DNA of 64,000 nucleotides from a phage. Made by a program: the position numbers and the translations under genes. The DNA is taken from sequence record PZ229304.1, one strand, 5' to 3'. The notes under the pieces were generated by a model. That model was not told the DNA's origin. It saw only the letters and a list, made by a program, of their open reading frames with translations, and ran no database searches. Positions 1 through 64,000 of this stretch are shown here, one piece after another. Within the stretch, counting starts at the first letter, position 1. The number at the start of each line of letters is the position of its first letter.

Positions 1-848
1 ACTGGGGTGTTAACAGCGGAAGATATGCGGGGCCACCAATTAACTTTACAATTAAGAATTTGGATATTCCAGAATCTTCAATTGAGATTGCAACGGCTGG
101 ATCAGATGCTTGGGAAAACTCTACAATTGTTAGTAATATCAATTGTAATGTTTTTAAATGGCGTGGGCTACCATCTAGCTCTACCTTTAATAATATTCGT
201 TGCCGTAGTATTGACTTTATTGGTCAACACGGAAGCGGAGAAGGAAGTGGTGGCGGTTTCTATACTCGCAGCCAATTCACGTATATGAAGTGGGTAGGAT
301 GTACAGCACTTAGCGGAGATGAAACAACAGTTTCTTTTGCTAAAATCTACACTGATCGTTGCGATCAGGTTGGAAATAACTTTGGTGTTCCAACTGCTGT
401 TGATGGTACAGGTCATCGTGGGCCAGTTTTAACTACTATTTCTGAACAATATTTTACAACTTATGATGAATTCCCAGGTGGGCGTGAATTCCCTACTGGA
501 ACAGTTATTCATTGTGCAAGCGGTAAAAAACATGTTGTTACAGTAGGTGGTGCTTTCTTTAGTGCCAACGAGAAAATAAAAGCAACTGTTACAGGTCAAA
601 CCTATCTACAGTCTAATGCTTTAAACTGGGCTAGTAATGGCTACGCTAAAGCAGCAGGTACTAAGATTGTTATTCCAGGTGCAGGTGCAAATGGCGGCGA
701 TCTTGTGACAACTATAGCACGTGCTACATATGTGACAAATAGTTTGTACACAATAGATATTGCAGATCCAATTGTAACACCTACAGCAGAGAATACACAA
801 ATTAAAGCTCTGAATCCTGTTACTTTTGTTACTGTCAACAATGCTTAA
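1..848 (+). CDS. Tail fibre/tailspike protein, C-terminal part (5' end lies outside the window)
   Basis: Frame of ORF 60..848 is open back to base 1 with no stop; Gly/Thr/Ser/Asn-rich composition typical of fibre proteins; followed by a hairpin terminator and then the collagen-like fibre gene. Confidence 0.45.
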   Translation, partial: WGVNSGRYAGPPINFTIKNLDIPESSIEIATAGSDAWENSTIVSNINCNVFKWRGLPSSSTFNNIRCRSIDFIGQHGSGEGSGGGFYTRSQFTYMKWVGCTALSGDETTVSFAKIYTDRCDQVGNNFGVPTAVDGTGHRGPVLTTISEQYFTTYDEFPGGREFPTGTVIHCASGKKHVVTVGGAFFSANEKIKATVTGQTYLQSNALNWASNGYAKAAGTKIVIPGAGANGGDLVTTIARATYVTNSLYTIDIADPIVTPTAENTQIKALNPVTFVTVNNA

Positions 849-852
849 TTAA

Positions 853-874
853 AAAGGGGCGAAAGCCCCTTTAT
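853..874 (+). terminator. Rho-independent terminator-like hairpin (AGGGGC-GAAA-GCCCCT + TTAT)
   Basis: Perfect 6-bp GC-rich stem with GAAA loop directly after the stop at 846-848, followed by T-rich run. Confidence 0.55.
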
Positions 875-889
875 AAAAGGAGTAGTAAA

Positions 890-2851
890 GTGATTTTAAC
901 ACGTCCAAATAGTGCCATTGCAGACATGGTAGAGTCTCGCTATAGAAAGCGTAGAAGTTTTGCAAGTGGTTTTACCTTAAGAGATGCTCGTGAAGCATTG
1001 CTCTTTGAAACTGACGGTAACTACTATCAGTGGAAAGGTTCTCTACCTAAAGTTGTACCTGCTAACTCTACTCCTACATCTACTGGAGGGATTTCAGATA
1101 CAGCTTGGAAAAATGTGGGTAATGCAGATGACATTGCTCAAATAGAATCAGAATTAGATGCTATTGAAGCTGAAATTGAAGATCTTAGAGAATCCATACC
1201 AGAAGCTGGTAAATCAGCTTACCAGATTGCCGTAGACAATGGTTTCCAAGGTACTGAGACACAGTGGTTGGCTTCTTTAAAAGGTGATCCAGGTGCTCCA
1301 TTAAAGCTACTAGGGACGCTATCTAATACCAACCAATTACCTACAACTGGAAACAATGCAGGGGATGCATGGATTGTAGGCGAGAATATGTATGCTTGGG
1401 ATGGTACTGCTTGGAGAAAAGTAAACTCACAGGGGCCAGAAGGTAAATCAGCTTATCAAGTTTGGCTTGCAGCAGGAAACCAAGGTACAGAACTAGACTA
1501 TCTTGCTGCGATTAAAGGTGATAAAGGGGAGCCTGGCCCAGAGGGGCCACAAGGTGTGCCAGGTAACAATGCTAATGGTTTTGATTACCAAGGTGCAGCT
1601 AATTCCGTTTCAGATCTTCCTTCTGCATCTCATGGAAACACATCTCAAGCATGGAGTGTTGGTACATATCTATACGTGTCAAACGGTGTAGAATGGATCA
1701 ATATGGGCGCTATAGTGGGGCCAAAAGGAGATAAAGGCGACAAAGGAGATAAGGGTAACACTGGTGATTCAGCTTATCAAGTTTGGTTAAATGCTGGTAA
1801 CGTTGGTACTATTGACGAATATATTGCCTCTCTGAAAGGAGAAAAAGGTGATAAGGGAGACAAGGGTGATCAAGGTGCGCAGGGTATACAAGGCTTGACG
1901 GGGCCAACTGGTGCAGGGTTGACCATTATTGACATTCTGACTAGCACTTCTGAACTGCCACAAACTGGGGAAGATGGTGATGGTTATCTGATCAATAGTG
2001 AACTTTGGGTCTGGTTGCAAGGAGCCACAGAGTGGACAAATGTTGGTCGTTTAGCTGGTACTCCAATCACTGCAAAAGGACACGTTGCGTCTGCAAGTGC
2101 GCTTCCTCCTACAGCCAATTACGGTGATGCTTATCTGACGGAAGATACAGGTCATCTTTACATTTACACCTATAATGAACAAACTCAAACTGCTGAATAT
2201 GTAGATATGGGTAGTTTGAAAGGTGATAAGGGTGAAAAAGGTGACGCTGGTACTAACGGTACAGACGGTGCAACTTGGATTGTTAAAACAACAGATCCAA
2301 TCTCTAGTGATGGTAAACAAGGTGATTATGCCTTTAATATCTCCACTGGCGAGGTGTTCTTAAAAACATCTGCAACTGTCTGGACTTCTCAAGGTACACT
2401 ACCTAGCATCACAGATGCACCTAGTGATGGTAAGACTTATGCTCGTAAAGATGGAGCATGGGAAGAACTCACTAGTTCTGTAGATGGTCAAGATATAGTT
2501 CCAACAAAAGTAACAACTAATTTTATAGAGGTTACAGCATATACCAACGATTCTGTTACAGGGGACTGGACACCTCCAGGAACACATAACATGAATGTGT
2601 TGAATCTTACTGGTAACTCTACTATAAAAGCATGGCCTGGTGTCGAAGATAGCACAAAACCTAAACCATTCTCTGCAATAGTTTATCTTATCCAAGATGC
2701 CACTGGAGGTCGTACTGTTACTTTAGATCCATCTTATAAAGTAATTGGTTCTAGTGATATTAATACAGATCCTAACGGAGTAACAATACTACAACTAACA
2801 TATTGTGGTGTTGGCAATTACGTGGATGCTATTGTTGCTAAACGCACATAA
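890..2851 (+). CDS. Tail fibre protein with collagen-like Gly-X-Y repeats
   Basis: 653-aa ORF, GTG start 10 nt after AAGGAG; runs such as GPKGDKGDKGDKGNTGDS and GEKGDKGDKGDQGAQGIQGLTGPTGAG; three copies of SAYQ(I/V)..AG(N)QGTE..(W/Y)LA(S)(L)KG and four LP.TG...W/Y repeats; N-terminal coiled coil (IESELDAIEAEIEDLRE). Confidence 0.7.
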   Translation: MILTRPNSAIADMVESRYRKRRSFASGFTLRDAREALLFETDGNYYQWKGSLPKVVPANSTPTSTGGISDTAWKNVGNADDIAQIESELDAIEAEIEDLRESIPEAGKSAYQIAVDNGFQGTETQWLASLKGDPGAPLKLLGTLSNTNQLPTTGNNAGDAWIVGENMYAWDGTAWRKVNSQGPEGKSAYQVWLAAGNQGTELDYLAAIKGDKGEPGPEGPQGVPGNNANGFDYQGAANSVSDLPSASHGNTSQAWSVGTYLYVSNGVEWINMGAIVGPKGDKGDKGDKGNTGDSAYQVWLNAGNVGTIDEYIASLKGEKGDKGDKGDQGAQGIQGLTGPTGAGLTIIDILTSTSELPQTGEDGDGYLINSELWVWLQGATEWTNVGRLAGTPITAKGHVASASALPPTANYGDAYLTEDTGHLYIYTYNEQTQTAEYVDMGSLKGDKGEKGDAGTNGTDGATWIVKTTDPISSDGKQGDYAFNISTGEVFLKTSATVWTSQGTLPSITDAPSDGKTYARKDGAWEELTSSVDGQDIVPTKVTTNFIEVTAYTNDSVTGDWTPPGTHNMNVLNLTGNSTIKAWPGVEDSTKPKPFSAIVYLIQDATGGRTVTLDPSYKVIGSSDINTDPNGVTILQLTYCGVGNYVDAIVAKRT

Positions 2852-2854
2852 TCA

Positions 2855-2879
2855 AAGCCCCTTCGGGGGCTTATTATTT
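2855..2879 (+). terminator. Rho-independent terminator-like hairpin (AAGCCCC-TTCG-GGGGCTT + T-rich)
   Basis: 7-bp stem, TTCG tetraloop, followed by TATTATTT; 4 nt after stop codon. Confidence 0.55.
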
Positions 2880-2890
2880 AAGGAGATTAA

Positions 2891-5710
2891 ATGTATCCTA
2901 TTCCTTTATTTATGTCAACAACATCAGCTTCAGTAGTAACAGCTACATCTATAACCACTTCCTCTATTGGTATTGCAATAGTTGGTAGTAAAAAGCAACT
3001 GACATACACAGTTTCACCGGAAGATGGTGCGTTATTTGATATAGATTTTTCATCTTCAGATAATACCAAAATGGTTATAGATAATAATGGTATGATGGAG
3101 TTTGTTGCTGAAGGTGGTTTTGATGCAATAATGACAGCTAAAAATAATTTAGGTGCTGTCTTAACTGATCAATCTGGTGGTTATGCTTCAGAATTAAGTG
3201 TGTACACTGAAAGTCTATCTGCTATGGATGTAGGCACTACTCAACAGTTGGTTGCTACAATCAGTCCAGAAGGTGCTAAAGACCTTCCAGATATGGTAAT
3301 TACGTACACCACAACAGATCCAGAAGTGGCTACTGTAAGCCCTACAGGATTAATAACTGCTCTTAAAGATGGTAATTGCCGTATAGGTTGTACTGCAACG
3401 TATCAAGGAACAGTTGTGGCCTCTGATAGTTCTTATTTAGGTGTTAATGCTATTCCTGTTATTTCTAATGTAACAGCCGTGGCAAACAGCTATGGAGACG
3501 TTCGTGTTGCTTGGGATGTAGCTGATCCGCTAGATGGTGATACTTATACTGTAGAAGTATTAGATTTAAGTAATAATAGTGTTCAGTGGACTACAACAAC
3601 CACGAATACTCATGCTTACTTTGATATCTCTGACTCTATTCCTCTTTATGGGTTTGCTCCAACATACCTTAAAATTAGCGTTAAGAGCACCAAAGCAGCA
3701 GCCGTTATCTTTAATAACTCAATAGCTACAGATGATTCATTCATTAAAGAAGTTATTGTCTTTGCTGGACAAGATAACGTAAATGCACACTTTACAGAAC
3801 TATCTGGTGCAAATAAAGCAGCAATGAGTAGCACAACAGCCCGTAATGCATATGCTACGCAACGTGGTTTAGCAAATGCTGAAGTTCTTCCGTTAAATAC
3901 AGCTTCTGGATCATCAGCAGCAGATAAATATGCTGACGATAAAGCTGGAACAGGAACACCAGACAACTACTGGTATGATCTGGATAACACAGCAGATGGG
4001 CCATGCTTAACTAACTTTATCACTAAAGTCACACCTTATGCAAGTAAGGTTAAAGCCATTATTTGGGGACAAGGTGAAAATGATGCTGTATCAGCATCTT
4101 CAACTGTTGCAGGTAGATACAGTAACACTACACGTTACCATGATGCTACGATAGCTATCTTTGATAAGATGCGTACAATAGTTCCTGCTTCTCAAGCAAA
4201 AATTGTTTGGCAGATCCTAGGACGTTCTTATTTATATGGTGTAGAAGTCAATGGTGTGGATTGGCAGAAATACAGAAATGTACAAAGAGCCATCTCTACG
4301 GCACGTGATGATGTTATCATTGGTTCTTGGGTAGATGGTGCTGAACGTTACAGTGGTTACGTTTATGAAGAAGGTATTGATGGTCGTATCCATTATATTT
4401 CTTCTGTATACCAGACAGCAGCTACAAAACTTGCTAAATCAGCAGCAGACGGTACAGACCTAACATCAACGTCACCTGTTTGGGTTGATATGGCTGTTCC
4501 AACTGGAGCAACAGCTACTTCCCAACCTAATCAAGATACAATTTTAGCATGGGATGCTCAAGGCTATAGTAAACACTACTTCCGTAATATTAACGTCTTA
4601 ACCGCATCTGTATTAACTGAACAAACGCTTAATACGAACAGTTATACGTTTACCTATGCAGATCAAGTAGCACAATATGGTTTTGCAGCAGGAACTACTA
4701 TATTTGATGTTGCATATTATGACGAAGCAAATGATGTGTTATCTCCTTTAGTACGTTTTAATGTTAACGTTACAGCAGGAACCGAAGAAGATAAACCTGT
4801 CGTGATGGACTATGATTTGACGCAAGAAACTCTCCCATCAGATGTTAAGGTTAATGGTGGGAACTCTTTTGCTCGTGCTTCTGGAGATAAACTTGTAGCC
4901 ACTAACACCTTGGTTGCTCCGTTGGAGTATGTTGGTACTACCCCTGTAGGTAGACGTGTAACAGCTAACACAGCTACACAAATTTTTGTCAACAACGCCT
5001 TAACAAGTGCAAGCCCGTGGGTAAAGACCAACTTAACTGTTGCAGCTTCATCTGATAACTCTCCGGCTGGAACTACTGCTAATGTATTCAAATTAACTCC
5101 GACTACAACCTCTGGTAGTCATATCTTAACTGCAACATATACTAACGCGTACAACATAAATGCCGGACGTAACTGGTCTGCCTCTGTTTTCTTGAAAGCG
5201 AACGGGATTACTAAGGCTAAACTAAGATTAAAAGCAGGAACTGAAGTTAATGAGGGTACTTTTGATTTAGCAGCAGGTACATTCACAGGAAGTGAAGCTA
5301 ATATTATATCTATGGGCAACGGTTGGTATCGTGCTATTCTGCATAAAACAGGGATAGCCAAACAGTCCTTCATAAGTTTTGAAATAATTGCCTTGGATGC
5401 AACTGGTGCAGAGATTTTCGCTGGAAATGGTACTAGTAACCTTGCAGTTTGGTTGCCACAGCTTGAAGGTGCTTCTACAGGAGAAACATCAAAAGCTGGA
5501 TCGCCTTATGTCTGCACATATCCTGGAAATTTAGGAGGAGTATCCTTCACTATACCAAGGAACGGACATACTGGTGTGGATGTTTACTATTCCAACGGAG
5601 ACGTTGTTCGTGACGTATTCTCTGGTACGGCATCTACTTGGACAATAAACTACTCCAGCTTGTACGATTGGGGATCAGTCTTTATTACAGGTTTGAAATA
5701 TTACGACTAA
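2891..5710 (+). CDS. Large tail fibre/tailspike protein with Ig-like (Big_2-type) repeats, FN3-like region and SGNH/SASA-type carbohydrate esterase-like region
   Basis: 939-aa ORF with AAGGAG RBS; Big_2-like segment (ATISPEGAKDLPDMVITYTTTDPEVATVSPTGLITALKDGNCRIGCTATYQG); AGQDNVN and WGQGENDA motifs resemble the GQSNM / QGEsD motifs of sialate-O-acetylesterase-type SGNH hydrolases (from memory of the family, not searched). Confidence 0.55.
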   Translation: MYPIPLFMSTTSASVVTATSITTSSIGIAIVGSKKQLTYTVSPEDGALFDIDFSSSDNTKMVIDNNGMMEFVAEGGFDAIMTAKNNLGAVLTDQSGGYASELSVYTESLSAMDVGTTQQLVATISPEGAKDLPDMVITYTTTDPEVATVSPTGLITALKDGNCRIGCTATYQGTVVASDSSYLGVNAIPVISNVTAVANSYGDVRVAWDVADPLDGDTYTVEVLDLSNNSVQWTTTTTNTHAYFDISDSIPLYGFAPTYLKISVKSTKAAAVIFNNSIATDDSFIKEVIVFAGQDNVNAHFTELSGANKAAMSSTTARNAYATQRGLANAEVLPLNTASGSSAADKYADDKAGTGTPDNYWYDLDNTADGPCLTNFITKVTPYASKVKAIIWGQGENDAVSASSTVAGRYSNTTRYHDATIAIFDKMRTIVPASQAKIVWQILGRSYLYGVEVNGVDWQKYRNVQRAISTARDDVIIGSWVDGAERYSGYVYEEGIDGRIHYISSVYQTAATKLAKSAADGTDLTSTSPVWVDMAVPTGATATSQPNQDTILAWDAQGYSKHYFRNINVLTASVLTEQTLNTNSYTFTYADQVAQYGFAAGTTIFDVAYYDEANDVLSPLVRFNVNVTAGTEEDKPVVMDYDLTQETLPSDVKVNGGNSFARASGDKLVATNTLVAPLEYVGTTPVGRRVTANTATQIFVNNALTSASPWVKTNLTVAASSDNSPAGTTANVFKLTPTTTSGSHILTATYTNAYNINAGRNWSASVFLKANGITKAKLRLKAGTEVNEGTFDLAAGTFTGSEANIISMGNGWYRAILHKTGIAKQSFISFEIIALDATGAEIFAGNGTSNLAVWLPQLEGASTGETSKAGSPYVCTYPGNLGGVSFTIPRNGHTGVDVYYSNGDVVRDVFSGTASTWTINYSSLYDWGSVFITGLKYYD

Positions 5711-5713
5711 TAA

Positions 5714-5742
5714 AAAAGGAGCCATTAGGCTCCTTTTCTTTT
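5714..5742. terminator. Bidirectional terminator hairpin between convergent genes (AAGGAGCC-ATTA-GGCTCCTT)
   Basis: 8-bp perfect stem flanked by A-run upstream and T-run downstream; sits between + gene ending 5710 and - gene ending 5746. Confidence 0.55.
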
Positions 5743-5745
5743 ATC

Positions 5746-6177
5746 TTAATCAGTGAAAATTACGCTTACATCTTCTTTAGAAAAGAGTTTATGATCTTCA
5801 CCTTTTGTCTCAAGAGTTTCATACAGGTTAAGAAGTTCTGAAACATCTTTCTCTACCAGTTTCTTCAATGTTGCAATTTTCTGTTTGCGATTCTTAATAC
5901 GTTCAGCTACAACCTTACGTTGGTATCCAGCAGTACGATAACCTGAGAAAGTTACACCAGTGAGACTTGCAGTTACAGGATCGTAATGACGTTCAATCTG
6001 AAATTTATTAAAAGGTACAGCGTCATCACGAATAATCTTCCCGCCATTACTTACTTGACGAAGACCAGTAACTTGTTCTAGTCGTGCCATAGAAATCTTT
6101 GGAGACAGACCAGAGTCCAAGTTCATACCATTGTTAATCAGTGCTTTCAGGGTGATTTTGCTGTTCAGTGTACTCAT
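5746..6177 (-). CDS. Hypothetical protein
   Basis: 143-aa ORF in the co-directional minus-strand array; overlaps the methyltransferase 3' end by 44 nt in another frame. Confidence 0.4.
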   Translation of the reverse strand: MSTLNSKITLKALINNGMNLDSGLSPKISMARLEQVTGLRQVSNGGKIIRDDAVPFNKFQIERHYDPVTASLTGVTFSGYRTAGYQRKVVAERIKNRKQKIATLKKLVEKDVSELLNLYETLETKGEDHKLFSKEDVSVIFTD

Positions 6178-6865
6178 TTAGTCGTTCCTCCGCTTGCTTA
6201 AAAATATTTACATCGGCTTCACAGCCTAAGTATTCTCTACCTGTTAAAAGTGCCGCAACTTGTGTTGTTGCACTTCCAGAGAAGAAGTCTAAGACTACAT
6301 CTCCTTCGTTGGTGTGTATATTAATAAGGTCACAAAACAAAGTCAAGTGTTTTTGTGTTGGATGAAAACGATCTGCTCCTTGATAGATAGGATACTCAAA
6401 CACACCCTTATGGTAGGAAGCATTGAAGGTTGGCTTAGAACCTTTAACACAAACAATAGCCATTTCTTTAGCGTTACTAAGGTAGTTAACACCACTGTTG
6501 ATGGGTACAGGGTTTGTTTTAATCCATTCGATAGTACGGAACATACGAAAACCAAGCGGTTCAAGGATTTCACGTAGCTCCTGGATCTTCCAGATATCAT
6601 ACCAAACTATGCAAGTACCACCTTTTCTAAGCACCCTGTAGGCTTCTTTGAATACTTCTTTAAAGTAAGGAATATCTACAACATCCCAATCACCAAAGTT
6701 GTAAGATACACGGAATCTATCCGTATCTTTTCCAGTAGGCTCTCCAGACTGAAAATTTGTGTCACGAGAAATAGCATATGGTGGGTCAGTAAGAATCAAA
6801 TCTACACTATTGCTTTCGAGGGTTTGCAAGTAGTTTAATGCGGTGTTGTTTACAAATTCGCTCAT
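6134..6865 (-). CDS. DNA methyltransferase, beta-class amino-methyltransferase (N6-adenine or N4-cytosine)
   Basis: DPPY motif (LILTDPPYAIS) near N-terminus and SAM-binding FxGxG-like motif (DFFSGSATT) near C-terminus, the IV-then-I order typical of beta-class MTases; AGGAGA RBS. Confidence 0.8.
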   Translation of the reverse strand: MSEFVNNTALNYLQTLESNSVDLILTDPPYAISRDTNFQSGEPTGKDTDRFRVSYNFGDWDVVDIPYFKEVFKEAYRVLRKGGTCIVWYDIWKIQELREILEPLGFRMFRTIEWIKTNPVPINSGVNYLSNAKEMAIVCVKGSKPTFNASYHKGVFEYPIYQGADRFHPTQKHLTLFCDLINIHTNEGDVVLDFFSGSATTQVAALLTGREYLGCEADVNIFKQAEERLNEYTEQQNHPESTD

Positions 6866-6883
6866 TATATCTCCTTCAAAGAA

Positions 6884-6905
6884 AAGGAGCCGTTAGGCTC
6901 CTTAT
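6884..6905 (-). terminator. Terminator hairpin after the SSB-like gene (AAGGAGCC-GTTA-GGCTCCTT), near-identical to the hairpin at 5716-5735
   Basis: 8-bp stem identical to that at 5716-5735; on the minus strand followed by TTTTCTTT. Confidence 0.5.
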
Positions 6906-6925
6906 ATTCACACAATATTTAACTA

Positions 6926-7873
6926 TTAGAAACAGTGCAGGAAGTTTCGACCATACTGCAAACCAATAGGAGCAAATGGGATATCATCATCGAAATCTTG
7001 AACAACAGGTTCTGGTTCTTTCGGTGCTGGCTCTTTCTTCTCTACTTTTTTAGTTTCTTTCTTAACTTCTTGTACTGGGGCAGACATTCCACGGATAGCA
7101 GCAGCTACTTTATCAGACAAAGCAAGAACTTCACGAGCAGCTTCAATAATCTCTTCTGCCGTTACAGTCTTACCTGTATGATCACGACAAGCGTTAAGAA
7201 TTGCGTGTCCAACTGAAGCACCAAGATCATAGTCAGTCACATCAACGCCACGATCTTTAGCAATTTCTGCTTTCAGAGTAACAGTTGCAGATTGTACCAC
7301 ACCAGCCAAGTCGAAAGCATCGCCTTTCACACCAGCACGTAGAAGCTCCAGAGCGCCGTTTACAGCGTGTCCTGTTTCAATCCCTACGGTATCACGTTTT
7401 TTGTAGTTAGGCTTGCTACCTTCGTTATTAGATGGCTTATTTCCACCTTTTGAAGAAGATTGTGCTTGCTGAACACCTTCTGTTGAAAGAATAGTGATTT
7501 TACCTTTAGAGGAATTGTAGTATGTTTTGCCATTCCATTCAGAAGGTTTAACATCCATAGTTAGTTCTACACCTTTTTCGATAGTAACCCACTTGTCACC
7601 ATCTTTAACTTGCAGGTTTTCATGTTCTGGATGCAGTTTAACTTCACCTAGGCTAACCCAAACACCTTTATCATCAGCACCAGCACCTTTCTCTTTAATA
7701 AGCAGAGATGCTTTGTGAGTTGATTCAATTTTCTTATCTGGCTGACCTGCAACCTTAATATAAGAGACTTTCATTTCATCAAACTTATCTAGTTTGACAT
7801 ATTCAACGATACCTTCAGCCCAGAATGCTTCTTTTTTAGTACGACGGTCGATTTCAGAATTAATTACTGGCAT
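6926..7873 (-). CDS. Putative ssDNA-binding protein with SSB-like acidic DDDIPF motif
   Basis: 315-aa ORF; Gly/Ser/Asn-rich linker, Lys/Glu/Pro-rich tail and the motif QDFDDDIPF (identical to the bacterial SSB C-terminal tip) located 14 aa before the stop; position directly upstream of the replication genes. Confidence 0.5.
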   Translation of the reverse strand: MPVINSEIDRRTKKEAFWAEGIVEYVKLDKFDEMKVSYIKVAGQPDKKIESTHKASLLIKEKGAGADDKGVWVSLGEVKLHPEHENLQVKDGDKWVTIEKGVELTMDVKPSEWNGKTYYNSSKGKITILSTEGVQQAQSSSKGGNKPSNNEGSKPNYKKRDTVGIETGHAVNGALELLRAGVKGDAFDLAGVVQSATVTLKAEIAKDRGVDVTDYDLGASVGHAILNACRDHTGKTVTAEEIIEAAREVLALSDKVAAAIRGMSAPVQEVKKETKKVEKKEPAPKEPEPVVQDFDDDIPFAPIGLQYGRNFLHCF

Positions 7874-7889
7874 AAATTCTCCTCTATAA

Positions 7890-8288
7890 TTACATTACTT
7901 TAACACAAAACTCTCGTAAAAGAGTAGCGTCAGTTTCTTCCAACAGGTATTTACCAAGACCAATACCAAATCCTATTTCACCACTTTCAAAATGGAGAAT
8001 TTGTATCTTTTCTCCACCAAGGTTGATTACTTTTGCTTTTCCAGGATTATCCAAAACATCTCGTATTGTATCCTGTAGTAGCATTAGTTCACGTTTTGTG
8101 ATAGTGGTTTCAGATATCTCTTTGTTTTCTACTCTCACTGTTAAACGATTGTATCCACCAAAGAGACATAGTATTTGAATAAAAAAGGTATTATCTTGAG
8201 GTTCAACATCTTTTTTAGTTAGCTCAAGACGATTAGTTTCTCTACTGTAGAACGTCTCGACTAAGATTTTAGAACGATTATCTGTCAT
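7890..8288 (-). CDS. Hypothetical protein
   Basis: 132-aa ORF in the minus-strand gene array. Confidence 0.4.
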   Translation of the reverse strand: MTDNRSKILVETFYSRETNRLELTKKDVEPQDNTFFIQILCLFGGYNRLTVRVENKEISETTITKRELMLLQDTIRDVLDNPGKAKVINLGGEKIQILHFESGEIGFGIGLGKYLLEETDATLLREFCVKVM

Positions 8289-8331
8289 TCAAGTCCTCAT
8301 AATAACACATAATTATAATGTTTGTCAACAC

Positions 8332-8946
8332 TTAAATCTTAAATTCTTCGTTGTTAAATGAATCCAGTGTACGTACTTCTGGTTCTTTGGGAATGAAAAC
8401 GTCTTTTACAAAGCGGAACATAGGGAAACGTTCTGCCATTTTACGGACGTGTGCTTCTTTACCTGTGTATCGGTGATTAATAGTACAAATATTAGTTTTC
8501 AGTGCAAATTCAAAATCTGGATGATATACATAATTTTGACCATCCCAGTAACACAAGCAAATAGCTACATCAAAGTTCCATACGATTTCACTGCGTACAC
8601 CTTCTTCCATGATCATAAAGTTAAACTTAAGATCTTTATAGTATGCTTCAAATACCCATTTCAAATGTGGTAGTTCGGCATAAGTGTGTTCTGTTTGCTT
8701 AGTAAGTTGTTTAACATTACGTGCACCAACACCCAACATCAAAAACTTCTCTACTAGCACGAGTGTATTGTGGTTAGGCATACGCAAGTAAATGTCAATG
8801 TCTTGTGCAGGTTTCTCTAATCGCCAATCACGTACAGCGCCGCCAGCTACAATTGCAAACGGATCTACCAGTTGGCACATACGTAATACTTCTAAAGCTC
8901 GTACTTTTTGATCTTCAATATTCATATTTTCTCCTATCGTGTCCAC
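8332..8946 (-). CDS. Nucleotidyltransferase-like protein (poly(A) polymerase / CCA-adding enzyme head-domain-like)
   Basis: Motif IVAGGAVRDW.....DIDIY resembles the GGxVRD...DxD signature of tRNA nucleotidyltransferase/PAP head domains; only 204 aa so likely a minimal enzyme. Confidence 0.45.
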   Translation of the reverse strand: MDTIGENMNIEDQKVRALEVLRMCQLVDPFAIVAGGAVRDWRLEKPAQDIDIYLRMPNHNTLVLVEKFLMLGVGARNVKQLTKQTEHTYAELPHLKWVFEAYYKDLKFNFMIMEEGVRSEIVWNFDVAICLCYWDGQNYVYHPDFEFALKTNICTINHRYTGKEAHVRKMAERFPMFRFVKDVFIPKEPEVRTLDSFNNEEFKI

Positions 8947-9530
8947 TCTTTGTGTTGTTCTACATGCTCAAGCATTTCATTATATAGTGCTTTAAGATGT
9001 GGAACAACTCTTTCATCTTCAGTCTCAAAGAATTTTGTAAGCTGTTCTGCCTTAGCCTTCAACCAACAAAGATGCGCTTCAATTTCAGTATTAAAACGTC
9101 CCAGTGTTATAACACGTCCATCACGTTGAATATGGGCTTTATACTTTTTACGATCTTTTTCGTAACTACATCCTACCATAGTCCCATGAGATCTTTTACT
9201 TACTCTATAAGCTAAGAACTTGTTAAGATCTCCTGTTACTAAAAGACAGGTATCGGGAGAGTAAACTCTCCCTCCTATAATATCTTTATCAAGTTCTAAG
9301 TTTTCCCAGTTATCCCAAGTTTGCAACCAAGAGTAGAAATTGGAGAACAGTTTCCATTCTTCACAAACCGTCACCCCATTATAACAAGGATCACGTTCTT
9401 GTTGACAAGGGGAGTAACACCTCCCCAACATAGCCATCCATTTCATATAATGCGGCGTTAGTTTCTTACTACCAGGTAGCGTACTCTCGCCTTCCAAATC
9501 ATTAATACCTTCACCATATACGGTAAGCAT
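8934..9530 (-). CDS. Putative DNA-binding protein with AP2-like C-terminal region (homing-endonuclease-associated type)
   Basis: 198 aa; Cys/Trp-rich N-terminal half (W..ML.RC...C..ERDPCYNGVTVCEEW) and C-terminal YEKDRKKYKAHIQRDGRVITLGRFNTEIEA resembling AP2-type DNA-binding domains; weak call. Confidence 0.3.
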   Translation of the reverse strand: MLTVYGEGINDLEGESTLPGSKKLTPHYMKWMAMLGRCYSPCQQERDPCYNGVTVCEEWKLFSNFYSWLQTWDNWENLELDKDIIGGRVYSPDTCLLVTGDLNKFLAYRVSKRSHGTMVGCSYEKDRKKYKAHIQRDGRVITLGRFNTEIEAHLCWLKAKAEQLTKFFETEDERVVPHLKALYNEMLEHVEQHKEWTR

Positions 9531-9557
9531 AAAAACTCCTTTAAAATCAAAGAGATG

Positions 9558-12137
9558 TCAGTGACAAGACGCCCATGAGTTACCAACATCGTAACCAGCA
9601 GTTAGAGGTACATTAAGATTGTAATACTCACCAGCTTTATTAACAGCGATAGATGCTAATTCTCCAGCACGACTGTAGGCTGTAAACCAACCACCTTTAG
9701 GAGATTCATGTACGTTAGCCCAAATCTTGCCAGTACGTTTCTCTTCCTCTTCTTTCCAGGCGTTAACTTTATCCAAACATTCTTTATCAATTTTCTTTTG
9801 TTCTTCTGGATCATCAACTTGAGTCCAACCTAAAGATTCTTTAGAGAACCATTTAAAATGCACCAGATCACGAGTTACTTCAAGCTGCGCTTCATCGTGA
9901 TATGCAATCATTTGTTGAACGAATGACTTATTTTTCCAGTCATCAACAAAAAAGTCAACAGCTAATCCTTCTTCTTCGATAAGATCATCGTAGATAACCA
10001 TTGCTCTTTTTGCACAAATAACACCACCACTCTGGAACAGAGAGTTAAGTATTGCGTGTGCAGATCGTGTAGGTACTTTCCTACCATCAATACCAAGAAT
10101 GTATTTCTTACCTGTTTTAACCCAAAAATCATGCAGACGTTCTTTAAGAAGCGCAAGAGGTTTTGCAGCTTCCCAGAAAGCATCGTATACAAGCTGTCCT
10201 GTATACATATCACTACCAATGGTTTTTGCTACTTTTGCAGCTTGAGCACCATAAGTAATACCATACTTAACAGATTTAGCAGGGCTTCGTTCAAACTTAC
10301 GACCAATAGTATCAGAAATACGTCGAGCCATCATTGTATGAACATCATTAGGTTTTTCCAACAACAGAGCATTACAATATTCGTGTGGTTCCTGCTCGTA
10401 CCGCCAACAGTAGTGTGATTCTATTTTTGCCTCAAGAGAATCAAAGTCATAACCAATTTGGAAGTATTTTGGAACTTCTACACCAAATAAGTTACGCATT
10501 TCATATCCGTACAGAGATGTTACACGTGGGATATTTGCTACTAACCTATGTTTCATACGAGACGTAGCTGCATCACACGTTGCAGCAGGAGTTGGTATAC
10601 GACCATCAGCCCTTACTGCCGCCAGATAACCTTTATCGTAATCCTCTTCATCTTCTTCCCAATCAGCACCACCACCTAGAATAGAGTTTCTACGATGTTT
10701 ATACGTAAGATACTGCACAATCTGCGTAGCATAAGGAAACTTTTCACCTAGTGCTTCCAAGTTAGGACAAATATCCTTCTCTTGCCCTTTTGTAAAGGAA
10801 GGGTTAGTAAGCACTTTAACACCACGACCTTTAGCTTTAGCAATACGATCTCTTAGTTTCCATTCCAAAGTTTCTGGTGTGCACTCCAGATGATCACATC
10901 TATCCTGGCAGAAGTTAGATGCTAATGTTTGATCAACATAGTCACGAATAGCTTTCTCCATTTGTGCTTCATCTTTCTTAATCTTAGTGCCAGATTTAAG
11001 AGTGATATCTTTATCTTTATATTCAGATGGACTCCAACCTAAACCAACTAACCAATTTTTAATATGTGTCGTGTCGTCTAAAGTAGCAGGTACTGTAGGA
11101 TCACAAATAGGTTCTTCTGCTGGAATAGGGAGTTTAAACTCTTTACCTAATGCAAATAACCACCAACCATCTTCTTTTTGTACAAGTTCACCAGAATGTT
11201 TCTCTGCAAACTTTATCATGTTACTTGAAGGTTCACCATTCTTTTTAAACTGTAGTTTAGGTGGAATGAATGATTTCAAATAACCTTTAGTAGCAGGTTT
11301 AGGAGGTAGTACAGGTTCTGCCTCTAAACGACATGCTTCCATTCGAGCATCCAGATCACGAATATTATCTTCTGCTTGTTTCATATTGAAAGCAAAGCCA
11401 CGGTGCTCTTGACGTGTAATAATATCAGCTACACGTTGTTCTAAGTTAAATGGTTCAGACCACTTACTATAATCGCCCCACTCTTCCATCAAATAACGGA
11501 ACACTGCGGTGTTAGCTTTGTTATCGTAAATACAGTAATACAGCATATCTGCTGCAAATGTTCTAAATCTTTCAGTTTCAGGAATGTTTTTTCTGAAATC
11601 AATTTTAACATCCCCTCCAGCTTTCTTAGATAACTCTGCCAGACTATGACCACCGAAGCGATCAGGGTTTAGTGTCTTACTTAAGATCATAGTATCACAA
11701 ATTTCAATGTTACTATTACCCCAAGTATTGTACTTAATACTGTAGTTGAGTTTAAAAAATAATTTAATTGCCAGTAAGTCGAAGTTAATGATGTTGTGTC
11801 CAACTACTTTGGTAATTTTATAGTTTGAATTACCTTTAAATTTACCTGTTCCATTTACAAAATCAGGAAAATCTTTAAGAGGGAAATGGGTATATTCTAA
11901 ATGCTCATATTCCTCCAGTCGGTATTCATACTTTCCGTCAGTCTCAACATATGGACGACCATCGAAAAGATATTTATCACCATCATGGAAAGCAATAATC
12001 TCTCCAGTATCATGACTTTCGCACACAATACAGTGCATTGCAAAACTATCTTTTAAACGATATGGACTTGCCAAGTAATCTACACTTTCGTCATTAAGCA
12101 AGTTGTTACTTTCAATGTCGAAAGTAAAAGCTCCCAT
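9558..12137 (-). CDS. DNA polymerase, family A (T7 gp5-like) with 3'-5' exonuclease domain
   Basis: 859 aa; N-terminal FDIES exo motif; several segments recognisably similar to T7 DNA polymerase as recalled from memory (RFGGHSLAELSKKAGG; IDGRKVPTRSAHAILNSLFQSGG; C-terminal GNSWASCH). Confidence 0.9.
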   Translation of the reverse strand: MGAFTFDIESNNLLNDESVDYLASPYRLKDSFAMHCIVCESHDTGEIIAFHDGDKYLFDGRPYVETDGKYEYRLEEYEHLEYTHFPLKDFPDFVNGTGKFKGNSNYKITKVVGHNIINFDLLAIKLFFKLNYSIKYNTWGNSNIEICDTMILSKTLNPDRFGGHSLAELSKKAGGDVKIDFRKNIPETERFRTFAADMLYYCIYDNKANTAVFRYLMEEWGDYSKWSEPFNLEQRVADIITRQEHRGFAFNMKQAEDNIRDLDARMEACRLEAEPVLPPKPATKGYLKSFIPPKLQFKKNGEPSSNMIKFAEKHSGELVQKEDGWWLFALGKEFKLPIPAEEPICDPTVPATLDDTTHIKNWLVGLGWSPSEYKDKDITLKSGTKIKKDEAQMEKAIRDYVDQTLASNFCQDRCDHLECTPETLEWKLRDRIAKAKGRGVKVLTNPSFTKGQEKDICPNLEALGEKFPYATQIVQYLTYKHRRNSILGGGADWEEDEEDYDKGYLAAVRADGRIPTPAATCDAATSRMKHRLVANIPRVTSLYGYEMRNLFGVEVPKYFQIGYDFDSLEAKIESHYCWRYEQEPHEYCNALLLEKPNDVHTMMARRISDTIGRKFERSPAKSVKYGITYGAQAAKVAKTIGSDMYTGQLVYDAFWEAAKPLALLKERLHDFWVKTGKKYILGIDGRKVPTRSAHAILNSLFQSGGVICAKRAMVIYDDLIEEEGLAVDFFVDDWKNKSFVQQMIAYHDEAQLEVTRDLVHFKWFSKESLGWTQVDDPEEQKKIDKECLDKVNAWKEEEEKRTGKIWANVHESPKGGWFTAYSRAGELASIAVNKAGEYYNLNVPLTAGYDVGNSWASCH

Positions 12138-12205
12138 TCTCCCTCCTTAAAATATTTCTAAAGTCTTAATTTGTTAATACTGTACCATAAATTAATTGTT
12201 TTGTA

Positions 12206-12223
12206 AAGGGGCTTTCGCCCCTT
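12206..12223. terminator. Hairpin AAGGGGC-TTTC-GCCCCTT between hypothetical gene and DNA polymerase
   Basis: 7-bp perfect GC-rich stem with T-rich flank. Confidence 0.4.
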
Positions 12224-12227
12224 CTTG

Positions 12228-12623
12228 TTATTTATTGTCAGCACTTAATTGTACTTTAATAAGGCAATTAGGGACACCATTGGTATTTCTCAAGCCTACA
12301 CGGTCAATTTTAACTGTCCCTGTTAAGCCACTAAAAGTGGAAACAATGTTATTAATGTTTTCATCCTTACTAGCGATATCAAGAACAACTTTATCACTAA
12401 CATTTTTCAGCATACGATCTACAAGCTCTCCCACAAAACCACTGGTAGTTTGAATGAGAAGGTATAGGCAACCATCCTCAAACCACAAATGTTCACCATA
12501 AGCATAACCGTATGGTTCTAACTCCGATCCATCTTGAAATTTAAACTTAGCAACAGTTTTTGTATAATCATACCCTAACGCAGAAGGGGATACTCCATAA
12601 AGGATATTTTCGTTGTCTTTCAT
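12228..12623 (-). CDS. Hypothetical protein
   Basis: 131-aa ORF between primase-helicase and polymerase genes. Confidence 0.4.
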   Translation of the reverse strand: MKDNENILYGVSPSALGYDYTKTVAKFKFQDGSELEPYGYAYGEHLWFEDGCLYLLIQTTSGFVGELVDRMLKNVSDKVVLDIASKDENINNIVSTFSGLTGTVKIDRVGLRNTNGVPNCLIKVQLSADNK

Positions 12624-12632
12624 ATTTTCTCC

Positions 12633-14405
12633 TTAATAAGAACCAGCAGGAATATTCTCTGGGTTACTTGTGTATTGATCGTAATCGTGAAGTGTAGCTG
12701 TTTTAATCTCATAGAAGAAACTACCTGCTGCACCAGTCTCTGAGAACTCACGGTTCTTTAGAATGTAGCAATATGTGCGGTTACGCTCCATAGGATCTTC
12801 AGCTTGTTTATCACGCTCCAGCGCAATTGTGATACCAGCACCTTTAGCAAGGAAGCTACTACCCATTGCATCATCTTCTACAATATGCTCATTACTATTG
12901 TTAGAAGACTTTTTAACGTGTGAAATTACAACAATGGTGATTGCGTACTCTTTCATAATGCGTTTGAGCCACGTCGCAAGTTCCTCTTGTTGTGACACGT
13001 CCATACCAGAAAGCAAATCAGAATAAGGGTCGATAACAAGAATGGTTACTCCGAAATAAATAATCATTTCCAGAACCTTCTCTTTAATCACATCTACGTT
13101 AGCTCCACGATCATCACAAACATAGAAACGTGGTGTTCCATCTTCCCGTTCGTAAAAATCACGAATCTTTTCTTCATTATCTTTTAAAATCTTTTCCTTC
13201 TCTTCCTTTGTCTTACGGTGAAGAGGGATATGCAAGAATGAAGACAGTAAGTTACGAGAATACTTCTTATACGTTGCCTCCAAAGATAAAATACCAAGAG
13301 TATGTTCTGGGTGTGCAAGAATAATGTGCTTCGTAATCTCGTTAACCAACAGTGTCTTACCAATACTTGTTTTTGCAAGTATAACAGTAATTTCTTCTTC
13401 TACCAAGCCTCCACCTAACATATTAGAAGCAACACGCATGAATGGAGGAAGTGTGATCATTTTAGCTTCCAAGCATTCCAGGGCTGCTTCATACAGTACG
13501 TTAGAAGCATAAACACCAGCAGGTGTGTACAGTTTAGCTTTGAAAAAGCGATCAATAAAATGATCAATTTTTCCTTCTACTAACGCCTGGTTAGGATCTT
13601 TAACATCCGTTAGCTCCATCACGTAAACTTTATTACGTGGTAAGATTTTAACACATTTCTCAACCGCTGCACGTCCAGCTTCATCATTATCCATACACAG
13701 AACAATCTTTTTAAATTGATCTAAGAATTTATAACGATGTTGAAGCTGTTTATGTAGAGATGTTTCGCCACAAGTACCAGATACTACAGCAGGAACAGGA
13801 TATTTACCACCCTTGTTATAATCTTTTAGCATCTGTGTTGCAGCCAGCATATCGTGTTCACCACCAACGATTAGAATAGTACCGCTGTGGTTACGATATT
13901 TAAACTCACCAAAAAGATCACAATCCTTTCCTGTTTCACCAATAGGATGCGAAAAATCTTTTGGATCAATACGTTGTTTATACCCAGCAATATTGTAATC
14001 TTTAGTTGTAGGGTATAGTGTTGAAATTACTTCGCCAGTGGCTTCATCGTACATATAGCGTACACCGAAAGGTTTAGAGATATCTTCACGAATACCACGA
14101 TAACCTTTTGGATTAGTTCCAGTGCTGGCTTTTAGCTTATCATGCACTTCTGGATTAAACTCACTACCCAAGATATCCTCCTCTTCAATTTCTTCGCCGT
14201 GTGCATTTAACCATTTTTGATCAGGGATAGTAAAGCCACAAGAAAAACAATGTGCGCCTCGATGGTCTTCATCGGCATCTAAGCCATATACCATTAAATT
14301 GTTTTGTGATCGATCACGTCCTCCTTTCATACAACGAGGACACCCAGTATGTCCTTCTTGACTTAGATCAATGTTATACCCATATTTATTTACAACATAA
14401 GACAC
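12633..14405 (-). CDS. Bifunctional primase-helicase (T7 gp4-like)
   Basis: 590 aa; N-terminal zinc-binding CPRC...HCFSCG primase finger, central primase region, C-terminal DnaB-type helicase with Walker A (AKTSIGKT); adjacent to family-A polymerase. Confidence 0.85.
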   Translation of the reverse strand: MSYVVNKYGYNIDLSQEGHTGCPRCMKGGRDRSQNNLMVYGLDADEDHRGAHCFSCGFTIPDQKWLNAHGEEIEEEDILGSEFNPEVHDKLKASTGTNPKGYRGIREDISKPFGVRYMYDEATGEVISTLYPTTKDYNIAGYKQRIDPKDFSHPIGETGKDCDLFGEFKYRNHSGTILIVGGEHDMLAATQMLKDYNKGGKYPVPAVVSGTCGETSLHKQLQHRYKFLDQFKKIVLCMDNDEAGRAAVEKCVKILPRNKVYVMELTDVKDPNQALVEGKIDHFIDRFFKAKLYTPAGVYASNVLYEAALECLEAKMITLPPFMRVASNMLGGGLVEEEITVILAKTSIGKTLLVNEITKHIILAHPEHTLGILSLEATYKKYSRNLLSSFLHIPLHRKTKEEKEKILKDNEEKIRDFYEREDGTPRFYVCDDRGANVDVIKEKVLEMIIYFGVTILVIDPYSDLLSGMDVSQQEELATWLKRIMKEYAITIVVISHVKKSSNNSNEHIVEDDAMGSSFLAKGAGITIALERDKQAEDPMERNRTYCYILKNREFSETGAAGSFFYEIKTATLHDYDQYTSNPENIPAGSY

Positions 14406-14417
14406 ATGATTCTCCTA

Positions 14418-14687
14418 CTAAAATGATTCGTTTGTCTCCATAATATATTGCATTTCCAAATCTTCCATATGTTTCTTAAATTGGTAAACAATTTCCGATG
14501 GGGAAATATCTATATCAAAAAGTTCTTTTGTACCAGAATAAAACCTAATACCATCAACAATAAGACCACCATAATAATCCCAATCACTTTCTCGTGAGAA
14601 AGGATTAGGTTCTTCATAATAGTAATCTACTTCAACAATAATAGGTTCTTTATTATCTTGTTTATACTCAAAATCAAAAGTGTTCAT
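14418..14687 (-). CDS. Hypothetical protein
   Basis: 89-aa acidic/aromatic-rich ORF in array. Confidence 0.35.
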   Translation of the reverse strand: MNTFDFEYKQDNKEPIIVEVDYYYEEPNPFSRESDWDYYGGLIVDGIRFYSGTKELFDIDISPSEIVYQFKKHMEDLEMQYIMETNESF

Positions 14688-15631
14688 TATAAATCCTCGA
14701 TAAGCAGTCTGCGGGTTTCATTTAAATCATCAATATTGTAGTTATCTCTTACATACTTAGCAAGAGCTAATCCTTTCTCAATACAAACATCAGGAGATTC
14801 GATTAAGTATTCTACAATATCTTTCCACTCTTTAACTGAATCAGCAAAGAAGATTAGATCTTTAAATTCTTCAGTATAATAGTTCTCCCGTGGTGAACAA
14901 ACGAGTGGCAAACCTTTAGCACCAGCTTCAAGAATTTTTAAATTACTTTTGGCATTATTAAAATGATTATTTACTAATGGAGCTATGGAGATTTGATGAC
15001 CATCGTATGCTTCCATATAACACTCATAAGGACGAATACCTTCATAAACACAATCTGGTTGAATATCTTCTTTAATTTGCAACCATTGAGCACTACTTAA
15101 CTCTTCATGATCTCTACGAAATCCACATAAAGTTAAATCTTTACCAAAACTAGGAAGAATAGCTAAATCATGTTTATGTGTTTCACTTCCCGCCCAAACC
15201 AGTGGACTTTTAGAATAACGATCTTTCGTAAGAACAAACTGTCCTTCATCAAAAGGTAGTCCATTAGGCACAATATGTACATTATCATTGTATTGGCTTA
15301 ATTCAACCTTTAATGCTGGAGTTGTTGTAGTTACAAGATCGCTTCTTTCAAGGAACCATTTTAGATCATCTCGGATTTGATTTTCAAATAATCCTTCAAG
15401 CATATGTCCTTCAGGGATAATTAAAGAATCATCCAGATCCATTACCAATTTAAACCCAAGTTGTTTAAGAGCCAGGAAACCTGGCTTTCCACGGGTTGGT
15501 ACTCCATTGAACACAAAAATATTATGCTTAGGATTGATGGTCAGTTTGCGTTTATATGGCAAAATGATTCTATGAAAATCACATACACTATACTTTTCAT
15601 TTCCGCGTGTGTCAAGAATAATATTAGGCAT
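14687..15631 (-). CDS. Glycosyltransferase-like protein (GT-B fold, group-1-like), paralog A
   Basis: 314 aa; clear paralogy with the next gene (CDFHRI...DLDD...VTTTT...PNGLPFDEGQFVLTKDRYS...WAG...ISIAPLV.N.FNNAKSNLKILEAGAKGLP); EAGAKGLP(L/I)(V/I)CSP resembles the EAmAxGxPVVas motif of group-1 glycosyltransferases. Confidence 0.5.
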   Translation of the reverse strand: MPNIILDTRGNEKYSVCDFHRIILPYKRKLTINPKHNIFVFNGVPTRGKPGFLALKQLGFKLVMDLDDSLIIPEGHMLEGLFENQIRDDLKWFLERSDLVTTTTPALKVELSQYNDNVHIVPNGLPFDEGQFVLTKDRYSKSPLVWAGSETHKHDLAILPSFGKDLTLCGFRRDHEELSSAQWLQIKEDIQPDCVYEGIRPYECYMEAYDGHQISIAPLVNNHFNNAKSNLKILEAGAKGLPLVCSPRENYYTEEFKDLIFFADSVKEWKDIVEYLIESPDVCIEKGLALAKYVRDNYNIDDLNETRRLLIEDL

Positions 15632-15642
15632 ATCGCTCCTTA

Positions 15643-16617
15643 TTAAAGACTTTCAATAACTTGACGACGCAGTTCATTGGCATCTGCAAGATTATAATTA
15701 AGACGAACGTGTTCTGCAAGCATCATACCACGATCTTCTGTGTATCTAGGGTTTCTCATTAGCTTCACAACTTCATAATGCCAAGATGCTTTAGAGTCTG
15801 CATAGATAACAGCCTTTGCATCTACCGGATTGAAGTACGGCAGCACAGGAGAACAGATAATAGGAAGACCCTTTGCACCTGCTTCCAAAATCTTCAAATT
15901 GCTTTTACAGTTGTTGAAGTCATTATCTACCAGAGGAGCAATTGCAATACTGTGACCGTCATACACAGACATATACTCACCTAAATTTTTAATAGCTGGT
16001 TTATACTGTGCATTTGGAATTTTACGTTTTACTTTAACCCACTCCGCAGTAGTTAGATACTGACTATTATTTCCAACAGGTGCAGAAGGATACACTTCAT
16101 ACCCTGCAATTGTCAATAGTGTATCATCAAATGTATTAGCTACAAGAGATAAATCAGGTTCATGGCTTGCTCCTCCAGCCCAAATAATAGGCGTGTCAGA
16201 ATAACGGTCTTTTGTCAAAGTAAATTGACCTTCGTCGTAAGGTAGTGCGTTTCTAATAACGACAACATTACGATTTAAATGACGAATTTTGTAAGCTAGG
16301 TATTCTGTTGTTACTGTAACAACATCTGCTAACTTAACCATTTCTACAATAGTCTTTGAATGATTAGTAAATACGCCAGCCATATAATGTTCAGGATTAA
16401 GTGAATAAAAGTCATCTAAATCAACAATAATCTTAACACCTTGTGCCTTCAGGCGTTTAACTTCGTCTGCTCCATGAGAATACACTCTATTAAAAACTAA
16501 AACGTCTTTCTTAGGTTTAAACGTATTTCCAGCAAATGGCATTACAATACGATGGTAATCACAACCACTGCCTAACTTATTATCACACTTAAGTACAGGA
16601 GTATTAGGATTTACCAT
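15643..16617 (-). CDS. Glycosyltransferase-like protein (GT-B fold, group-1-like), paralog B
   Basis: Paralog of 14687..15631; start set at the ATG at 16617 preceded by GAGGAGG (the ORF-track start at 16656 lacks an RBS). Confidence 0.5.
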   Translation of the reverse strand: MVNPNTPVLKCDNKLGSGCDYHRIVMPFAGNTFKPKKDVLVFNRVYSHGADEVKRLKAQGVKIIVDLDDFYSLNPEHYMAGVFTNHSKTIVEMVKLADVVTVTTEYLAYKIRHLNRNVVVIRNALPYDEGQFTLTKDRYSDTPIIWAGGASHEPDLSLVANTFDDTLLTIAGYEVYPSAPVGNNSQYLTTAEWVKVKRKIPNAQYKPAIKNLGEYMSVYDGHSIAIAPLVDNDFNNCKSNLKILEAGAKGLPIICSPVLPYFNPVDAKAVIYADSKASWHYEVVKLMRNPRYTEDRGMMLAEHVRLNYNLADANELRRQVIESL

Positions 16618-17290
16618 ATTTTTGAGCCTCCTCATAAGAGATAAAAGTTTTACCATTGCGAAGATCCTCCAGTGATTGTTTATATTGTTCCCAGTTTACA
16701 CCAATCCCCTGTTCTTTCTCTTCTTTTGACAGATTCGCAAAAGGTAAAGGATTGTCTCCAAACACATCGTCAGGATGGATAAACGCCATAATTCGAATAG
16801 GACATGGTACGCCTGGAATACCTCGGTTCAAACCTGCCAGCGGAACGCGCTGAATCCACTCTGCATCTTCATATCCATAACCGTGGGTGTATGAGCGGAA
16901 ATAGCCAGCTTTCTCAATAACTGCACGGGAATACATACCAAACTGGCACATCCCTAGTTCCCAAATAACCACTTCCCCTTCAATACCTTTTACTTTATCT
17001 TTAAAGTATTCAGGCATACCAAAGAAATCCCAACCATTTTCCTTCGCCTGTTTTACAAAATATGTTTCCCAACCTTGAACAACAGGATAACAATCATCAT
17101 CAAAAATAAACCAGTAATCATACCCTTCATCATAAAACTTTTTCATCAGTTCATTACGAGCATATGCAACACCTTTTCGTTCCCGATCATACTGTACAAC
17201 AAAAGTAGCATTAGGATCAGTCACAAGATAGTCTTTAAGAGGACGCTTACCTACAGTAATAACACCAACACCAATTTTTGTATTTTCCAA
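16604..17290 (-). CDS. Glycosyltransferase-like protein (GT-A-like, DxD motif)
   Basis: 228 aa; WFIFDDDCYP resembles the DxD nucleotide-sugar/metal-binding motif of GT-A enzymes; clustered with the two GT-B-like paralogs. Confidence 0.4.
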   Translation of the reverse strand: MENTKIGVGVITVGKRPLKDYLVTDPNATFVVQYDRERKGVAYARNELMKKFYDEGYDYWFIFDDDCYPVVQGWETYFVKQAKENGWDFFGMPEYFKDKVKGIEGEVVIWELGMCQFGMYSRAVIEKAGYFRSYTHGYGYEDAEWIQRVPLAGLNRGIPGVPCPIRIMAFIHPDDVFGDNPLPFANLSKEEKEQGIGVNWEQYKQSLEDLRNGKTFISYEEAQKYGKS

Positions 17291-17299
17291 AATAACTCC

Positions 17300-17863
17300 T
17301 TAAATAATTTTATTCATGTCTTGACAATGTAAAAGGTGTGAAACAGCTTTTCTAGGATCATCGTTACCTAAACGGTAGGTGTGAAATAAATATAACCCAC
17401 GTAGTAAACCTAGCCTTTTATTGTTAGCGTGTAATGCTTTAGAGAAAATTATATCAAACTGTATTGATCTTTCCTCAAAAGGGATTTCATTCCACAGACT
17501 CTTACGAAAGAGAAGAAAGAATCCTGCTAAGATAGCATCTGTAGGTACTTCCTCTATTGAGTTTCCCCATTCTAGATGTGCTCTTTTTGCAATCTCAATG
17601 TGGTGTAATATATTTGGATCTTCACTTCTTTCATTATTAAATAATTGATATGTTGATCCCAATCTATTACAAGATGCACCAAGAACATCAAAATCAGGAT
17701 TTGAACGAACTATTGATTCCAGCCAAGCAGGTTGTTCTGGAAGAAGAAACATTGTATCAATGTCTCTTAGGCAAATCCAACTATCTTCTGGTAAGACACT
17801 TATTGTGTCATTGATACCTTTTCCAATATCTCCAGAAAGATAGGGAGTTATGTGAAATATCAT
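17300..17863 (-). CDS. Hypothetical protein, possibly a fourth glycosyltransferase-like protein
   Basis: 187 aa; CLRDIDTMF DxD-like motif; weak. Confidence 0.3.
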   Translation of the reverse strand: MIFHITPYLSGDIGKGINDTISVLPEDSWICLRDIDTMFLLPEQPAWLESIVRSNPDFDVLGASCNRLGSTYQLFNNERSEDPNILHHIEIAKRAHLEWGNSIEEVPTDAILAGFFLLFRKSLWNEIPFEERSIQFDIIFSKALHANNKRLGLLRGLYLFHTYRLGNDDPRKAVSHLLHCQDMNKII

Positions 17864-17920
17864 ACTCCCTCCGTATTATTACTTTAGCATTTTTAGACTA
17901 AAAAGTCCAAATGGTTTTAC

Positions 17921-18115
17921 CTATTGATTACGTTTTGCGAGTTCCATTTGGATAGCTAAACTGTGATCTCGTGCTTCCATATACTCTTTATATGTTTCAT
18001 TAAGATGATCACGACAAACATCACGCAGTTTAATCAGTTTATCTGTAGGGATACCACTAAGATCATCCCAAGATTTTACAACTTCACCAGTATCATTGAT
18101 CCCAATGGTTTTCAT
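17921..18115 (-). CDS. Hypothetical protein
   Basis: 64-aa ORF in array. Confidence 0.35.
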   Translation of the reverse strand: MKTIGINDTGEVVKSWDDLSGIPTDKLIKLRDVCRDHLNETYKEYMEARDHSLAIQMELAKRNQ

Positions 18116-18371
18116 CTACAACCTCCTTAATTGCTACAGCACAGTTTTTGCAGATACACTGCCCTTTACCTTTAGAAATCTGGATGTAAGGTTCATTTTC
18201 ATTTTCGCCCTTACGTGAGTCATATATTACAGAATTGAAGCACACAACGCAAATATTTTTTAAGATTGTATACTTATCAACTTTCTTTTTTGTTTTAAAG
18301 TTAACTTCAATAACATCAGCCATCAGTGTAACACTCCCAGTATGTTGTTTTGTGACATAACCATAGAACAT
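18093..18371 (-). CDS. Hypothetical protein with CxxC...CxxC zinc-ribbon-like motif
   Basis: CVVCFN ... CICKNC spacing suggests a zinc ribbon; real start may be the internal MADVIEV. Confidence 0.35.
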   Translation of the reverse strand: MFYGYVTKQHTGSVTLMADVIEVNFKTKKKVDKYTILKNICVVCFNSVIYDSRKGENENEPYIQISKGKGQCICKNCAVAIKEVVDENHWDQ

Positions 18372-18601
18372 TCAACATTATCGTGACTACGTGAAAAACG
18401 TTCCCAAACATCTTCATCGACTCGTAAAGCTATACAAGGATAGACGTTATCATTGATCATTTCAATTGAATAAACATCCACATTGTCTTCGTCTTCGATG
18501 AACATCATTGCAAACTGTTCTAAATGTTTCCTAATGTAATGTACATCCTCTTCTGTAAGACCAATAACAAGATAACTTGCAACGATAACGCCATCTTTCA
18601 T
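18323..18601 (-). CDS. Hypothetical protein
   Basis: 92-aa acidic ORF in array. Confidence 0.35.
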   Translation of the reverse strand: MKDGVIVASYLVIGLTEEDVHYIRKHLEQFAMMFIEDEDNVDVYSIEMINDNVYPCIALRVDEDVWERFSRSHDNVECSMVMSQNNILGVLH

Positions 18602-18611
18602 CTATATCTCC

Positions 18612-19121
18612 TTAGCGATAGAATTGATGTTCTTTGTAGCGGTACACTAGAACCATATCTTTTTCCCAGTGTGCTCTTATTGTAGATTTTTTAAAGTATA
18701 ATGCTCCTTTTGTAATATCTAATGCAATTCGTAATTCTGGAAAATGCGTATCGAGATAAAGTAGACGTTCTGCTATAGCCTTAGCTTCCTTCCACTTATC
18801 ACGTTCCATAACGTTGAATGTCTTTGTGTAAGAGAATTGTCCTTTTTGAAACAAAACTTCTTTTATAGTATCAGGGAAATATGAATCTCTAGCCCTATTC
18901 AATACTACATTACCAACAGCAGACATACCGCGCTTTCCTTGATTACGACTTTCTGCATAGATTGCACAAGCTAATAGATTTTCTTTACTATCACGCTTTG
19001 TACACTTGTGAACTACTTTAGCAGTTTTTACGTTTGCAGCTTCGGCTTGCGCCACAACAGGTGTAAATGTAAAAGCAGTTAAGGATAGTAACGCAATTGC
19101 GACAAAGGTTTTTATTGACAA
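18612..19121 (-). CDS. Secreted cell-wall hydrolase, SleB-like (candidate endolysin)
   Basis: N-terminal signal peptide (MSIKTFVAIALLSLTAFTFTPVVAQA) then CAIYAESRNQ...MSAVGNVVLNRAR, which resembles the conserved core of SleB/Hydrolase_2 cell-wall hydrolases. Confidence 0.55.
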   Translation of the reverse strand: MSIKTFVAIALLSLTAFTFTPVVAQAEAANVKTAKVVHKCTKRDSKENLLACAIYAESRNQGKRGMSAVGNVVLNRARDSYFPDTIKEVLFQKGQFSYTKTFNVMERDKWKEAKAIAERLLYLDTHFPELRIALDITKGALYFKKSTIRAHWEKDMVLVYRYKEHQFYR

Positions 19122-19182
19122 ACTTGCCTCCTATTTTGTTAAACGAACTTTTATTGTAACACAGAAGAGGCTGTTTTGCAAG

Positions 19183-19205
19183 TGGAGGGGGATAATCCCC
19201 CTCTT
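19183..19205. terminator. Hairpin GAGGGGGA-TAA-TCCCCCTC
   Basis: 8-bp perfect stem in the intergenic gap 19122-19213. Confidence 0.4.
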
Positions 19206-19213
19206 AGACTCTG

Positions 19214-19816
19214 TTAGATATTGTAAACCTTTGTATGAGTTACTACACCATTTTCTACAAAATCAATACGTTCTTGATCCGTAACTAGTGCAGACAACAC
19301 TTTAAATTTAATTTTTACACGTTCAAAAGCTGGTTGACCATCTTTAAGATAATTATGTTCGGTTGTCACTGTCTTGTTTACAAAATCAACTTTTGCTTTA
19401 CCGTTTTCGCGTAGGTGGAATGTTTTTCCTGCTTTGTACACAATTTCAACATTACCTTCGAGAGTAATTCCTTCAAAAAGTTCACCCTCTTCTTCATTTT
19501 CTTCACTTTTGAACAGACGACGAAACTCTTCCATATCAAGATAAACAACATCTTCAGAATAACTATCAGTAAGATATGTCTTACCCTCCATCAACCCGAA
19601 ATATTGCCAGATTGCCGAATAAACATCACTAGATGATCCAAGGGTTTCTCTGAGTTTAGTTCCACGGATTACTTCATAAACTTCAAAATTGAAACCAGAC
19701 TGCAAAGCATCAAACAGCACATCACTAACTTCTAAAGCATAATCTTCATTGTTGTCAATATCTACAAGAAAATTGCCGCTACGAATAAGTTTTTGACCTT
19801 CTAAAGTAATACTCAT
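19214..19816 (-). CDS. Hypothetical protein
   Basis: 200-aa ORF with strong RBS (AAGAGGAG). Confidence 0.45.
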   Translation of the reverse strand: MSITLEGQKLIRSGNFLVDIDNNEDYALEVSDVLFDALQSGFNFEVYEVIRGTKLRETLGSSSDVYSAIWQYFGLMEGKTYLTDSYSEDVVYLDMEEFRRLFKSEENEEEGELFEGITLEGNVEIVYKAGKTFHLRENGKAKVDFVNKTVTTEHNYLKDGQPAFERVKIKFKVLSALVTDQERIDFVENGVVTHTKVYNI

Positions 19817-19843
19817 TGTTTTCTCCTCTTTTATTTCAAATAT

Positions 19844-19859
19844 GCGCCCCGAAGGGCGC
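19844..19859 (-). terminator. Hairpin GCGCCC-CGAA-GGGCGC downstream of the TerD-like gene
   Basis: 6-bp GC stem with tetraloop, T/A-rich flanks. Confidence 0.4.
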
Positions 19860-19880
19860 TATGATTTATTACTTGACGTA

Positions 19881-20477
19881 TTACTCGAACCAATCGTCGC
19901 CAGCGCCAAACGCTTTAACTACATCGTAAATGTCAAGCCCAGCTTTACCTACACCATATGCTTTCAGTTTCCATTCGCTATCTTCTCGCACCAGGGAGGC
20001 AACGTGGCAAATGGTGTTACCTGCAAGTTCTGGAGCCAAGAAGTCAAAGTCCAGCAGTTCAACATTACGTTCATCATCGAAGATTTTAAGGAAACCTTCG
20101 GTAGCGTGACCAAGGCGTTTCTTACCCGTTTCGTCATCAATAGTAATTACGAATGCAATTTCCTGTGCTTCAGCAGAGATATTATCCAGTGTAACATCAA
20201 TCTGCTCCATCTGTCCTACACCATCACGAACATCTTCACCTGCAAAAGTAGAACGTTCAGGATCAAATTTCTGCGCGTAGCACACCAGGTGACGAGGAGA
20301 CAACAGTTCCGGCAGACCAGATGCATTGTGTCGGCAAATCAGAGCACTAACATCCAGATCCAGTTTTTCGTTAGATTTCCAAGAGAATTCCAGACGAATG
20401 CGTTTCAGTGCTGGTGCGATCTTTTTCAGAGAAACTTTTTCGCTAGAACCTTTTTTCAGGGAAATTTTCTGAGTCAT
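19881..20477 (-). CDS. TerD-family protein (tellurium-resistance/stress-response TerD domain)
   Basis: 198 aa; segment-by-segment similarity to E. coli/plasmid TerD as recalled (ISLKKG..KVSL; DLDVSALIC; IAFVITIDD; FLKIFDDERNVELLDFDF; EWKLKAYGVG); AAGGAG RBS. Confidence 0.75.
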   Translation of the reverse strand: MTQKISLKKGSSEKVSLKKIAPALKRIRLEFSWKSNEKLDLDVSALICRHNASGLPELLSPRHLVCYAQKFDPERSTFAGEDVRDGVGQMEQIDVTLDNISAEAQEIAFVITIDDETGKKRLGHATEGFLKIFDDERNVELLDFDFLAPELAGNTICHVASLVREDSEWKLKAYGVGKAGLDIYDVVKAFGAGDDWFE

Positions 20478-20549
20478 AATTTATTATCTCCTTTGTTGTT
20501 AATTTACGTTGTCTATTTTACTAATCTTTTCTACAAAGTCAAGCGTTTT

Positions 20550-21344
20550 TTACGCTTTTGCTCCGAATTTTTTAACCCACTCACCAAACTCTTCGGATAG
20601 CAGTTTATCGTAAAGTTCTTCGTCAGACAAGGACAAATCTGCAATACCGATAAAATCAACATTATCGTATTCTTTTGCCAAGTCTTTCAAGAATTTAAAG
20701 TTTGCATTACCTACACCAACCATAAACCAGTAAACAGGAGTGTTGCGGTGTTTGTTCAGCAAACTACGTACTGCTGAAGTATCCATGTTCTCCCCGTCAG
20801 TTTGGAAGAAAATCATTGCAGGAGTACGATCAACTTGTGCATCAGTATCTACAACCTGCTCTACAACAGTACGTGTTACTTCTACAAGTTCTTTTTTACC
20901 AGTTAGTTTAGCAAGGAAACCTTTAGCCGGAACTTCTTCATACTCAACGACTTCGCGTGTAATATTTTTCATAGGTACACTACCGAAGTATGTATCATAG
21001 ATCTCTTGCATTACTGGAGCATAGGCTGTACCACCGTTGATGCAAACATTAGACATGCAAGAGCCGACATAATCATCATACACATCAGCCGTTGCAGGAG
21101 GCAGTTCAAAAGAAGAACTATTGAAAGCCCACATGTCAATCTGTGCATTATCATCAAACTTCATACCAAACGGCAGCAGTTTACCTACAAAATCACTAAC
21201 AGTGCCATCACGATATAGCTCACACATACTACCCGAAATATCTAAGGCGCTACCGACACGAAGAACAACATCGTTAATCTTTTTCTTACGCAGAGATACA
21301 GTAAGAGTTTCTTGACGTTTTTTAAGACTGATTTTATTGGACAT
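20550..21344 (-). CDS. von Willebrand factor A (vWA) domain protein, TerY-like
   Basis: 264 aa; MIDAS-type motif DISGSM near N-terminus followed by vWA-like hydrophobic/polar pattern; immediately upstream of the TerD-like gene, as in ter loci. Confidence 0.6.
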   Translation of the reverse strand: MSNKISLKKRQETLTVSLRKKKINDVVLRVGSALDISGSMCELYRDGTVSDFVGKLLPFGMKFDDNAQIDMWAFNSSSFELPPATADVYDDYVGSCMSNVCINGGTAYAPVMQEIYDTYFGSVPMKNITREVVEYEEVPAKGFLAKLTGKKELVEVTRTVVEQVVDTDAQVDRTPAMIFFQTDGENMDTSAVRSLLNKHRNTPVYWFMVGVGNANFKFLKDLAKEYDNVDFIGIADLSLSDEELYDKLLSEEFGEWVKKFGAKA

Positions 21345-21345
21345 A

Positions 21346-21615
21346 TTATTTCTCCTTTCTGACTATAATGTTAGTAACTTCTAAATCCACTTCTACCACT
21401 TCTGTATCATATAAAATACAGTTAAGTTGACCTCTTTGTGAACCGTTCAGACACATTGCTTGGTTTGTATTAACCTTAATAAACACTAAGTTTATGAACG
21501 TATCTAAACCAGAATCTTGATAGGCAACATAATATACGAATGTATCACCTGCGTCAAGTTCTCCAAAACATTTAGGTTCATCTGATTTGTCGTCTTTGAT
21601 GTTAAATTTAAGCAC
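21346..21615 (-). CDS. Hypothetical protein
   Basis: 89-aa ORF in array. Confidence 0.35.
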   Translation of the reverse strand: MLKFNIKDDKSDEPKCFGELDAGDTFVYYVAYQDSGLDTFINLVFIKVNTNQAMCLNGSQRGQLNCILYDTEVVEVDLEVTNIIVRKEK

Positions 21616-22171
21616 TGTCTTCTCCTTTACCTGCTCTCAAGCCTAAATAGAAAGCCTCTCTGGTGATCTTTTGCAACTCGTTTAAAGCGATAGTTACAAC
21701 TAAATCATCTTCAATTTCTAGCTTTGAGTCTTCTTCTGTCTCAATGCAAGTATTATGCACTTTGTGGTAAGGATTGTCAACACGTTTAAATTTATTATTT
21801 TCAGTGCTGAAGAAGCAATCTGGATCTTCTTCCCCATCACCCAAACCCTGGTTAGGATCTTCTTCAGATCTTTCTGTTGGGATCTCACCTGTAAAGTGCT
21901 CTTCTAATACCAGAGCAATCCCATCTCCAAGATCGGAAGAGAACATCAAATTACAAACTTCTTCCCAAGGCATAGACCACTTAAATCTTTTACGATTACC
22001 ATGTTTATCTTCTTCGTTAGAGAAAACACTACCATAGCTATCATAATTCCCATACATCTCTTCGACAACCTTACCACCTTTCAAAAGAAATAGGTAGCAA
22101 GGAGAGCCATCGAAAGAGGTAGAAAGAGCAGCATTACCAGACTCTTTGCACAAGAAACTAAAACACCCCAT
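21608..22171 (-). CDS. Hypothetical protein (acidic)
   Basis: 187-aa ORF. Confidence 0.4.
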   Translation of the reverse strand: MGCFSFLCKESGNAALSTSFDGSPCYLFLLKGGKVVEEMYGNYDSYGSVFSNEEDKHGNRKRFKWSMPWEEVCNLMFSSDLGDGIALVLEEHFTGEIPTERSEEDPNQGLGDGEEDPDCFFSTENNKFKRVDNPYHKVHNTCIETEEDSKLEIEDDLVVTIALNELQKITREAFYLGLRAGKGEDSA

Positions 22172-22371
22172 TATACACCAGCCTTAAGATCAATTAAAGC
22201 CAAAGTTGTTTCAGAGTGTGTTTGCTCGTCTACAGGTGCAGTCATATGATAATACAAAAAATCTTCGGCATCATACCAATCTGACTCTTGACCTTGTTTC
22301 CAACCATCAATGAAAGCATCTTCCATAATTGTTTGTAACTCTTCACGAGTTAAGTGAATATCTTTACTCAT
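22171..22371 (-). CDS. Hypothetical protein
   Basis: 66-aa ORF with start/stop overlap to neighbours. Confidence 0.35.
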   Translation of the reverse strand: MSKDIHLTREELQTIMEDAFIDGWKQGQESDWYDAEDFLYYHMTAPVDEQTHSETTLALIDLKAGV

Positions 22372-22604
22372 TACACATTCTCCTCTTTTACCAATTCCAT
22401 CGTTGAACTATCAAAACCATCTTTAGAAGAATAGGTATAGACAGAACGTAGTTCGCGCAGGACAGTGAATACATTAGGATCATCTAACCAAGCATCCTGG
22501 AGGAGAACATAACGATCTTCATTGTCGTACTGGACAGCAATCATAGAACCAGACAGTTTGTAAATTTTAATATTCATAATATATTTCTCCTTAAAGTAGA
22601 CCAC
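22371..22604 (-). CDS. Hypothetical protein
   Basis: 77-aa ORF. Confidence 0.35.
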   Translation of the reverse strand: MVYFKEKYIMNIKIYKLSGSMIAVQYDNEDRYVLLQDAWLDDPNVFTVLRELRSVYTYSSKDGFDSSTMELVKEENV

Positions 22605-23694
22605 GTTTAACAGTTTGAATCATGCCATCTTCAAGAGATTGCACTTCTTGAATGTAATCAATACGAGCAGCACGGGCTTCAGTGTTGATTCGGTTAGTTT
22701 CTTCCAACATTTTAACTAAGTTTTCTTGATCACGACGTAATGTTTCAATATCCAACACTTGACGATTAGCAAGTTGTGTAGCTTCAATTTGGTTTTGTGC
22801 AGCAAGATCACTACCCATTGCAATAGCAGCATTAAATTCATTCAGTACATTGTTCTGTGTATCGGCTGCTTTCTTCTGGCGTAGACTTTCAATATACATA
22901 GAAAAGTTTGCAGAGTAAGCAGGAATAACATTATTCACAATATTACGGGCTGATCGCATCAAACTTGCAGATACTTTCTGCATACTTTGTACACGTGGCC
23001 CCATCTGAACACACAGTAAGCGTAGGGCTTTCAGGTCTGCAATACGAATTTCAAGCAGATCCATAGTATCACGAGTACGTTGACGCTCTTCTACCTCATT
23101 TTCAGGCAGTGTATTAAGGCGAACTTCTTCTTTTTCATAAGTAGCTGTTAGAAGCTCTATATCTCTGTTTAAGCTAAGAGCATATTTGGCAATAGCCTCT
23201 TCTAAACGTTGCAGATATCGTAAAGAATCTTCTTCTTTTTTCAAGTCTGTTTGGAGTGTCTTTACCAAACCTTCAATACGATTATTGATGGTGTCAAATT
23301 CTCCAAACAAATCTTCTTTCATACCTAATACTTTCTTAACTAACTTACCTAAACCTTTAGATTGTTTAATAGAATTAGGATCAAGTTGCTTTGCTTGCTT
23401 AATAAGTGCAGTTAAACGTTCACTCATTTCATCTCCCTGAGATGAACGCTGGTGTTTAAGCACTTCAGCATTAAGGTTACGAAGAGTAAGTCCTGCATCA
23501 GCACCAACCTGTTCAATCTCTTCACGAGACATTGGAGGCAGCATTTGTACAGGTCGTGCAACAGCAGGGGCATATACAGGACTTGCATCCATAGCAGTTG
23601 GAGCAAACAAAGACTTACTTTTTTCTGTTGTTGCCGTGAATACACTCATTTCAGACGGTTTGCTTTTTACGGCACTGATAAAAGGACTGGACAT
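22591..23694 (-). CDS. TelA/KlaA-like (toxic anion resistance family) coiled-coil protein, tentative
   Basis: 367 aa, predominantly coiled-coil, size and composition compatible with TelA; assignment leans on genomic context (TerD, vWA, TerC neighbours) rather than a recognised signature. Confidence 0.4.
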   Translation of the reverse strand: MSSPFISAVKSKPSEMSVFTATTEKSKSLFAPTAMDASPVYAPAVARPVQMLPPMSREEIEQVGADAGLTLRNLNAEVLKHQRSSQGDEMSERLTALIKQAKQLDPNSIKQSKGLGKLVKKVLGMKEDLFGEFDTINNRIEGLVKTLQTDLKKEEDSLRYLQRLEEAIAKYALSLNRDIELLTATYEKEEVRLNTLPENEVEERQRTRDTMDLLEIRIADLKALRLLCVQMGPRVQSMQKVSASLMRSARNIVNNVIPAYSANFSMYIESLRQKKAADTQNNVLNEFNAAIAMGSDLAAQNQIEATQLANRQVLDIETLRRDQENLVKMLEETNRINTEARAARIDYIQEVQSLEDGMIQTVKRGLL

Positions 23695-23762
23695 TCAATT
23701 TCCTCCATATTCTTTAGTAGATGGTGATACCTCTGTACCACCATCATAACACAAATTAAGTA

Positions 23763-24614
23763 TTAAACAAACATATCTAAATAATTTGTAGTAATAAACG
23801 CCCCATCTGCTTCCAGATTAACATAACCAGTAGCATTAGTGGTTAAGAAATCCAGATCGAAGGACTCTTTAACACCCCGTACCTCAACACGAGAGATATC
23901 GAATACAGGTAGTGTAACAGCCTCTTCGTGCAATACCGTACCTTTGTAGGTTGCCTTAATGATAAACTTGATATTACCCGTTCCAGCATCATACAAAACA
24001 CTTTCAAACCCTTTGAGAGTATATTTATCACCAGAAGTGAAGTGCAAAGTTGCTTTGTTTACAGTACGTTTTTTACGAGGAGTTCCTTTCACACGTTTAT
24101 GATCACTACGTTTTTTGTATTTAGGAATGAATACAAACGATACACTCTCAAGAAAGGTATCAACATCAAGGATTTTAATATCCTCTGTTGCAGCAAATTT
24201 TGAAGTCGTTGCATCAAAATGCTTTTCCCTGCGATCATACATAAAGATATCAAACCGATCTTCTAAATCAAACAAATTATGTATTTTAATTTCAGAATGC
24301 TTGCGCATTGCAGCAACCTTGAACTCTTCAAAACGTGGGTGTTCTACAAGTTCTTCAAGTTTTACACCAAAGACAGTATATTGCTTCGGAGTTTTTTCTG
24401 GTGTTGGCATTACAGAAGCATAATCCCCGATTGCGCTCTTAAAGCAAAATTGTTCTTGACCTGTATTTTTACCAACGAATTTACAGTATTCGTCATCGTG
24501 CATACTTTCCTGGGTAGTACCAACAAACTCAAAACCATCTTTATTCTTCTCAAGAATTTCTTGATTAAAGATCCAACCTTCCAGGCGATACACTTTACCA
24601 ACTTCTAGTTTCAT
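23763..24614 (-). CDS. Hypothetical protein
   Basis: 283-aa ORF. Confidence 0.4.
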   Translation of the reverse strand: MKLEVGKVYRLEGWIFNQEILEKNKDGFEFVGTTQESMHDDEYCKFVGKNTGQEQFCFKSAIGDYASVMPTPEKTPKQYTVFGVKLEELVEHPRFEEFKVAAMRKHSEIKIHNLFDLEDRFDIFMYDRREKHFDATTSKFAATEDIKILDVDTFLESVSFVFIPKYKKRSDHKRVKGTPRKKRTVNKATLHFTSGDKYTLKGFESVLYDAGTGNIKFIIKATYKGTVLHEEAVTLPVFDISRVEVRGVKESFDLDFLTTNATGYVNLEADGAFITTNYLDMFV

Positions 24615-24649
24615 CTGTTTCTCCTTCTTATTTAATCTGTATTAAATTA

Positions 24650-25240
24650 TTAACGACGACGTGAGCTACTAAAACTACGTTTCGACGAAGAATAACTTTT
24701 CGAAGACTTACTATAAGAGCTAATAGGACTTGAGTAAGACTTACGAGCAGAGTAATCACTATTCACTTTTGTTGTTGATGGGCGTGAATACGTTTGTACA
24801 CTTTGCTGCTTAATTGTGTTTTGTTTAGTTGTTGTATATGTATTCCCTTGTTTATCATAAAAACTATGCTTTTGTGTTGTATATGCTTTACTATTAGTTG
24901 CAGGAGCAGCATTGTTATTAATAATGGTTGTATTGCTACCACCATCTCTATAACCACCACCGCCACTATTACCACTCAACATATGACCAAGAAGCATACC
25001 TGTAGCAAAGTCACCTACACCAGAAGAACCACTGCCGCCTCCTTGAACAACAACTGTTGAAGGTTGTGCAGGTGCTGCTTGAACAACTTGAGGTGCAGGT
25101 TGATTTACATATTGTTCATCTACCATCTGATTTGGTGTTTGTTGGTAACGTTGATTTTGTACATTTTCAGAATCATCACAACCTACCAGCAATGCACTAC
25201 CTAAAACAACTGCAACAATAAAAGATTTAATGTTTTTCAT
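24650..25240 (-). CDS. Lipoprotein with glycine-zipper-like and Ser/Tyr/Lys-rich low-complexity regions
   Basis: Start set at MKNIKSF (GAGAGGG RBS); signal peptide with lipobox LLVGC; Gly-rich stretch GSGSSGVGDFATGMLLGHMLSGNSGGGG; C-terminal SYSKSSKSYSSSKRSFSSSRRR. Confidence 0.5.
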   Translation of the reverse strand: MKNIKSFIVAVVLGSALLVGCDDSENVQNQRYQQTPNQMVDEQYVNQPAPQVVQAAPAQPSTVVVQGGGSGSSGVGDFATGMLLGHMLSGNSGGGGYRDGGSNTTIINNNAAPATNSKAYTTQKHSFYDKQGNTYTTTKQNTIKQQSVQTYSRPSTTKVNSDYSARKSYSSPISSYSKSSKSYSSSKRSFSSSRRR

Positions 25241-25433
25241 TTGTAACCCTCTCATTTAAAGTCTCAACACAATTTTTAAAATCCCTAGAGAAACAATACA
25301 TCTGCTCTCCGTTCCTGTTGATAGTAATTGTATGGTTATCAATATATGTTGTCAAGATAAAAATTAAACAAAACAACCCTAAAGCAAAACAAATATTTTC
25401 AAACAGAATCCAAAGAACACGTAAAACCACCAT
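25227..25433 (-). CDS. Small membrane protein (hypothetical)
   Basis: 68 aa with one hydrophobic span; overlaps lipoprotein start by 14 nt. Confidence 0.3.
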   Translation of the reverse strand: MVVLRVLWILFENICFALGLFCLIFILTTYIDNHTITINRNGEQMYCFSRDFKNCVETLNERVTNEKH

Positions 25434-25448
25434 CAGATCACCTCAATA

Positions 25449-25466
25449 AAGCCCCCGAAGGGGCTT
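25449..25466. terminator. Hairpin AAGCCCC-CGAA-GGGGCTT
   Basis: 7-bp perfect stem between TerC-like gene and small membrane gene. Confidence 0.4.
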
Positions 25467-25472
25467 AATGAA

Positions 25473-26450
25473 TTAAGCAACAGCCTGGTCTTCTTTTTCA
25501 GGGAAGATTAAACTTGCAAGAACACCCAGCCCAAGAGTACCTAACACAATATACATACTGATCGTCGGGTCAATGTGTGCTGGCAGGAAACTCATTTTTG
25601 CGTGCAGAGTTTCTGCAAACGGATGATACATCAGTTTTACACCCACAAATACCAGGACTACGATAACTGCTTTCTCCAGATGAACCAAATATTTCAGTGC
25701 AACACTAAGAACAAAGAACAGAGCACGTAAACCTAAGATTGCACAGAGCATCGAAGAGAACACCAGCAGAGGTTCTTGTGTCACTGCAATTACTGCTGGA
25801 ACAGAGTCTACTGCAAAGATTACGTCAACCATTTCCATTACAAACACACAAACCAGAGCCGGAGTTGCTACACGAACACCATTTTTGATTGTGAAGAACT
25901 TCTCACCATCCATCTGATCAGATACAGGGAACAGCTTACGAACAATGCGAGTAGCCCAGTGTTTAGAGTAATCAACTTCTGCATCATTATCTCCAGCGAA
26001 TACCATTTTAGCCGCACAGAAAAGGATGACAGCACCGAAGAAGATATTAACATACCAGCCCAAACTCAACAAGTAAGTACCTACTGCTACAAACACACCT
26101 CGGAAGACAATCGCACCTGCAATACCCCAAAGTAGAATCTTGTGTTGCAAGTGTGTGCTTTTAATACCAAAACTTGCGAATACTGCCACAAATACTACTA
26201 AGTTATCTACAGAAAGAGATTTCTCCAACACATACCCACTCAAAAACAAGCTCGCAAAATCAGCACCGTGTTGGAAGTATACAAAACCATAGTAGGCTAA
26301 TGATACCCCAATCCAGAAAATTGACCAACCAATTGCAGATTTAAATGAAATTTCTTTGTTTTCTCTGTGTCCAAAGAAATCAATACAAATCGACAACACT
26401 AAAATACCCACTAAAACAACCACATCAATAATTGGGAAACCCAGTTGCAT
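25473..26450 (-). CDS. TerC-family integral membrane protein
   Basis: 325 aa, multiple TM segments; LSVDNLVVFVAVFASFG matches the conserved TerC SxDN motif region. Confidence 0.7.
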   Translation of the reverse strand: MQLGFPIIDVVVLVGILVLSICIDFFGHRENKEISFKSAIGWSIFWIGVSLAYYGFVYFQHGADFASLFLSGYVLEKSLSVDNLVVFVAVFASFGIKSTHLQHKILLWGIAGAIVFRGVFVAVGTYLLSLGWYVNIFFGAVILFCAAKMVFAGDNDAEVDYSKHWATRIVRKLFPVSDQMDGEKFFTIKNGVRVATPALVCVFVMEMVDVIFAVDSVPAVIAVTQEPLLVFSSMLCAILGLRALFFVLSVALKYLVHLEKAVIVVLVFVGVKLMYHPFAETLHAKMSFLPAHIDPTISMYIVLGTLGLGVLASLIFPEKEDQAVA

Positions 26451-26527
26451 TCTTTCCTCCTCTTTAATGCGGAGGACAATCCTCCGCTCTATGTCTTATA
26501 CTATAAACTGTTTTTAAAGAAAGTCAA

Positions 26528-26776
26528 CTAGTTCAGTTCTGTAATTTTAAGTTTATCTTCTTTGTTAATGATAGGGAAAGCTACAGCATCACCTACATCA
26601 TCAATAAAGCAAATAGCAAGACCACCTTCCACTTTGCTAACCTGACCGTTAAAGGCATGATACGGGGCAGGAACTTCATCCCCATCTTCAATGAGAATAG
26701 CCTCGTAAACCTTGCCGATAGTACAATCACGGGTGTTTATAAATTTTTCAAGCACTTCAACATTTACTTTACGCAT
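26528..26776 (-). CDS. Hypothetical protein
   Basis: 82-aa ORF. Confidence 0.35.
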   Translation of the reverse strand: MRKVNVEVLEKFINTRDCTIGKVYEAILIEDGDEVPAPYHAFNGQVSKVEGGLAICFIDDVGDAVAFPIINKEDKLKITELN

Positions 26777-26790
26777 ATAAAGATCCTCTC

Positions 26791-26997
26791 TTATTTGTTA
26801 GATTGAAAGATACCACGAAGTACCGCAAGAATGAACGTCACACAGACTACACTCCAAAACGTTACAGGAACATGATGCCAGTCTAAGCCGATAATGTCAA
26901 TCATATAGTTGTATGCTAAAAGCAGTAACCAACTAGGGATTAACACAATCAAGAACACAACAATAAAACAACCTAATACTGCTAAAACACCTGCCAT
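26791..26997 (-). CDS. Small membrane protein (two predicted TM helices)
   Basis: 68 aa, almost entirely hydrophobic. Confidence 0.35.
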   Translation of the reverse strand: MAGVLAVLGCFIVVFLIVLIPSWLLLLAYNYMIDIIGLDWHHVPVTFWSVVCVTFILAVLRGIFQSNK

Positions 26998-27006
26998 ACT
27001 TTCTCC

Positions 27007-27723
27007 TTATTTCAGTTTGTAAACAATTACATTTAAACCTTTGTTCACTAGAGTTTCTTCGATCATAAGTTTTACAATATTCCAAGAACCTCCAGCCAAA
27101 CCACAACCAAGCATTGGTAAACCTACAATTTTACCGCCTGAAGATACAACATCGTCTCCCATACTATCTAACGCATTGTAGATAGCTTCATAATCCAGGT
27201 CACGCTTACCTTCCTCACGACGACTATAACCATATTGTCCATATAAATTATAAATTGTCAAATTGTTTTCTGTATACTTAGTAAACGTACCTAATTTTTT
27301 ATAATCACCACGTTTAGTGGCACAATCTGCTTTAAACGCACCAGGCCACTTGCTTTTAATTTTTGGTGCAATACCACTACCCATAGTGCAAAAACAGTTA
27401 CAGCAGTGTGCTATAGCGTCTATATCGCCTCTCTCGGCTGCTGCTAAAAGATCACCGTATACCTCAATGATACCTGCTGGATAACTTGTTACAATTTCAT
27501 CTTCCCAATACATTTTCTCTACACCACCGATCAGTGCAAAGTTTTGTGTAATGCGATCATCAATATAGTTAAGACCTGAAACATACACAGCATATTCATC
27601 CTGTGCTGTAATGCCTTGTACACGAATTCTTAAGACACCATCTTTATCTGTTGCTACGCGCCCAAAATCTTTTTCTGTAATATTGGTGATAGGATCTCCG
27701 AAAGTCATTACTTTATTAGACAT
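27007..27723 (-). CDS. Macro-domain-like protein (ADP-ribose binding/processing)
   Basis: Start set at MSNKV (AAGGGGA RBS, 8-nt overlap with upstream gene); DIDAIAHCCNCFCTMGSGIA resembles the macro-domain AIVNAAN...GGGGV(D)GAI region and GKIVGLPMLGCGLAGGSW the downstream FPxIStG-like region. Confidence 0.5.
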   Translation of the reverse strand: MSNKVMTFGDPITNITEKDFGRVATDKDGVLRIRVQGITAQDEYAVYVSGLNYIDDRITQNFALIGGVEKMYWEDEIVTSYPAGIIEVYGDLLAAAERGDIDAIAHCCNCFCTMGSGIAPKIKSKWPGAFKADCATKRGDYKKLGTFTKYTENNLTIYNLYGQYGYSRREEGKRDLDYEAIYNALDSMGDDVVSSGGKIVGLPMLGCGLAGGSWNIVKLMIEETLVNKGLNVIVYKLK

Positions 27724-28573
27724 AATAATCCCCTTTAACATTAGATTTGTTGATAATGTTGCTTTCAAAAAATTGACGCAGGAAATCAAAGTTCTCTTTG
27801 TATTTTTCAATATTATTGTAACCTTCTGCAAGGCAACCAAAGAACAGTTGTTCTACATAATACAAAGGAAGTTGTGAAAGTGCAATTTTAAAATCAACTT
27901 CGCTTTGACTCATTAGATACTTAATAGGACGAACCAAACATTTAGCATCAGTTTCTTGCTTAATCATTTTAATAAAAGCTGCCAGGTTATTGATATAGTT
28001 GAAGTTAAGTGCAGCTTCGGTGTTGGCTTCTGTACCTTCATACTTTGCAAAGTACAGGAAAAACGTATCGTTTTCAACACCTTCTTTGTCTAAAATTTCA
28101 ATAAGTTTTTCTTCGTGTGTTCCTGTAATATTAACATCATCAATGAAAATCAGAGTTTTATTACCCCAGAAATCACGATTGATAGAGAAAGTGTCACCAT
28201 CGATCAAAGCCTTACGATCTTCTTTGCTAAGAAATCCATAATCATTGATATAACTCACTTTACGATGAACGATATCCCACTCCACTGCTTTACCTCCTTT
28301 GATAGAGATTAGGTAGTTGAGGTGATCTACAAAATGCTCAGATAACACTGTAGCTGCATTTTTCACATAATTATATGGAGATGGAATAACAACAAAACTT
28401 TCATTTACTAGTCGTTCTTCATATTTAGAAAAGAAACTTTCAGCCAGAATGCGTCCCATTCTTTTTGCTGCCTGGTTACTGCCAAACTTTAGTTTGGAAT
28501 AATCTGCAATGTTAAATTTTGCTTCCTTCAGGTTAGTAAAAGTATTAGCAAAATGTTGAATTTGATTACGCAT
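27716..28573 (-). CDS. Phosphoribosyltransferase (type I PRTase fold) domain protein
   Basis: 285 aa; KTLIFIDDVNITGTHEE matches the PRPP-binding motif (hydrophobic-hydrophobic-DD-x-x-TG-x-T) of type I PRTases. Confidence 0.5.
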   Translation of the reverse strand: MRNQIQHFANTFTNLKEAKFNIADYSKLKFGSNQAAKRMGRILAESFFSKYEERLVNESFVVIPSPYNYVKNAATVLSEHFVDHLNYLISIKGGKAVEWDIVHRKVSYINDYGFLSKEDRKALIDGDTFSINRDFWGNKTLIFIDDVNITGTHEEKLIEILDKEGVENDTFFLYFAKYEGTEANTEAALNFNYINNLAAFIKMIKQETDAKCLVRPIKYLMSQSEVDFKIALSQLPLYYVEQLFFGCLAEGYNNIEKYKENFDFLRQFFESNIINKSNVKGDYYV

Positions 28574-29222
28574 TAATAAGTTCCTCTTTTTTAAGTTTAG
28601 CCAACAAGTCTTCTGGATTAATAATATGACAGAACTTCATCCCTATGTCAACAGCTTTTCCATCATAAATCAAACTATCTCCAACGTGTAAAATCTCCTC
28701 TGGTGCGAGATCAAACGTTACCATTTCATCAAAAGAGAGTTTAAAAAACCTAGGATCTGGTTTACACAAGCAAAACTCGTCAGAAAAATGCATAAAGTCG
28801 AATGGTAATTTTGTTAAACCAGAATATACAGCTAAGAAACTACCTGGTACAAAATTAGTATTACTCTTAATACTCAAAGAGTAGGTTGAACTTAGCTCTT
28901 CCAACTTCTTGCAAAGTTCAGGATTCAATGTTGGAGGATGTTTTATAAACATTGCTAAACAGTCTCTTTTTAACCCATCCACTTTATCAAGATCAATATT
29001 CAAATGAGTAGAAAGTGTTTCCCAAGCATTCCTAGACGTTCCACAAATTCCTTTTTCTGCTTTTAAATCCAGGAGAGTTTTTACCTCTTTATATACGGTA
29101 GCTGCTTCTGCTTCAGAACAAGAGGCATACTCGGCAATAACCTTGTTGCGTTCTTCTGCATACAAAGGATTAGCAGTAATAAGAGTATTCCATACATCAA
29201 AAGAAATATGCTTAACAGTCAT
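28566..29222 (-). CDS. HAD-superfamily hydrolase-like protein
   Basis: Start set at MTVKH (GGAGG RBS); motif-I-like FDVWNTL (nucleophile Asp, second Asp replaced by Asn) and motif-IV-like VGDSLIYDG; 8-nt overlap with PRTase gene. Confidence 0.45.
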   Translation of the reverse strand: MTVKHISFDVWNTLITANPLYAEERNKVIAEYASCSEAEAATVYKEVKTLLDLKAEKGICGTSRNAWETLSTHLNIDLDKVDGLKRDCLAMFIKHPPTLNPELCKKLEELSSTYSLSIKSNTNFVPGSFLAVYSGLTKLPFDFMHFSDEFCLCKPDPRFFKLSFDEMVTFDLAPEEILHVGDSLIYDGKAVDIGMKFCHIINPEDLLAKLKKEELINA

Positions 29223-29391
29223 TTTTAATCCTCCGTCCAAAAGAATATCATCTGCTTAATTTTATTGATCTCTTGATGTAGTAACTTTCCAGCATGTGAT
29301 TGATCTTTAATATTGACAGCAAGAATTTCAAGCTCCGTTAGTTTTTCCTGGATAGCTTTATATTCATCATCTGTAAGCATTTTCTTCCCCT

Positions 29392-29583
29392 TTAGAATGG
29401 TAATCTTTGTATGTCACTTATACCCACACCAAGAAGTCTAGCAATATCCTTATCTAAAAGCAACTCTTTTTGTTCTAAAATGTTAATCAGATCTCCTAAT
29501 ACTTCTTTAATATCACGATCATTTTTAGCAACGTGACCACCTGCGGTATCAACTTTATCTTTAAAAACAAAATAATGATCCAT
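29392..29583 (-). CDS. Hypothetical protein
   Basis: Start set at the internal ATG preceded by GGAGGG. Confidence 0.3.
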   Translation of the reverse strand: MDHYFVFKDKVDTAGGHVAKNDRDIKEVLGDLINILEQKELLLDKDIARLLGVGISDIQRLPF

Positions 29584-29602
29584 AATACCCTCCATATAAA
29601 TA

Positions 29603-29626
29603 AAGGAGGCTTTCGCCTCCTTTTAT
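29603..29626 (-). terminator. Terminator hairpin AAGGAGGC-TTTC-GCCTCCTT after the ATPase gene
   Basis: 8-bp perfect stem; T-run follows on the minus strand. Confidence 0.5.
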
Positions 29627-29629
29627 CAC

Positions 29630-30790
29630 TTAGTAAGAACGACCACCAAACACATACTCTGTGTAGTTTTTACGTTCTTTGTTTTTAATAACAACTTCAA
29701 TGTTGTTGCCTTTATCATCGGTGAACACAAAGTGATAACCGTCACCACCCATTGTACGGATGTGTTTTTCATCATACGTCAGCAAGATACGGTCTACACC
29801 CCAGTAGTAGTCACCTTCTTCGTCTTTATCTTCTACGGTAACTACTCCTTCCATTTCAGGAAGATGCTCTTCTCCTGACTTATGATCTACAGCTACAACA
29901 TAACGATTACCGCTAAACAAACCTTGTGCTGTCATACCGTCAATATCTGTATCTGACGAAACATCTCCTGTACGATCTACACCGTTAACTTTCAGAAGTT
30001 TAACTTCTTTTGCAGCATAGCGGTGTTCAGTGATACTGATACCCATTAATGCAAGTGCATCAGAGAATTTGTCATTAGGGTAACGGTTAAGTTCTTCTAC
30101 TAAGGACTGAACAATATCAAAGTTCAAATCCACGGAAAGATTATAAAGCGTTTCAAAATCTGGTAAAAAGGCTTTGTTCTCCAGATTTTTAGCCAGATAG
30201 TCATCCATAGTAGCTTTAGGTAGTTTCTTATAGCTAAAGCTGTAGAAAATACGGCTAGGACGATTACGCAAAAATTCTGATACATAACCATCATTTTTAG
30301 TCAATACAAACAGCTTGTCGTAGCCACCTACACCATCCAGCAGGGTAAGCAAACCATCTTGTGCATCTTTTTCAGCATACAGTTTATCAAATTCATCGAT
30401 CATAATCATCACAGGCTGTGTGATTTTAGACATAAAATTGATAAAGCCTTCACCATTAAAAGCACTACCGATAGAAATAGTAGGAATACCCATTTCACGA
30501 AGAGCAGAAGACAGCATTTTAGCTTGCAAAGTTTTACCGCTACCTTTCGTACCCTCAAGGAGAACGCCTGTGTTTTTACCTTTGCGGCTAAGGAACGTCT
30601 TGATAATACGTTCTGATTTATCATCAGTATCACCGTATGTTACTGAAGGGACTTCCATATCGTTTTTAGGATACAGGAAGAACTCGCCACTTTGAGTAAC
30701 ACCTACACCAAAAGTTCCTGCTGGAATTTCTTCAATATCTGTACCAGATTTCTGACGCAGGAAGATTTGATTGCCGAATACTGTAAACAT
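29630..30790 (-). CDS. P-loop ATPase (AAA+-like), paralog 1
   Basis: 386 aa; Walker A GTKGSGKT, Walker B IMIDEFDK, LTKN sensor-like and NRPSRIFY (SRC-box-like) motifs; paralogous to 45807..46934. Confidence 0.55.
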   Translation of the reverse strand: MFTVFGNQIFLRQKSGTDIEEIPAGTFGVGVTQSGEFFLYPKNDMEVPSVTYGDTDDKSERIIKTFLSRKGKNTGVLLEGTKGSGKTLQAKMLSSALREMGIPTISIGSAFNGEGFINFMSKITQPVMIMIDEFDKLYAEKDAQDGLLTLLDGVGGYDKLFVLTKNDGYVSEFLRNRPSRIFYSFSYKKLPKATMDDYLAKNLENKAFLPDFETLYNLSVDLNFDIVQSLVEELNRYPNDKFSDALALMGISITEHRYAAKEVKLLKVNGVDRTGDVSSDTDIDGMTAQGLFSGNRYVVAVDHKSGEEHLPEMEGVVTVEDKDEEGDYYWGVDRILLTYDEKHIRTMGGDGYHFVFTDDKGNNIEVVIKNKERKNYTEYVFGGRSY

Positions 30791-30810
30791 AGTTTTCTCC
30801 TCTATTTAAT

Positions 30811-31281
30811 TTAGTCAGATTCCCAAATGTTGTCTTTCTTAACCCACATTCGTTGATTATCTGAACCTCTATAACGTTTCGTTGTTGGTTGATTCATATC
30901 ATACTTACCATCTATCACTATGTCAACCAGTTTTTTAATTTTCTCTGGAATTTCTTCAAAAAGATATCCTGTATATAAGACAATATCTTTTTTGTTTCCA
31001 AAACAATCTCTTACCTTCTCAAGAACATACTCTACAGTGTCAATGTTCTCTTTGTCAAGAGGTTCACCACCTAAAACTGTTAATCCTTTAATGAAAGGTC
31101 GAGATAAATCTTCCAAGATAAGATCTAATGTTTCAGCAGTGAACTCTTGTCCGTAGTTATACGACCAGGCTTTCTGGTTAAAGCAGCCACGGCAACCGTG
31201 GCTACAACCGCTCACCCACAAAGAGCATCTTACACCGTCACCGTTGAGCATGTCAACAGGTTCATATCCGGCGTAATTCAA
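30811..31281 (-). CDS. nrdG: Anaerobic ribonucleotide reductase activating protein (radical SAM)
   Basis: 156 aa; CSLWVSGCSHGCRGC radical-SAM cysteine cluster; close overall resemblance to E. coli NrdG; 4-nt overlap with nrdD. Confidence 0.85.
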   Translation of the reverse strand: MNYAGYEPVDMLNGDGVRCSLWVSGCSHGCRGCFNQKAWSYNYGQEFTAETLDLILEDLSRPFIKGLTVLGGEPLDKENIDTVEYVLEKVRDCFGNKKDIVLYTGYLFEEIPEKIKKLVDIVIDGKYDMNQPTTKRYRGSDNQRMWVKKDNIWESD

Positions 31282-33077
31282 AAGTGTTTCTCCCTTTCTA
31301 GTACCTCTTGCATTTTACCTTTATTATAAGGGCGAGAATTAGGGGCAGAAAGGTATCCTGACACTCTTCTGATTACAGATATGGATTCTTCTTCATGATT
31401 ACCGCAACTTGGACACTCGAAGCCTTTAGCTGTTGCCTTAAATTCACCATGAAAACCACATTTGAAACACTGATCTACAGGTTGGTTCACGCCAAAATAA
31501 GGAATTTTGTTGTAGGCATAATCTACAAGAGTTTCCAGTGCTTGCAAGTTATTTTTAAGGTTTGGTGTTTCTACATAACCTATGTTCCCACCATTACTAA
31601 TTTGTGCAAAACCTTCCTCATAATCCCACTTTTGGAACGGGGTAGTGTGCATCCACACAGGTTGATGGAAAGAGTTTGTCAAGTAGTCACGATCAATAGA
31701 ACCAGGATAGCGATCATTTAATGCTTTGGCAAATTTATAGCACAAGGATTCTGCTGGTGTTCCATACAAACTAAAAGCTAAACCAGAACGTTCTTTAAAT
31801 GTGCAACAGATATCCTTCATATATTGAAGGATGTTTTTACCCATTGCTTTTGGATTGGTGTTATTTGGGTATAAAATCTCCATAGCTTCTGCTAAACCTA
31901 CATAACCGATACTAATAGAGGCATAACCACCTTCAAATAGTTTACCAATCTCTTCATTAGCTTCTAGTCGAGCTAAAGCCCCTTCCATAAACAATGTAGG
32001 GTTTTGAGATGCTTTGGTATGTCTAATACGGTTAACACGTAGCATATGTGCCTTATACGCCATCTCCATATGTTGTTCCAACAGTTCAGTAAATAAGATG
32101 CCCTTTTCACGGGACTCTGCTGCAATGATAGGTAAGTTTAAAGAAACTACGCCTAAGTTGAAACGACCATCATATTTTTCACCTTGCTCTGTTGCATAGT
32201 ATGACAAGAAGCTACGGCAACCCATGCTTGTGACGCGACCATCTGAAGATCCTGTAACTTCTTTGTTTAAAGGTACAGAGATAAAATCAGGATAAATGCG
32301 TTCAGCACAACACTCCATTGCCAGTTGCTTCAAATCATAGTTTGGATCGCCAGCTTTCATGTTAACACCATCTTCCAAGAAGAAGATAACTTTAGGAAAT
32401 ACAGGAGTTACCCTATCTTTCCCTAAGCCTTGTTTGTGCACCATCAGGTAGTTTTTAGTGATCATTCTACCAAAAGCAGAGGTATCCAAACCTAAACTAA
32501 TTGTTATAAAAGGTGACTGACCATTTACACTCATTAGGGTGTTCACCTGGTAGATTAAAGTTTGCATTGCATCGTACACCTGTTTATCTACCATACGCAT
32601 AGCAATATCATAATCACCAACATCAGCATAGATTTTATTAAAACTTGCTTTAACGTATTGACTAAGCCCAGTATCAATATGTGCACAAGTTTGTCCACCA
32701 TATTGGCTAGAAGCTACTGCTTGAATAATTTGAGTTAGGACAGTAGTTGCTACACCGATAGATTTTGGTTTTTCAATATGTGCATTACCAATACGGAAAC
32801 CGTTCTCAAGCATATCTTGGTAATTTACCAGGCAACAATTAGTTAAAGGTGAGAGTAAATAATCTAAATCGTGGATGTGACCATACCCACTTTTATGCCA
32901 TTCTGCTAAATCTTCCGGTAAAATATGGGTCATTGCCATGTGCTTGCTTAGGATACCTGCTAGTAAATCTCGGTGAGTATTAACAATCATTGCAGGTTTG
33001 TTTGCATTTTCACGAGTAAATTCTTCGGATGTTTGTTCGAGGAATCCGATTACATCCTCATATAGTTTTTGGGTCAT
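31278..33077 (-). CDS. nrdD: Anaerobic ribonucleoside-triphosphate reductase (class III)
   Basis: 599 aa; C-terminal zinc ribbon (CFKCGFHGEF...CPSCGN) followed by glycyl-radical motif RRVSGYL. Confidence 0.9.
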   Translation of the reverse strand: MTQKLYEDVIGFLEQTSEEFTRENANKPAMIVNTHRDLLAGILSKHMAMTHILPEDLAEWHKSGYGHIHDLDYLLSPLTNCCLVNYQDMLENGFRIGNAHIEKPKSIGVATTVLTQIIQAVASSQYGGQTCAHIDTGLSQYVKASFNKIYADVGDYDIAMRMVDKQVYDAMQTLIYQVNTLMSVNGQSPFITISLGLDTSAFGRMITKNYLMVHKQGLGKDRVTPVFPKVIFFLEDGVNMKAGDPNYDLKQLAMECCAERIYPDFISVPLNKEVTGSSDGRVTSMGCRSFLSYYATEQGEKYDGRFNLGVVSLNLPIIAAESREKGILFTELLEQHMEMAYKAHMLRVNRIRHTKASQNPTLFMEGALARLEANEEIGKLFEGGYASISIGYVGLAEAMEILYPNNTNPKAMGKNILQYMKDICCTFKERSGLAFSLYGTPAESLCYKFAKALNDRYPGSIDRDYLTNSFHQPVWMHTTPFQKWDYEEGFAQISNGGNIGYVETPNLKNNLQALETLVDYAYNKIPYFGVNQPVDQCFKCGFHGEFKATAKGFECPSCGNHEEESISVIRRVSGYLSAPNSRPYNKGKMQEVLEREKHF

Positions 33078-33166
33078 TAATCCTCCGTGGAAAATAAAAG
33101 CCAGCTTAATGCTGGCTTTAGGGTGGATCTTTATTTTAAATCTTTTTCGTAAGATTGTCCTTGATC

Positions 33167-34117
33167 TTAGTCAAGGTTTTTGGTAATACGTGTACAACCG
33201 TCAGAAGTCAAACCGTCAACTTGAGTTTCCCAAGTACCATGAATATTTCGGAACAATGTTGTTACACCTTTTGGTTCATTAATAATGATTGCCATAACAA
33301 GTTTAGGATCGATAACAGACATAATCTTTTCCTCAATACCCTCTGTAATAACATTATTGCGCACAATATTAATTGCATCTTCTTGTACAGTAAGAACACT
33401 TACGTTCTTAAGAGTATATACCTGCTGTGTAGTGTAAATGATACGAACATAACTTACAGAACGAGTAGGCACAGGTTTACGCGGTCGGCGAAAACGTGGT
33501 TTTGGTGAAGATTCAGTTTTACTTTCATCTTTTGAATAATACTCCTCAAACAGTTTAGTAAATGTTTTTACATCAACTACAAACCGATCTTTCCGATATG
33601 GAGAATTCTTATGTGCACCATTAATACCACTGTTTTCATCGAAGAAAGTAATGTTTTCTTCAGTTGAATACATTAGATAATGATCTGCATTTTTCCAATG
33701 TGGTTGTGGACAACGAGGATTACAAACGGAAAGCAGATAATTAATATTTTCTTCCGTGGCCTCAGTATCCAGGAAACACGTATTATGCACAGTCAGTTGT
33801 ACTTTTTCAGCCATATCTTTTTCTTTATCTTCTTTAGCAAGATATTCAGTACGAATAATCTCCAGAAAACCTTCAGGTGTTACTTCCATAAATTTATATT
33901 CAGGATGAAGCTCCATATATTCAAACCCACAACCATCTAACTGCTGTAGGAAGTTAGGGTAGAAGAACAAATCATTAACACTGTGAATCAGATCATTGAT
34001 TTCTGCTTCAGTTGTGTAACCAAAACTCTTGTGAATTGCTTCGTTAAGAATATGCAGGATACCCATCTCTTCTGCTGCTTTTTTAACTTCCAGTTTATTA
34101 GCGTAAAATGCAATCAT
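33167..34117 (-). CDS. Hypothetical protein
   Basis: 316-aa ORF. Confidence 0.4.
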   Translation of the reverse strand: MIAFYANKLEVKKAAEEMGILHILNEAIHKSFGYTTEAEINDLIHSVNDLFFYPNFLQQLDGCGFEYMELHPEYKFMEVTPEGFLEIIRTEYLAKEDKEKDMAEKVQLTVHNTCFLDTEATEENINYLLSVCNPRCPQPHWKNADHYLMYSTEENITFFDENSGINGAHKNSPYRKDRFVVDVKTFTKLFEEYYSKDESKTESSPKPRFRRPRKPVPTRSVSYVRIIYTTQQVYTLKNVSVLTVQEDAINIVRNNVITEGIEEKIMSVIDPKLVMAIIINEPKGVTTLFRNIHGTWETQVDGLTSDGCTRITKNLD

Positions 34118-34134
34118 TATGTTCTCCTTCTAAA

Positions 34135-34569
34135 TTAGTTTAAAATTTCTTTTGCAATGGTAGAAGCAAGTTTTCCATCATATTGATTCGGATACTCTGC
34201 TTTAAGGTGTTTCATCATATCTGGCATTTTCTTGCCTGTCAAGGCAAATTCTTCAGCAATAGAGCGAAGATCATCTTCAGATAGCATTTCTGGCAAATAT
34301 TTTTCCAGAGTGGTGATATCACGCATAGCTCGCTCACACTTGCTAATGGAGGCATTAACTTTCTTAAGCGAGTCTAGTTCCTCTTTAGCGTGTGCAATAC
34401 CAATCTTAACAATGTTAATCATAATATCGTCTTCTGATTTGTTTAGATTTGCCTTTTGAGTACGAGCAAGGTCAAACTCACCAATAATATTAGTTAACAA
34501 AGCAAAAGCACCCTTGTCGGTTGTACGTGCTAAGATACGATCTGCTTTCATTTGTGTCACAATAGACAT
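34135..34569 (-). CDS. GatB/YqeY-domain protein
   Basis: 144 aa; C-terminal ...EYLPEMLSEDDLRSIAEEF...MKHLKAEYPNQYDGKLASTIAKEILN matches the YqeY/GatB C-terminal pattern (..YLP..LSeeE...a...MK.l......DGK.vs..vK..L). Confidence 0.5.
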   Translation of the reverse strand: MSIVTQMKADRILARTTDKGAFALLTNIIGEFDLARTQKANLNKSEDDIMINIVKIGIAHAKEELDSLKKVNASISKCERAMRDITTLEKYLPEMLSEDDLRSIAEEFALTGKKMPDMMKHLKAEYPNQYDGKLASTIAKEILN

Positions 34570-34581
34570 TCTATTCTCCTC

Positions 34582-35154
34582 TTATTTGCTAATGCTTTGA
34601 ATGTTATTTACAACACGGTTTATTGCCAGTGAAGCCCTAGGCTCTGCAATACCTGTTGCATAGATATAAGGATGACCTCTTGGAGACTCCCTCATACCGA
34701 ATGAACCTAATTCTAAACCATATTCATCCTCTACGTCAACCCCAATATTAGTGGGTACTAAATATGTTTTAACTCCATAATAAGTAGAGAAGAAACAGCG
34801 CATAGCGTTAGCATACTCTTCAATTGTAGCATCAGGGTAGAACTCAATCAACTCCAATTTCAAGAAAATATTAAAATGAGTATCATCTAAATTTTCTTCT
34901 GTACGGTAACATGGTGTTAGTGCCATATACGGATTACCTGCTGCAAATTCAAAACCATCCTTCTCCATTTGCAGGAAAGATTGTTCTGCACTGGCTACAT
35001 AGTATTTACCGTTAGGATGCCCTAATGGGCGATCCTCTTTATTTTCTGGTAGTGTGTACGCCAGTATATCAGCATCCACGAGATATGGAACTTCCAACAT
35101 TTGTGCAAACCGACCATAGTAATCAATAGCTTGAGCTATTACTGCAACATTCAT
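34582..35154 (-). CDS. Hypothetical protein
   Basis: 190-aa ORF. Confidence 0.4.
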   Translation of the reverse strand: MNVAVIAQAIDYYGRFAQMLEVPYLVDADILAYTLPENKEDRPLGHPNGKYYVASAEQSFLQMEKDGFEFAAGNPYMALTPCYRTEENLDDTHFNIFLKLELIEFYPDATIEEYANAMRCFFSTYYGVKTYLVPTNIGVDVEDEYGLELGSFGMRESPRGHPYIYATGIAEPRASLAINRVVNNIQSISK

Positions 35155-35402
35155 GATCGACCTCCATTGCGGAATGCACGTTTAGTAATGTTTGACATAG
35201 TGATCAAATCTTGAAGCGTCATATCAGGAAAATGCTGTTCAAGAACACCTTCAACAGCGCCTACAATATCTGATAACTCAATAAGTTGCATCAGTTTGCA
35301 ATCTTGATCAATAGCATCTTGAAGTTCATAAAGCTCTTCTTGAATCTTAGCAACAGAACCATATTCCTCTTTGCTAATCTCCTTCAAATGATACCCTGCC
35401 AC
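35151..35402 (-). CDS. Hypothetical protein
   Basis: 83-aa ORF, 4-nt overlap with downstream gene. Confidence 0.35.
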   Translation of the reverse strand: MAGYHLKEISKEEYGSVAKIQEELYELQDAIDQDCKLMQLIELSDIVGAVEGVLEQHFPDMTLQDLITMSNITKRAFRNGGRS

Positions 35403-35412
35403 TTTAACCCCC

Positions 35413-38187
35413 TTAGTTTACCAGTTTATTTATATCTGGTAAAAGATTTATTTCACCTAAAAAATCACCTTCACCTTCCTCTAACCAACTCTCATATGCT
35501 TGTGCATGATTATAGTTACCATCAAAAGAATCTGCAACAAATTTTTCTACAGTTTTTCGAGATGTGTCAGCGCCAAATACACCAAGTTTAATACCATTGA
35601 TCGGTAAAGTGGTACTTGTTGGTACTTTCTCTGTTGCAACACGGTTGATATCTATAATCTCCTGTACGGTTGTGTTCCATTGTAAGCATTTAACACAACG
35701 GGTATGCGCTACATACAGTAGGTTTCGCTCTGCCTCTTCCAGTCCTACCCATTCACCAGTCTTTTTATCATAGTTGGAAGGAAAATCATTAGCAACAATA
35801 ACCTGATCCCACTCCAAACCTTTAGACTTGTGTGCTGTAGTCAGTGTGACTTTTGCTGTAGGAGAATTTCTATGCGTTCTAAGTGTATGTGCTATAGTGT
35901 TTGCCTTACCAGAAACTACGATGTTTAACAAGCGTTTAGCATCTGGATCAGCCTCTGCACACTCAACAAATTCATTCCAGTCTGCGTAAGGTAATACAGT
36001 TTCATGTTTTACTTTCTCAATATCTCCTCTCCGAAGAGCATTAACACTATCTACCATAGAGATAAAATCCCTGGTATCTACGTTAATAATAATTTCTTCC
36101 CCATCTGCAATACGATCCATTGCCTCCATAAGCAAGGTTAAATTCTTGCGAAAGATGATAGTGTAAGGTTTTGTATAGTCTACAACATCTGATTTGTAGC
36201 TACCTACTACAGTATCAAAGCCTTTACCAACCAAAGGGTGACGCAAAGGTTCTTTATCGCTTAAAATCATATTGGCAATGTTTGCCACTTTGGGGCCAAA
36301 ACGGAAGCAAGCAGTTAATGGAAGCTCTGCTCCATACTTAGCTGTTTCAATCATCATATTAGAGCTACCTCTAAATTGATAAATGCAGTTGTGGCTAAGA
36401 ATTTCATTACCAAAGAAGTTAGCAGTATCCTCTACTTCAATATCATAATAGATACCTTCACTATCTACAATGTCCACAATTTCTTCTGCCGTTACAGTAT
36501 CACCATCTTTTACCAACACAGACATGCCTTTAAACAAACCCGCCGCCGGAATTAAAGTATATTTGGCGGTGTTCACAGAGGACATGCATTCTTTTAAAGA
36601 TGCAAACGGCACTATTTCAAGGATCTTTTGTGCAAAACTCAATGCTTCACGATAAGAATTGAAATATTTACGTACACGGTAACGACCTTCCAACTTAGCA
36701 ACACTTACGCTTACACCTGCTTCAATGAGTGAAGCATAGATTGACATTTCACTTTCTGTCCACTCAAAACTAACTTGTGTTCCTTTACAACCTTGTGCTC
36801 GCAAAGTCACTGTTAACATTTTTCTTTCATCTACTGCACAATTGATGCTGTGCCAATGTGGATAAGCAAAATGATAATCTTTATCCTCTAAAAGTTTAAA
36901 ACCGTTTTGTCCGAATTGTTCAAAAATGTTATTGATCCTTTCTTGATTAATGCCGCGTGAACTTGCTTCAAATACACAAGTAGGAATGCCATATTGTAAA
37001 CTGTATGCCATTTCTTTTTCCATAGCAGCTTCACGGTTTTCAACAATATCCAACACCCATAATTTCTGTGCTTTTTCAGAACGTGTACGTTGCCCCAGTT
37101 TAGAAAAACCTTCTTTATCATCGAATTTGTTAGTGATCCCTACTCGGAAACCTAAATCTTTCCTCCACATTAGGTATACCACCATCTGATCATCTTTCAG
37201 AACATAGGATGAAGCCCAAATACGATGGTTATGTGTCATATCTAAAGTTTTACCTGTGGCAGTAATAATATTCCTACCTTTTGTACGTGTAGATAAAGTC
37301 TTATTTGTTACTTTTCTAAATGTAATTTTACCATTAGAATAAGACTCTACCTTATCACCGATTTGTAGGTCTTTCATTGTAACCTGACCATTCTCGGTAT
37401 TAAGTACCGTGTTTTCCGACACACATTGGAATTCATCGCCCACTACCACAATTTGTTTTGCAGATTTAGCATTTCGCAGAATAGACAAGAATGCAGGGTT
37501 AACATCCTGGAATTCATCACCAAAAATAATGTCATAACCAAGGTCAGCACCTGATAATTCAAACAATTTTACATAGGTGTCATGCGTCATCAAAGTATCT
37601 GTGTTAGGATCGATGCGCTCTCGCCACAATTGTTTTGCATACTTAACTACTTCTGTAATTAGTTTGTGTTCGTTAATACCTTTTCTTTTAATATCTGCAA
37701 GATGTACACTAGGAAAATGTTTACGGCTGATAAAAGGATCATCCGAAAATTCAAACTTACCTACGGTTTGCTTGATCATTAAACCAATCATAGCACGAGT
37801 TAACAGTGTTTTCCCTCGTTTATCAATAAGATTATTAATCTTAAATTTCTTTGCTATCTCGCTACCTGTACCTGCAACGTTAACATACTGTCCTTCTGGT
37901 CGTGACAGTTTTGCACGTAAACGATGATCCAGGAATTGATAGCAAATAGAATGCAATGTACGGCATTCTACATTTAGTGGCATCTTACGTCGTGCTTCTT
38001 CTGCCATGCTTTTATTGAAAGCTAAGTAAAGAATGCGATCTTCTGTACTGTTAGCCAGCAAATAAAGTGTTGACGTTTTGCCTGATCCAGATTTAGCTTG
38101 GATAGTTAAAAAGCGATGGTCTGGAAAAGCCTCCTTAATAGCTGTTTGCTCTTCTGTTGGAGTGAAGCTCAACTCTTTCTTAGCCAT
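35413..38187 (-). CDS. Superfamily-1 DNA helicase (UvrD/Dda-like) interrupted by an intein
   Basis: Start set at MAKKEL (GAGAGG RBS); Walker A AKSGSGKTST, motif II FGDEFQD; motif III is split: VVVGDEFQ | C...346 aa...HN | CIYQFRGSS, which rejoins to VGDEFQCIYQFRGS. Confidence 0.8.
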   Translation of the reverse strand: MAKKELSFTPTEEQTAIKEAFPDHRFLTIQAKSGSGKTSTLYLLANSTEDRILYLAFNKSMAEEARRKMPLNVECRTLHSICYQFLDHRLRAKLSRPEGQYVNVAGTGSEIAKKFKINNLIDKRGKTLLTRAMIGLMIKQTVGKFEFSDDPFISRKHFPSVHLADIKRKGINEHKLITEVVKYAKQLWRERIDPNTDTLMTHDTYVKLFELSGADLGYDIIFGDEFQDVNPAFLSILRNAKSAKQIVVVGDEFQCVSENTVLNTENGQVTMKDLQIGDKVESYSNGKITFRKVTNKTLSTRTKGRNIITATGKTLDMTHNHRIWASSYVLKDDQMVVYLMWRKDLGFRVGITNKFDDKEGFSKLGQRTRSEKAQKLWVLDIVENREAAMEKEMAYSLQYGIPTCVFEASSRGINQERINNIFEQFGQNGFKLLEDKDYHFAYPHWHSINCAVDERKMLTVTLRAQGCKGTQVSFEWTESEMSIYASLIEAGVSVSVAKLEGRYRVRKYFNSYREALSFAQKILEIVPFASLKECMSSVNTAKYTLIPAAGLFKGMSVLVKDGDTVTAEEIVDIVDSEGIYYDIEVEDTANFFGNEILSHNCIYQFRGSSNMMIETAKYGAELPLTACFRFGPKVANIANMILSDKEPLRHPLVGKGFDTVVGSYKSDVVDYTKPYTIIFRKNLTLLMEAMDRIADGEEIIINVDTRDFISMVDSVNALRRGDIEKVKHETVLPYADWNEFVECAEADPDAKRLLNIVVSGKANTIAHTLRTHRNSPTAKVTLTTAHKSKGLEWDQVIVANDFPSNYDKKTGEWVGLEEAERNLLYVAHTRCVKCLQWNTTVQEIIDINRVATEKVPTSTTLPINGIKLGVFGADTSRKTVEKFVADSFDGNYNHAQAYESWLEEGEGDFLGEINLLPDINKLVN
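36388..37425 (-). mobile_element. Intein (about 346 aa, Cys1 ... His-Asn, +1 Cys) inserted in helicase motif III; size suggests an embedded homing-endonuclease domain
   Basis: N-terminal Cys directly after GDEFQ, block-B-like TxxH (DMTHNH), C-terminal ILSHN followed by extein Cys; excision restores a canonical helicase motif. Confidence 0.7.
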
Positions 38188-38188
38188 T

Positions 38189-38665
38189 TCAACCTCTCTT
38201 AATTTGTTTAACAAGCATAGGAACAAAGTCTCGTTTTAAAATTTGTTCAATAATATGATCAGGTAGCTGTTGGAAATTATAATTAAAAGCTACTGTCTCA
38301 CCTTTAGGTGTTTCTACCCGCACATATAACATGTTACGAAGTTTATCCACTTGTGCTGTATATTCTAAACCATGTAATTGATGCATTGCAAACATCAAAT
38401 CATCAGTTTCAGTTTGGAATCTATCCCTTCCCTGCATCAAGGACAAGGAAAAAGGTAGATTTTCCCTAAGAGCCACCTTCTTAGGCACTAGTGAAGGGAA
38501 ATACTCCCCAATAACTGCCTGTGTAAGCTGAATACACTCTTTTTCAAGCTGGTTTTGTTCCTTGAGTTCACAAACACTCTTTTGTAAAGTGTTAACCTCT
38601 TTTTGCAAAGCTGCTAGTTGAGCACTTAACTTTCTTTTTTGATTACGACCAAAACGTTTAGACAT
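38189..38665 (-). CDS. Hypothetical protein (coiled-coil N-terminus)
   Basis: 158-aa ORF. Confidence 0.4.
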   Translation of the reverse strand: MSKRFGRNQKRKLSAQLAALQKEVNTLQKSVCELKEQNQLEKECIQLTQAVIGEYFPSLVPKKVALRENLPFSLSLMQGRDRFQTETDDLMFAMHQLHGLEYTAQVDKLRNMLYVRVETPKGETVAFNYNFQQLPDHIIEQILKRDFVPMLVKQIKRG

Positions 38666-38673
38666 ATTTCCCC

Positions 38674-39189
38674 CTAGTAAAACCCTTTAACAATTTGTAT
38701 TAACTCGGCACAACGGTTGACCAACTTTTCATCGTACAATACACGTTGTGGCATATTTTGTATAATATACTCCATTTGCTCATGCCATGTCCACTTTTCT
38801 TTTTTGTCCGGGATAACATCACTAGCACGAGAATTATCTTTTAATGTTTGTATAATCCAATTACTTGGAAAGTGCTCTCCACCTTTCTTAAATGGTTTAT
38901 AGTGGCCTAGAGTGAATTGAGAATCCCCTGTTAGAGCACCCAATTTATTTAGATGGATAATCAAACTACGAAACACATAATATTCATAGATGTTATCCAC
39001 CGTATAGCAAGCATAATATTTCAAGATGCCCTTATCTCGCGGATACTTACCAACATCCAGATTGCACCAGTTGACATTTTCTGGGTCATAGTGGTGTTCC
39101 TTAAGCCATATTTCTCTTTCATCAAAGTCTGGATATATTACCGCCCTGCTTACAGAGTCAACAAGTTGAGATTGAGCATCAAAAAACAT
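38674..39189 (-). CDS. Hypothetical protein
   Basis: 171-aa ORF. Confidence 0.4.
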   Translation of the reverse strand: MFFDAQSQLVDSVSRAVIYPDFDEREIWLKEHHYDPENVNWCNLDVGKYPRDKGILKYYACYTVDNIYEYYVFRSLIIHLNKLGALTGDSQFTLGHYKPFKKGGEHFPSNWIIQTLKDNSRASDVIPDKKEKWTWHEQMEYIIQNMPQRVLYDEKLVNRCAELIQIVKGFY

Positions 39190-39210
39190 TATATTTTCCT
39201 TATTGGTTTG

Positions 39211-39651
39211 TTAAACGTTTTCTAAATCTTTTAAGGCATTACCCAACGTTAAAACAATAACATCGTTTGCTGCCTCTTCCCCATTGATATTGGTGAAATT
39301 TGGTGTGACAAAAGTAACCATATAAAACTCGTCCACCTGGAAGATAGCAATAACACCATCCATCTTAACATCTTGACGAAAGGAAAAACCAATCATCTTC
39401 TCTTGCAAAGGCATATCCCCTTCCTTCATTACCGCTAGGGAGTTTTCAGGAATGTTATATTTATCTGCTCCTATGTAGATGTACGTAATGTTATCTTTAT
39501 CGTGATGATACAGGGTTGCTTTTTCCATATCTAAACCTGACAAATCAAATACGTTAATTTCTTGTGTAGTCTTCATAAATATCCTCCCAAATCCAATAAT
39601 CATCTGTGTAAGTAGGATGCCTTTTATCCCACTCTGTTCTAGCCCAAGCAA
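39211..39651 (-). CDS. Hypothetical protein
   Basis: 146-aa ORF; true start may be internal because the 5' end overlaps the upstream gene. Confidence 0.35.
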   Translation of the reverse strand: MLGLEQSGIKGILLTQMIIGFGRIFMKTTQEINVFDLSGLDMEKATLYHHDKDNITYIYIGADKYNIPENSLAVMKEGDMPLQEKMIGFSFRQDVKMDGVIAIFQVDEFYMVTFVTPNFTNINGEEAANDVIVLTLGNALKDLENV

Positions 39652-39940
39652 CCGCTGCTACCAACACATCACCATGACAAGGTTGAGGTGAGCAGAAGCA
39701 AACTAAGTCTTTCCCTTCTAATTCTAACAAATCCTCAAGAGTGATTTTACCACAACGAATTTGTTCCCACAACCACTCTTTATATCTTTGTATAGTTGAT
39801 CCTCGTGGTTCGTCATCCTTTAACTTAAAAGGATTTGCAAACTTTGAGGCTTTTAACCCCATATGAGGCATAGCTCTGCCAATGTACACTGCACCTTCAG
39901 GTATTACTTTACCTAAGTGGTAAAAATTTAATACTTTCAT
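39554..39940 (-). CDS. DUF4326-like protein
   Basis: Start set at MKVLNF; pattern YIGR....NPF...........Y..WL.........LEGKDLVCFCSPQPCHGDVL recalls the DUF4326 family. Confidence 0.4.
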   Translation of the reverse strand: MKVLNFYHLGKVIPEGAVYIGRAMPHMGLKASKFANPFKLKDDEPRGSTIQRYKEWLWEQIRCGKITLEDLLELEGKDLVCFCSPQPCHGDVLVAAVAWARTEWDKRHPTYTDDYWIWEDIYEDYTRN

Positions 39941-39941
39941 A

Positions 39942-40292
39942 TTAACCCAAACACATCTGTGCAATCAAGCCCTGTATAAATTTATTAGCTTCTTTACTGT
40001 CGTAGTCAGTCTCTTCTGGATATCCATCTTCATCGTACACAACTGTACCTTCAATATACCCTGCCTCAATTAAGGCGCGGATCATATCAAATTGCCAGCA
40101 TGAGTTACCAAATGGACGTTTACCATTAAAACACTCTTCTTCTCTCCATAACGTAGAGAGTAGTTGTCGGAAATATTCCCGTACAGTGACAGTACCAAGA
40201 TCTGAATCCTCAAACATAACATCCAGGGCATCAGGATTGCTTTTCTCTACATAAGGAATATATTTAACACCATTAATAGTTACATCAAGCAT
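39942..40292 (-). CDS. Hypothetical protein
   Basis: 116-aa ORF. Confidence 0.4.
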   Translation of the reverse strand: MLDVTINGVKYIPYVEKSNPDALDVMFEDSDLGTVTVREYFRQLLSTLWREEECFNGKRPFGNSCWQFDMIRALIEAGYIEGTVVYDEDGYPEETDYDSKEANKFIQGLIAQMCLG

Positions 40293-40655
40293 TTATTTCT
40301 CCTTATCATCATATTCTAGGAACATATCTGCACGATATGCTTTACGCTCTTCAAACTTAGCAGGATCTACAACAATAAGCAATACAAGGTTAACATCTAA
40401 ATACTTCTTAACAAATAGAAATAAATCTTTTCCACAGTTAAAACCTATACCAGTATAGGCATCCCCATATTGATCTACTGATTTAATCTTCTTACTAACC
40501 GTACATTCTATGCTATTCTTTTCTTCTTGGTATAAGGCTTTCCCACCCCAATATGTAAAGAATTTAGTACCGTCAGCACCAAGTTTAAAACCCTCTGTTG
40601 CATGTCCCGCAAATGAAAGTAAACATAACCAAGTGATCATCAGGTACTTTAGCAT
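40293..40655 (-). CDS. Secreted hypothetical protein
   Basis: Start set at MLKYL; signal-peptide-like N-terminus MLKYLMITWLCLLSFAGHA. Confidence 0.4.
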   Translation of the reverse strand: MLKYLMITWLCLLSFAGHATEGFKLGADGTKFFTYWGGKALYQEEKNSIECTVSKKIKSVDQYGDAYTGIGFNCGKDLFLFVKKYLDVNLVLLIVVDPAKFEERKAYRADMFLEYDDKEK

Positions 40656-40656
40656 T

Positions 40657-41139
40657 TTAACCACCCAATTGCAAATGTTTAGAAAGAACAATATCCCACT
40701 GATCACCACAACCATTATCTATGCGGAACATAATGTACGTATCATCTTCTTCTACGACATACAATACCTCATAGGAATTACAACAACCTTCCCAATTTTT
40801 AACAGCCTCTGGTGTATCATGTGTAAAAATTTCATTACCATCATATGACCAAAACAAAGGGGTGAGGTTTTCGAACGTCAGTGAAGTAGGATTTACTTCA
40901 TCTTTAACTGCTTCCTCATATTCTTTATGCGTTTGTACTGCTTTAGTTAGTGTACTCATGTCTATCTCCTTTTCTCCTTCTTGACTATGGAGGATAGCAA
41001 ACTCTCTAAACTCCACTTCACGCCATGTTTTCAGGTAGTGCTTTATAATTTTATCAACATCTGCCTGTTCAACATTACTTTTCAAGCAATAGTAATCATG
41101 GTCTTCGCCCATTCTACCCCATATGCTATACATTGCCAT
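40657..41139 (-). CDS. Hypothetical protein
   Basis: 160-aa ORF. Confidence 0.4.
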   Translation of the reverse strand: MAMYSIWGRMGEDHDYYCLKSNVEQADVDKIIKHYLKTWREVEFREFAILHSQEGEKEIDMSTLTKAVQTHKEYEEAVKDEVNPTSLTFENLTPLFWSYDGNEIFTHDTPEAVKNWEGCCNSYEVLYVVEEDDTYIMFRIDNGCGDQWDIVLSKHLQLGG

Positions 41140-41407
41140 CTGATTGATCCTTTACATTGTTCTTGGCATACACAGGAATAACATCGTCGTGATCTTTATT
41201 ACTTTCATCTGTTAAAGCCCAAAACAATTTACCTGCTGGATGTTTAAAGATGTAGGCAATAGGTTCCTCTTCCTGTGCTTCTTTGCTACGGATACCATCC
41301 CGCCAGGCAAGCCAAGTGTAGATCATCACTTCTTGACGTTCTTCTTCGTTAGGCCACATATGTGGTGGAAAGTTTTTATCAAACCATTGCTTAAATTCTT
41401 CGGTCAT
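41126..41407 (-). CDS. Hypothetical protein
   Basis: 93-aa ORF. Confidence 0.4.
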   Translation of the reverse strand: MTEEFKQWFDKNFPPHMWPNEEERQEVMIYTWLAWRDGIRSKEAQEEEPIAYIFKHPAGKLFWALTDESNKDHDDVIPVYAKNNVKDQSDGNV

Positions 41408-41417
41408 AATCTACTCC

Positions 41418-41582
41418 TTAGCGTACAAAGTCAACTTCTGCTTCTTTCAGCTTTGACACTTCTACATAACCACCATGATCATCTTTAATCCATTCTTTTC
41501 CTTTACGGATGATAACAGGATATGTAGAGTGAGTAAGTTTAGGTACAGATCTTTTTGTTTTAGTGATAGAAATGTTTTGCAT
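41418..41582 (-). CDS. Small hypothetical protein (54 aa, below ORF-track cutoff)
   Basis: ATG preceded by AAGGAG at correct spacing; fills the otherwise uncalled gap 41408-41642. Confidence 0.3.
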   Translation of the reverse strand: MQNISITKTKRSVPKLTHSTYPVIIRKGKEWIKDDHGGYVEVSKLKEAEVDFVR

Positions 41583-41642
41583 AGTAGTCTCCTTAGTAAA
41601 TTTTACATAGAGTCTAGATTATTTAGTAGATAGAGTCAATAA

Positions 41643-41909
41643 CTAATTACTGTTAGATCTGTATTCTGTCTTCCATTCGCAATGGTAAACTTCAACAGGT
41701 TCTAACTTCCAATGTTCAGGAACTAATTCAGGACAATATCTACAAAAGAGAAATAGATAGATAACTAAGACAGGTATTAAATAGTAAAATGGTATACGAT
41801 CATAACCATACTTACGAGATAACATGTAGACATAGAGATAGGGTATAACAATTAATCCTATAACTATAAGTAAGAAGAGAAGTATAAACCTTAGTGTAGT
41901 AACATCCAT
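41643..41909 (-). CDS. Small membrane protein (hypothetical)
   Basis: 88 aa with hydrophobic N-terminal half. Confidence 0.3.
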   Translation of the reverse strand: MDVTTLRFILLFLLIVIGLIVIPYLYVYMLSRKYGYDRIPFYYLIPVLVIYLFLFCRYCPELVPEHWKLEPVEVYHCEWKTEYRSNSN

Positions 41910-42073
41910 AGTATTCTCCTATACAGTAATATACTCTGTTCCTGCCCCTCCATGAGTGACAGGAACAATATCTATAGAGAATACTAACTCGCTTCGCTCG
42001 TCACCTTTCAGGTTTAGGGTAGCATGTTTTTCTGAAAAAGTCAATACTCTCCACAAAACTTTACAAAATACTT

Positions 42074-42346
42074 TTACATAGGTACAACAGAGTCTGTTTT
42101 GAAGTCGTACATATGATTTACACCTGTGATTTTTGACATAGAGATTGCACGTTTAGCACCTGCAATTACCTGGTCTGTCTTCTTAATCTCTTCACGGAAC
42201 TTACGTACAGTTAAAGAGAAGAAACGATGATCCATCCATTGACGATTCACACGATCACGCTTGAAGTGACGGAAATCCTCAATCTGTTTATTGCGCAATC
42301 GGCGCAGTACATGCAATAGTTGATAGTAAGGGTGTTTATTTTTCAT
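42074..42346 (-). CDS. Hypothetical protein (basic)
   Basis: 90-aa ORF. Confidence 0.35.
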   Translation of the reverse strand: MKNKHPYYQLLHVLRRLRNKQIEDFRHFKRDRVNRQWMDHRFFSLTVRKFREEIKKTDQVIAGAKRAISMSKITGVNHMYDFKTDSVVPM

Positions 42347-42349
42347 AAA

Positions 42350-42778
42350 TTATTCTCCAAATCGAAAATCGTCAATATCATCAAACCATACACAATGGCG
42401 AGTCCTTTCTTTTTCTGTTGCAGACATTGTTTCAACAGCTTTAGGACTAAGCACAACAGGAATGTAACGAACAGGTCGTTCATAATAGTAGCCATACTTT
42501 TCTGTATTAGCTGCCTCAAAGACTTTACGGCGTTCTTCAAGATCTTCTATGGTGAATCCTACCATATAACCATCATGTTTGCTACCCCATCCTTCCTCAC
42601 TTTCAACAATCGGGATATAAAAGCCGTTACGCGTCCCTGACGCTGGTTCTTCTTGAGCCTGAAGGCAAGCCTCCCATCCTGCTTTAAAGACGTTATAGAG
42701 CGATTTACGCACGTTATGAGTGCCACTTTCGCTTGCTGGATAGAGTTCATTAAATTTGTCTTGAATTTGTTGTGTCAT
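42350..42778 (-). CDS. Hypothetical protein
   Basis: 142-aa ORF. Confidence 0.4.
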   Translation of the reverse strand: MTQQIQDKFNELYPASESGTHNVRKSLYNVFKAGWEACLQAQEEPASGTRNGFYIPIVESEEGWGSKHDGYMVGFTIEDLEERRKVFEAANTEKYGYYYERPVRYIPVVLSPKAVETMSATEKERTRHCVWFDDIDDFRFGE

Positions 42779-42921
42779 ACTCGCCCCTTAGTGATTATTT
42801 GACCAGCTAAACAAATAGCTTGTAGTACAATAAAGAAGTAGCCTAATTTTACACTACCTAATACCCAGAATGCAATGTTTGCAAACAAACAAAAAGCAAT
42901 ATTAAGTTTAAAGAATAACAT

Positions 42922-43188
42922 TTAATCCCCTTCATATTTAGGTAAAGGCATATATGCCACAATAGGAGGGTAATCAAAGTGAAAATGATGGTTCACCACA
43001 ATAATCTTACCAGACATACTTTTATGCACTTCACAATACCCTTTTCCACCATCTTCCATTACCACCACATACTCACCTAGTGGGATATCGTATGGATCTT
43101 CTACTTTTACCCATTCTGTCATTTTGTAAACTCCTCGTAGTAAGGTAAAGCCTTGATCAGTTGTTCTGAAGTGCCATTTTGCACCCAC
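42922..43188 (-). CDS. Hypothetical protein
   Basis: 88-aa ORF. Confidence 0.35.
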   Translation of the reverse strand: MGAKWHFRTTDQGFTLLRGVYKMTEWVKVEDPYDIPLGEYVVVMEDGGKGYCEVHKSMSGKIIVVNHHFHFDYPPIVAYMPLPKYEGD

Positions 43189-43286
43189 GTAACACCATTG
43201 TCAACAGAAACATACCCTTTTTTGTCAATAAATTTACGCAGACAGCCAGTGAACTTATTTTTGTAGATAACCATGTTTACTCCTTG

Positions 43287-43640
43287 TTACATCCACAGAT
43301 TATGAAAATACTTAGCGAACAAAATGCGACCTTCTAAACGATCTTGCCGCTGTTTTTCATTAACTTCTTCTGGTGGAGTTGAGTCCTTAAAAGAAGACTC
43401 CATTTTTTCAAGAATTTCTAACCAGTGTTCTGCTGCTCGTTCTTCCATATAAGGTAGATAGTCACCTTTAGCGTGTGGGTACATCCGACGAAGTAACCCA
43501 CTAGGAATTTTAACATTGTTTGTGGCTATCACTTTTGCACGATACGCAGAAAGTGCGTTGTAGATCAGTTTACTTAGTGTCACATCCAGATCAAGAAGAT
43601 CACTCTCTTCAAATTGAATTTCATCGTGTACAATTTTCAT
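43287..43640 (-). CDS. Hypothetical protein
   Basis: 117-aa ORF. Confidence 0.4.
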   Translation of the reverse strand: MKIVHDEIQFEESDLLDLDVTLSKLIYNALSAYRAKVIATNNVKIPSGLLRRMYPHAKGDYLPYMEERAAEHWLEILEKMESSFKDSTPPEEVNEKQRQDRLEGRILFAKYFHNLWM

Positions 43641-43924
43641 CGTGCCTTCTCCCGATCTGCATCTAATTTCAACAAGAAAGCTGTATACTCTTCCGAACCT
43701 TGGTGTAAAAACATGTGATAAGAGCTTACCAGTTTCTTCGTTGTCGTATAACGTTCCATTTCCCCAACAACACCTCCACCTAGTGTGTAGAGCACAATAC
43801 CTTCAACTCCAACATAGGTTACTACTTCAACCAAATCTGTGTTATCCCAATAGTAGTTAGGTGACACAATAAGATCGCCCACTGCCAGTTTAATGTTTGC
43901 TACTTCATCTTGTGAATAGTACAT
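43637..43924 (-). CDS. Hypothetical protein
   Basis: 95-aa ORF, 4-nt overlap. Confidence 0.35.
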   Translation of the reverse strand: MYYSQDEVANIKLAVGDLIVSPNYYWDNTDLVEVVTYVGVEGIVLYTLGGGVVGEMERYTTTKKLVSSYHMFLHQGSEEYTAFLLKLDADREKAR

Positions 43925-43936
43925 TTTGTTCTCCTC

Positions 43937-44227
43937 TCACATTAAGACACGTTTTGTATTGATGGGGGCATTGTCGAACATGTTTATCACTTTGTCAAGT
44001 TTGTGTATTAACTCGTTCGTAATGTTCCACTCTTTGTATGATCTCCATTGCTTCTTATTCTCACCTACCTGGTGTAAAACTTTTATTGGTGCATTCAAAC
44101 GTACATTGCGTTCTTTGTCCTCTTCAAAAGAGGCTAACCATTTTTCGTTATGTCCATGAACAGCAATAATAATGCCAAAACCATCAAAAGTTTCTGTAAT
44201 ATTCTTAGTTGCTAGTGTGATGTTCAT
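43937..44227 (-). CDS. Hypothetical protein
   Basis: 96-aa ORF; first gene of the minus-strand block. Confidence 0.35.
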   Translation of the reverse strand: MNITLATKNITETFDGFGIIIAVHGHNEKWLASFEEDKERNVRLNAPIKVLHQVGENKKQWRSYKEWNITNELIHKLDKVINMFDNAPINTKRVLM

Positions 44228-44286
44228 ATCTAACCTCTTTTGTTACGATGCACACAGAGTACCAGAAATTAATTTCAGATCAAGTA

Positions 44287-44315
44287 TTGACATACTGTTT
44301 TATTGTGCTAATCTT
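44287..44315 (+). promoter_or_regulatory. Sigma70-like promoter (TTGACA -35, weak -10) in the divergent region
   Basis: Exact TTGACA at 44287-44292; AT-rich -10 candidates 16-18 nt downstream; upstream of gene 44347..44898. Confidence 0.35.
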
Positions 44316-44346
44316 AATGCATACACAAATGAGAGGAGATAAACGA

Positions 44347-44898
44347 ATGCAAAACATCGATCTTACTTGGATAGAAGCCAAAGAAGCAATGTTAAAAGGT
44401 AAACGCGTTAAACATAAATACTTTTGCGAAGGAGAATGGTTTGAAATGCGTAACCGATCCCTTATAGATGAAAAAGGGAATGACATGCAACAATGGTTCA
44501 AAAATGAAATTTGGCAGGGAACAGGTTGGTCTGTAGTTGAAGAGCAGCCTAGCTCAAGCGCACTGTTTAGCCCTATTATGTATCGCGTTATCGGTGCTTT
44601 AGTTGTTGATCACGGGATTGCAGTGGAAAAAGAATGCTGGGAAGAGGTATCTTTTTTCAACCTGGCTTCTTATGCAAAAAGCCATATGCACTTGTTTGAA
44701 GAAGGGGATGAATTTGTTCTTCGTATGCGATATGGCAAAGAATTCAGATTACCACTTGATAACGATGTAGACACTGTTGTAAAATGGTTAGCAGAGCATT
44801 ACGCTTACGATGCAATTTGTGGTCGCAGCTTCGGCAACGAACGCTGGGACATGATTTGTGAAAAATATGATTTTGAGCCGGAGTACGGAGTTTTATAA
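44347..44898 (+). CDS. Hypothetical protein
   Basis: Start set at MQNIDLTW (GAGGAG RBS); in-frame within ORF 44248..44898. Confidence 0.4.
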   Translation: MQNIDLTWIEAKEAMLKGKRVKHKYFCEGEWFEMRNRSLIDEKGNDMQQWFKNEIWQGTGWSVVEEQPSSSALFSPIMYRVIGALVVDHGIAVEKECWEEVSFFNLASYAKSHMHLFEEGDEFVLRMRYGKEFRLPLDNDVDTVVKWLAEHYAYDAICGRSFGNERWDMICEKYDFEPEYGVL

Positions 44899-45149
44899 TG
44901 TTAAGTATCAAACCTAAAATGATAACAGAAGACGAAGCAGACTTTATTTTCAAATGTGGACGTGTATGGAGAGAATTCACAAAAGGAAATGAAGTGGTTG
45001 TTGTTGTCGAACACAAGATATCTATCCAGGATCTGTTTGGACAATATGTTGATGTTATTAAATTAGGTATTGACAAGGGTTTAGTTGAGGTGTTAACATT
45101 AGATCAAGTTGAAGCAGAGCACCTCGATAAAGTGGTGGTTGAATTTTAA
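44898..45149 (+). CDS. Hypothetical protein
   Basis: 83-aa ORF. Confidence 0.35.
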   Translation: MLSIKPKMITEDEADFIFKCGRVWREFTKGNEVVVVVEHKISIQDLFGQYVDVIKLGIDKGLVEVLTLDQVEAEHLDKVVVEF

Positions 45150-45169
45150 AATACAGACGGGAGAAAGGT

Positions 45170-45343
45170 ATGAGTTTCTTTGTTACAGTATTTATGGCTA
45201 TCTGGATTGTAGTCTCACTCGTTCTTTTCCTGGTGGGTTGTCTGGAAGAGATTAAGAAAGCGGTTATTTGCGGTTTCTTTGGCTTTATTATCTCTCCTGC
45301 CTGGATGTGGTTCTTCATTATGATTGGTTTCCTTAAAAGGTAA
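45170..45343 (+). CDS. Small membrane protein (57 aa, below ORF-track cutoff)
   Basis: ATG after GGGAGAAAGG; highly hydrophobic (MSFFVTVFMAIWIVVSLVLFLVG...). Confidence 0.3.
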   Translation: MSFFVTVFMAIWIVVSLVLFLVGCLEEIKKAVICGFFGFIISPAWMWFFIMIGFLKR

Positions 45344-45357
45344 GTGAGGAATAAAGA

Positions 45358-45795
45358 ATGAGTAAAACAAACGCAATCGCAGATAAAGCAACGGATGTAC
45401 TTCTGAACATGGTTAACGTCACTATTCAAACAATGAGTGATGTTGTAGAGTTTGGAAAACAACAAATTCCAGAAGTAATCCATCAATTATTAGTGTGGAA
45501 AGCAGTATCCGCAGGTTTATGGCAACTTTTTAGTATTTGCTTTATGTTTATTACTTTTATTGCTGTGCGGAACCTCGTAAAAGCAATTAAAGATAAAGAA
45601 TGCCTGTGGTCACGAGATCGCTATGGTGAAGTATCTCCTTTACCTATTGTTGGCCTTGTTGTCTGTGCTTTCTTTTTCTTTTTAGGATTTGTTATTTTCT
45701 TTTCGAATTTTGATTGGCTAAAAATCATTATTGCACCAAAAGTGTATCTGATTGAATTTGCTGCTGATTTAATTCGTTCATCTCAACAAAAATAA
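45358..45795 (+). CDS. Membrane protein (hypothetical)
   Basis: 145 aa with several hydrophobic segments. Confidence 0.4.
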   Translation: MSKTNAIADKATDVLLNMVNVTIQTMSDVVEFGKQQIPEVIHQLLVWKAVSAGLWQLFSICFMFITFIAVRNLVKAIKDKECLWSRDRYGEVSPLPIVGLVVCAFFFFLGFVIFFSNFDWLKIIIAPKVYLIEFAADLIRSSQQK

Positions 45796-45806
45796 AAGGG
45801 GTTAAA

Positions 45807-46934
45807 ATGAAATACACGATTTATGGTGATATTGTAAGTGTAAATAAAGATATGGGCGTGGAATCTAACTATCTTCCACCTGGATTCTATACTGTTAGTC
45901 GTGATCCCCTTGGCAATTACTTTTTAAGCCGTGGTAATCTAACAGGTGTACCGGATGTTCTGTATGGTGAAACAGAAAAACGAGCAAATCACGTTATTCG
46001 TACATTCCATCGCCGGAGTGCACAAGGTAAAAATACAGGCTTGCTTCTGACAGGAACTAAGGGCAGTGGTAAAACTATGTTAGCCAAACTCATTAGTCGT
46101 GACCTTGTAGAAGAAGGTATTCCAACTATTATGGTTACTCAAGCCTACAGTGATGCTAATTTCATTGAACTTATTAGTAAGATCACCGACAAAGCAGTGA
46201 TTATTTTTGACGAATTTGATAAAGTATATGAGAAGAAACAAGATCAAGAAGCACTTCTCACTTTGTTAGATGGTACTGGCAGTGGTAATAAACTGTTTAT
46301 TCTAACTAAAAACAGTGGCTTTATCTCTGAATTCTTTCTAAATCGTCCTAGTCGTGTGTTTTATAATTTTAATTATGATAAAATCTCACTAGAAACTATG
46401 ATTGACTATTTAGATAAAAACCTGGATAACAAAGCACACTTGGATAATTTCCAAAGGCTTTGGGATGTAAGTTTAGAGTTGTCCTTTGATGTGATCCAAG
46501 GTATAGTAGAAGAACTTAATTTCTACCCTGATTTATCCTTTAAAGAATGCATCTCTATGATGGGCGTTTCTTTGGGTGGTGGTAATAAGTGGGATATCAG
46601 CAGCGTTGTTATTAATGGGAAACTTCAGAAAGTTAGCTGGGTATCTAGTTGGCATAACTTCACACCTGCAATCTTTTTAGGTGGCTCGTGCACACTAGAC
46701 GTGTACTTGTCATCTCCAAGTGATGCAGACTCTAAAGAAGCCCTTGCTAATAGCTCTTACGTGGTTTTTGATGATGAAGGAGATGCTCGAATTCCATTGA
46801 ATGCGACAAAAATGAAAGCAGATCTTATTACAGGCGGTAAAATCGTTGTGTTTAGTGATGATCCAGAAGATTCTTTCCGTATTGTTCTGGAACCAACTAT
46901 CACCAATGGTGCAACTTTGGCAAGTGTGTTTTAA
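45807..46934 (+). CDS. P-loop ATPase (AAA+-like), paralog 2
   Basis: 375 aa; collinear with 29630..30790 (GTKGSGKT, IIFDEFDK, LTKN, NRPSRVFYNF). Confidence 0.55.
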   Translation: MKYTIYGDIVSVNKDMGVESNYLPPGFYTVSRDPLGNYFLSRGNLTGVPDVLYGETEKRANHVIRTFHRRSAQGKNTGLLLTGTKGSGKTMLAKLISRDLVEEGIPTIMVTQAYSDANFIELISKITDKAVIIFDEFDKVYEKKQDQEALLTLLDGTGSGNKLFILTKNSGFISEFFLNRPSRVFYNFNYDKISLETMIDYLDKNLDNKAHLDNFQRLWDVSLELSFDVIQGIVEELNFYPDLSFKECISMMGVSLGGGNKWDISSVVINGKLQKVSWVSSWHNFTPAIFLGGSCTLDVYLSSPSDADSKEALANSSYVVFDDEGDARIPLNATKMKADLITGGKIVVFSDDPEDSFRIVLEPTITNGATLASVF

Positions 46935-46948
46935 GTAAGCCAGCAAAT

Positions 46949-46975
46949 AAAAACCCGCTTCGGCGGGTTTTCTTG
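46949..46975 (+). terminator. Rho-independent terminator (AAACCCGC-TTCG-GCGGGTTT + TCTTG)
   Basis: 8-bp perfect stem with tetraloop and T-rich tail 15 nt after stop. Confidence 0.55.
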
Positions 46976-47008
46976 CATTAATGCCAGATTTAATAAGAGG
47001 AGTAGTAG

Positions 47009-48202
47009 ATGGCAGCACCAAAATCATGGGAACAATATAAAGAAGAGTGTCAACCTATTGCGAATAATAAAGGGATTGAGATCCTAGGATATGTTGAACC
47101 GTTTATAGGTTGTGATACGAAAATGATTCTACGCTGTAGGCAGGAACATGAATGGAAGACTTGTAGTATTAGTAATTTCAAGCACGGTAACAGTTGTCCT
47201 ATCTGTTCTGGTAAGAAGCCGTTAACATGGGAAACAGAATTGCCGATCTTGGAAGAGATAGCACAGAAGAAGGGGTATCAGGTGTTAGGGTACGTTGGAG
47301 AATGGAAAGGGAATAAAACAAAACTTGATTTGTTGTGCCATTGTGGGAATAGATGGCAAAGTACAGCAATTCATCAATTTAAAGGCGGTCGAGGTTGTCC
47401 ACAATGTAGGGGGGAGAATACAAGGAAGGCACTAACAATGTCCGACGATCAACATATTGCAGATTTCTTTTCTACAGGGAAATTTAAGGAAGGCACTATC
47501 TTCACTAACACAGGAACACGGAGTAAAGGATGCAGGCATAGTATCTGGATGGTTGAATGTCCTGTTTGCTCTCATGATGAATATGTTCAAGCAGGTGTTT
47601 GTGATGGTAAATTTTACTCTGAAGGAAATAACCTTAAACGAGGGTGCATTCCGTGTCGTTGTGGAAACTATCGGTATACAGAAGACCAGATCACCTATAG
47701 GGTAAAAAAGGAAGTAGAAGGGCAAGGGTATGTCTGGGTAGGTTGGATCGGTAAACCGTCTAGAAGTCACGGTAAGTTTAAATATCTTTGTCTTGTGCAT
47801 GGGGAACAGACAGGGAGGGCTAATAACTTATTAAGCCTCGGTCAAGGTTGTCCACAGTGTGCTGGTCATAATCAACAGCAATTATATATTAATATTGTTA
47901 AAGATAATGATATTATAGTGGCTCTTAAGTTTGGTATAGCTAAAGATAGTGATAGGCGATTAAATAGTCAAAATAGTTGTAATATGTTTTTTATGGAGCG
48001 TATTTGTTTATATGATTTTAGCACAGTGAAACAATGTAAGGCTGCTGAAAGAGCTATAAAGAAAAAATTAAAAACTGGTATTTTAACGGAAAGAGAGTTG
48101 AAAGACGGTTATACAGAAACAGTAAGTGTTTCTGATTTGGAAAATCTTCAAGAAATTATTACACAACATGGTGGCAAATTAGTATATAATAAGGAGATGT
48201 AA
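47009..48202 (+). CDS. Zinc-ribbon repeat protein with C-terminal T5orf172/GIY-YIG-like region (tentative)
   Basis: 397 aa; four repeats each ending in a CxxC pair (CPICSG, CPQCRG, CIPCRCG, CPQCAG) with a conserved GY.VLGYV / TK(M/L) / EW pattern; C-terminus QLYINIVKDNDIIVALKFGIAKDSDRRL weakly resembles T5orf172-type domains. Confidence 0.35.
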   Translation: MAAPKSWEQYKEECQPIANNKGIEILGYVEPFIGCDTKMILRCRQEHEWKTCSISNFKHGNSCPICSGKKPLTWETELPILEEIAQKKGYQVLGYVGEWKGNKTKLDLLCHCGNRWQSTAIHQFKGGRGCPQCRGENTRKALTMSDDQHIADFFSTGKFKEGTIFTNTGTRSKGCRHSIWMVECPVCSHDEYVQAGVCDGKFYSEGNNLKRGCIPCRCGNYRYTEDQITYRVKKEVEGQGYVWVGWIGKPSRSHGKFKYLCLVHGEQTGRANNLLSLGQGCPQCAGHNQQQLYINIVKDNDIIVALKFGIAKDSDRRLNSQNSCNMFFMERICLYDFSTVKQCKAAERAIKKKLKTGILTERELKDGYTETVSVSDLENLQEIITQHGGKLVYNKEM

Positions 48203-48754
48203 ATGCGGATTACTGATAAATATGTGTTCTTCTTCTCGGCAAAAGATGAATTTAGCAACTGGTATCTATCATCTTTTATTGAACCTTTAGCTCCCAAGTA
48301 TAATAATTCTATTACAAGTTCTGTTGAATTTACTTGTGTGGAACAATATATGATGTGGAGAAAAGCATGTTTGTTTTATGATTACAACATTGCATCTTCT
48401 ATTTTAACCGGAGATCTAAGATATACAGGAGAAAAAGAACAGGCATATTATAAGCGACTAGGTAGATTAGTTAAAGATTACGATGAAGCTACTTGGACTT
48501 CTTTACGGGAGAAGATTGTCAAGCGTGGTTTGTATCTTAAATACACACAAAATGAAGATCTCAAAAATAAACTTATCGCTTACGCAGATAAGGAGTTCGT
48601 AGAGGCAAGCCCTTATGATTCTATTTATGGTATCAAAATGGGAATGTGGGATCGTGATGTGGAAAATAAGGACTGTTGGAAAGGACAAAATCTTTTAGGA
48701 AAATGGCATACAGACCTTGCTGTTTATCTAAAAGCACAATCTGATATTTCCTGA
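48203..48754 (+). CDS. NADAR (YbiA/DUF1768-like) domain protein
   Basis: 183 aa; N-terminal FFFS...FSNWY.S.F......F..VEQYMMW.KA.LF.D matches the YbiA/NADAR signature as recalled. Confidence 0.55.
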   Translation: MRITDKYVFFFSAKDEFSNWYLSSFIEPLAPKYNNSITSSVEFTCVEQYMMWRKACLFYDYNIASSILTGDLRYTGEKEQAYYKRLGRLVKDYDEATWTSLREKIVKRGLYLKYTQNEDLKNKLIAYADKEFVEASPYDSIYGIKMGMWDRDVENKDCWKGQNLLGKWHTDLAVYLKAQSDIS

Positions 48755-48968
48755 TATTTTGAAAATTTTTATTTTTATAAAAAGGGGTGTGGGTTTCATG
48801 TACGGAAATCCACCCTCTGAATAATATATCCAGAGTAAATATTATTCTGTACTCTGTTAATAAAGTATTTAATTTGTTTGTTGGACTATGGTATCTGATC
48901 TTTAAAAGGCATACTATCTCTTAACTACTACTTATAACAGAACAGTAAAATCATTTTTATAAAAAGGA

Positions 48969-49170
48969 CAAAATTATTTAAAGTTTTTACAGATTTTTGG
49001 GTACAAATTTTGAAAATGAAAAGTTCAAGTTTGGTCAAAATTATTTAAAGTTTTTGTATGTATTTCTATCCAGATTTTGAAAATGAAAACTTCAATTTTT
49101 TAAAAATTCCCCAGTTTATTTAAAGTTTTTTTGCCTTTTTCCGTAGAAAAATCAAAAATGAAAAGTTCAA
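48969..49170. repeat. Three direct repeats (about 65-75 bp period) each containing TTATTTAAAGTTTTT and TTGAAAATGAAAA(G/C)TTCAA
   Basis: Units begin near 48969, 49036 and 49110; the second motif is itself a partial palindrome (TTGAA...TTCAA); region is non-coding and AT-rich. Confidence 0.6.
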
Positions 49171-49195
49171 TTTCGTGTTTTTATAGGTGTGCGTA

Positions 49196-49303
49196 TGATA
49201 ATCATTCTCATTTGTAAATGAGAATCATTATCATTTAAGTATGTAAGTGATAATCATTCTCATTAAGAGAATGAGAATCATTAGCAAATGAGAATTTTTC
49301 TCA
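49196..49303. promoter_or_regulatory. Cluster of five Fur-box-like 15-mers (TGATAATCATTCTCA and variants)
   Basis: Sites at 49196-49210, 49219-49233, 49248-49262, 49272-49286, 49289-49303; best sites match the 7-1-7 Fur consensus TGATAATnATTATCA at 14/15. Confidence 0.5.
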
Positions 49304-49567
49304 TTTAGAGAATAACGCGCAGGGGCGGTGTTTGTCTCGCGCTCCCGTGTCCCCTCGCCATACAATAAGAATAGCATAACCAACAACAAAAGCAAGCGAT
49401 TATTTTTATCTTTACATTTCTTTACAAATTTATTTTAGACGAGCTACCGGCGATCAACCTTCCAACCAGTGCCCCCTGGTATGTTAGCCCCGCCTTTACG
49501 CCGTGGGGGTGGCGCTTCCTCTTCTGTATGTAAAACAGTATAAGCCCGATCCCTGGGCTTGTCAAGA

Positions 49568-49834
49568 TTATTTTTTGTTTTCTTGCCAGGATAGGACACC
49601 TAACCAAAAATACATGTCGCCCCGCGCCCCTGGTGGGATCTTGCTTTCCCCGCCGCCACTGCAAGCCCATAGATAACCATTAGCGAACGGATCAAAGTTT
49701 TCTATTTCTTCCACCTTATGATCGCCCAGGTTGAGAACGGTTTCGACCTTTAAGCCCGTTGCGCTTGCTACCTGGTGCACCGTGCCGCCTTGCCAGCCCA
49801 ATGAGTGCATAAGGTGTAAAGTAGTATTTGTCAT
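49568..49834 (-). CDS. Hypothetical protein in GC-rich island (low confidence)
   Basis: 88-aa ORF with weak RBS; surrounding 49310-50050 is visibly more GC-rich than the rest of the window. Confidence 0.25.
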   Translation of the reverse strand: MTNTTLHLMHSLGWQGGTVHQVASATGLKVETVLNLGDHKVEEIENFDPFANGYLWACSGGGESKIPPGARGDMYFWLGVLSWQENKK

Positions 49835-49945
49835 GGTATCGCCCTTTCTTTGATGTGCGCCCTGGTTGGCGCGGTAGAAAGATAATAGCCGTTTCCTTTA
49901 TAGATAGCAAGCAAAAAAAGAAATGAAAAAAGATTAAAAAAATGG

Positions 49946-49974
49946 TTGACGTTCCTCACCTGGTAGCGTAATAT
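49946..49974 (+). promoter_or_regulatory. Sigma70-like promoter (TTGACG-17-TAATAT)
   Basis: Near-consensus hexamers with 17-nt spacer. Confidence 0.4.
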
Positions 49975-50206
49975 TCATCTTGTCGAGGGGGGCAAGGCAC
50001 AACGACAATAAACAATAGGCGGGTGCAATGCATGACGGGCAAAGGTGAGGATCTCCACAATCCACCGTCACAATAACATTACTTATAAAAGGTTGATAAC
50101 GATGATCAAGAAAGAAAATAGCTTGACGGTTGGAACGATTAACGCTATCATTCTCGCCGTTCCATTTTGGATTGTAGTGGCGGTTGTTATTTTCTAAAAA
50201 ATATTC

Positions 50207-50265
50207 TTGACAACGTTTTTTAATCTGATAAGATGTATCACATAGGGCGGCAATAGTGCCGCTCA
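50207..50265 (+). promoter_or_regulatory. Early promoter cassette: TTGACA-16-TAAGAT, conserved CACATAGGGCGG and imperfect 5' hairpin
   Basis: Exact -35; conserved post--10 motif; hairpin GGCGGCA-ATAG-TGCCGC(T)C; upstream of gene 50287. Confidence 0.5.
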
Positions 50266-50286
50266 TAACAGAAGAGAGAAATAATC

Positions 50287-50559
50287 ATGGCATCATATAG
50301 CGCATCAATGATCGTAGCTGGCATCACTGGTAAACCTATGCGCGGTGGCGGATCTTTCGCTAACATCAATATTGATGGACGTTTATCCCTGGACGCAGCG
50401 ATCACCGTGGCACGGGAAACGTTTAAAAAAGAATGTAATTTCAATAAACAAGATTATCTCGGTTTCGCTATTGAAAAAACCGCGCGATTTGTGGATTATA
50501 AAAGCCCGAAAATGATCGACACTACACTAAAAGCGCAAGATGTAGCGTTTTTGCTTTAA
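50287..50559 (+). CDS. Hypothetical early protein
   Basis: 90-aa ORF following promoter cassette. Confidence 0.45.
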   Translation: MASYSASMIVAGITGKPMRGGGSFANINIDGRLSLDAAITVARETFKKECNFNKQDYLGFAIEKTARFVDYKSPKMIDTTLKAQDVAFLL

Positions 50560-50562
50560 GGC

Positions 50563-50623
50563 TTGACACTGAAAAATACTTTGTTAATATATACCACATA
50601 AGGCGGGGAAATGGTTTCCCGCC
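50563..50623 (+). promoter_or_regulatory. Early promoter cassette: TTGACA-16-TAATAT + CACATAAGGCGGGG + hairpin GGCGGGGAAA-TGG-TTTCCCGCC
   Basis: Consensus-like hexamers; 9-bp stem hairpin at 50603-50623. Confidence 0.6.
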
Positions 50624-50645
50624 AAATCAAAGAAAGGGTAATGCA

Positions 50646-51008
50646 ATGAGCAAGCAAATCAATACTATCATGTTTAATCTGGTATCTTTCCGCGATGACG
50701 TGAAAAACCTTTCGCGTGGTGCAGTGGATGCACGGATCGAAAGCTATCGCACACAGATCGCAACGTTACCGCTGAAACGTGATCAACATGCCGCTAATAT
50801 GATGCTTGATGCTATGATTAAAAAGATGATTCAATGTGATCTTACTCTGGCTTATGAATATGCTGGCGATCTCTTTGTAACGTATAACAAGCCCGTTCCA
50901 GGTATGAGCACCACGGAAGAATTGCATGCCTTAAATCTGCGACAAGATGCATGGGATAACATGCGCCGTGTTATGGTATGGGTAGAAAGCGGCAAAATTT
51001 ACGCGTAA
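50646..51008 (+). CDS. Hypothetical early protein
   Basis: 120-aa ORF. Confidence 0.45.
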   Translation: MSKQINTIMFNLVSFRDDVKNLSRGAVDARIESYRTQIATLPLKRDQHAANMMLDAMIKKMIQCDLTLAYEYAGDLFVTYNKPVPGMSTTEELHALNLRQDAWDNMRRVMVWVESGKIYA

Positions 51009-51012
51009 AGAT

Positions 51013-51065
51013 TGACATTACACGAAAACCTGATAAGCTATCTTAAAGCGGGAATAGTTCCCGCT
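51013..51065 (+). promoter_or_regulatory. Early promoter cassette (TTGACA, weak -10) + hairpin GCGGGAA-TAG-TTCCCGC
   Basis: Exact -35 at 51013-51018; hairpin 51048-51064. Confidence 0.4.
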
Positions 51066-51083
51066 TACATAGGATAAAACTTT

Positions 51084-51230
51084 ATGAAACAATATGTAAT
51101 GAGTATTCATACCAAAAACGGCGCTACTGTTACGACTCCGGCACGGTTTGCACTTGTAAACCGTTGCAAGAGACTAAAACGAGAGCTAAAAAATAACCGT
51201 GCAACCGGTTTTAAACGCTGGGGAGGATAA
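51084..51230 (+). CDS. Small basic hypothetical protein (48 aa)
   Basis: ATG downstream of promoter cassette; below ORF-track cutoff. Confidence 0.3.
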   Translation: MKQYVMSIHTKNGATVTTPARFALVNRCKRLKRELKNNRATGFKRWGG

Positions 51231-51232
51231 TC

Positions 51233-51493
51233 TTGTTTTTTCTAAAAGTTTTTGATAATGTGATCGCTTTTGAACATGCTACGACGTTCGACCTGGCGAG
51301 ATACGCTATCAGGTTTAAAGATAATGTTTATCCCCGTGCTGGCGGCGGTTACACTATTTTTAATCATCGTAACGCTCAATTAACGGATATAACTAATCCA
51401 GGCCCTGGAGTGTATCGCATAGGCTGGCTACCGTCAAAAGACGCGGCAAGCATGTTTAAGGTATGTAAACTACTAACAGAAGAGGCGAACTAA
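51233..51493 (+). CDS. Hypothetical early protein (TTG start)
   Basis: 86-aa ORF; TTG 5 nt after GGGAGGA. Confidence 0.4.
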   Translation: MFFLKVFDNVIAFEHATTFDLARYAIRFKDNVYPRAGGGYTIFNHRNAQLTDITNPGPGVYRIGWLPSKDAASMFKVCKLLTEEAN

Positions 51494-51494
51494 C

Positions 51495-52049
51495 ATGGGG
51501 CGTGAGTATGTGATCCAGTCCTGGGTAAAGCATGACGCTAATGATCCGCGCATAATACCAGATGACATGATCGATCACATGGTAGGGTATAGCGGGGAGC
51601 AGATAGGAAATCGAGCGGCAAAGAGCAACGGCAACACAAAGGCGCGATCCGTTCGCCCTGGTTGGCTGGCAAATGGTAACGCTGACATTGCAAGCGCCGC
51701 AGATCCAAGCGATGACGCTAAAAATAATCCCTTGTACAGCATTGATCCGGCTTTTAAGGTGTTGGAAGAGTATCCCGCTAAATTAGCCGCACTAGATAAG
51801 GCATACGAAGAAAAGCGCATGGCATGGACTGTATACAACACCGCTAAAATGGTGCTAGATGCAAAATTGATTAAAGCCCAGGAGAAGATCAATAAACTTG
51901 TTACCATAGCGCAAGAGGAAGACCAGGACGACCAGGAGGAAGAGGAAGAAATCATGCCTATCCTGGAAGAGGAAGAGATCCAGCCATACATGCCGACGGA
52001 AGAGGAAAAAAGACAAGCCCTAAAAAATTACGAAAATTGTATTGTGTAA
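51495..52049 (+). CDS. Hypothetical early protein with acidic C-terminal region
   Basis: 184 aa; EEDQDDQEEEEE stretch. Confidence 0.45.
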   Translation: MGREYVIQSWVKHDANDPRIIPDDMIDHMVGYSGEQIGNRAAKSNGNTKARSVRPGWLANGNADIASAADPSDDAKNNPLYSIDPAFKVLEEYPAKLAALDKAYEEKRMAWTVYNTAKMVLDAKLIKAQEKINKLVTIAQEEDQDDQEEEEEIMPILEEEEIQPYMPTEEEKRQALKNYENCIV

Positions 52050-52052
52050 GGC

Positions 52053-52109
52053 TTGACATATGCAAACAAGCCCCGTAATATGTACCACATAAAGCGGGGC
52101 AACGCCCCA
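52053..52109 (+). promoter_or_regulatory. Early promoter cassette: TTGACA-17-TAATAT + CACATAAAGCGGGG + short hairpin
   Basis: Consensus-like hexamers; GGGGC-AAC-GCCCC hairpin. Confidence 0.5.
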
Positions 52110-52130
52110 TAAGGTGAAATAAAAAATCAC

Positions 52131-52158
52131 TTGACACCTGAAATCAGTAAGCTATAAT
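52131..52158 (+). promoter_or_regulatory. Perfect-consensus sigma70 promoter (TTGACA-16-TATAAT), tandem to the cassette 75 bp upstream
   Basis: Both hexamers identical to consensus with 16-nt spacer; 37 nt upstream of ATG at 52196. Confidence 0.6.
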
Positions 52159-52195
52159 GCTTATATAGATTGAAACATTACTAAGGAATAAAAGC

Positions 52196-52375
52196 ATGGC
52201 TATTATTGCAAAGACTGAGATCGTAGGTTTAGATTCTATCATCCTGGCATATGAGGAAGCTATAGAAATGTATGTGGTTTCCTATGGTGATTATATCCGT
52301 GAATATAAATCTATTGATCTAGCTTTTGAATGTTATATTCGCCAGGTAAATAAAGCATACGATGATTATCGTTAA
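52196..52375 (+). CDS. Small hypothetical protein (59 aa)
   Basis: ATG after AAGGAATAAAAGC; just below ORF-track cutoff. Confidence 0.35.
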   Translation: MAIIAKTEIVGLDSIILAYEEAIEMYVVSYGDYIREYKSIDLAFECYIRQVNKAYDDYR

Positions 52376-52470
52376 AAGTTTTAGTCTTGTGCTATTGACA
52401 ACGAACGATAGTACAAGCATAATAACTTTTATCGGGAATACTCCTAACTAATCAAAAGAGATTAAAGACT

Positions 52471-52836
52471 ATGGCTAAAAATATCAATGTTTCTGCTTAT
52501 GCTACCCTGGCTAACACTGCTAAAATTGAACTATCCAGCATTGAAGCGGTACATATTAGCGCCCGTCGCTGGTTTCAAAAGTCTTATGGTAATACTTATT
52601 TCTCTTTGATGGTTGACGTTGAGATCGGCGGTAAACTGATTGAAGTCGTTAACGTTCCGTTTCAATATGGCTACGGGGATCATTTTGATACCGTTGCCCT
52701 AGAAGAGTTTAGCAAGGTTATCAACCTGGAAGGTAAAGACTTTTCAAATTATGCTTACCTTTCCCGCTTTTGCCGTGATAATGGGATCGCTGTATACAGT
52801 CATGCAAGCGATGTTAAACGTAAAAAAGATTTATAA
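52471..52836 (+). CDS. Hypothetical early protein
   Basis: 121-aa ORF with RBS. Confidence 0.45.
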   Translation: MAKNINVSAYATLANTAKIELSSIEAVHISARRWFQKSYGNTYFSLMVDVEIGGKLIEVVNVPFQYGYGDHFDTVALEEFSKVINLEGKDFSNYAYLSRFCRDNGIAVYSHASDVKRKKDL

Positions 52837-52842
52837 AAAGCA

Positions 52843-52901
52843 TTGACAGCACGAATAAAAAGCATATAATACTTATATCGAGAGCGGGAATAGTTCCCGC
52901 C
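52843..52901 (+). promoter_or_regulatory. Early promoter cassette: TTGACA-16-TATAAT + hairpin GCGGGAA-TAG-TTCCCGC
   Basis: Consensus hexamers; hairpin 52884-52900. Confidence 0.6.
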
Positions 52902-52924
52902 TCACTGAAAAAGAGATTAACATC

Positions 52925-53164
52925 ATGGCTAAATCTAAAATGTACAACGGTCACAAAAATAAAACTCATTGGAATGTAAGCCTTTGGATCAACAATGATG
53001 AAGGTTTTTATAATCTTGCACGTGAATTTATTGCAGCTAACACCAATAAGAATGACGCAGCGCGTGATATGATGCTATTTCTTGAAAGTATGGATCAAGA
53101 TAAAACGCCAGACGGTTACAAGTTCAGTAAAACTGCAATCCGCGCCGCGATGGTTGGAATGTAA
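52925..53164 (+). CDS. Hypothetical early protein
   Basis: 79-aa ORF. Confidence 0.45.
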   Translation: MAKSKMYNGHKNKTHWNVSLWINNDEGFYNLAREFIAANTNKNDAARDMMLFLESMDQDKTPDGYKFSKTAIRAAMVGM

Positions 53165-53259
53165 AGGAGACATAAAAATGAAACATCGTTCGACCTATCT
53201 CACAAAACGTTTTAGCTTAGATCATAAATTGGGCTATTACGGAAGAAATAGAAAATAAT

Positions 53260-53319
53260 TTGACAACGTTTTAAATTAGTGTAATATATATCACATAGGG
53301 CGGGAAATGGTTTCCCGCC
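53260..53319 (+). promoter_or_regulatory. Early promoter cassette: TTGACA-16-TAATAT + CACATAGGGCGGG + hairpin GGCGGGAAA-TGG-TTTCCCGCC
   Basis: Consensus-like hexamers; 9-bp stem at 53299-53319. Confidence 0.6.
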
Positions 53320-53341
53320 AAATCAAAGAAAGGTTATCATT

Positions 53342-53569
53342 ATGGCTATCGTTATTGTTCGCGTATCCGGTACGGTTGGAATCTCTCAGGTAGTAGCAGT
53401 TATCACAGAGAAGAAAGGAGATGATCTTCACTCCTCCTTGAATAGCTGGGCGGTCGCTAATTTTGGGCAATGGTCGAGCGTTGAGTACATCGAATCCTAC
53501 CAGGTGCCAACGATTAGCCTGACCGATCTGAATGTTGATCGCTTGTTGTGCCTGGATCAATTAAATTAA
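53342..53569 (+). CDS. Hypothetical early protein
   Basis: 75-aa ORF. Confidence 0.45.
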   Translation: MAIVIVRVSGTVGISQVVAVITEKKGDDLHSSLNSWAVANFGQWSSVEYIESYQVPTISLTDLNVDRLLCLDQLN

Positions 53570-53577
53570 AAATAATA

Positions 53578-53635
53578 TTGACAAGATAACTAAAATCAGT
53601 AAAATGTAATGCATAGGGCGGCACTATTGCCGCCC
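53578..53635 (+). promoter_or_regulatory. Early promoter cassette: TTGACA-16-TAAAAT + GCATAGGGCGG + hairpin GGGCGGCA-CTAT-TGCCGCCC
   Basis: Perfect 8-bp stem at 53616-53635. Confidence 0.55.
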
Positions 53636-53655
53636 TAGTGAGAGAGATTATCAAA

Positions 53656-53871
53656 ATGGCTAATATCCGCACACTGTTAAAAAATGCAAGTCAAGTTTTA
53701 TTTTCAGATGACGAATATTTTAATAAAGATATTACAGGCGTGAAAAATTTAAAAGACGTGAAGGATGTTATCGGTATCCGTGGATCTTTACGTAAAGGTG
53801 ACATATACGGTAACAAGGTGCAGTATAAACTGTCAAAAGATTATGATTTTACTTTGACAATTATTTCATAA
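53656..53871 (+). CDS. Hypothetical early protein
   Basis: Start set at MANIRTLL downstream of the cassette. Confidence 0.4.
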   Translation: MANIRTLLKNASQVLFSDDEYFNKDITGVKNLKDVKDVIGIRGSLRKGDIYGNKVQYKLSKDYDFTLTIIS

Positions 53872-53877
53872 AACTAC

Positions 53878-53938
53878 TTGCAAACCTGGTAAAATAAAGT
53901 AAACTATATTCATTAAGGCGGTGGAATAGCCAACCGCC
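53878..53938 (+). promoter_or_regulatory. Early promoter cassette variant: TTGCAA-16-TAAACT + imperfect hairpin GGCGGT...ACCGCC
   Basis: -35 variant; hairpin 53917-53938. Confidence 0.4.
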
Positions 53939-53962
53939 TAACAAAGAGAAGAGGAAAACATC

Positions 53963-54133
53963 ATGATCACTTTCGCTACCCGTGAAGCCGCTCGCAACGT
54001 TGCACGTAAAGTTAACGCCGCCAACCTGGGCGCTACGCTTAAAGCCCCGGTAAAAGATGAATCAGGAAAATGGATCTTCCCTGGTCTGCGTCACGCTGAT
54101 AAGCTGGGAACATTAACGTTAAAAAATAAATAA
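53963..54133 (+). CDS. Small hypothetical protein (56 aa)
   Basis: ATG after AGAGGAAAACATC; below ORF-track cutoff. Confidence 0.3.
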   Translation: MITFATREAARNVARKVNAANLGATLKAPVKDESGKWIFPGLRHADKLGTLTLKNK

Positions 54134-54140
54134 TATTCGC

Positions 54141-54199
54141 TTGACAGTAGCATCATTTATAAGTAAAGTAACAACAACGGCGGGAAATGGTTTCCCGCC
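54141..54199 (+). promoter_or_regulatory. Early promoter cassette: TTGACA-17-TAAAGT + hairpin GGCGGGAAA-TGG-TTTCCCGCC
   Basis: Hairpin 54179-54199 identical to that at 53299-53319. Confidence 0.55.
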
Positions 54200-54219
54200 A
54201 TCAATAAAGAGATAAGATT

Positions 54220-54579
54220 ATGAAATCAGCAAAAGCAATTAAAACTTACATTTTGTCGGCTATTTCTTTTGATGGTACTACAACCGAAAAAGAAAAAATC
54301 ACCGAACTGATGCGCCGTTTTAATTCTGAATACTGGTATCCCGATAATCAAAAACGTTACAATTATAACGTGATCAAGGCGATAGCCTCATGGTTACAAG
54401 GTTTACCGTCAGAAATCAATATTGCTTTTGATTATAACGAGATCGATCACTTGTTAATTGAATGGAAGTACATAAAAGAAACAAGCAAAGAAACAACCGT
54501 TACCCGTGAGCGGGAAAATTATTGGTTATATATTGCAAGCATGATCGTAATCCTGGCAAAACAGCATAACGTGGCGTAA
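54220..54579 (+). CDS. Hypothetical early protein
   Basis: 119-aa ORF. Confidence 0.45.
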   Translation: MKSAKAIKTYILSAISFDGTTTEKEKITELMRRFNSEYWYPDNQKRYNYNVIKAIASWLQGLPSEINIAFDYNEIDHLLIEWKYIKETSKETTVTRERENYWLYIASMIVILAKQHNVA

Positions 54580-54594
54580 TTAAGAGGAAGAAAC

Positions 54595-54732
54595 ATGAAC
54601 GCATCACAGCAGATCGAAAAATTCAACCGCAGCAAGGCGCGTAAAGATTGGAACGAAGAGATCACCAAAAAAGGTGACAAGCGGAACAAAACAAAGAGAG
54701 ATCGCAGCACAAAAAGATACTGGAACGAATAA
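54595..54732 (+). CDS. Small basic hypothetical protein (45 aa)
   Basis: ATG after AAGAGGAAG; Lys/Arg-rich. Confidence 0.3.
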   Translation: MNASQQIEKFNRSKARKDWNEEITKKGDKRNKTKRDRSTKRYWNE

Positions 54733-54735
54733 CAA

Positions 54736-54762
54736 AAAAGGGCGCAATAAGCGCCCTTTTAG
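54736..54762 (+). terminator. Rho-independent terminator (AAGGGCGC-AATAA-GCGCCCTT + TT)
   Basis: 8-bp GC stem directly after the stop at 54730-54732. Confidence 0.5.
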
Positions 54763-54850
54763 CTTATATAGAGGCTTGTTACCCATAGGCAATGGTAACG
54801 CCAGGGCAAGCCTATAAATCAACGTTAGACGGCTTTACAGGAGCTTTAAA

Positions 54851-55033
54851 ATGAGATTAGAAGAAATAAGCAAGGCACTAGCCCAGGGGCAAAGGTTAAA
54901 CGCCCGTTATCGTGATCAATATGGTTTCATAACTAGCGGCGTGATCCTGGGGATTGAAGACAATAAGATTTTTATTGACACGTTGAAAAACGTTGTATAT
55001 AGTGACAATATAATCTCAATAAAACATATATGA
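54851..55033 (+). CDS. Hypothetical early protein
   Basis: 60-aa ORF. Confidence 0.4.
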   Translation: MRLEEISKALAQGQRLNARYRDQYGFITSGVILGIEDNKIFIDTLKNVVYSDNIISIKHI

Positions 55034-55041
55034 GGCAAGAA

Positions 55042-55443
55042 ATGAAAAAATTATTGATCGCTGGTTTACTCTCTTTTGGCATGGTTGGAACATCTAGCGC
55101 GGCGATATCCTCCACAGTAGCAGAATTAAGCGCCGTTGATGCAATGGAAAACGTCATGCTTATTAACAATGCGATCCCCGATGAAATCATGGAGGATTCA
55201 CACATGATCGCTTATGGTGCTGTTACACAACTAACGGCAAAAATAGATAAATCTATTGTTAATGGCTTAAATGAAGATGTACCATGTGAAATTATTACAA
55301 GTGTGCTGACTACTCAAAATTTTACGCCGTGGTTAAAAAGTATTCAAAAAGTACACAGTACAGCCGCAGATCGTAGCAATGAAAAACTAGTGTCAGCACT
55401 TGCAACGTATACCCTGGCAAAATGCACCGAGATAAAAGATTGA
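55042..55443 (+). CDS. Secreted hypothetical protein
   Basis: Start set at MKKLLIAGLLSFGMVGTSSAA (signal-peptide-like). Confidence 0.45.
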   Translation: MKKLLIAGLLSFGMVGTSSAAISSTVAELSAVDAMENVMLINNAIPDEIMEDSHMIAYGAVTQLTAKIDKSIVNGLNEDVPCEIITSVLTTQNFTPWLKSIQKVHSTAADRSNEKLVSALATYTLAKCTEIKD

Positions 55444-55466
55444 CAACATAGAAAGCACGTTATAAG
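55440..55466 (+). promoter_or_regulatory. Sigma70-like promoter (TTGACA-15-TATAAG), no 5' hairpin
   Basis: Exact -35; upstream of gene 55491. Confidence 0.35.
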
Positions 55467-55490
55467 ATACACACAACAAAGGAGAACTAC

Positions 55491-55787
55491 ATGAACGGCA
55501 TAGCTAAAACGTTTTTTCTTTTTTCTGGTGTAAATGATCCATCAATAAAAGTCGATAGTGTAAAAGAAAACAATACTATCACAGCTAAATTGTATCAAGA
55601 TGAAACAAATAACGTGCTAATCATTAATCTTAAAGAAATAACAAAAGGTTATTATGCTATTGCTTACCATGCGATTTATCATGCTGGTACTAGTGAGGAA
55701 GTGCAAACAAGCAACAACGAAAGCGCGGCGCTACCTGGTGATCTGGTGCTGGGCGTTATCAGTTTAATTGTCAATGATTTTTTTTAA
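55491..55787 (+). CDS. Hypothetical early protein
   Basis: 98-aa ORF with AAGGAG RBS. Confidence 0.45.
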   Translation: MNGIAKTFFLFSGVNDPSIKVDSVKENNTITAKLYQDETNNVLIINLKEITKGYYAIAYHAIYHAGTSEEVQTSNNESAALPGDLVLGVISLIVNDFF

Positions 55788-56052
55788 GGAGTAAAACCAT
55801 GCCCTATTTACATTTATTTTTCGGTATCTTATTGACGGGATCTTTTTTCTTCTGTATGCTTGTTTCTATTGTAAACCACGTTTTAAGACATTAAGGAAAC
55901 AGCATGAAAATTATTCCCGTACAATATAGCGTAATAAATCCAGCATACGAGGAAGGAAGGAAAACAAGCATGGCTTTATGTTGTATTACTACTATAGCCA
56001 TGTTGTTATACATTGTGTTTTAATAGGTTTTATAGTTGTACGCTTTAAAGGC

Positions 56053-56081
56053 TTGACAATTTTTTGTTATGCTTTAAACTA
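56053..56081 (+). promoter_or_regulatory. Sigma70-like promoter (TTGACA, weak -10)
   Basis: Exact -35 at 56053-56058. Confidence 0.35.
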
Positions 56082-56123
56082 TATCTTGAAAACGGCAAAG
56101 GCCGCAAACAAAAGGGTAAAATT

Positions 56124-56447
56124 ATGAAATCTGTGATCGGTGTTTATTTGGATAACTCTGATTTTTTCTATCATCGCGCTCGTTTCCTTGATGCGATTGA
56201 AATGATAGAATCAGGCTTTAAAGAGTATCGCCTTGCACATGATGACCTGGAAGCATTACAGGGCAATAGTGTTTTTACATTGCAAGCGAAAGCACTATGT
56301 AAAAGCCGGATCGACATTGCGAGCAAAAAGATAGAACGCGGCATGTCCTGGTTGCGCACCGCAGAAATCAACATGGGGCAATGGCACGGCGAAAACTTAG
56401 AAAATAAACATACTTTTGTCAATGTAGAAAATATTGAAGATTATTGA
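56124..56447 (+). CDS. Hypothetical early protein
   Basis: Start set at MKSVIGVY. Confidence 0.4.
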   Translation: MKSVIGVYLDNSDFFYHRARFLDAIEMIESGFKEYRLAHDDLEALQGNSVFTLQAKALCKSRIDIASKKIERGMSWLRTAEINMGQWHGENLENKHTFVNVENIEDY

Positions 56448-56510
56448 TTGACAGCACACCTGATAAGTAGTATATTGTATCTCATAGAGCGGGGAAATGG
56501 TTTCCCCGCC
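56448..56510 (+). promoter_or_regulatory. Early promoter cassette: TTGACA-17-TATATT + CTCATAGAGCGGGG + hairpin GCGGGGAAA-TGG-TTTCCCCGC
   Basis: 9-bp stem at 56489-56509. Confidence 0.55.
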
Positions 56511-56529
56511 TTAAAAGAAGAGATAAGCT

Positions 56530-56814
56530 ATGAAGATCACAAAAGCACTTTCCAACTATGCAGCACGTCGCGGCTTATGTTTAACCGTTGAAAACCTGGG
56601 GAAAGAAGATTTTTTGTGCTTTTGGGAGCTTGAGAATGATAATGAGTGGATCTTCTCTTATTCTATCTGCGAAGATCAAAACGGTTGTTTATTAACCTGG
56701 CGCGGTAATATCTATCTACCGGAAGAAATCAAAGAAGAATTGCCAGGCACGATCATGACTGAGAAACAGCTTAAGGAAGTGATCAATTTTGTAGGGCAAA
56801 ACATTAAAAAATAA
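56530..56814 (+). CDS. Hypothetical early protein
   Basis: 94-aa ORF. Confidence 0.45.
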   Translation: MKITKALSNYAARRGLCLTVENLGKEDFLCFWELENDNEWIFSYSICEDQNGCLLTWRGNIYLPEEIKEELPGTIMTEKQLKEVINFVGQNIKK

Positions 56815-56815
56815 T

Positions 56816-56875
56816 TTGACACCAGGCAAACAACGTAGTAAAGTTTATCACATAGGGCGGGAAATGGTTTCCCGC
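56816..56875 (+). promoter_or_regulatory. Early promoter cassette: TTGACA-17-TAAAGT + CACATAGGGCGGG + hairpin GCGGGAAA-TGG-TTTCCCGC
   Basis: Hairpin 56857-56875. Confidence 0.55.
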
Positions 56876-56897
56876 TCACAACAAAAGAGAACAAATC

Positions 56898-57068
56898 ATG
56901 ATCCCGACTATGTTTTACGTATCGCGCAAAGGTCACAATATTTTTTGGTCTGAAGATTTAAATGAAGCCATGACGTTTGCCCGTGATCGTGTTGCTATCG
57001 GTGGCGTTAACATTACTGTAACCGATGAAAACGGCATTGAATACTATAACGGCGACGATGAAGAGTAA
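56898..57068 (+). CDS. Small hypothetical protein (56 aa)
   Basis: ATG downstream of cassette; below ORF-track cutoff. Confidence 0.3.
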   Translation: MIPTMFYVSRKGHNIFWSEDLNEAMTFARDRVAIGGVNITVTDENGIEYYNGDDEE

Positions 57069-57115
57069 TTAATGAGGCGGGGGAGTATTCCCCGCCGTCA
57101 ATAAAGAGGTAAATC

Positions 57116-57385
57116 ATGAAAATATCATTTGACGTTGCAATCAAGGCCATCGAATCCGGTTACACCCTGGTAAAAGATGATAAGGCTAAAATAGTGCATC
57201 ATGTTAACAAGGAAACAGGCGAAAGCATGATCACATATAAAGCCGCCTACTTTCTCCAATCAGTAGCAGATCCGCGCGTACAGCGCCAGGTCACGGCGGC
57301 TATTGCTAAAAAATTATGTGCTTTACAGGGCACAAGTTTTAACGAGATCCCGCCGTGTTTTGACTGGTCGAGCTTGAAAAAATAG
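57116..57385 (+). CDS. Hypothetical early protein
   Basis: 89-aa ORF preceded by hairpin GGCGGGGGA-GTA-TTCCCCGCC (57077-57097) and AAGAGG RBS. Confidence 0.45.
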   Translation: MKISFDVAIKAIESGYTLVKDDKAKIVHHVNKETGESMITYKAAYFLQSVADPRVQRQVTAAIAKKLCALQGTSFNEIPPCFDWSSLKK

Positions 57386-57386
57386 T

Positions 57387-57448
57387 TTGACAATATGCGG
57401 TTATCTGGTAAAGTGTACCACGTAGGGCGGGGCAATAAGGCAACGCCC
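57387..57448 (+). promoter_or_regulatory. Early promoter cassette: TTGACA-16-TAAAGT + CACGTAGGGCGGGG + imperfect hairpin
   Basis: Conserved post--10 motif; GC-rich inverted repeat 57425-57448. Confidence 0.45.
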
Positions 57449-57466
57449 ACTAATGAGGGTAAAATC

Positions 57467-57571
57467 ATGTTAGAGAAAATTTTCACGGTTGTAGTAGTGG
57501 GCCTGGCGTTATCGGTTGGATTGGTTGCAACTATGGCTAACATGATCCTATCTTCCCACGGTATTGGATAA
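57467..57571 (+). CDS. Small membrane peptide (34 aa)
   Basis: ATG after GAGGGTAAAATC; hydrophobic (VVVGLALSVGLVATMANMIL). Confidence 0.25.
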   Translation: MLEKIFTVVVVGLALSVGLVATMANMILSSHGIG

Positions 57572-57581
57572 GGTGAATCAA

Positions 57582-57815
57582 ATGATCACGAATAAGACAG
57601 GTAAAACAGAATTTTTACGCGGCTTGCAAATAGGTAAACCTGAAATCTGGCATTGCACTAAAACACCACGTGACGAAATGAAAGATTTCACCGCTACTTT
57701 ACAACGTGTTAAAATATCTATCACACAGAAAAAAGCCTTGTTAGTAGTAGAAAACGAGATCCCGCAAACCAGATCGGGAATGATTTACATTTTACCCGTA
57801 ACGGTCACGGCGTAG
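57582..57815 (+). CDS. Hypothetical early protein
   Basis: Start set at MITNKTG (AAGGTG RBS) within ORF 57564..57815. Confidence 0.4.
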   Translation: MITNKTGKTEFLRGLQIGKPEIWHCTKTPRDEMKDFTATLQRVKISITQKKALLVVENEIPQTRSGMIYILPVTVTA

Positions 57816-57943
57816 GCTTTTGGGATCGCCCTGAAATATACACTACTAACACCGCCAACCGCCTAACAAATGCGGCTAAATTAATGCCATCGGTGCATGC
57901 TTACATTGGTGAAGATAATTTGATTTATATTGAATAAAAAGTA

Positions 57944-58003
57944 TTGACACCGATCCCCCAATATGTTACTATTTACCACGTAGGCGGGAAATGGTTTCCC
58001 GCC
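57944..58003 (+). promoter_or_regulatory. Early promoter cassette: TTGACA-17-TACTAT + CACGTAGGCGGG + hairpin GGCGGGAAA-TGG-TTTCCCGCC
   Basis: Hairpin 57983-58003. Confidence 0.55.
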
Positions 58004-58026
58004 AGGTAATCAAAAAGGTAAATACT

Positions 58027-58416
58027 ATGCGCAACCTGGTTTCTGTTTCTAACGTTGAAAAATTCCAATCTTTACAGGGTATCGTTAACAACGTAGCGCC
58101 TTTTTTAGTCAATGGCTTGATTGCAAAGATGAAGAATAAACATCATGCCGCATGGTCTGCTTACTGCTTTGACAATGATGAAAAAGCGGCTGAAATGATG
58201 TTAAATATGCTGTTAGACAGTGTAGAATCATCTTTACCGGAAAACATCGCAGAAGAGATCACCTATCGTTATAATATGGCGATCACTTACCAGGAGGTTG
58301 CGCAATTTAATATGATGGACGATGACGAACAACAGGATCAGGAAATATTCTGGGAGTATGCGGATCGTCAATCGGCTTTTGATGAAAAGTTAGCGATGTA
58401 TTATAACGAATATTAA
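58027..58416 (+). CDS. Hypothetical early protein (acidic C-terminus)
   Basis: Start set at MRNLVS; the ORF-track ATG at 57991 lies inside the hairpin loop. Confidence 0.45.
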   Translation: MRNLVSVSNVEKFQSLQGIVNNVAPFLVNGLIAKMKNKHHAAWSAYCFDNDEKAAEMMLNMLLDSVESSLPENIAEEITYRYNMAITYQEVAQFNMMDDDEQQDQEIFWEYADRQSAFDEKLAMYYNEY

Positions 58417-58429
58417 TACACGGTAAAAG

Positions 58430-58458
58430 AAAGGGGCGCACTAAGCGCCCTTTTTTGT
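58430..58458 (+). terminator. Rho-independent terminator (GGGCGC-ACTAA-GCGCCC + TTTTTT)
   Basis: GC stem followed by six T residues, 14 nt after stop. Confidence 0.6.
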
Positions 58459-58801
58459 ATTCTTTTTTCACAATGGAAGCGACACGTAAAGAATAGGCGT
58501 AAAGGTGGCGTAAAACCATCTAAAACCGACTGTAACCGCTTAAACAAGGTAGGAATGATTAATCACCTTACCAGGATGAAAAAGCTGTTATAAAGCTATA
58601 TAGGGCGTTTAAAGCACATAGGAAATAATTTGCTTTTTATCTTGCCTTTTATTCTGCTTTTGATTATTATTATGGAACGGGCGGCACCTGGGAACAGGGG
58701 AAGATAATCACCGGACGACCCCGCTATATATTGATAGCTAACATCTATCAAACAACAAAACATCAAAGGAATAAACTATCAAATCTTTACAATCTCATCT
58801 A

Positions 58802-58830
58802 TTGACCGGTAAATCATAGCAGTTTAATAT
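58802..58830 (+). promoter_or_regulatory. Sigma70-like promoter (TTGACC-17-TAATAT)
   Basis: Near-consensus hexamers upstream of gene 58879. Confidence 0.4.
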
Positions 58831-58878
58831 TGTTTTTAGAGGGTAGAACATACCCAAAACGAAAACAGGAAAAAGAAA

Positions 58879-59115
58879 ATGAAAGAAGTCATGATCCTCA
58901 AAAAATCACCTATTTTACGTGGTGGCTTTATCGCTTACTCTGATGATCTGTTAATTGCAACGGTTGCAAAAATACTAAAATCAGAAGAGGATAGTAAAAA
59001 CGGCGTTTATCGTATCTGTTTCACCCGTGGGAAATTGCAAGGCAAGATCGCCTATGCTTTTGATTTACAAGATGTAAATGATAAAATCTGCGCTGTTATT
59101 GATTATGCAAAATAA
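58879..59115 (+). CDS. Hypothetical early protein
   Basis: 78-aa ORF. Confidence 0.45.
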   Translation: MKEVMILKKSPILRGGFIAYSDDLLIATVAKILKSEEDSKNGVYRICFTRGKLQGKIAYAFDLQDVNDKICAVIDYAK

Positions 59116-59127
59116 TTAACTTTCTTA

Positions 59128-59156
59128 TTGACACCGGATCACGCTTACATTATTAT
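59128..59156 (+). promoter_or_regulatory. Sigma70-like promoter (TTGACA-17-TATTAT) followed by conserved CACGTAGGGC
   Basis: Consensus-like hexamers; conserved post--10 element but no GGCGGG hairpin. Confidence 0.5.
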
Positions 59157-59202
59157 TTATCACGTAGGGCAAATCATTTTAAACGGTAAACGAGGAATCA
59201 CC

Positions 59203-59586
59203 ATGAGCAATATCATCAACCTGGCGGCTACTGTAAACGGTAAAGATTTTAACGGCGCTGTAGATCGTGATCCTATGTGGTGCTTATCCGTGTTTAAAGG
59301 CGATCTGGTTGAAGTTAGAACAACCGAAGGTTATAGCGACGATTATAAATGCGAGATCCATTTACACAACTGGTACACGGGTAAAACTTATGCGCTGAAT
59401 CATGCGTTTATCGGCAAGGTTGAATATAGAGAAATGATCGACGAAGAAACGGGGCAAGATTTTAGCGATTATGTTTATATCCGTTCCGAGACATTAGCAG
59501 AACGTTTGATCGAGAAAATGAAAGCAAAAAATAAAATTAATTTAGCTCATTGGATTGATATAACAAACGATCCAGCTTATAAGTAA
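59203..59586 (+). CDS. Hypothetical early protein
   Basis: Start set at MSNIINL (GAGGA RBS) within ORF 59128..59586. Confidence 0.45.
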   Translation: MSNIINLAATVNGKDFNGAVDRDPMWCLSVFKGDLVEVRTTEGYSDDYKCEIHLHNWYTGKTYALNHAFIGKVEYREMIDEETGQDFSDYVYIRSETLAERLIEKMKAKNKINLAHWIDITNDPAYK

Positions 59587-59599
59587 ATGACACTTCACA

Positions 59600-59629
59600 C
59601 CAGGGCGCACAAAGCGCCCTTTCTTTTTA
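59600..59629 (+). terminator. Rho-independent terminator (AGGGCGC-ACAAA-GCGCCCT + TTCTTTTT)
   Basis: 7-bp GC stem and T-rich tail 14 nt after stop; closes the early-gene block. Confidence 0.6.
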
Positions 59630-59835
59630 CCTAAATAAAGATGATAGCTTTTACCTATCAAAAACGTTCACCGAAAAAAGTGAATAGATCGCGGTATCGA
59701 GCTAATCAAGGAGCAGATGAACAACCATACCATGAAGATCATAAGGCGCTTACAGCGTGTTTTAGACCGCTTATTTTTAATTTCTTCATGCAACTATTTG
59801 GCAAAAACAGCCTTTTTCTTGTCTTTCCTCTTAAA

Positions 59836-59908
59836 TGATAATCATTCTTATTTATAGCTGATTATTTATGCAATAAACTGCATAATGCAATAATGATAAT
59901 CATTCTTA
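59836..59908. promoter_or_regulatory. Two Fur-box-like sites (TGATAATCATTCTTA) 58 bp apart
   Basis: 59836-59850 and 59894-59908; second site extends to ATAATGATAATCATTCTTA (16/19 to classic Fur box GATAATGATAATCATTATC). Confidence 0.45.
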
Positions 59909-60295
59909 ACTTATGACCATCTAACCTATAAAATAATAAGTTATCTAACTAAATTAAAACTAATTATCTTACTTTTATTTATAACTTACTGTTACTATCT
60001 CATTGATAACCTTATATTAAACAACAATAACTAATATAAATCATTACTAAGCTAAATATAATCTATCTAACCTTTAAAACTATAACTATAATCTATTGAA
60101 TTATTGCACAAAGTAACTATTAAATCGTTAGTAACATTACTAAATAATTAATATCCTATCTATTTATGATCTAATCTTTACATTCCTATCTATTACCTAA
60201 ATAATCATTTCATATAGTAATCATTTCATACAATAACTATAACAAGAAATATAATTCGCAAGCGTATCATTAGCAGCCTATGCCGGACACATAGG

Positions 60296-60442
60296 CGGCT
60301 AATAATAACGCAACTACACACCCCACATAATAACTATCACCGATAGTTATTATTTGTGCTTATGTAGCTTGCAACAACTGCAAGCGCAACAATATACATG
60401 GTATATTGTATCCCTTACATTGTTGCGGTGCGTTATTATTAG
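60296..60442. repeat. Nested palindromic region: long-range inverted repeat enclosing three hairpins
   Basis: Outer arms GCTAATAATAACGCAAC (60298-60314) / GTTGCG..GCGTTATTATTAGC (60422-60442); inner perfect 12-bp palindrome ATAATAACTATC-ACC-GATAGTTATTAT (60327-60353); GCTTGCA-ACAAC-TGCAAGC (60367-60385); CAATATAC-ATGG-GTATATTG (60388-60407). Confidence 0.55.
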
Positions 60443-60771
60443 CTAATGTTTAGAACATTGGCTATAATATAAGCTAAATCATAAGCTATGCAATAATAAA
60501 CATGGTGAATAATGACATTGATGATCATAATGCGCCACCTTCCAGGGGGCGCTATGTGAACACAAAGAAATCTTTCTTGTCAAGAAAATATTACTACTAT
60601 TGCGCAAAATTATTTATATCTGAATAGATGATTTTTTATGCTATTGCCCCCTTGATTATTACTATTTGTTGCCCTAACTATTGTCATTTGTTGAGCCTAC
60701 TTTCTTAAAAGCGCAATAAATCAGAATTATCTTGATTTTTAGTCGGTTTTATAGTACAGAAAGTATGCAAA

Positions 60772-60786
60772 TGATAATCATTATCA
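60772..60786. promoter_or_regulatory. Perfect match to the 15-bp 7-1-7 Fur-box consensus (TGATAATCATTATCA)
   Basis: Extended context AATGATAATCATTATC equals positions 4-19 of the classic 19-bp Fur box. Confidence 0.55.
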
Positions 60787-60952
60787 GCTATCTTCCACGG
60801 GTGGCACTATTTCACGCCAGATCATTTCATTTGGCAAGGTGTATATAGATGTTTAGAAATGCCAAGCCATTGATTTACTTAGAATTTATCTGTTTTGTTG
60901 TGAGTAGTGCCTTTCTTGCTCAGAAAATAATCAAAAGTCTTATAAGTCATTG

Positions 60953-60990
60953 AATGATAATGCAAATGATAATTATTCTCATTGATATTT
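60953..60990. repeat. GATAAT hexamer repeat cluster (AATGATAATGCAAATGATAATTATTCTCATTGATA)
   Basis: Several GATAAT/ATTATC-type hexamers in direct and inverted orientation, followed by a G-rich tract. Confidence 0.4.
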
Positions 60991-61428
60991 GAGGGGGACG
61001 GTCGGCAGAAATCGGGGGGCGCTGAAAATCGCGTTAAGCACCTCTCGCAAGCGAGCAGTATTTTGCGGCAAGTTATTGATATTATTGACTTTACGCTTAA
61101 GAAAAGGGGGCGTGTCGAAATAAATCGGGTATACCGGAAAATTTTTGTGGCATAGATATTTATTTGTCTATATTATGTACAAAGGGGTGTGTTAAAAATA
61201 ATAGGTATATATAGAATAATTGATAGGGAAATCCTATACTAAATCCTTCATTAATGATGTTCCTATGTTGCTGTTCTTGTAATAGATGAAAAGACGCTAT
61301 ATGATGTGTGGCATGAAACGTAAACTTATAAGATGCAAATAATGCTTGCATTGAATAGAAATGTCTATACACTGTGTTTCATAAGATATGCAATATCGCG
61401 CATAACAAACTACTAATGAGAGGTGTAA

Positions 61429-61887
61429 ATGAAAACTGTATCTTTGTATCTTGCTAACACGGAGCGTGTACATAATCTTGTAAAAGAATGCGGTGTGAGT
61501 GTTCAATTTAACATAGGAAAGCCTTCCGTGGTGACAGGCAGTGAGATGTGTGTTATTGATTTCCTCAATGAATATTTTCGTGGAAAACCTATTGCTCGTC
61601 ACTTCATTCGAGAAATGCGAGATGTACAACAGGATTATGAATTCTACCCAGAAATTTGTGAACGCTATGAAACTATTCTTAGTTCTGTAGAAGATCCAGA
61701 TACCAGTGAAACAGGTGTTTCCCACTTACTGTGGATGTTGAATGAAATTCAGGATGGGTGTAATGGTATGTCTGAAACCAAACGCCATCGTTGGCTAGGC
61801 TATATTCAGGGTGTTATGGTTATGAAAAACCTTATTACAGTGAGTGATGAACGTAACGCTACACGCCCCGTCTTTAATGGAGCATAA
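61429..61887 (+). CDS. Hypothetical protein
   Basis: 152-aa ORF with GAGAGGTG RBS; first gene after the 1.8 kb non-coding region. Confidence 0.45.
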   Translation: MKTVSLYLANTERVHNLVKECGVSVQFNIGKPSVVTGSEMCVIDFLNEYFRGKPIARHFIREMRDVQQDYEFYPEICERYETILSSVEDPDTSETGVSHLLWMLNEIQDGCNGMSETKRHRWLGYIQGVMVMKNLITVSDERNATRPVFNGA

Positions 61888-61888
61888 C

Positions 61889-62104
61889 ATGAAAAGCATT
61901 CAGGTGTGTATTGAAAATAATTGTGGTTATCTTGGGTTGACACATGTTGCTTTCCCTCTTATGTTAGATGCTGATATCGCTTACAGCGGAGTTGCTTATG
62001 TGTCATTCAAGACAATGAGCCAAGTACCTGGCTGGAAGTGGGAAGTAGTTGATGTTGTTGAAGGAGAAGATTATGTTTTCCTTCCACACGAATATACTGT
62101 TTAA
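61889..62104 (+). CDS. Hypothetical protein
   Basis: Start set at MKSIQVCIEN (ATG 61889, GGAG RBS). Confidence 0.4.
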   Translation: MKSIQVCIENNCGYLGLTHVAFPLMLDADIAYSGVAYVSFKTMSQVPGWKWEVVDVVEGEDYVFLPHEYTV

Positions 62105-62119
62105 AGAGAGGAAAAGAAG

Positions 62120-62302
62120 ATGGATAAACAAACTACTGTGTACTTAGTAACAAAGAATACCCTAGACTGGAACCAATGCAGCACTGTCCCTTACAAGATC
62201 TGTGCAACATTAGAACTAGCACAACGCGCAGAAGCAGAAGTGGATGCCATGCAAATGCAACACAGCTATGGTGAGATCATTCCTCTTACTCTTGAACAAT
62301 AA
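62120..62302 (+). CDS. Hypothetical protein
   Basis: 60-aa ORF. Confidence 0.4.
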   Translation: MDKQTTVYLVTKNTLDWNQCSTVPYKICATLELAQRAEAEVDAMQMQHSYGEIIPLTLEQ

Positions 62303-62313
62303 GGATTTGTGTA

Positions 62314-62766
62314 ATGTTTGAAATTGGTAAAGTGTATCGTTTTAAAAACCCATCTTATATCCGTAAGTTTGCTAACATGTCTGAGTGCAATAGCAGGATT
62401 GCTTCTTTTTTAGGTGATTCCTATTTTCGTGTATTAGATGTGGATGATTGGTATGGTGTCACTGCTTTGCAATCCTTAGCAGGAGAACAAGAAATTATCG
62501 CTCAAAATGAAGGAGACTTTCTTCAGTGTTACACGTTGCTTGCAAAAAGTGAGTTTGAGTATTTTGTAGAAGTAGTAGAGGAAGCACCAAAAAGTAAACA
62601 CGAAGAGAAATACCTGCTTGTAGTGGATGGAGTTCCGATCATGGAAACCATCTCCCGTGAGGAAGTTGAAAAAGAGGCGAAACGTTACAAGCTGGATCGT
62701 ACACAGGGTGTAGTTGAAATCTATTCTCTTGTTGGTGTTGCAGATATTAGTGTGAACATCGTATAA
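62314..62766 (+). CDS. Hypothetical protein
   Basis: 150-aa ORF. Confidence 0.45.
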   Translation: MFEIGKVYRFKNPSYIRKFANMSECNSRIASFLGDSYFRVLDVDDWYGVTALQSLAGEQEIIAQNEGDFLQCYTLLAKSEFEYFVEVVEEAPKSKHEEKYLLVVDGVPIMETISREEVEKEAKRYKLDRTQGVVEIYSLVGVADISVNIV

Positions 62767-62769
62767 TAT

Positions 62770-62982
62770 ATGTGTAATGACAGATACATTCTTCGTGTAT
62801 CTGATAAGTCTCCTATGTTTGACTGGCGGGGCTGGTGGCTACTAGCTCCGATGCAAGGTCTGACAGACGTGGAAAAGGAGGCTTATGTGTATACAAAAGA
62901 AGAGATAGAAGATAGTCTTTATTTGACAGATAACATTAAGAATGGTATCTTTGAGTGTAAATTGAAAGGAGAGGAAGAATGA
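62770..62982 (+). CDS. Hypothetical protein
   Basis: 70-aa ORF. Confidence 0.4.
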   Translation: MCNDRYILRVSDKSPMFDWRGWWLLAPMQGLTDVEKEAYVYTKEEIEDSLYLTDNIKNGIFECKLKGEEE

Positions 62983-63278
62983 CTGTTACAGAAAAACTGC
63001 GTTGTATTGCAAAGCAAAGTGGAGAAGGTTTATGGTTTCCTATTGATGAAGTTATTCAGGACTGTTATGACCAGGCTAAGACTGGCAAATACTCCAAAGC
63101 ATTTAAACCATCTGTTTTCGGTTTGGATGACTATCCGACAAATGAACAAGCAAGGAAACGCCAAGTTGATTTGATTGATCTTGCTATGGAAGCACTACGA
63201 GAGCGTGGGCTTAGTAAGGTGTATGCTTTAAACACCAAAGAGGGTTTTGTAGATTCAGTGATCGTAGATTGGCATTAA
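62979..63278 (+). CDS. Hypothetical protein
   Basis: 99-aa ORF, 4-nt overlap with upstream gene. Confidence 0.45.
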   Translation: MTVTEKLRCIAKQSGEGLWFPIDEVIQDCYDQAKTGKYSKAFKPSVFGLDDYPTNEQARKRQVDLIDLAMEALRERGLSKVYALNTKEGFVDSVIVDWH

Positions 63279-63291
63279 GGAGAATAGTAAA

Positions 63292-63642
63292 GTGTGTAAC
63301 ATGAAAAGCAGCCCTTATTTGCTACAATTTTATGAATGGTGGTTAGAACAAGAAGATACAAACTTTAGCAAAAAGCATTATGGTCTTTGCACGTGTCTTG
63401 TAGACTTCTTATACAATATTGCTTGGATAAAAGATGTTGAGAATGTAGCAAACCTCCAGTCTTCTGTACGAGAGGAAATGAAGGAACAATTTAAGAAAGC
63501 AGGTTTGAACCATTTACACCCATTTAATACAGATTTCTCGCACTACTTTACGGAAACAGAGCTAGGCATTGCACACCTTAATAAAGAACGTGTACAATGG
63601 GTGATTGATCGTATTCGTGATATGGAGGAATACAATGGTTAA
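63292..63642 (+). CDS. Hypothetical protein
   Basis: 116-aa ORF; GTG start 9 nt after AAGGAG (alternative ATG at 63301). Confidence 0.4.
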   Translation: MCNMKSSPYLLQFYEWWLEQEDTNFSKKHYGLCTCLVDFLYNIAWIKDVENVANLQSSVREEMKEQFKKAGLNHLHPFNTDFSHYFTETELGIAHLNKERVQWVIDRIRDMEEYNG

Positions 63643-63853
63643 GTTTAAAACTTTCTGTGCAATCACTGTTTGTCTTATTCTTGCATACGTGTTATTCTCT
63701 GGTATCGTTCGTTTAGGTGAATATATGGCAAGAGAAGCTCGTGAAAGTGAAGCTAAAAAAGAACAGTGTATTGTGTTCAAGCATCAAAGAGATGCTGAAA
63801 AGTTTCTCGCACTTGATTGCAATCGTTATGTATCTTATCAAATGTATGAGTAA
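63635..63853 (+). CDS. Membrane-anchored hypothetical protein
   Basis: Start set at MVKFKTF (GGAGG RBS); N-terminal hydrophobic segment. Confidence 0.4.
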   Translation: MVKFKTFCAITVCLILAYVLFSGIVRLGEYMAREARESEAKKEQCIVFKHQRDAEKFLALDCNRYVSYQMYE

Positions 63854-63863
63854 GGAGGATTTA

Positions 63864-64000
63864 TGGTAAAACGTCTGGAATGGGATGCGTGTACTGCTCA
63901 CGCTTGTCACTGTGATATTGTGGAAGATCCTAATGGAGAAATGGTGTATTATGAGGATTACGAAGCATTGCATAATGCTGTGATCGCTTTACTGGATGAT
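63864..64000 (+). CDS. Hypothetical protein, 5' part (continues beyond window end)
   Basis: ATG after AAGGAGGAT; Cys/His-rich start (CTAHACHCD); no stop before window end. Confidence 0.35.

What the first reader, a model, noticed from the sequence alone, without database searches (positions are those of the whole stretch)
29630..30790. Two paralogous AAA+-like ATPases on opposite strands (29630-30790 and 45807-46934)
Both proteins share collinear motifs (GTKGSGKT Walker A, (I/V)IFDEFDK Walker B, LTKN, NRPSR(I/V)FY(S/N)F with an SRC-box-like arginine) but have divergent N-termini. One sits next to the anaerobic RNR genes on the minus strand, the other in the plus-strand block 15 kb away. The SRC-like motif is reminiscent of clamp-loader/RFC-type ATPases, unexpected alongside a T7-type replisome. 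They could form a hetero-oligomeric loader, remodeller or anti-defence ATPase pair.
Basis: partly seen in the sequence, partly recalled or inferred. Interest (0 to 1): 0.45.

Follow-up and report, generated by a model that had tools for sequence, protein, structure and literature searches.

The report
Two paralogous phage AAA+ ATPases
The window (a Justusliebigvirus coliphage) really carries two related copies of a very common but uncharacterised phage ATPase; they look like ring-forming AAA remodelling motors, not DNA clamp loaders, and both genes are already catalogued as "ATPase".

Summary
Both ORFs exist as described: 29630-30790(-), 386 aa, and 45807-46934(+), 375 aa. They are clear paralogues (39% identity, E 2e-82), collinear over the whole length.

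The window is about 98% identical to Justusliebigvirus coliphages, where the genes are PHB05 gp184 and gp214, both annotated "ATPase". Both match PHROG family phrog_2376 over its full length. The family is phage-specific, with about 3,300 clusters at 50% identity, and includes an ATPase in the replication block of crAss-like phages.

The supposed SRC box is R-P-[G/S]-R, the two-arginine signature of classic AAA proteins:
- A family profile hits only p97, Cdc48, AFG2, Rix7 and BCS1 among its 60 best solved structures.
- The family has no sensor-2 arginine, no helical collar and no initiator insertion.
- The reference genome has no sliding clamp, and a T4-like phage has this family plus its own clamp and loader.

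Clamp loading is therefore unlikely. The best reading is an oligomeric ATP-driven remodeller made early or with DNA-metabolism genes, with an unknown substrate. The C-terminal beta domains (20% identical, no known fold) probably set specificity. An obligate hetero-oligomer is unlikely, because the sister genus has one copy. The finding is ordinary and already catalogued, but the family is a large functional unknown.

The parts
29630..30790 (-). ATPase copy 1 (386 aa; PHB05 gp184 orthologue), a phrog_2376 AAA+ ATPase that starts 20 nt downstream of nrdG
   Evidence: ORF. Matches phrog_2376 at E 2.3e-104 over residues 1-376. Matches Pfam AAA PF00004 at 29.4 bits against a cut-off of 21.2. 100% identical to the phage Nernie "ATPase". 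The position after nrdD-nrdG is conserved in a distant relative (L010).
30530..30553 (-). Copy 1 Walker A, GTKGSGKT (residues 80-87)
   Evidence: Located. G, K and T are invariant in the family.
30446..30466 (-). Copy 1 beta2-alpha2 loop SAFNGEG, with an aromatic-x-Gly (F-N-G) motif like pore loop 1
   Evidence: [WFYH]xG occurs at this position in 185 of 253 family members that have a recognisable Walker A. HMMER aligns it with the W-F-G of p97 D2.
30383..30406 (-). Copy 1 Walker B, IMIDEFDK
   Evidence: Located. D and E are invariant.
30242..30304 (-). Copy 1 sensor 1 (LTKN) through the arginine-finger motif NRPSRIFY (second region of homology)
   Evidence: Located. N, R and R are invariant. 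The motif aligns to RPGR of p97 and FtsH.
29633..30037 (-). Copy 1 C-terminal beta-rich domain (about residues 252-386), the part most divergent from copy 2
   Evidence: 20% identity to the copy 2 domain. Family alignment.
45807..46934 (+). ATPase copy 2 (375 aa; PHB05 gp214 orthologue), a phrog_2376 AAA+ ATPase in a plus-strand operon of small genes
   Evidence: ORF. Matches phrog_2376 at E 5e-108 over residues 1-367. Matches Pfam AAA at 38.9 bits. The position is syntenic with the single copy of Phapecoctavirus tuntematon.
45807..45971 (+). Copy 2 N-terminal five-stranded beta domain (residues 1-55), conserved across the family
   Evidence: AF2 model with strands at 3-6, 9-12, 18-20, 27-32 and 38-43. 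G7, P24, L40, Y53 and G54 are conserved.
46053..46076 (+). Copy 2 Walker A, GTKGSGKT (residues 83-90)
46140..46160 (+). Copy 2 beta2-alpha2 loop QAYSDAN. The aromatic residue is kept but the Gly of the aromatic-x-Gly motif is replaced by Asp.
   Evidence: The same change is present in single-copy tuntematon (QPYTD).
46200..46223 (+). Copy 2 Walker B, IIFDEFDK
46302..46364 (+). Copy 2 sensor 1 (LTKN) through the arginine-finger motif NRPSRVFY
46383..46568 (+). Copy 2 four-helix lid (residues 193-254). SFDVIQGIVEELN occupies the classic-AAA SGAD position, and there is no sensor-2 arginine.
   Evidence: Helices at 195-205, 209-221, 227-239 and 245-252. Alignment.
46569..46931 (+). Copy 2 C-terminal beta domain (residues 255-375), a family-specific fold, followed by a low-confidence tail that ends in Phe
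30811..33077 (-). nrdD (31278-33077) and nrdG (30811-31281), the anaerobic RNR genes immediately upstream of copy 1 on the same strand
   Evidence: NrdG matches Pfam Fer4_12 and Radical_SAM. Annotation.
47009..48202 (+). CapR-repeat/T5orf172 nuclease-like gene 75 nt downstream of copy 2. It is probably a mobile homing-type nuclease and not a functional partner.
   Evidence: Pfam CapR at 1.1e-38 (4 stretches), DUF4379 zinc finger and T5orf172. Annotated "endonuclease" in relatives.

Best explanation
The two genes are an old, lineage-internal duplication of one phage-specific AAA+ family, PHROG phrog_2376 ("ATPase"). This is very probably the "ATP_43b AAA domain ATPase" of crAss-like phages.

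Each protein has four parts:
- a small N-terminal beta domain;
- a minimal AAA+ core;
- a four-helix lid;
- a family-specific C-terminal beta domain.

Shown directly by sequence: an intact Walker A lysine, Walker B Asp-Glu, sensor-1 Asn and two invariant arginines in an R-P-[G/S]-R motif.

Inferred by homology with classic AAA proteins: the arginines act in trans, so the active form is a ring or spiral oligomer (probably a hexamer) that uses ATP hydrolysis to remodel, pull on or disassemble a protein or nucleoprotein substrate.

Further inferences:
- The proteins are made in the non-structural (early or DNA-metabolism) phase. Copy 2 sits in an operon of small genes next to a divergent intergenic region. 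Copy 1 is probably co-transcribed with nrdD-nrdG.
- The very divergent C-terminal domains give the two paralogues different partners.
- Each copy most likely works as its own homo-oligomer.

They are not clamp loaders. The substrate is unknown. A link to phage DNA replication or nucleotide metabolism is the best-supported guess.
For: Paralogy and family:
- BLASTP E 2e-82 between the two proteins.
- Both match phrog_2376 over its full length, as do the homologues from crAss-like, Staphylococcus, Acinetobacter, Bacillus and Salmonella phages.
- hhalign of the family against the crAss-like cr124_1 ATPase gives E 3.5e-30.
- A neighbour-joining tree puts the two copies plus close relatives in one clade with 90% bootstrap, apart from the rest of the family.

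Catalytic residues: K89, D135, E136, N169, R180 and R183 are invariant in 52 diverse members.

Classic-AAA character:
- The family profile hits only p97, Cdc48, VAT, AFG2, NVL, Rix7 and BCS1 among the best 60 PDB sequences (E 1e-12 to 1e-7). RPGR and Q..LLT.LDG align to the same motifs there.
- hhalign against FtsH gives E 1.8e-10 and score 82. Against the T4 gp44 clamp loader it gives E 2.4e-7 and score 56.
- Beyond the family itself, Foldseek against viral structures gives BCS1-like and FtsH-like AAA proteins.
- The lid has SFD in place of SGAD and no sensor-2 arginine.
- An aromatic-x-Gly motif lies in the beta2-alpha2 loop of most members.

Not a clamp loader.

Context:
- The gene is always in non-structural regions.
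- It sits beside primase, helicase, polymerase or exonuclease genes in crAss-like, Sextaecvirus and Acinetobacter phages and in T4-like contigs.
- It is one of four conserved genes of the crAss replication block (PMC7886860).
- Copy 1 follows nrdDG in two divergent lineages.

One copy is enough: Phapecoctavirus has one place per genome.
Against: - No experiment exists for any member that I could find.
- Assignment to the classic clade is incomplete. The AF2 model has only a 6-residue beta2-alpha2 loop, and the family is 14 residues shorter than FtsH there. So the clade-defining helical insertion is missing, and this region has the same length as in gp44.
- The aromatic-x-Gly motif is degenerate in copy 2 (YSD) and absent from the crAss-like version. 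That weakens a substrate-threading mechanism.
- The replication link rests on neighbourhood in roughly a third of about 20 loci inspected, with no control for the background rate. In the others the gene sits among anonymous small genes.
- Oligomeric state and homo- versus hetero-assembly were not computed.
Confidence: 0.5

Rival explanations
1. Clamp-loader or RFC-type loader. The proteins, alone or together, would open and load a sliding clamp or another ring onto DNA.
For: - Weak HMM matches to the clamp-loader families phrog_168, phrog_5846 and phrog_11838 (E 1e-5 to 1e-8).
- hhalign against T4 gp44 gives 93.5% probability and E 2.4e-7, and the gp44 SRC arginine aligns with R180.
- The beta2-alpha2 region has the same length as in gp44.
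Against: - Classic AAA proteins score better in every comparison.
- The motif is RPGR with two invariant arginines, not S-R-C.
- There is no sensor-2 arginine.
- There is no helical collar; the C-terminal domain is a beta fold without a PDB neighbour.
- No clamp or gp62-like partner is annotated in the 147.7-kb reference genome, and tblastn with T4 gp45 and gp62 finds nothing below E 7.
- The phage has a T7-type PolA and primase-helicase, which by established knowledge of T7 needs no clamp.
- vB_OspM_OC has this family (p118) in addition to a clamp (p010) and loader subunits (p008-009) (PMC7139368).
Confidence: 0.04
2. Replication initiator or helicase-loader type switch (like DnaA, DnaC, Hda or Cdc6). 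The protein would assemble on DNA or on the replicative helicase to start phage replication, without acting as a protein-threading motor.
For: - Sub-threshold NCBIfam and PHROG matches to Hda, DnaC-like loaders, IstB and Orc1/Cdc6.
- The gene sits in replication blocks in crAss-like, Sextaecvirus and Acinetobacter phages.
- Authors of vB_OspM_OC proposed p118 as an origin-dependent replication protein from HHpred hits to Hda (PMC7139368).
- One JGI member is named DnaC.
Against: - All such matches are far below the curated cut-offs, for example Hda at 29.8 bits against 194.8.
- There is no initiator-specific helical insertion: only one 9-residue helix lies between beta2 and beta3.
- There is no sensor-2 arginine.
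- No recognisable DNA-binding domain is present, and both flanking domains are net acidic.
- The family also occurs in a contig that carries a T4 gp59-type helicase loader.
Confidence: 0.2
3. An obligate hetero-oligomeric pair. Copy 1 and copy 2 would alternate in one mixed ring (as in Pex1/Pex6 or Yta10/Yta12), with copy 2 as a subunit specialised by loss of the pore-loop glycine.
For: - The two copies coexist in all 55 close Justusliebigvirus records and in a divergent 151.5-kb contig.
- Their AAA cores are 55% identical, so the interfaces could still be compatible.
- Copy 1 keeps F-N-G while copy 2 has Y-S-D.
Against: - Phapecoctavirus has a single copy of the copy-2 type with the same Y-T-D loop, so that form works without a partner.
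- Nearly all of the thousands of other members appear as single genes of uniform architecture.
- Both copies keep every catalytic residue.
- The genes lie 15 kb apart on opposite strands in different transcription units.
Confidence: 0.12
4. Host-takeover or anti-defence remodeller. This is a sub-case of the best explanation in which the substrate is a host protein complex, for example disassembly of an immune complex as the bacterial Trip13 does for HORMA-CdnC.
For: - Copy 2 and many homologues sit in arrays of small anonymous genes typical of early, host-directed regions.
- In Salmonella phage 7-11 an anti-sigma "Srd-like" gene lies nearby.
- The family is essentially restricted to phages.
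- The C-terminal domain varies quickly.
Against: - There is no specific similarity outside the generic AAA module.
- The PADLOC scan gives only marginal hits.
- The family is conserved across phages of Proteobacteria, Firmicutes, Bacteroidota and Alphaproteobacteria. This argues for a substrate common to phages and not for one host defence system.
Confidence: 0.12
5. Virion-assembly chaperone or translocase of the BCS1 type, or unfoldase partner of the phage HslV-family peptidase.
For: - Iyer et al. proposed BCS1 orthologues of jumbo phages as membrane-proximal assembly translocases (PMC7824862). The present family does occur in jumbo Erwinia, Yersinia and Agrobacterium phages.
- The reference genome encodes an HslV-family peptidase, gp052.
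Against: - There is no BCS1_N domain among the Pfam hits.
- The gene never lies in structural modules in the loci inspected.
- It could not be verified that Iyer's "BCS1" proteins are this family.
- HslU belongs to a different AAA+ clade (established knowledge), and no linkage to the HslV gene is seen.
Confidence: 0.06

Closest known systems
PHROG phrog_2376 "ATPase" (RefSeq "ATPase" of Stephanstirmvirinae; probably crAss-like "ATP_43b AAA domain ATPase")
   Same: Both proteins match the profile end to end (E 1e-104 and 1e-108). They share the same N-beta / AAA / lid / C-beta architecture and the same invariant residues. The genes are 99-100% identical to annotated genes of Justusliebigvirus phages.
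   Different: Nothing differs in kind. Having two diverged copies (39% identity) is a feature of Justusliebigvirus and a few related ~150-kb phages, whereas most genomes show one. The crAss-like version lacks the C-terminal domain and the aromatic-x-Gly loop.
Classic AAA clade (p97/Cdc48 D2, FtsH, AFG2/Rix7/NVL, NSF-D2, BCS1, Trip13)
   Same: - The second region of homology has two arginines (RPGR or RPSR).
- The Q..LLT.(L/M)DG motif is shared.
- SxD stands in place of SGAD, with no sensor-2 arginine.
- An N-terminal accessory domain precedes the AAA module.
   Different: - The short helix that defines the clade between beta2 and alpha2 is missing, and the pore-loop-1 region is about 14 residues shorter.
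- There is a unique C-terminal beta domain.
- No protease, transmembrane segment or second AAA ring is present.
- Sequence identity is only 13-18%.
Clamp loaders (T4 gp44, RFC small subunits, E. coli gamma/tau)
   Same: - A minimal AAA+ core without insertions.
- The beta2-alpha2 region has the same length.
- An arginine finger lies at the position of SRC.
- The DEFD(K/R) Walker B resembles that of gp44.
   Different: - Two arginines in RPGR instead of S-R-C.
- No sensor-2 arginine and no collar domain.
- No clamp or gp62-like partner in the genome.
- Lower profile scores.
- The family coexists with real clamp loaders in T4-like phages.
Hda / DnaC / IstB / Cdc6-Orc1 (initiator and helicase-loader clades)
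   Different: No initiator-specific insertion, no sensor-2 arginine and no winged-helix or other DNA-binding domain. Scores are far below family thresholds.

Membership tests
AAA+ superfamily | P-loop Walker A GxxGxGK[ST] and Walker B hhhhDE | tested here: met
   GTKGSGKT in both proteins, with IMIDEFDK and IIFDEFDK. K, D and E are invariant in 52 members. Pfam PF00004 scores above its gathering cut-off in both.
AAA+ superfamily | Sensor-1 polar residue on beta4 and an arginine finger before beta5 | tested here: met
   N169 (LTKN) and R180/R183 are invariant. In the AF2 model they sit at the end of strand 162-168 and before strand 186-190.
AAA+ superfamily | Alpha-helical lid subdomain following the alpha/beta core | tested here: met
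   Four helices at 195-252 in the AF2 model, with pLDDT about 90.
phrog_2376 phage ATPase family | Full-length profile match including the N-terminal beta domain and the C-terminal domain | tested here: met
   Residues 1-376 and 1-367 match profile positions 1-359 of 363, at E 2e-104 and 5e-108. The N-domain residues G7, P24, L40, Y53 and G54 are conserved.
Classic AAA clade | Second region of homology with two arginines (R-x-x-R, typically RPGR) | tested here: met
   Family consensus NRPGRIFY, with RPSR in both window proteins. Both arginines are invariant. They align to RPGR of p97 and FtsH.
Classic AAA clade | Absence of a sensor-2 arginine (an SGAD-type motif in the lid) | tested here: met
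   The lid motif is [SNT]FD[VM][IL]Q..VEE.N, and no conserved Arg or Lys is present.
Classic AAA clade | Short alpha-helical insertion between beta2 and alpha2 that carries the aromatic-hydrophobic-Gly pore loop 1 | tested here: not met
   - The AF2 model has only a 6-residue loop between strand 107-110 and helix 117-125.
- hhalign needs a 14-residue gap against FtsH here.
- An aromatic-x-Gly remnant is present in 185 of 253 members and in copy 1 (F-N-G). Copy 2 has Y-S-D.
Classic AAA clade | Closed hexameric ring that threads substrate | not testable with these tools
   No multimer prediction or experiment was available.
Clamp-loader clade (RFC / gamma / gp44) | S-R-C motif with a single arginine finger | tested here: not met
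   The motif is R-P-[GS]-R. Only R180 aligns to the gp44 SRC arginine.
Clamp-loader clade (RFC / gamma / gp44) | Sensor-2 arginine in the lid (GDxR type) | tested here: not met
   No conserved arginine is found in lid helices across 52 members.
Clamp-loader clade (RFC / gamma / gp44) | C-terminal helical collar domain that holds the pentamer together | tested here: not met
Clamp-loader clade (RFC / gamma / gp44) | A cognate sliding clamp (and a gp62/delta-like subunit) encoded by or available to the system | tested here: not met
   - No clamp is annotated in any of the 231 features of PHB05.
- tblastn with T4 gp45 and gp62 against the window and PHB05 gives E of 7 or more. This BLAST test is insensitive to very divergent clamps.
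- The family coexists with a genuine clamp and loader in vB_OspM_OC.
Initiator / helicase-loader clades (DnaA, DnaC, Cdc6/Orc1, Hda) | Initiator-specific helical insertion between beta2 and beta3, and a sensor-2 arginine | tested here: not met
   A single 9-residue helix lies between beta2 and beta3, and there is no sensor-2 arginine. NCBIfam scores are 15-30 bits against cut-offs of 180-215.
BCS1 | N-terminal transmembrane segment and BCS1-specific domain (Pfam BCS1_N) before the AAA module | tested here: not met

The most novel reading that the evidence does not exclude
phrog_2376 (about 3,300 clusters at 50% identity, conserved from crAss-like phages to coliphages and Firmicutes phages) could be a so far unrecognised, near-universal accessory motor of large virulent phages. 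It would remodel a replication or nucleotide-metabolism complex.

In Justusliebigvirus it would have split into two specialised motors. The nrdDG-linked copy would service the oxygen-sensitive anaerobic ribonucleotide reductase or the dNTP-synthesis complex, much as Rubisco activase services Rubisco. Alternatively, the two copies would co-assemble into a mixed ring.
Probability: 0.1. Interest if true: 0.65.

Novelty: new member of a known kind. Interest (0 to 1): 0.3.

Why it matters
For this window the finding matters little. The genes are 99-100% identical to genes already deposited and annotated "ATPase" in dozens of Justusliebigvirus genomes, and the clamp-loader idea does not hold.

The broader point is the family itself:
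- It is one of the larger phage protein families with a clear enzymatic core and no assigned function.
- It is essentially confined to phages.
- It has a fixed three-part architecture.
- It is one of four conserved replication-block genes of crAss-like phages.

A coliphage that grows on E. coli K-12 and carries two diverged copies in different transcription units is a convenient genetic system for finding out what the family does.

Tried and rejected
- Curated family libraries gave nothing. NCBIfam had only sub-threshold Hda, DnaC, IstB and RuvB hits. PADLOC had only marginal hits.
- A Foldseek search of afdb50 was not possible because the library is not installed. BFVD returned only "ATPase"-type names.
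- The promoter/terminator scan around copy 2 found fewer sites than the shuffled control (10 against 13.7), so it says nothing about timing.
- Literature searches found no functional study of any member (Justusliebigvirus/ATPase, Phapecoctavirus/AAA, Herelleviridae early AAA+, phage-encoded AAA+ unfoldase or anti-defence, ATP_43b). An Avs5 preprint that surfaced concerns the host's own ATPase domain and is irrelevant.
- I could not verify whether the "BCS1 orthologues" of jumbo phages in Iyer et al. are this family. No accession is given and no supplement is held.
- The scan of bacterial genomes was meant to find cellular contexts. It returned 39 loci, nearly all MAG contigs that look like phage DNA.
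- The idea that loss of the pore-loop glycine in copy 2 is a consequence of having a paralogue was rejected. Single-copy tuntematon has the same loop.
- The idea that the downstream "endonuclease" is a functional partner was rejected in favour of a mobile homing-type nuclease with CapR and T5orf172 domains. Different nuclease types (HNH and others) follow the gene in other phages.
Full report
OBSERVATION

Both ORFs exist exactly where stated: 29630-30790 on the minus strand (386 aa, "copy 1") and 45807-46934 on the plus strand (375 aa, "copy 2"). Each is preceded by a good Shine-Dalgarno sequence.

BLASTP between them gives 39% identity over 375 aligned columns, E 2e-82, so they are unquestionably paralogues.

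The quoted motifs are present:
- GTKGSGKT in both.
- IMIDEFDK in copy 1 and IIFDEFDK in copy 2.
- LTKN in both.
- NRPSRIFY in copy 1 and NRPSRVFY in copy 2.

One detail of the finding is wrong. The N-termini are collinear and belong to a domain conserved across the family. By domain, identity is 29% (N), 55% (AAA core), 47% (lid) and 20% (C-terminal domain). The C-terminal ~120 residues are therefore the divergent part.

WHERE THE WINDOW COMES FROM

The region is 98-99% identical to about 55 Escherichia phages of the genus Justusliebigvirus (Stephanstirmvirinae), for example vB_EcoM_PHB05, muut and VEcB.
- In PHB05 the two genes are gp184 and gp214, both annotated "ATPase".
- Copy 1 is 100% identical to the protein of phage Nernie.
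- The sister genus Phapecoctavirus has only one homologue per genome. It sits in the position syntenic with copy 2: a divergent intergenic region, a run of small genes, the ATPase, then an "endonuclease".
- Copy 1 starts 20 nt downstream of nrdG, behind nrdD. It has the same position in a clearly diverged ~151-kb metagenomic relative (L010).

FAMILY

Both proteins match PHROG phrog_2376 ("ATPase", category "other") end to end, at E 2e-104 and 5e-108.

The same profile matches the homologues in Salmonella phage 7-11, Bacillus phage Deep Blue, Staphylococcus phage CF9, Acinetobacter phage YMC13/03/R2096 and crAss-like phage cr124_1. hhalign of the family alignment against the crAss-like protein gives E 3.5e-30.

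Evidence on size and distribution:
- A profile search of 1.84 billion representative proteins finds 3,319 clusters (50% identity) at E below 1e-30. Almost all are 350-400 aa with a single full-length match.
- A scan of one genome from each of 185,579 bacterial and archaeal species finds only 39 loci, nearly all on MAG contigs.

The family is therefore large, uniform in architecture and essentially phage-specific.

Yutin et al. list an "ATP_43b AAA domain ATPase" as one of four highly conserved genes of the crAss-like replication block (PMC7886860). The cr124_1 member lies between primase and exonuclease, so it is very probably that gene. I did not verify the identity gene for gene.

A neighbour-joining tree places copy 1, copy 2 and their close relatives in one clade apart from all other members (90% bootstrap). 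The pair therefore arose by duplication inside this phage lineage and not by import from a distant phage.

STRUCTURE

An AlphaFold2 model of copy 2, built with a 52-sequence alignment, has mean pLDDT 88.6. It shows:
- a five-stranded N-terminal beta domain (residues 1-45);
- a linker helix (56-72);
- an AAA+ alpha/beta core (77-190);
- a four-helix lid (195-252);
- a beta-rich C-terminal domain (262-363), followed by a low-confidence tail.

The protein ends in Phe in 40% of 256 members and in a hydrophobic residue in 83%.

WHICH KIND OF AAA+?

K89, D135, E136, N169, R180 and R183 are invariant in 52 diverse members. The family consensus around the arginines is N-R-P-G-R-I-F-Y. R-P-G-R is the two-arginine "second region of homology" of classic AAA proteins.

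Evidence for classic-AAA character:
- A single-sequence search aligns NRPSRV with LRPGRL of p97 D2.
- The family profile's 60 best PDB sequences are all classic AAA proteins: p97/Cdc48, VAT, AFG2, NVL, Rix7 and BCS1, at E 1e-12 to 1e-7. RPGR and Q..LLT.LDG align to the same motifs there.
- In like-for-like hhalign runs, E. coli FtsH scores 82 (E 1.8e-10) and the T4 clamp loader gp44 scores 56 (E 2.4e-7).
- The lid carries [S/N]FD[V/M][I/L]Q..VEE.N where classic AAA proteins have SGAD..L..EA, and no sensor-2 arginine.

Against full membership of the classic clade:
- The clade-defining short helix between beta2 and alpha2 is missing. The model has a 6-residue loop, and FtsH needs a 14-residue insertion there.
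- This region has the same length as in gp44.
- An aromatic-x-Gly motif occupies this loop in 185 of 253 members. HMMER aligns it with the W-F-G pore loop of p97.
- Copy 1 has F-N-G. Copy 2 has Y-S-D, as does its orthologue in single-copy tuntematon (Y-T-D). The crAss-like version has nothing comparable.

I therefore describe the family as a separate AAA+ lineage. It carries classic-AAA sequence signatures on a minimal core.

WHY NOT A CLAMP LOADER
- The gp44 SRC arginine aligns with R180 only. That is the generic arginine-finger position.
- There is no sensor-2 arginine and no helical collar.
- None of the 231 annotated features of PHB05 is a clamp or a second loader subunit.
- tblastn with T4 gp45 and gp62 against the window and PHB05 finds nothing below E 7.
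- The replisome genes are a T7-type PolA (9558-12137) and a primase-helicase (12633-14405). By established knowledge of T7 these work without a clamp.
- The T4-like Ochrobactrum phage vB_OspM_OC has a family member (p118) in addition to a sliding clamp (p010) and loader subunits (p008-009).
- A metagenomic contig has a family member alongside a gp59-type helicase loader.

GENOMIC CONTEXT ACROSS PHAGES

I inspected about 20 loci.
- The gene is always in non-structural regions.
- It is next to, or within a few kb of, replication or recombination genes in these cases:
  - crAss-like cr124_1: primase and exonuclease.
  - Staphylococcus CF9: helicase, primase, RNase H and RecJ.
  - Acinetobacter YMC13: primase-helicase and PolA directly upstream.
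  - Two T4-like contigs: UvsX, DnaB and topoisomerase II in one, RNase H, PD-(D/E)XK and gp59 in the other.
- Copy 1 sits with nrdDG and a large helicase.
- Elsewhere the gene sits among small anonymous genes.

This is suggestive of a DNA-metabolism role, but I had no control for the background rate.

A nuclease-like gene often follows the ATPase. In the window it is a CapR-repeat/T5orf172 protein, and elsewhere it is HNH or another type. With the reported introns in crAss ATP_43b, this looks like homing elements targeting a conserved gene and not a partnership.

MOST LIKELY MECHANISM

Shown: a complete and conserved ATPase site, with trans-type arginines.

Inferred from homology with classic AAA proteins: assembly into a ring or spiral, probably a hexamer, in which ATP hydrolysis drives remodelling of a bound protein or nucleoprotein.

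Inferred from anatomy: the conserved N-terminal domain and the fast-evolving, acidic C-terminal domain provide substrate or partner recognition. The 20% identity between the two C-terminal domains implies different clients for the two paralogues.

Inferred from gene order: copy 1 is co-transcribed with the anaerobic RNR genes, and copy 2 with an operon of small genes.

Inferred from phyletic pattern: one copy is sufficient in Phapecoctavirus, so an obligate mixed ring is unlikely.

The substrate is unknown. I put about 0.5 on the overall statement, about 0.9 on "not a clamp loader" and about 0.35 on a replication or nucleotide-metabolism client.

RIVALS
- A DnaC/Hda/Cdc6-like replication switch (0.2) has some published support by HHpred. 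It lacks the initiator insertion, the sensor-2 arginine and any DNA-binding domain.
- A hetero-oligomeric pair (0.12), an anti-defence remodeller (0.12) and a BCS1-like assembly chaperone or HslV partner (0.06) remain possible but have no specific support.
- The clamp-loader reading is at about 0.04.

NOVELTY AND INTEREST

The genes and the family are already catalogued (RefSeq "ATPase", PHROG 2376, crAss ATP_43b). The sequence is nearly identical to deposited phages, and the striking part of the interpretation, a clamp loader beside a T7 replisome, is not supported.

What remains of interest is that a very large, phage-restricted AAA+ family with a novel C-terminal domain has no known function. 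This coliphage lineage offers two diverged copies in a tractable host.

Interest is 0.3.

Noticed in passing
window 47009-48202 (+): A 397-aa protein 75 nt downstream of ATPase copy 2. It has four CapR-homology domains, a treble-clef zinc finger and a T5orf172 (GIY-YIG-like) domain, so it looks like a homing endonuclease. Nuclease genes of various types (HNH, "endonuclease") also follow the ATPase in tuntematon, PsgM04F, Aeromonas LAh_8 and Lactococcus AM2. crAss-like ATP_43b genes are reported to carry group I introns, which suggests that mobile elements target this conserved gene.
   Followed up: partly
L005 (Salmonella 7-11) 9118-10765; L013 (Ochrobactrum OC) 1-4961; L020 11439-13074; PHB05 47832-50530: NAD+ salvage genes (NAMPT/NadV, PRPP synthetase, NadR, PnuC, Nudix) lie within about 5 kb of the family member in three unrelated phages, and are present elsewhere in the reference Justusliebigvirus genome. 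This may be coincidence, because auxiliary-metabolism regions cluster together, or it may be a real association.
   Followed up: no
reference genome NC_052652.1 21626-22279 (outside the window): PHB05 encodes an HslV-family peptidase (gp052) with no annotated HslU partner. Whether either AAA ATPase could serve as its unfoldase was not tested.
   Followed up: no
window 46905-46931 (C-terminal tail of copy 2); family-wide: The family ends in a low-confidence tail whose last residue is Phe in 40% and hydrophobic in 83% of 256 members, typically x-A-F. This is reminiscent of the C-terminal docking tails of other replication or proteolysis factors. Copy 1 ends ...GGRSY.
   Followed up: partly
window 29241-29629 and 45358-45795: Small ORFs flank the ATPases. 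Two tiny genes (PHB05 gp182 and gp183) lie between copy 1 and the HAD-family hydrolase at 28566-29240. A 145-aa ORF with hydrophobic stretches and no Pfam hit ends 12 nt upstream of copy 2.
   Followed up: no
window 48203-64000: There is no ORF of 250 aa or more and no tRNA gene in the last ~16 kb of the window. In the reference genome the corresponding region holds only small hypothetical genes with sizeable unannotated gaps (for example PHB05 137.1-137.9 kb and 139.1-139.6 kb).
   Followed up: no
P0198 (727 aa), P0243 (617 aa), P0244 (471 aa): A few family members are much longer or match the profile in two separated stretches. This is consistent with inteins or intron-encoded inserts, or with an N-terminal fusion of about 220 aa. 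None was examined.
   Followed up: no
window ~20.5-26.5 kb (-) and L015 (Lactobacillus phage Bromius) 7785-8873: Tellurite-resistance/TerC-type genes sit a few kb from the ATPase in both the Justusliebigvirus genome and an unrelated Lactobacillus phage.
   Followed up: no

What the first reader, a model, noticed from the sequence alone, without database searches (positions are those of the whole stretch)
36388..37425. Intein of about 346 aa splitting motif III of an SF1 helicase
The helicase ORF reads VVVGDEFQ-[C VSENTVL ... NEILSHN]-CIYQFRGSS. Removing the Cys-to-Asn segment yields VGDEFQCIYQFRGS, a canonical UvrD-like motif III, and the insert has intein hallmarks (Cys1, TxxH block B, terminal His-Asn, +1 Cys). 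Its size implies an embedded homing-endonuclease domain, so it is an active or recently active selfish element inside an essential replication gene.
Basis: seen in the sequence. Interest (0 to 1): 0.6.

Follow-up and report, generated by a model that had tools for sequence, protein, structure and literature searches.

The report
Mobile intein in phage helicase gene
A phi92-like coliphage helicase gene carries a real 346-residue self-splicing intein in its motif III that is still jumping between phages; GenBank already annotates it in sibling phages, but its nested nuclease-like domain fits no recognised homing-endonuclease family.

Summary
The gene lies on the minus strand. Window 36388-37425 (-) encodes a 346-aa insert, Cys1 to His-Asn followed by Cys+1, inside a 924-aa UvrD-type helicase (35413-38187, -).

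It is mobile. Presence varies within one species. A Phapecoctavirus carries the same intein (97% identity) plus 267 nt of downstream flank in an otherwise 70%-identical gene.

The intein is already annotated in GenBank (BASEL phages PaulScherrer and JohannJBalmer; vB_EcoM_ZYD), so the finding as stated is not new.

The nested domain is neither LAGLIDADG nor HNH. It has no Pfam, NCBIfam, PHROG or PDB-sequence match. It is under strong purifying selection (dN/dS 0-0.06) and recurs in over 1,200 protein clusters; every one whose host I checked is a UvrD-helicase intein. Its fold and conserved residues resemble GIY-YIG nucleases, but membership is inconclusive.

Four free-standing, splice-dead relatives were examined. 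Each sits directly downstream of an uninterrupted helicase gene.

The parts
35413..38187 (-). Helicase precursor CDS (924 aa plus stop), UvrD/Rep-type SF1 helicase carrying the intein
   Evidence: ORF list and translation. Pfam UvrD-helicase 45.3 bits and UvrD_C 42.3 bits, both above cut-off. PHROG 1967 'DNA helicase' E 4e-162. Same CDS limits as bas60_0082 in PaulScherrer.
37426..38187 (-). N-extein (aa 1-254): Walker A, motif II and the first half of motif III, ending VVVGDEFQ
   Evidence: The Pfam UvrD-helicase match ends at profile position 252/271, exactly at the junction.
36388..37425 (-). Intein, 346 aa, class 1 (Cys1; T64xxH67; H345-N346)
37195..37425 (-). N-terminal part of the Hint splicing fold (intein aa 1-77; blocks A and B)
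36856..37194 (-). Nested domain, conserved half (intein aa 78-190): beta-beta-alpha-beta-alpha core plus two helices, with near-invariant Y84, G92, R94, G96, R113, E117, W123, E138, P148. Putative nuclease catalytic domain with GIY-YIG-like topology.
36571..36855 (-). Nested domain, variable half (intein aa 191-285): beta-beta-alpha-beta-alpha. Putative target-DNA-binding/specificity module.
   Evidence: Poorly conserved across the family. dN/dS 0.20-0.24. A strongly diverged patch in the Klebsiella phage KP2025 copy (58-76% nucleotide identity against 90-100% elsewhere). The function is inferred.
36388..36570 (-). C-terminal part of the Hint fold (intein aa 286-346; blocks F and G, ...DTANFFGNEILSHN)
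   Evidence: NCBIfam intein_Cterm above cut-off. Model strands 288-345. dN/dS 0.03-0.08.
35413..36387 (-). C-extein (aa 601-924 plus stop), starting with the +1 Cys codon at 36385-36387 and the second half of motif III, CIYQFRGS
   Evidence: UvrD_C and UvrD_C_2 matches.
37426..37452 (-). Upstream extein stretch that differs sharply from intein-free alleles (co-conversion tract / disrupted homing site, 5' side)
   Evidence: Of 43 extein differences between the window and phage inny, 27 lie between -27 and +56 of the junction; the rest of the gene is about 1% divergent.
36331..36387 (-). Downstream extein stretch that differs sharply from intein-free alleles (co-conversion tract, 3' side)

Best explanation
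This is a functional class 1 intein with a nested endonuclease-like domain. It sits in motif III of the UvrD-type helicase of a phi92-like (Justusliebigvirus) coliphage.

Proposed mechanism:
1. The gene is translated as a 924-aa precursor.
2. The Hint fold carries out standard protein splicing: N-S acyl shift at Cys1, trans-thioesterification to Cys+1, cyclisation of Asn346 helped by His345, then S-N shift.
3. Splicing releases a 578-aa helicase with a restored motif III (VGDEFQ-C-IYQFRGS) and a free 346-aa intein.
4. The nested domain (aa 78-285) then acts as a homing endonuclease on intein-less helicase alleles of co-infecting phages. The target lies around GGTGAYGAATWTCAG|AGYATYTAYCAGTTCCGTGG.
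5. Repair from the intein-bearing allele copies the intein together with a short stretch of flanking extein.

I take the conserved half (aa 78-190) to be a very divergent GIY-YIG-like catalytic module. Y84, R113 and E138 sit at the canonical places, and Arg94 replaces the second Tyr. The variable half (aa 191-285) would be the DNA-recognition module.

Shown here: the insertion, the Hint fold, the splice residues, presence/absence polymorphism, horizontal transfer with co-conversion, and purifying selection.

Inferred: actual splicing, nuclease activity, the cleavage site and the GIY-YIG relationship.
For: Intein identity:
- Pfam and NCBIfam intein profile hits.
- All class 1 catalytic residues are present.
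- 36 phage records carry it and 20 at 97-99% identity lack exactly 1038 nt. The intein-free proteins read VGDEYQ|SIYQFRG.

Mobility:
- Both states occur within the species Justusliebigvirus alia (OZ035770 with the intein, MN850632 without).
- 27 of 43 extein differences are crowded into -27..+56 around the junction.
- Phapecoctavirus DIJ07P2 matches its own genus up to 3 nt before the insertion site. It then matches the window through the intein (97.2%) and 267 nt of C-extein, then matches its own genus again.

The nested domain is maintained:
- dN/dS 0-0.06 for aa 78-190.
- 1,221 cluster representatives at E<=1e-3.
- 9 of 9 sampled hosts are UvrD helicases with the insert at the same site.
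- Junction strings show motif III in most of the family.
- 4 of 4 free-standing relatives examined lie 0-46 nt downstream of an intact UvrD helicase gene, as free-standing homing endonuclease genes do.

GIY-YIG-like fold:
- The topology is beta81-88, beta92-98, alpha110-116, beta121-128, alpha131-145.
- They make up at least 10 of the top 50 Foldseek BFVD hits.
Against: - No experiment here shows splicing or DNA cleavage.
- The Pfam Intein_splicing score (33.7 bits) is just under its gathering cut-off (35.8). NCBIfam intein_Nterm (17.5-20.5 bits) is under its cut-off of 24.5.
- The nested domain has no significant sequence match to any nuclease family. Only 1 of 45 diverse members touches Pfam GIY-YIG, at E 0.14. 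PDB sequence profiles find nothing. hhalign against a small T4 GIY-YIG profile gives only 5-10% probability.
- The second Tyr of the GIY-YIG signature is Arg in 99% of members.
- Phage recombination during mixed infection could in principle move the intein without a dedicated nuclease.
Confidence: 0.8

Rival explanations
1. It is a splicing-competent intein whose nested domain is not, or is no longer, a nuclease. The domain could be a DNA-binding, regulatory or structural module. The element would then spread or persist only through ordinary phage recombination and vertical descent.
Against: The conserved half is under very strong purifying selection even among near-identical copies (0 non-synonymous against 3-8 synonymous changes). 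In DIJ07P2 the recombination junction falls within 3 nt of the insertion site on one side. A short one-sided tract lies on the other side, and the two backbones are only about 70% identical. That is what break-initiated gene conversion predicts; chance crossovers would rarely land there. Splice-dead free-standing relatives persist next to helicase genes, which makes sense only if the protein has an activity of its own.
Confidence: 0.15
2. The insert is an ordinary lineage-specific helicase subdomain (for example an elaborated 1B/2B domain), not an intein.
For: SF1 helicases do carry variable insertions between core motifs. The Pfam Intein_splicing score is slightly below its cut-off.
Confidence: 0.01
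3. It is a domesticated, conditionally splicing intein. Helicase activity would be gated, for example by redox state through Cys1/Cys+1, so the host phage keeps the intein for regulation.
For: The intein-bearing alleles use Cys at +1 where the intein-free alleles and most family members have Ser. The intein sits in an ATPase motif, as do the conditional inteins discussed by Novikova et al. 2016 (PMC4760082).
Against: About a third of otherwise near-identical phages do without it, so it is dispensable. Its sporadic distribution and inter-genus transfer are signatures of a selfish element. This reading does not exclude the main one.
Confidence: 0.04

Closest known systems
The same intein as annotated in BASEL phages PaulScherrer (MZ501100, bas60_0082) and JohannJBalmer (MZ501084), and in vB_EcoM_ZYD (PQ110661)
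   Same: Same gene, same site, 97.7-98.4% nucleotide identity over the whole helicase-gene query. Annotated as 'intein-containing UvrD / Rep family helicase precursor' with mat_peptide features. The BASEL paper states that inteins were identified precisely by comparative annotation (PMC8594841).
   Different: The BASEL intein feature is 347 codons and includes the +1 Cys. Intein-free alleles show that this residue belongs to the extein. No publication found here describes its endonuclease domain, its splicing or its mobility. [quoted passage not shown]
Bacterial UvrD-helicase inteins (16 listed by Novikova et al. 2016, PMC4760082)
   Same: Same host protein family. In the relatives recovered here it is also the same insertion point (GDxxQ|C...HN|S-IYxFRG) and the same nested domain.
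   Different: Most bacterial members have Ser at +1, whereas the phage copy has Cys. Some bacterial helicases carry two or three such inteins, at motif II, motif III and a third site.
Structurally characterised class 1 inteins (NpuDnaB 4o1r, gp41-1 6riz, Mtu RecA 2imz)
   Different: Those structures are mini-inteins or splicing domains alone. This intein has a nested domain of about 210 aa at the usual endonuclease insertion point. Unlike PI-SceI, PI-PfuI or TliVMA, that domain does not align with the LAGLIDADG domain: only the roughly 130 Hint residues align.
GIY-YIG homing endonucleases (I-TevI, Seg proteins) and repair nucleases (UvrC, SLX1)
   Same: Same beta-beta-alpha-beta-alpha core order. 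There is a Tyr in strand 1, a Gly-rich strand 2 (xRVG against YIG), an Arg in helix 1 and a Glu in helix 2. They recur as weak structural hits. A two-part build (catalytic plus variable DNA-binding half) would match the modular GIY-YIG enzymes, but the DNA-binding role here is inferred.
   Different: No significant sequence or profile similarity. The second Tyr is Arg and the helix-1 His/Tyr position is Glu. GIY-YIG domains were reported not to occur in inteins (PMC1564403; PMC2677866).
Yeast HO endonuclease (a free-standing, non-splicing descendant of a VMA1-type intein; from established knowledge, also cited in bioRxiv 10.1101/2025.01.02.630785)
   Same: The free-standing relatives of this intein (P0003-P0011) likewise keep Hint remnants around the nested domain but have lost Cys1 and the terminal His-Asn.
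   Different: HO has a LAGLIDADG domain and is a domesticated cellular gene. The relatives here lie in phage-like contigs directly after the helicase gene, which is probably their target.

Membership tests
Intein (class 1) | In-frame insertion in a conserved site of a host protein, absent from close homologues | tested here: met
   20 genomes at 97-99% identity lack exactly 1038 nt. Their proteins read VGDEYQ|SIYQFRG.
Intein (class 1) | Hint (hedgehog/intein) fold formed by the N- and C-terminal parts | tested here: met
Intein (class 1) | Catalytic residues: Cys/Ser1, block B TxxH, penultimate His, terminal Asn, Cys/Ser/Thr at +1 | tested here: met
   C1, T64-H-N-H67, H345, N346 and C+1 are read directly from the translation.
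Intein (class 1) | Curated profile scores | tested here: inconclusive
   NCBIfam intein_Cterm 20.1-23.4 bits, above its cut-off of 15.6. Pfam Intein_splicing 33.7 bits, below 35.8. NCBIfam intein_Nterm 17.5-20.5 bits, below 24.5.
Intein (class 1) | Protein splicing actually occurs | not testable with these tools
   Inferred only. Phages with the intein in a catalytic helicase motif have been isolated and deposited as complete genomes, for example phi92 and PaulScherrer.
Mobile (homing) intein | Sporadic distribution, and transfer together with flanking extein sequence (co-conversion) | tested here: met
   36 records with the intein against 20 without in one genus, and both states in one species. 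Flank divergence is concentrated at -27..+56. In DIJ07P2 the intein plus 267 nt of flank were imported into a 70%-identical backbone.
Mobile (homing) intein | Site-specific cleavage of the intein-less allele by the intein-encoded nuclease | not testable with these tools
LAGLIDADG homing endonuclease domain | LAGLIDADG motifs / match to the Pfam LAGLIDADG or Hom_end families / alpha-beta-beta-alpha-beta-beta-alpha fold | tested here: not met
   No such Pfam, NCBIfam or PHROG hit at E<=1. LAGLIDADG-containing inteins (PI-PfuI, PI-PkoII, PI-SceI, TliVMA) align only over the 130-160 residues of their splicing domain.
HNH homing endonuclease domain | HNH / beta-beta-alpha-metal motif | tested here: not met
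   No Pfam, NCBIfam or PHROG HNH hit. No conserved His/Asn/His or Cys clusters among the near-invariant residues.
GIY-YIG nuclease superfamily | Significant sequence or profile match to GIY-YIG (PF01541 and relatives) | tested here: not met
   The window sequence has no hit. 1 of 45 diverse members hits at E 0.14. hhalign against a 7-sequence T4 GIY-YIG profile gives 5-10% probability over 16-17 columns.
GIY-YIG nuclease superfamily | Three-stranded sheet with beta-beta-alpha-beta-alpha order; structural similarity to solved members | tested here: inconclusive
GIY-YIG nuclease superfamily | Catalytic set: Tyr (GIY), Tyr (YIG), Arg, Glu, and often His/Tyr and Asn | tested here: inconclusive
   Y84 (99%), R113 (99%) and E138 (98%) are conserved at topologically matching places. 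The second Tyr is R94 (99%) and the helix-1 His position is E117 (97%). The mapping is by topology, not by a significant alignment.
UvrD/Rep-type SF1 helicase (host protein) | UvrD-helicase N-terminal and UvrD_C domains above the curated cut-offs; motifs I, II, III and VI | tested here: met
   PF00580 45.3 bits (cut-off 23) and PF13361 42.3 bits (cut-off 25.6). AKSGSGKTS, FGDEFQD, VGDEFQ/CIYQFRG and YVAHTR are read in the translation.

The most novel reading that the evidence does not exclude
The nested domain would be the founding example of an unrecognised, abundant homing-endonuclease family: a highly divergent GIY-YIG-type nuclease embedded in frame within inteins. The literature read here says that combination does not occur. 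The family would be specialised on UvrD-type helicases (motifs II and III and a third site). Splice-dead, Hint-retaining descendants have escaped to become free-standing homing genes just downstream of helicase genes. In the four examined, motif III has Ala at +1 and so could not host a splicing intein. That would show an intein-to-free-standing route in phages, analogous to yeast HO.
Probability: 0.4. Interest if true: 0.65.

Novelty: already known. Interest (0 to 1): 0.42.

Why it matters
As stated, the finding is a correct but ordinary call: an intein in a nucleotide-binding motif of a phage helicase, already annotated in sibling genomes.

It is worth a second look for three reasons.

1. 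It is a clean natural system for studying intein homing in coliphages. Intein-bearing and intein-free phages that differ by about 2% grow on E. coli K-12. PaulScherrer and JohannJBalmer carry the intein and EmilieFrey lacks it, all in the same public collection.

2. Its endonuclease-like domain belongs to none of the families recognised in inteins, yet it is found in more than a thousand protein clusters. A GIY-YIG-type nuclease inside an intein would fill a gap noted since 2006-2009.

3. The free-standing, splice-dead relatives next to helicase genes bear on the long-running question of how inteins and homing endonucleases associate and dissociate.

Tried and rejected
- Plus-strand reading of the given coordinates: full of stops. 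The gene is on the minus strand.
- Helicase-subdomain reading: rejected by the exact 1038-nt absence in 20 sibling genomes.
- LAGLIDADG or HNH endonuclease: no profile hit, and no structural alignment beyond the Hint part.
- Sequence-level identification of the nested domain failed everywhere. This covers Pfam, NCBIfam and PHROGs on the window sequence. It also covers Pfam and PHROGs on 45 diverse members and PDB sequence profiles built from 3 and from 45 sequences.
- hhalign against a GIY-YIG profile built from T4 I-TevI, I-TevII, SegA, SegB, SegC and SegF plus one metagenomic homologue: only 5-10% probability. The template profile was thin (7 sequences), so this is a weak negative.
- Foldseek against afdb50 was not available.
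- The first homologue search with the whole intein returned only 2 proteins. The word-indexed database apparently does not return the near-identical phage proteins. The exhaustive representative search was needed.
- Exact look-up of the window's helicase in the protein collection: not present.
- Rfam and tRNA scans of the window found nothing, so there is no group I intron or similar element nearby.
- Pfam scan of nine neighbouring ORFs found only YqeY-like and DUF4326 domains. Nothing relates to the intein.
Full report
**1. The observation**

The plus-strand translation is full of stops. The minus-strand translation of 36388-37425 is an open 346-codon stretch, CVSENTVL...FFGNEILSHN. It lies in frame inside ORF 35413..38226 (-).

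The flanks read ...AKQIVVVGDEFQ | intein | CIYQFRGSSNMM.... The ATG at 38187 is the start annotated in relatives. It gives a 924-aa precursor with the intein at residues 255-600.

The class 1 intein residues can be read directly: Cys1, T64-H-N-H67 (block B), H345-N346 and Cys+1.

**2. It is an intein**

- Profile hits: Pfam Intein_splicing (E 3.9e-8, 33.7 bits, just under the 35.8 cut-off), Hint and Hint_2. NCBIfam intein_Cterm is above its cut-off and intein_Nterm is below.
- An AlphaFold2 model built on 13 sequences is confident (pLDDT 89.7, pTM 0.86).
- The host protein is a UvrD/Rep-type SF1 helicase. PF00580 and PF13361 score above cut-off, and PHROG 1967 hits at E 4e-162. The N-terminal helicase profile stops at the junction (profile position 252/271).

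**3. Natural intein-free alleles**

The window is a phi92-like phage of the genus Justusliebigvirus, 99.0% identical to vB_EcoM_ESCO32 over the gene.

- Of 56 records at 97-99% identity, 36 carry the insert. Twenty match in two pieces that span 1776 instead of 2814 nt, which is exactly 1038 nt less.
- The intein-free proteins read VVVGDEYQ|SIYQFRGSQ (inny, alia). The Phapecoctavirus ukendt reads VVVGDEFQ|SIYQFRGSQ.
- The excised motif is therefore the canonical UvrD motif III. The natural residue after Gln is Ser, not Cys.

**4. It is, or very recently was, mobile**

- Presence and absence both occur within one species: Justusliebigvirus alia OZ035770 has the intein and MN850632 lacks it.
- After removing the intein, the window and inny differ at 43 of 1776 positions. 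Of these, 27 lie between -27 and +56 of the junction, mostly synonymous. The rest of the gene is about 1% divergent. The same pattern holds for four other pairs of intein-bearing and intein-free alleles.
- Phapecoctavirus DIJ07P2 carries the intein at 97.2% identity to the window, although its N-extein is only 70% identical.
- Site-by-site analysis of DIJ07P2 shows three segments:
  - It matches its own genus (ukendt) up to 3 nt before the insertion point.
  - It matches the window through the intein and 267 nt of C-extein.
  - It then matches ukendt again.
- This is a one-sided co-conversion tract, as expected from break-initiated gene conversion. It records transfer between genera.
- Klebsiella phage KP2025 carries a more distant copy: intein 89% identical, exteins 72-78%.

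**5. The nested domain**

Between blocks B and F lie about 210 residues (aa 78-285). No LAGLIDADG, HNH or other nuclease family is detected in Pfam, NCBIfam or PHROGs. LAGLIDADG-bearing inteins align only over their Hint parts.

The domain is real and maintained:

- A profile of it finds 1,221 cluster representatives at E<=1e-3 (511 at <=1e-10) among 1.84 billion.
- All nine large hits I scanned are UvrD-family helicases with an intein at the same place.
- Junction strings extracted for about 150 members show GDxxQ|C...HN|(S/C)IYxFRG in most. A second site lies in motif II (DEAQDLNK|C..., or VDE|C...HN|CQDLN). A third site reads LIxHN|C...HN|SKQIPM.
- Some helicases carry two or three such inteins.
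- Across 164 domains the near-invariant residues are Y84, L85, M86, G92, R94, G96, R113, E117, W123, E138, S142, P148, F168, G172, G175, L179 and P189. The second half (aa 191-285) is poorly conserved.
- Among the close phage copies, dN/dS is 0-0.06 for aa 78-190, 0.03-0.08 for the C-terminal Hint part and 0.20-0.24 for aa 191-285.

**6. What fold is it?**

The conserved half is beta(81-88)-beta(92-98)-alpha(110-116)-beta(121-128)-alpha(131-145), followed by two helices. This is the strand and helix order of the GIY-YIG core. Y84 sits in strand 1, xR94-V-G96 in strand 2, R113/E117 in helix 1 and E138 in helix 2.

Structural searches point the same way, but weakly:

- Foldseek against viral structures first returns the phage's own helicase, another intein-bearing helicase and a DNA methyltransferase. 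After those, at least 10 of the top 50 hits are annotated GIY-YIG or homing endonucleases, with probability up to 0.99 at E 0.007-0.1.

Sequence tests are negative.

I therefore say it looks like, and probably works like, a divergent GIY-YIG nuclease. I do not file it as a member.

The literature I read lists LAGLIDADG and HNH as the endonuclease types found inside inteins, with VSR-like and EndoVII-like genes in non-canonical arrangements. Two papers state that GIY-YIG is not known in inteins (PMC1564403; PMC2677866; bioRxiv 10.1101/2025.01.02.630785).

**7. Free-standing relatives (outside the window)**

Nine homologues of 302-358 aa start with Met inside the N-terminal Hint part. They have no block A Cys. 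They end at the C-terminal splice block, with His-Asn replaced by RN, HS, HE, HD and similar.

- All four contexts I fetched place the ORF 0-46 nt downstream of an uninterrupted 483-499-aa UvrD helicase gene in phage-like contigs.
- In all four helicases motif III reads GDxxQ-A-I(Y/F)xF. The Ala at +1 could not support splicing.
- The ORF's G+C content is 5-15 points below that of the helicase gene.
- These look like intein-derived free-standing homing genes, comparable in principle to yeast HO.

**8. Mechanism and status of each step**

The proposed steps are:

1. Translation of the precursor.
2. Class 1 splicing through Cys1, Cys+1 and Asn346.
3. Release of a 578-aa helicase and a free intein.
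4. Cleavage of intein-less alleles in mixed infection.
5. Repair that copies the intein and a short flank.

Shown here: the anatomy, the fold, the catalytic residues, the polymorphism, transfer with co-conversion, and selection on the nested domain.

Inferred: splicing itself, nuclease activity, the cut site and the GIY-YIG relationship. 'Essential replication gene' was not tested.

**9. Known or new**

The same intein is annotated in GenBank as 'intein-containing UvrD / Rep family helicase precursor' in PaulScherrer and JohannJBalmer, and as 'intein-containing UvrD' in vB_EcoM_ZYD. The BASEL paper mentions precise intein annotation (PMC8594841).

Their intein feature includes the +1 Cys (347 codons). 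Judged against the intein-free alleles, this is one codon too long.

UvrD inteins in bacteria are listed by Novikova et al. (PMC4760082). I found no description of this intein's nested domain, its splicing or its homing. A 2024 paper states that no inteins have been reported in coliphages (PMC11162368).

**Verdict.** The finding is right and already known as an annotation, so it has moderate interest. The unclassified nuclease-like domain, the free-standing derivatives and the ready-made experimental pairs are what could make it worth pursuing.

Noticed in passing
L005 3455-6002; L007 1877-4392; L008 2531-5014; L009 2535-4918: Free-standing 305-350-aa relatives of the intein keep Hint remnants and the nested domain but have lost Cys1 and the terminal His-Asn. 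Each lies 0-46 nt downstream of an uninterrupted UvrD helicase gene in phage-like metagenomic contigs. All four helicases have Ala at the +1 position of motif III, and the ORFs have lower G+C than the helicase genes.
   Followed up: partly
L010 (Phapecoctavirus DIJ07P2, OZ035771.1 68071-71720): This is a mosaic helicase gene. It is Phapecoctavirus-type up to 3 nt before the insertion site and Justusliebigvirus-type through the intein and 267 nt of C-extein. It then returns to Phapecoctavirus-type. It records an inter-genus homing event with one-sided co-conversion.
   Followed up: yes
Proteins P0013, P0014, P0016-P0020, P0018/P0098/P0105/P0109 (representative library): Large UvrD-like helicases (1,400-2,500 aa) carry two or three inteins with the same nested domain at different sites: motif II DEAQDLNK|C, motif III GDDKQ|C, and LIxHN|C...HN|SKQIPM.
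   Followed up: partly
BFVD entry A0A8S5TZY8 (Myoviridae sp. ctCuC1, 'Adenine specific DNA methyltransferase', 782 aa): It gives a Foldseek match (E 2.7e-6, 21% identity) to the nested domain, so the domain may also occur in inteins outside helicases.
   Followed up: no
L001 3973-5013 (PaulScherrer MZ501100, mat_peptide 'intein'): The deposited intein feature is 347 codons and ends ...SHNC, so it includes the +1 Cys. That residue belongs to the C-extein, because intein-free alleles keep a Ser there.
   Followed up: yes
Phage records MG065639, MG065645, MG065656, MG065689 ('Campylobacter phage A150/A145/C3/A110a'): These four unannotated genomes of about 146.4 kb are labelled with Campylobacter jejuni as host. 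They are 98.5% identical to this coliphage helicase-plus-intein region. The host labels look doubtful, or the phages are Justusliebigvirus contaminants.
   Followed up: no
L003 (Klebsiella phage KP2025), intein coding positions about 650-850 (window 36376-36776 equivalent): Within the KP2025 intein, a 200-nt patch in the variable half of the nested domain is only 58-76% identical to the window, while the rest of the intein is 84-100% identical. dS is 0.88 there against about 0.12 in the N-terminal parts of the intein and 0.45 in the C-terminal Hint part. This suggests modular exchange of the putative DNA-recognition part.
   Followed up: partly
window 37426-37440 and 37519-37533 (-): The pentapeptide GDEFQ occurs twice in the N-extein: in motif II (IIFGDEFQDVN) and directly before the intein (VVVGDEFQ|C). 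Relatives of this intein family also insert at motif II.
   Followed up: no
window 34135-34569 (-) and 39554-39940 (-): Nearby ORFs include a YqeY-like protein (PF09424; annotated in BASEL as a putative aspartyl/glutamyl-tRNA synthetase-related protein) and a DUF4326 protein. The whole 64-kb window has no tRNA genes and no Rfam matches.
   Followed up: no

What the first reader, a model, noticed from the sequence alone, without database searches (positions are those of the whole stretch)
48203..48754. NADAR-domain protein: candidate reverser of nucleic-acid ADP-ribosylation
The 183-aa protein carries the YbiA/NADAR N-terminal signature (FFFS..FSNWY.S.F...F..VEQYMMW.KA.LF). NADAR enzymes have been reported to remove ADP-ribose from guanine modified by DarT-type toxins. 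Together with the macro-domain protein at 27007-27723 and the DUF4326-like protein at 39554-39940, the phage appears to carry several ADP-ribose-processing functions, consistent with an anti-defence toolkit.
Basis: partly seen in the sequence, partly recalled or inferred. Interest (0 to 1): 0.6.

Follow-up and report, generated by a model that had tools for sequence, protein, structure and literature searches.

The report
Known phage anti-DarTG1 NADAR enzyme (AdfN)
This gene encodes a small enzyme that phages use to strip a toxic ADP-ribose tag from guanine in their DNA and so escape the bacterial DarTG1 defence; a 98%-identical copy from a sister phage (Bas60) was already tested and published in 2025, so the finding is correct but not new.

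Summary
The ORF at 48203-48754 (+), 183 aa, is real and is a full-length NADAR domain protein. It scores 126 bits on Pfam PF08719 (cutoff 35.1). An AlphaFold2 model (pLDDT 96.9) matches the Phytophthora NADAR·ADP-ribose structure 8BAU (TM 0.78). All ADP-ribose-binding and catalytic residues are present: E47, K54, K84, R88, E134, D139.

The window is a phi92-like E. coli myovirus (Justusliebigvirus). Its NADAR is 180/183 identical to gene bas60_0111 of BASEL phage Bas60, and 182/183 identical to the Bas61 and Bas62 copies. Johannesman et al. (Nat Commun 2025) named this protein AdfN^Bas60. They showed that it neutralises the DarT1 toxin in E. coli and restores plaquing of three DarTG1-sensitive phages. 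It has no effect on DarTG2.

The two companion genes are also real, on the minus strand: a TARG1/SCO6735/DarG-class macrodomain and a DUF4326 protein. Their anti-defence roles are only predicted.

Still open are native necessity in this phage, direct biochemistry for this clade, and possible wider substrates (cytidine-ADPr, RNA).

The parts
48203..48754 (+). NADAR-domain protein, 183 aa. It is the orthologue of AdfN^Bas60 (anti-DarT factor NADAR), a guanine-ADP-ribose DNA glycohydrolase.
   Evidence: ORF. Pfam PF08719 126 bits. 180/183 identical to bas60_0111 and 182/183 to bas62_0106. AF2 pLDDT 96.9. Foldseek 8BAU TM 0.78, E=8e-10. E47, K54, K84, R88, E134 and D139 are conserved.
48191..48196 (+). 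Shine-Dalgarno sequence AAGGAG, 6 nt upstream of the ATG, inside the 3' end of the upstream gene. The arrangement suggests translational coupling.
   Evidence: Sequence read directly. An RBS AGGAG is annotated at the same place in phi92.
48783..48818 (+). Stable GC-rich hairpin 29 nt after the stop codon. It may mark the end of the transcription unit, but it is not followed by a T-run.
   Evidence: RNA fold of 48755-48850: MFE -26.8 kcal/mol, z = -3.64 against shuffles. The consensus terminator scan did not call it.
47009..48202 (+). Upstream gene (397 aa) with four CapR zinc-ribbon repeats and a T5orf172 domain, annotated 'endonuclease' in relatives. It is context only; no functional link to the NADAR is shown.
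   Evidence: Pfam CapR 131.7 bits in 4 stretches, T5orf172 22.1 bits. phrog_681 endonuclease. The product length varies between relatives: 467 aa in Bas60, 390 aa in Bas62, 332 aa in tuntematon (from CDS coordinates).
45807..46934 (+). AAA ATPase (375 aa) heading the same-strand gene run. It has a 39%-identical paralogue at 29630-30790(-). Context only.
   Evidence: Pfam AAA 38.9 bits. Paralogy E=2e-82.
27007..27723 (-). It is a candidate ADP-ribose hydrolase and is untested.
   Evidence: Pfam Macro 31.2 bits. PDB 5E3B E=5.8e-15, TARG1 4J5Q E=4.5e-10, DarG 5M31 E=1.5e-3. PADLOC DarG 49 bits.
39554..39940 (-). It is predicted, not shown, to process phosphates on ADP-ribose derivatives.
   Evidence: Pfam PF14216 77.3 bits. 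Prediction from Iyer et al. 2022, PMC9503650. No solved relative.

Best explanation
The gene encodes a stand-alone NADAR glycohydrolase, the orthologue of AdfN^Bas60. When a host carrying the DarTG1 toxin-antitoxin defence is infected, the toxin DarT1 attaches ADP-ribose to the N2 of guanine in phage DNA and blocks replication. The phage enzyme cleaves that N-glycosidic bond and restores normal guanine, so replication continues. It behaves as an orphan enzymatic antitoxin. It works on the lesion rather than on the toxin, and it does not touch thymine-ADP-ribose made by DarT2. Shown here: family membership, fold, active-site residues and near-identity to the tested protein. Shown in the literature for the 98%-identical protein: DarT1 neutralisation, phage rescue and no effect on DarTG2. 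Inferred: the same activity for this allele, and the chemical step itself, which was demonstrated in vitro for T4 AdfN and other NADARs but not for this clade.
For: NADAR profile at 126 bits. Best solved relative by sequence and by fold is the P. nicotianae NADAR·ADPr complex 8BAU. Residues equivalent to Pn E43, K50, K75, R79, E125 and D130 are E47, K54, K84, R88, E134 and D139; all are invariant or nearly invariant across 88 homologues. E47 and K54 align with T4 AdfN E36 and K43, whose mutation abolished counter-defence. The protein is 180/183 identical to bas60_0111, in the same gene order and the same genus. The three differences (N62S, A96D, A178T) fall outside the conserved columns. Published experiments on AdfN^Bas60 are in PMC11825919. 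Bas60, Bas61 and Bas62 are phi92-like phages, as this window is.
Against: The text I could read does not give the accession of the cloned AdfN^Bas60, and its Table S3 is not held. I therefore equate it with bas60_0111, the only NADAR annotated in the 5.5-kb Bas60 locus read; nearly every record in the phage-wide tblastn gave a single match (727 places in 725 records). The published tests used ectopic expression. I found no deletion of the gene in a phi92-like phage and no in vitro assay for this clade. NCBIfam's best model is the riboflavin-intermediate N-glycosidase domain TIGR02464, at 109.8 bits against a cutoff of 73.7.
Confidence: 0.88

Rival explanations
1. DarT1 reversal is only one activity, or a side activity. 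The enzyme's main in vivo substrates would be other ADP-ribose conjugates: cytidine-ADPr, guanine-ADPr on RNA, or low-molecular-weight ADP-ribose signals or toxins made by other defence systems.
For: By sequence and fold the protein groups with the generic NADAR family (8BAU 131.5 bits against YbiA 70.5 bits; DarG1 structures are not hit). It keeps the Glu at the E125 position (E134), as generic and YbiA-type NADARs do. Generic and YbiA-type NADARs, unlike T4 AdfN and DarG1, also remove cytidine-ADPr from DNA and RNA in vitro (PMC12945103). Iyer et al. 2022 argued that phage NADARs mainly target soluble ADPr derivatives. Homologues at about 40% identity sit next to NMNAT-like or NAMPT genes in jumbo-phage-like contigs.
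Against: The only experimental data for this protein clade show strong DarT1/DarTG1 neutralisation. No test of other substrates exists for it.
Confidence: 0.1
2. It is a YbiA-type housekeeping N-glycosidase that hydrolyses riboflavin-pathway intermediates. This matches the annotations 'putative YbiA-like N-glycosidase' and 'GTP cyclohydrolase II' in several relatives.
For: TIGR02464 scores above its cutoff. Depositors use these names.
Against: Identity to E. coli YbiA is only 27% over 82 aa. The profile and the fold both rank YbiA well below PnNADAR. Johannesman et al. place AdfN^Bas60 among non-YbiA-like NADARs. No riboflavin genes are annotated in the equivalent ~62 kb of Bas62. Even E. coli YbiA hydrolyses G-ADPr in vitro, so a hit to that model does not discriminate.
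Confidence: 0.02
3. It acts without catalysis, by binding and blocking a host defence complex. This was reported for another phage NADAR against Retron-Eco1.
For: Johannesman et al. cite such a case (Carabias et al. 2024).
Against: All catalytic residues are conserved and under purifying selection. In T4 AdfN the equivalent residues are required. I did not read the Carabias paper.
Confidence: 0.02

Closest known systems
AdfN^Bas60, the NADAR of BASEL phages Bas60/61/62 (Johannesman et al., Nat Commun 2025, PMC11825919)
   Same: Same gene: 98-99% protein identity, same length, same genus (Justusliebigvirus). The flanking genes are the same: AAA ATPase, CapR/T5orf172 gene, NADAR, then the same small downstream genes.
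   Different: Three conservative-looking substitutions against Bas60 (N62S, A96D, A178T), none at conserved positions. The upstream CapR-repeat gene is 70 codons shorter than in Bas60.
AdfN^T4 (T4 gp30.3), the phage-type NADAR
   Same: NADAR core with the E...K catalytic pair (T4 E36/K43 align with E47/K54). Same biological role as an orphan enzymatic counter to DarTG1.
   Different: The sequences are barely alignable (hhalign probability 15%). T4-type NADARs carry His where this protein has Glu134. AdfN^T4 works only in T-even infection and cannot neutralise DarT1 alone, whereas AdfN^Bas60 can.
P. nicotianae NADAR (PDB 8BAU), the generic NADAR family
   Same: Best solved match by sequence (E=2.5e-12; profile 131.5 bits) and by fold (TM 0.78). 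All ADPr-contacting residues are conserved except W133, which is Y142 here.
   Different: 28% identity. It is a eukaryotic protein of unknown physiological role.
DarG1, the DarT1-associated NADAR antitoxin
   Same: Same reaction and same toxin counteracted.
   Different: There is no N-terminal extension, no adjacent darT1, and Glu rather than Asp at the third catalytic position. DarG1 structures are not retrieved by the profile.
E. coli YbiA (PDB 2B3W), riboflavin-intermediate N-glycosidase
   Same: Same superfamily and fold (TM 0.67). Glu at the E125-equivalent position. Passes TIGR02464.
   Different: 27% identity over less than half the protein. YbiA did not protect against DarT1 in cells, whereas AdfN^Bas60 does.

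Membership tests
NADAR superfamily (PF08719 / DUF1768) | Profile HMM match above the curated cutoff over most of the domain | tested here: met
   126 bits against a cutoff of 35.1; profile positions 9-154 of 163
NADAR superfamily (PF08719 / DUF1768) | NADAR fold: alpha-helical core with small flanking beta-hairpins | tested here: met
   AF2 model pLDDT 96.9. Foldseek finds only NADAR structures: 8BAU TM 0.78 and 2B3W TM 0.67. The next hit has E>2.
NADAR superfamily (PF08719 / DUF1768) | Catalytic Glu and Lys 7 residues apart (Pn E43/K50; E. coli C7 E88/K95; T4 E36/K43) | tested here: met
   E47 and K54 in VEQYMMWRKA are invariant in 88 homologues. They align with 8BAU and with T4. The residue list comes from PMC11543638.
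NADAR superfamily (PF08719 / DUF1768) | Pyrophosphate-binding Lys/Arg (Pn K75/R79) and distal-ribose acidic residues (Pn E125, D130) | tested here: met
   K84, R88, E134 and D139
AdfN (anti-DarT factor NADAR), Bas60 type | Orthology with the tested protein: near-identical sequence at the syntenic position in the same phage genus | tested here: met
   180/183 identical to bas60_0111, with the same neighbours
AdfN (anti-DarT factor NADAR), Bas60 type | Neutralises DarT1 toxicity and restores phage plaquing on DarTG1 hosts, but not on DarTG2 | not testable with these tools
   Reported for AdfN^Bas60 by ectopic expression (PMC11825919). Not measured for this allele.
AdfN (anti-DarT factor NADAR), Bas60 type | Hydrolyses guanine-N2-ADP-ribose on DNA in vitro | not testable with these tools
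   Shown for T4 AdfN, DarG1, generic NADARs and YbiA. I found no in vitro data for the Bas60 clade.
DarG1 antitoxin of the DarTG1 system | Encoded next to a darT1 toxin gene | tested here: not met
   The upstream gene is a CapR/T5orf172 protein and the downstream stretch holds only small, unannotated ORFs. None of the seven window proteins scanned (the NADAR, its two upstream neighbours, the macro/PRTase pair, DUF4326 and the second AAA ATPase) hits a PADLOC DarT model.
DarG1 antitoxin of the DarTG1 system | N-terminal YbiA-fold extension (proteins of about 229-234 aa) and catalytic Asp in place of Glu125 | tested here: not met
   The protein is 183 aa, the domain starts at about residue 8, and the position holds Glu134.
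YbiA-type riboflavin-intermediate N-glycosidase | Match to TIGR02464 above cutoff | tested here: met
   109.8 bits against 73.7. The model is a domain model that other NADAR families can also satisfy.
YbiA-type riboflavin-intermediate N-glycosidase | Closer to YbiA than to other NADAR families, and a riboflavin-pathway context | tested here: not met
   YbiA 70.5 bits against PnNADAR 131.5 bits with the family profile. 27% identity over 82 aa. No rib genes are annotated in the equivalent Bas62 region.

The most novel reading that the evidence does not exclude
This generic-type phage NADAR may not be a DarT1-only tool. Like other generic NADARs it might also remove ADP-ribose from cytidine and from RNA. 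Together with the TARG1/SCO6735/DarG-class macrodomain, its PRTase and HAD neighbours, and the DUF4326 protein, it might form a multi-enzyme set that reverses several kinds of nucleic-acid ADP-ribosylation, with the macrodomain as a possible AdfM-like counter to DarTG2. The two paralogous AAA ATPases, one upstream of each module, could be functionally linked to them.
Probability: 0.2. Interest if true: 0.45.

Novelty: already known. Interest (0 to 1): 0.13.

Why it matters
It confirms that sequence-only reading correctly picked out a genuine anti-defence gene. It also allows a firm functional annotation (AdfN, anti-DarTG1 guanine-ADP-ribose glycohydrolase) for a gene that most database records for the phi92-like phages holding it (56 records found) still label 'hypothetical', 'GTP cyclohydrolase II', 'DNA methyltransferase' or 'YbiA-like N-glycosidase'. 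It opens no new question on its own. The residual value lies in three untested points: whether the gene is needed in its native phage, its substrate breadth, and the neighbouring macrodomain as a candidate anti-DarTG2 factor.

Tried and rejected
- **RNA genes:** a tRNA scan and an Rfam scan of the whole window both found nothing. The gene-poor 1.5 kb downstream of the NADAR therefore holds no known RNA family.
- **Promoters and terminators:** the consensus scan around the gene found promoter-like sites only modestly above shuffled expectation (29 against 21.7 ± 4.0), and none is placed so as to define a unit for the NADAR. No canonical terminator lies at the gene's end.
- **Accession of the cloned protein:** I looked for it in the paper's supplements, but none are held.
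- **DarG1-type antitoxin:** rejected, because there is no darT1 neighbour, no N-terminal extension, and Glu rather than Asp at the third catalytic position.
- **NCBIfam 'DS32_2 NADAR family anti-phage protein':** rejected, at 25.9 bits against a cutoff of 240.
- **PADLOC PDC-M42C hit (117 bits):** it only shows that a NADAR occurs in a candidate defence system. It is not evidence that this phage gene is a defence gene.
- **Nearest cellular relatives:** I looked up two homologues of about 40% identity on large contigs. Both contigs look like jumbo phages rather than bacteria, so this gave no information on a bacterial source.

Full report
**Observation**

An AAGGAG Shine-Dalgarno sequence lies 6 nt upstream. 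The TAA stop of the preceding gene directly abuts the ATG. A stable hairpin follows the stop codon at 48783-48818; the folded region has z = -3.64.

**Family membership**

- PHROGs places the protein in phrog_1017, of unknown function.
- NCBIfam's best model is TIGR02464, the riboflavin-intermediate N-glycosidase domain, at 109.8 bits against 73.7.
- This is the only NADAR-like ORF in the window.

**Which genome this is**

The 4 kb around the gene is 98.4% identical to Escherichia phage vB_vPM_PD06 and 94-98% identical to many phi92-like phages (Stephanstirmvirinae, Justusliebigvirus). These include the BASEL phage JohannJBalmer, which is Bas62. The gene itself occurs in 56 phage records at 96.2-99.8% nucleotide identity.

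**The decisive link**

Johannesman et al. searched the BASEL collection for NADARs (preprint PMC11257639; Nat Commun 2025, PMC11825919). [quoted passage not shown] Their results for that protein were:

- It neutralised DarT1 toxicity in uninfected E. coli.
- Expressed ectopically, it restored RB69, T5 and Bas25 to full titre on DarTG1 hosts.
- It did not help T5 on a DarTG2 host.

Maffei et al. 2021 identify Bas60-Bas62 as the phi92-like group. I fetched the three genes and aligned them with the window protein.

| Phage | Gene | Identity to the window protein |
|---|---|---|
| Bas60 (PaulScherrer) | bas60_0111 | 180/183 (N62S, A96D, A178T) |
| Bas61 (EmilieFrey) | bas61_0107 | 182/183 (A96D) |
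| Bas62 (JohannJBalmer) | bas62_0106 | 182/183 (A96T) |

Phage outra encodes a 100%-identical protein. Gene order around the gene is the same in Bas60. Codon differences from the orthologues are overwhelmingly synonymous.

**Active site and fold**

Schuller et al. 2023 (PMC11543638) define the ADP-ribose contacts in the P. nicotianae NADAR: E43, K75, R79, E125, D130 and W133. They name E88, K95 and D171 as the catalytic residues of E. coli C7 NADAR, with E88 equivalent to Pn E43. Pn K50 is my own inference: it is the Lys seven residues after E43, matching the C7 E88/K95 spacing. I allowed for a 2-residue offset in the PDB chain when mapping the HMMER alignment to 8BAU. The equivalents here are as follows.

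| P. nicotianae NADAR | This protein |
|---|---|
| E43 | E47 |
| K50 | K54 |
| K75 | K84 |
| R79 | R88 |
| E125 | E134 |
| D130 | D139 |
| W133 | Y142 |

- In an alignment of 88 homologues, E47, K54, E134 and D139 are invariant, and K84 and R88 are at least 90% conserved.
- None of the three substitutions against Bas60 touches a conserved column.
- Profile alignment to T4 gp30.3 puts E47 and K54 opposite E36 and K43. These are the residues whose alanine mutants lost counter-defence in T4.
- An AlphaFold2 model built on the 88-sequence alignment has mean pLDDT 96.9.
- Foldseek against the PDB returns only two significant hits: the Pn NADAR·ADP-ribose complex 8BAU (TM 0.78, E=8e-10) and E. coli YbiA 2B3W (TM 0.67).

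**Which NADAR family**

- The family profile scores 8BAU at 131.5 bits and YbiA at 70.5 bits. It does not retrieve the DarG1 structures.
- Pairwise identity to E. coli YbiA is 27% over 82 residues.
- Glu at position 134 is the generic/YbiA state. DarG1 has Asp at this position and T4-type phage NADARs have His.
- The protein lacks the DarG1 N-terminal extension, and no darT gene is nearby.

**Mechanism**

Three steps are established in the literature:

1. DarT1 ADP-ribosylates guanine N2 in DNA.
2. NADARs of all four families hydrolyse G-ADPr in vitro.
3. AdfN^Bas60 cancels DarT1 and DarTG1 in cells.

Two steps are inferred. One is that this allele, with three substitutions, does the same. The other is that it acts by hydrolysis of G-ADPr on phage DNA during native infection. 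In the texts I read I found no gene deletion in a phi92-like phage and no in vitro assay for this clade.

**Rivals**

- **Riboflavin-intermediate N-glycosidase (YbiA-like).** This is the basis of several database names. It is weakly supported by the TIGR02464 hit. Against it stand the low similarity to YbiA, the absence of rib genes in the annotated Bas62 equivalent and the experimental data.
- **Broader substrate range.** This is the most serious open alternative. Generic and YbiA-type NADARs, unlike T4 AdfN and DarG1, also remove cytidine-ADPr from DNA and RNA (PMC12945103). Iyer et al. 2022 argued that phage NADARs mostly target soluble ADPr derivatives.
- **Non-catalytic inhibitor.** Johannesman et al. 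cite such a mode for a phage NADAR acting on Retron-Eco1. It is unlikely here given the conserved active site.

**The 'toolkit' claim**

Both companion genes are real but lie on the minus strand.

- **Macrodomain, 27007-27723(-).** It passes Pfam Macro (31.2 bits against 22). It is most similar to SCO6735 (5E3B, E=5.8e-15), BT1257 and TARG1 (E=4.5e-10), and more weakly to DarG macrodomains. DarG2, TARG1 and SCO6735 are all listed as reversing thymine-ADPr. A macrodomain anti-DarTG2 factor, AdfM, was reported in 2026, but only in chimalliviruses (PMC13309987). The window macrodomain is therefore a reasonable but untested candidate.
- **Its neighbours.** The macrodomain gene sits in a run HAD hydrolase, ComF-like PRTase (143.5 bits), macro.
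- **DUF4326, 39554-39940(-).** It passes PF14216 at 77.3 bits. Only a prediction exists: a rhodanese-phosphatase clade acting on ribose phosphates of ADPr.

**Verdict**

The function is already in the literature for a 98-99% identical orthologue from the same phage genus. The finding is ordinary in the sense of being already explained, and I score it low for interest.

Noticed in passing
window 45807-46934 (+) and 29630-30790 (-): Two paralogous AAA ATPases (39% identity, E=2e-82). Each lies upstream, on the same strand, of an ADP-ribose-related gene. One precedes the CapR/T5orf172 gene and the NADAR. The other precedes two small ORFs, then HAD, PRTase and Macro. This may be coincidence or a repeated module.
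   Followed up: partly
window 27007-29240 (-): A three-gene run with overlapping ends: HAD-like hydrolase (28566-29222), ComF-like phosphoribosyltransferase PF15610 (27716-28573) and a TARG1/SCO6735/DarG-class macrodomain (27007-27723). The macrodomain is a candidate thymine-ADPr (DarT2) reverser by analogy with AdfM, TARG1 and SCO6735. It is untested.
   Followed up: partly
window 47009-48202 (+): The gene abutting the NADAR encodes four CapR zinc-ribbon repeats plus a T5orf172 domain, and relatives annotate it 'endonuclease'. From the annotated CDS coordinates its product is 467 aa in Bas60, 390 aa in Bas62 and 332 aa in Phapecoctavirus tuntematon. That points to repeat-number variation or a mobile-element-like gene.
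   Followed up: partly
window 48755-50286: About 1.5 kb downstream of the NADAR is gene-poor. Relatives annotate only small minus-strand ORFs there, at positions equivalent to window ~48928-49038 (111 nt) and 49568-49834 (267 nt). The stretch around 49400-49900 looked G+C-richer than its surroundings by eye, but I ran no composition profile. Relatives muut, inny and tuntematon carry 'repeat_region' features hereabouts. There are no Rfam or tRNA hits, and the 88-aa ORF has no Pfam match.
   Followed up: partly
public records matched by window 48203-48754: The same gene is inconsistently annotated across records: 'hypothetical protein', 'putative YbiA-like N-glycosidase', 'GTP cyclohydrolase II', 'DNA methyltransferase' (phage Eryne) and 'NADAR family protein'. 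Four 146-kb records labelled 'Campylobacter phage' (MG065639, MG065645, MG065656, MG065689) carry the gene at 97.3% identity. They look like phi92-like coliphages with a doubtful host label.
   Followed up: no
L009:5026-6477; the 354-kb contig of P0050 and its partial copy L011: Metagenomic homologues at about 40% identity sit in contigs of 350-455 kb that look like jumbo phages (Apyc1-like anti-Pycsar gene, GIY-YIG genes, ClpP, sigma factor). There they lie directly beside an NMNAT-like nucleotidyltransferase, or near NAMPT, PRTase and nucleoside deoxyribosyltransferase genes. This hints at a link between this NADAR clade and phage NAD+ salvage.
   Followed up: partly
phage collection, tblastn of the window NADAR: Relatives at 33-44% identity occur in 725 phage records. 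They are dominated by large myoviruses of Staphylococcus, Listeria, Bacillus and Enterococcus (Herelleviridae-like), plus Klebsiella, Cronobacter and Salmonella phages, cyanophage B23 and Lak megaphage. Phapecoctavirus copies are only 56-59% identical, although they belong to the same subfamily.
   Followed up: no
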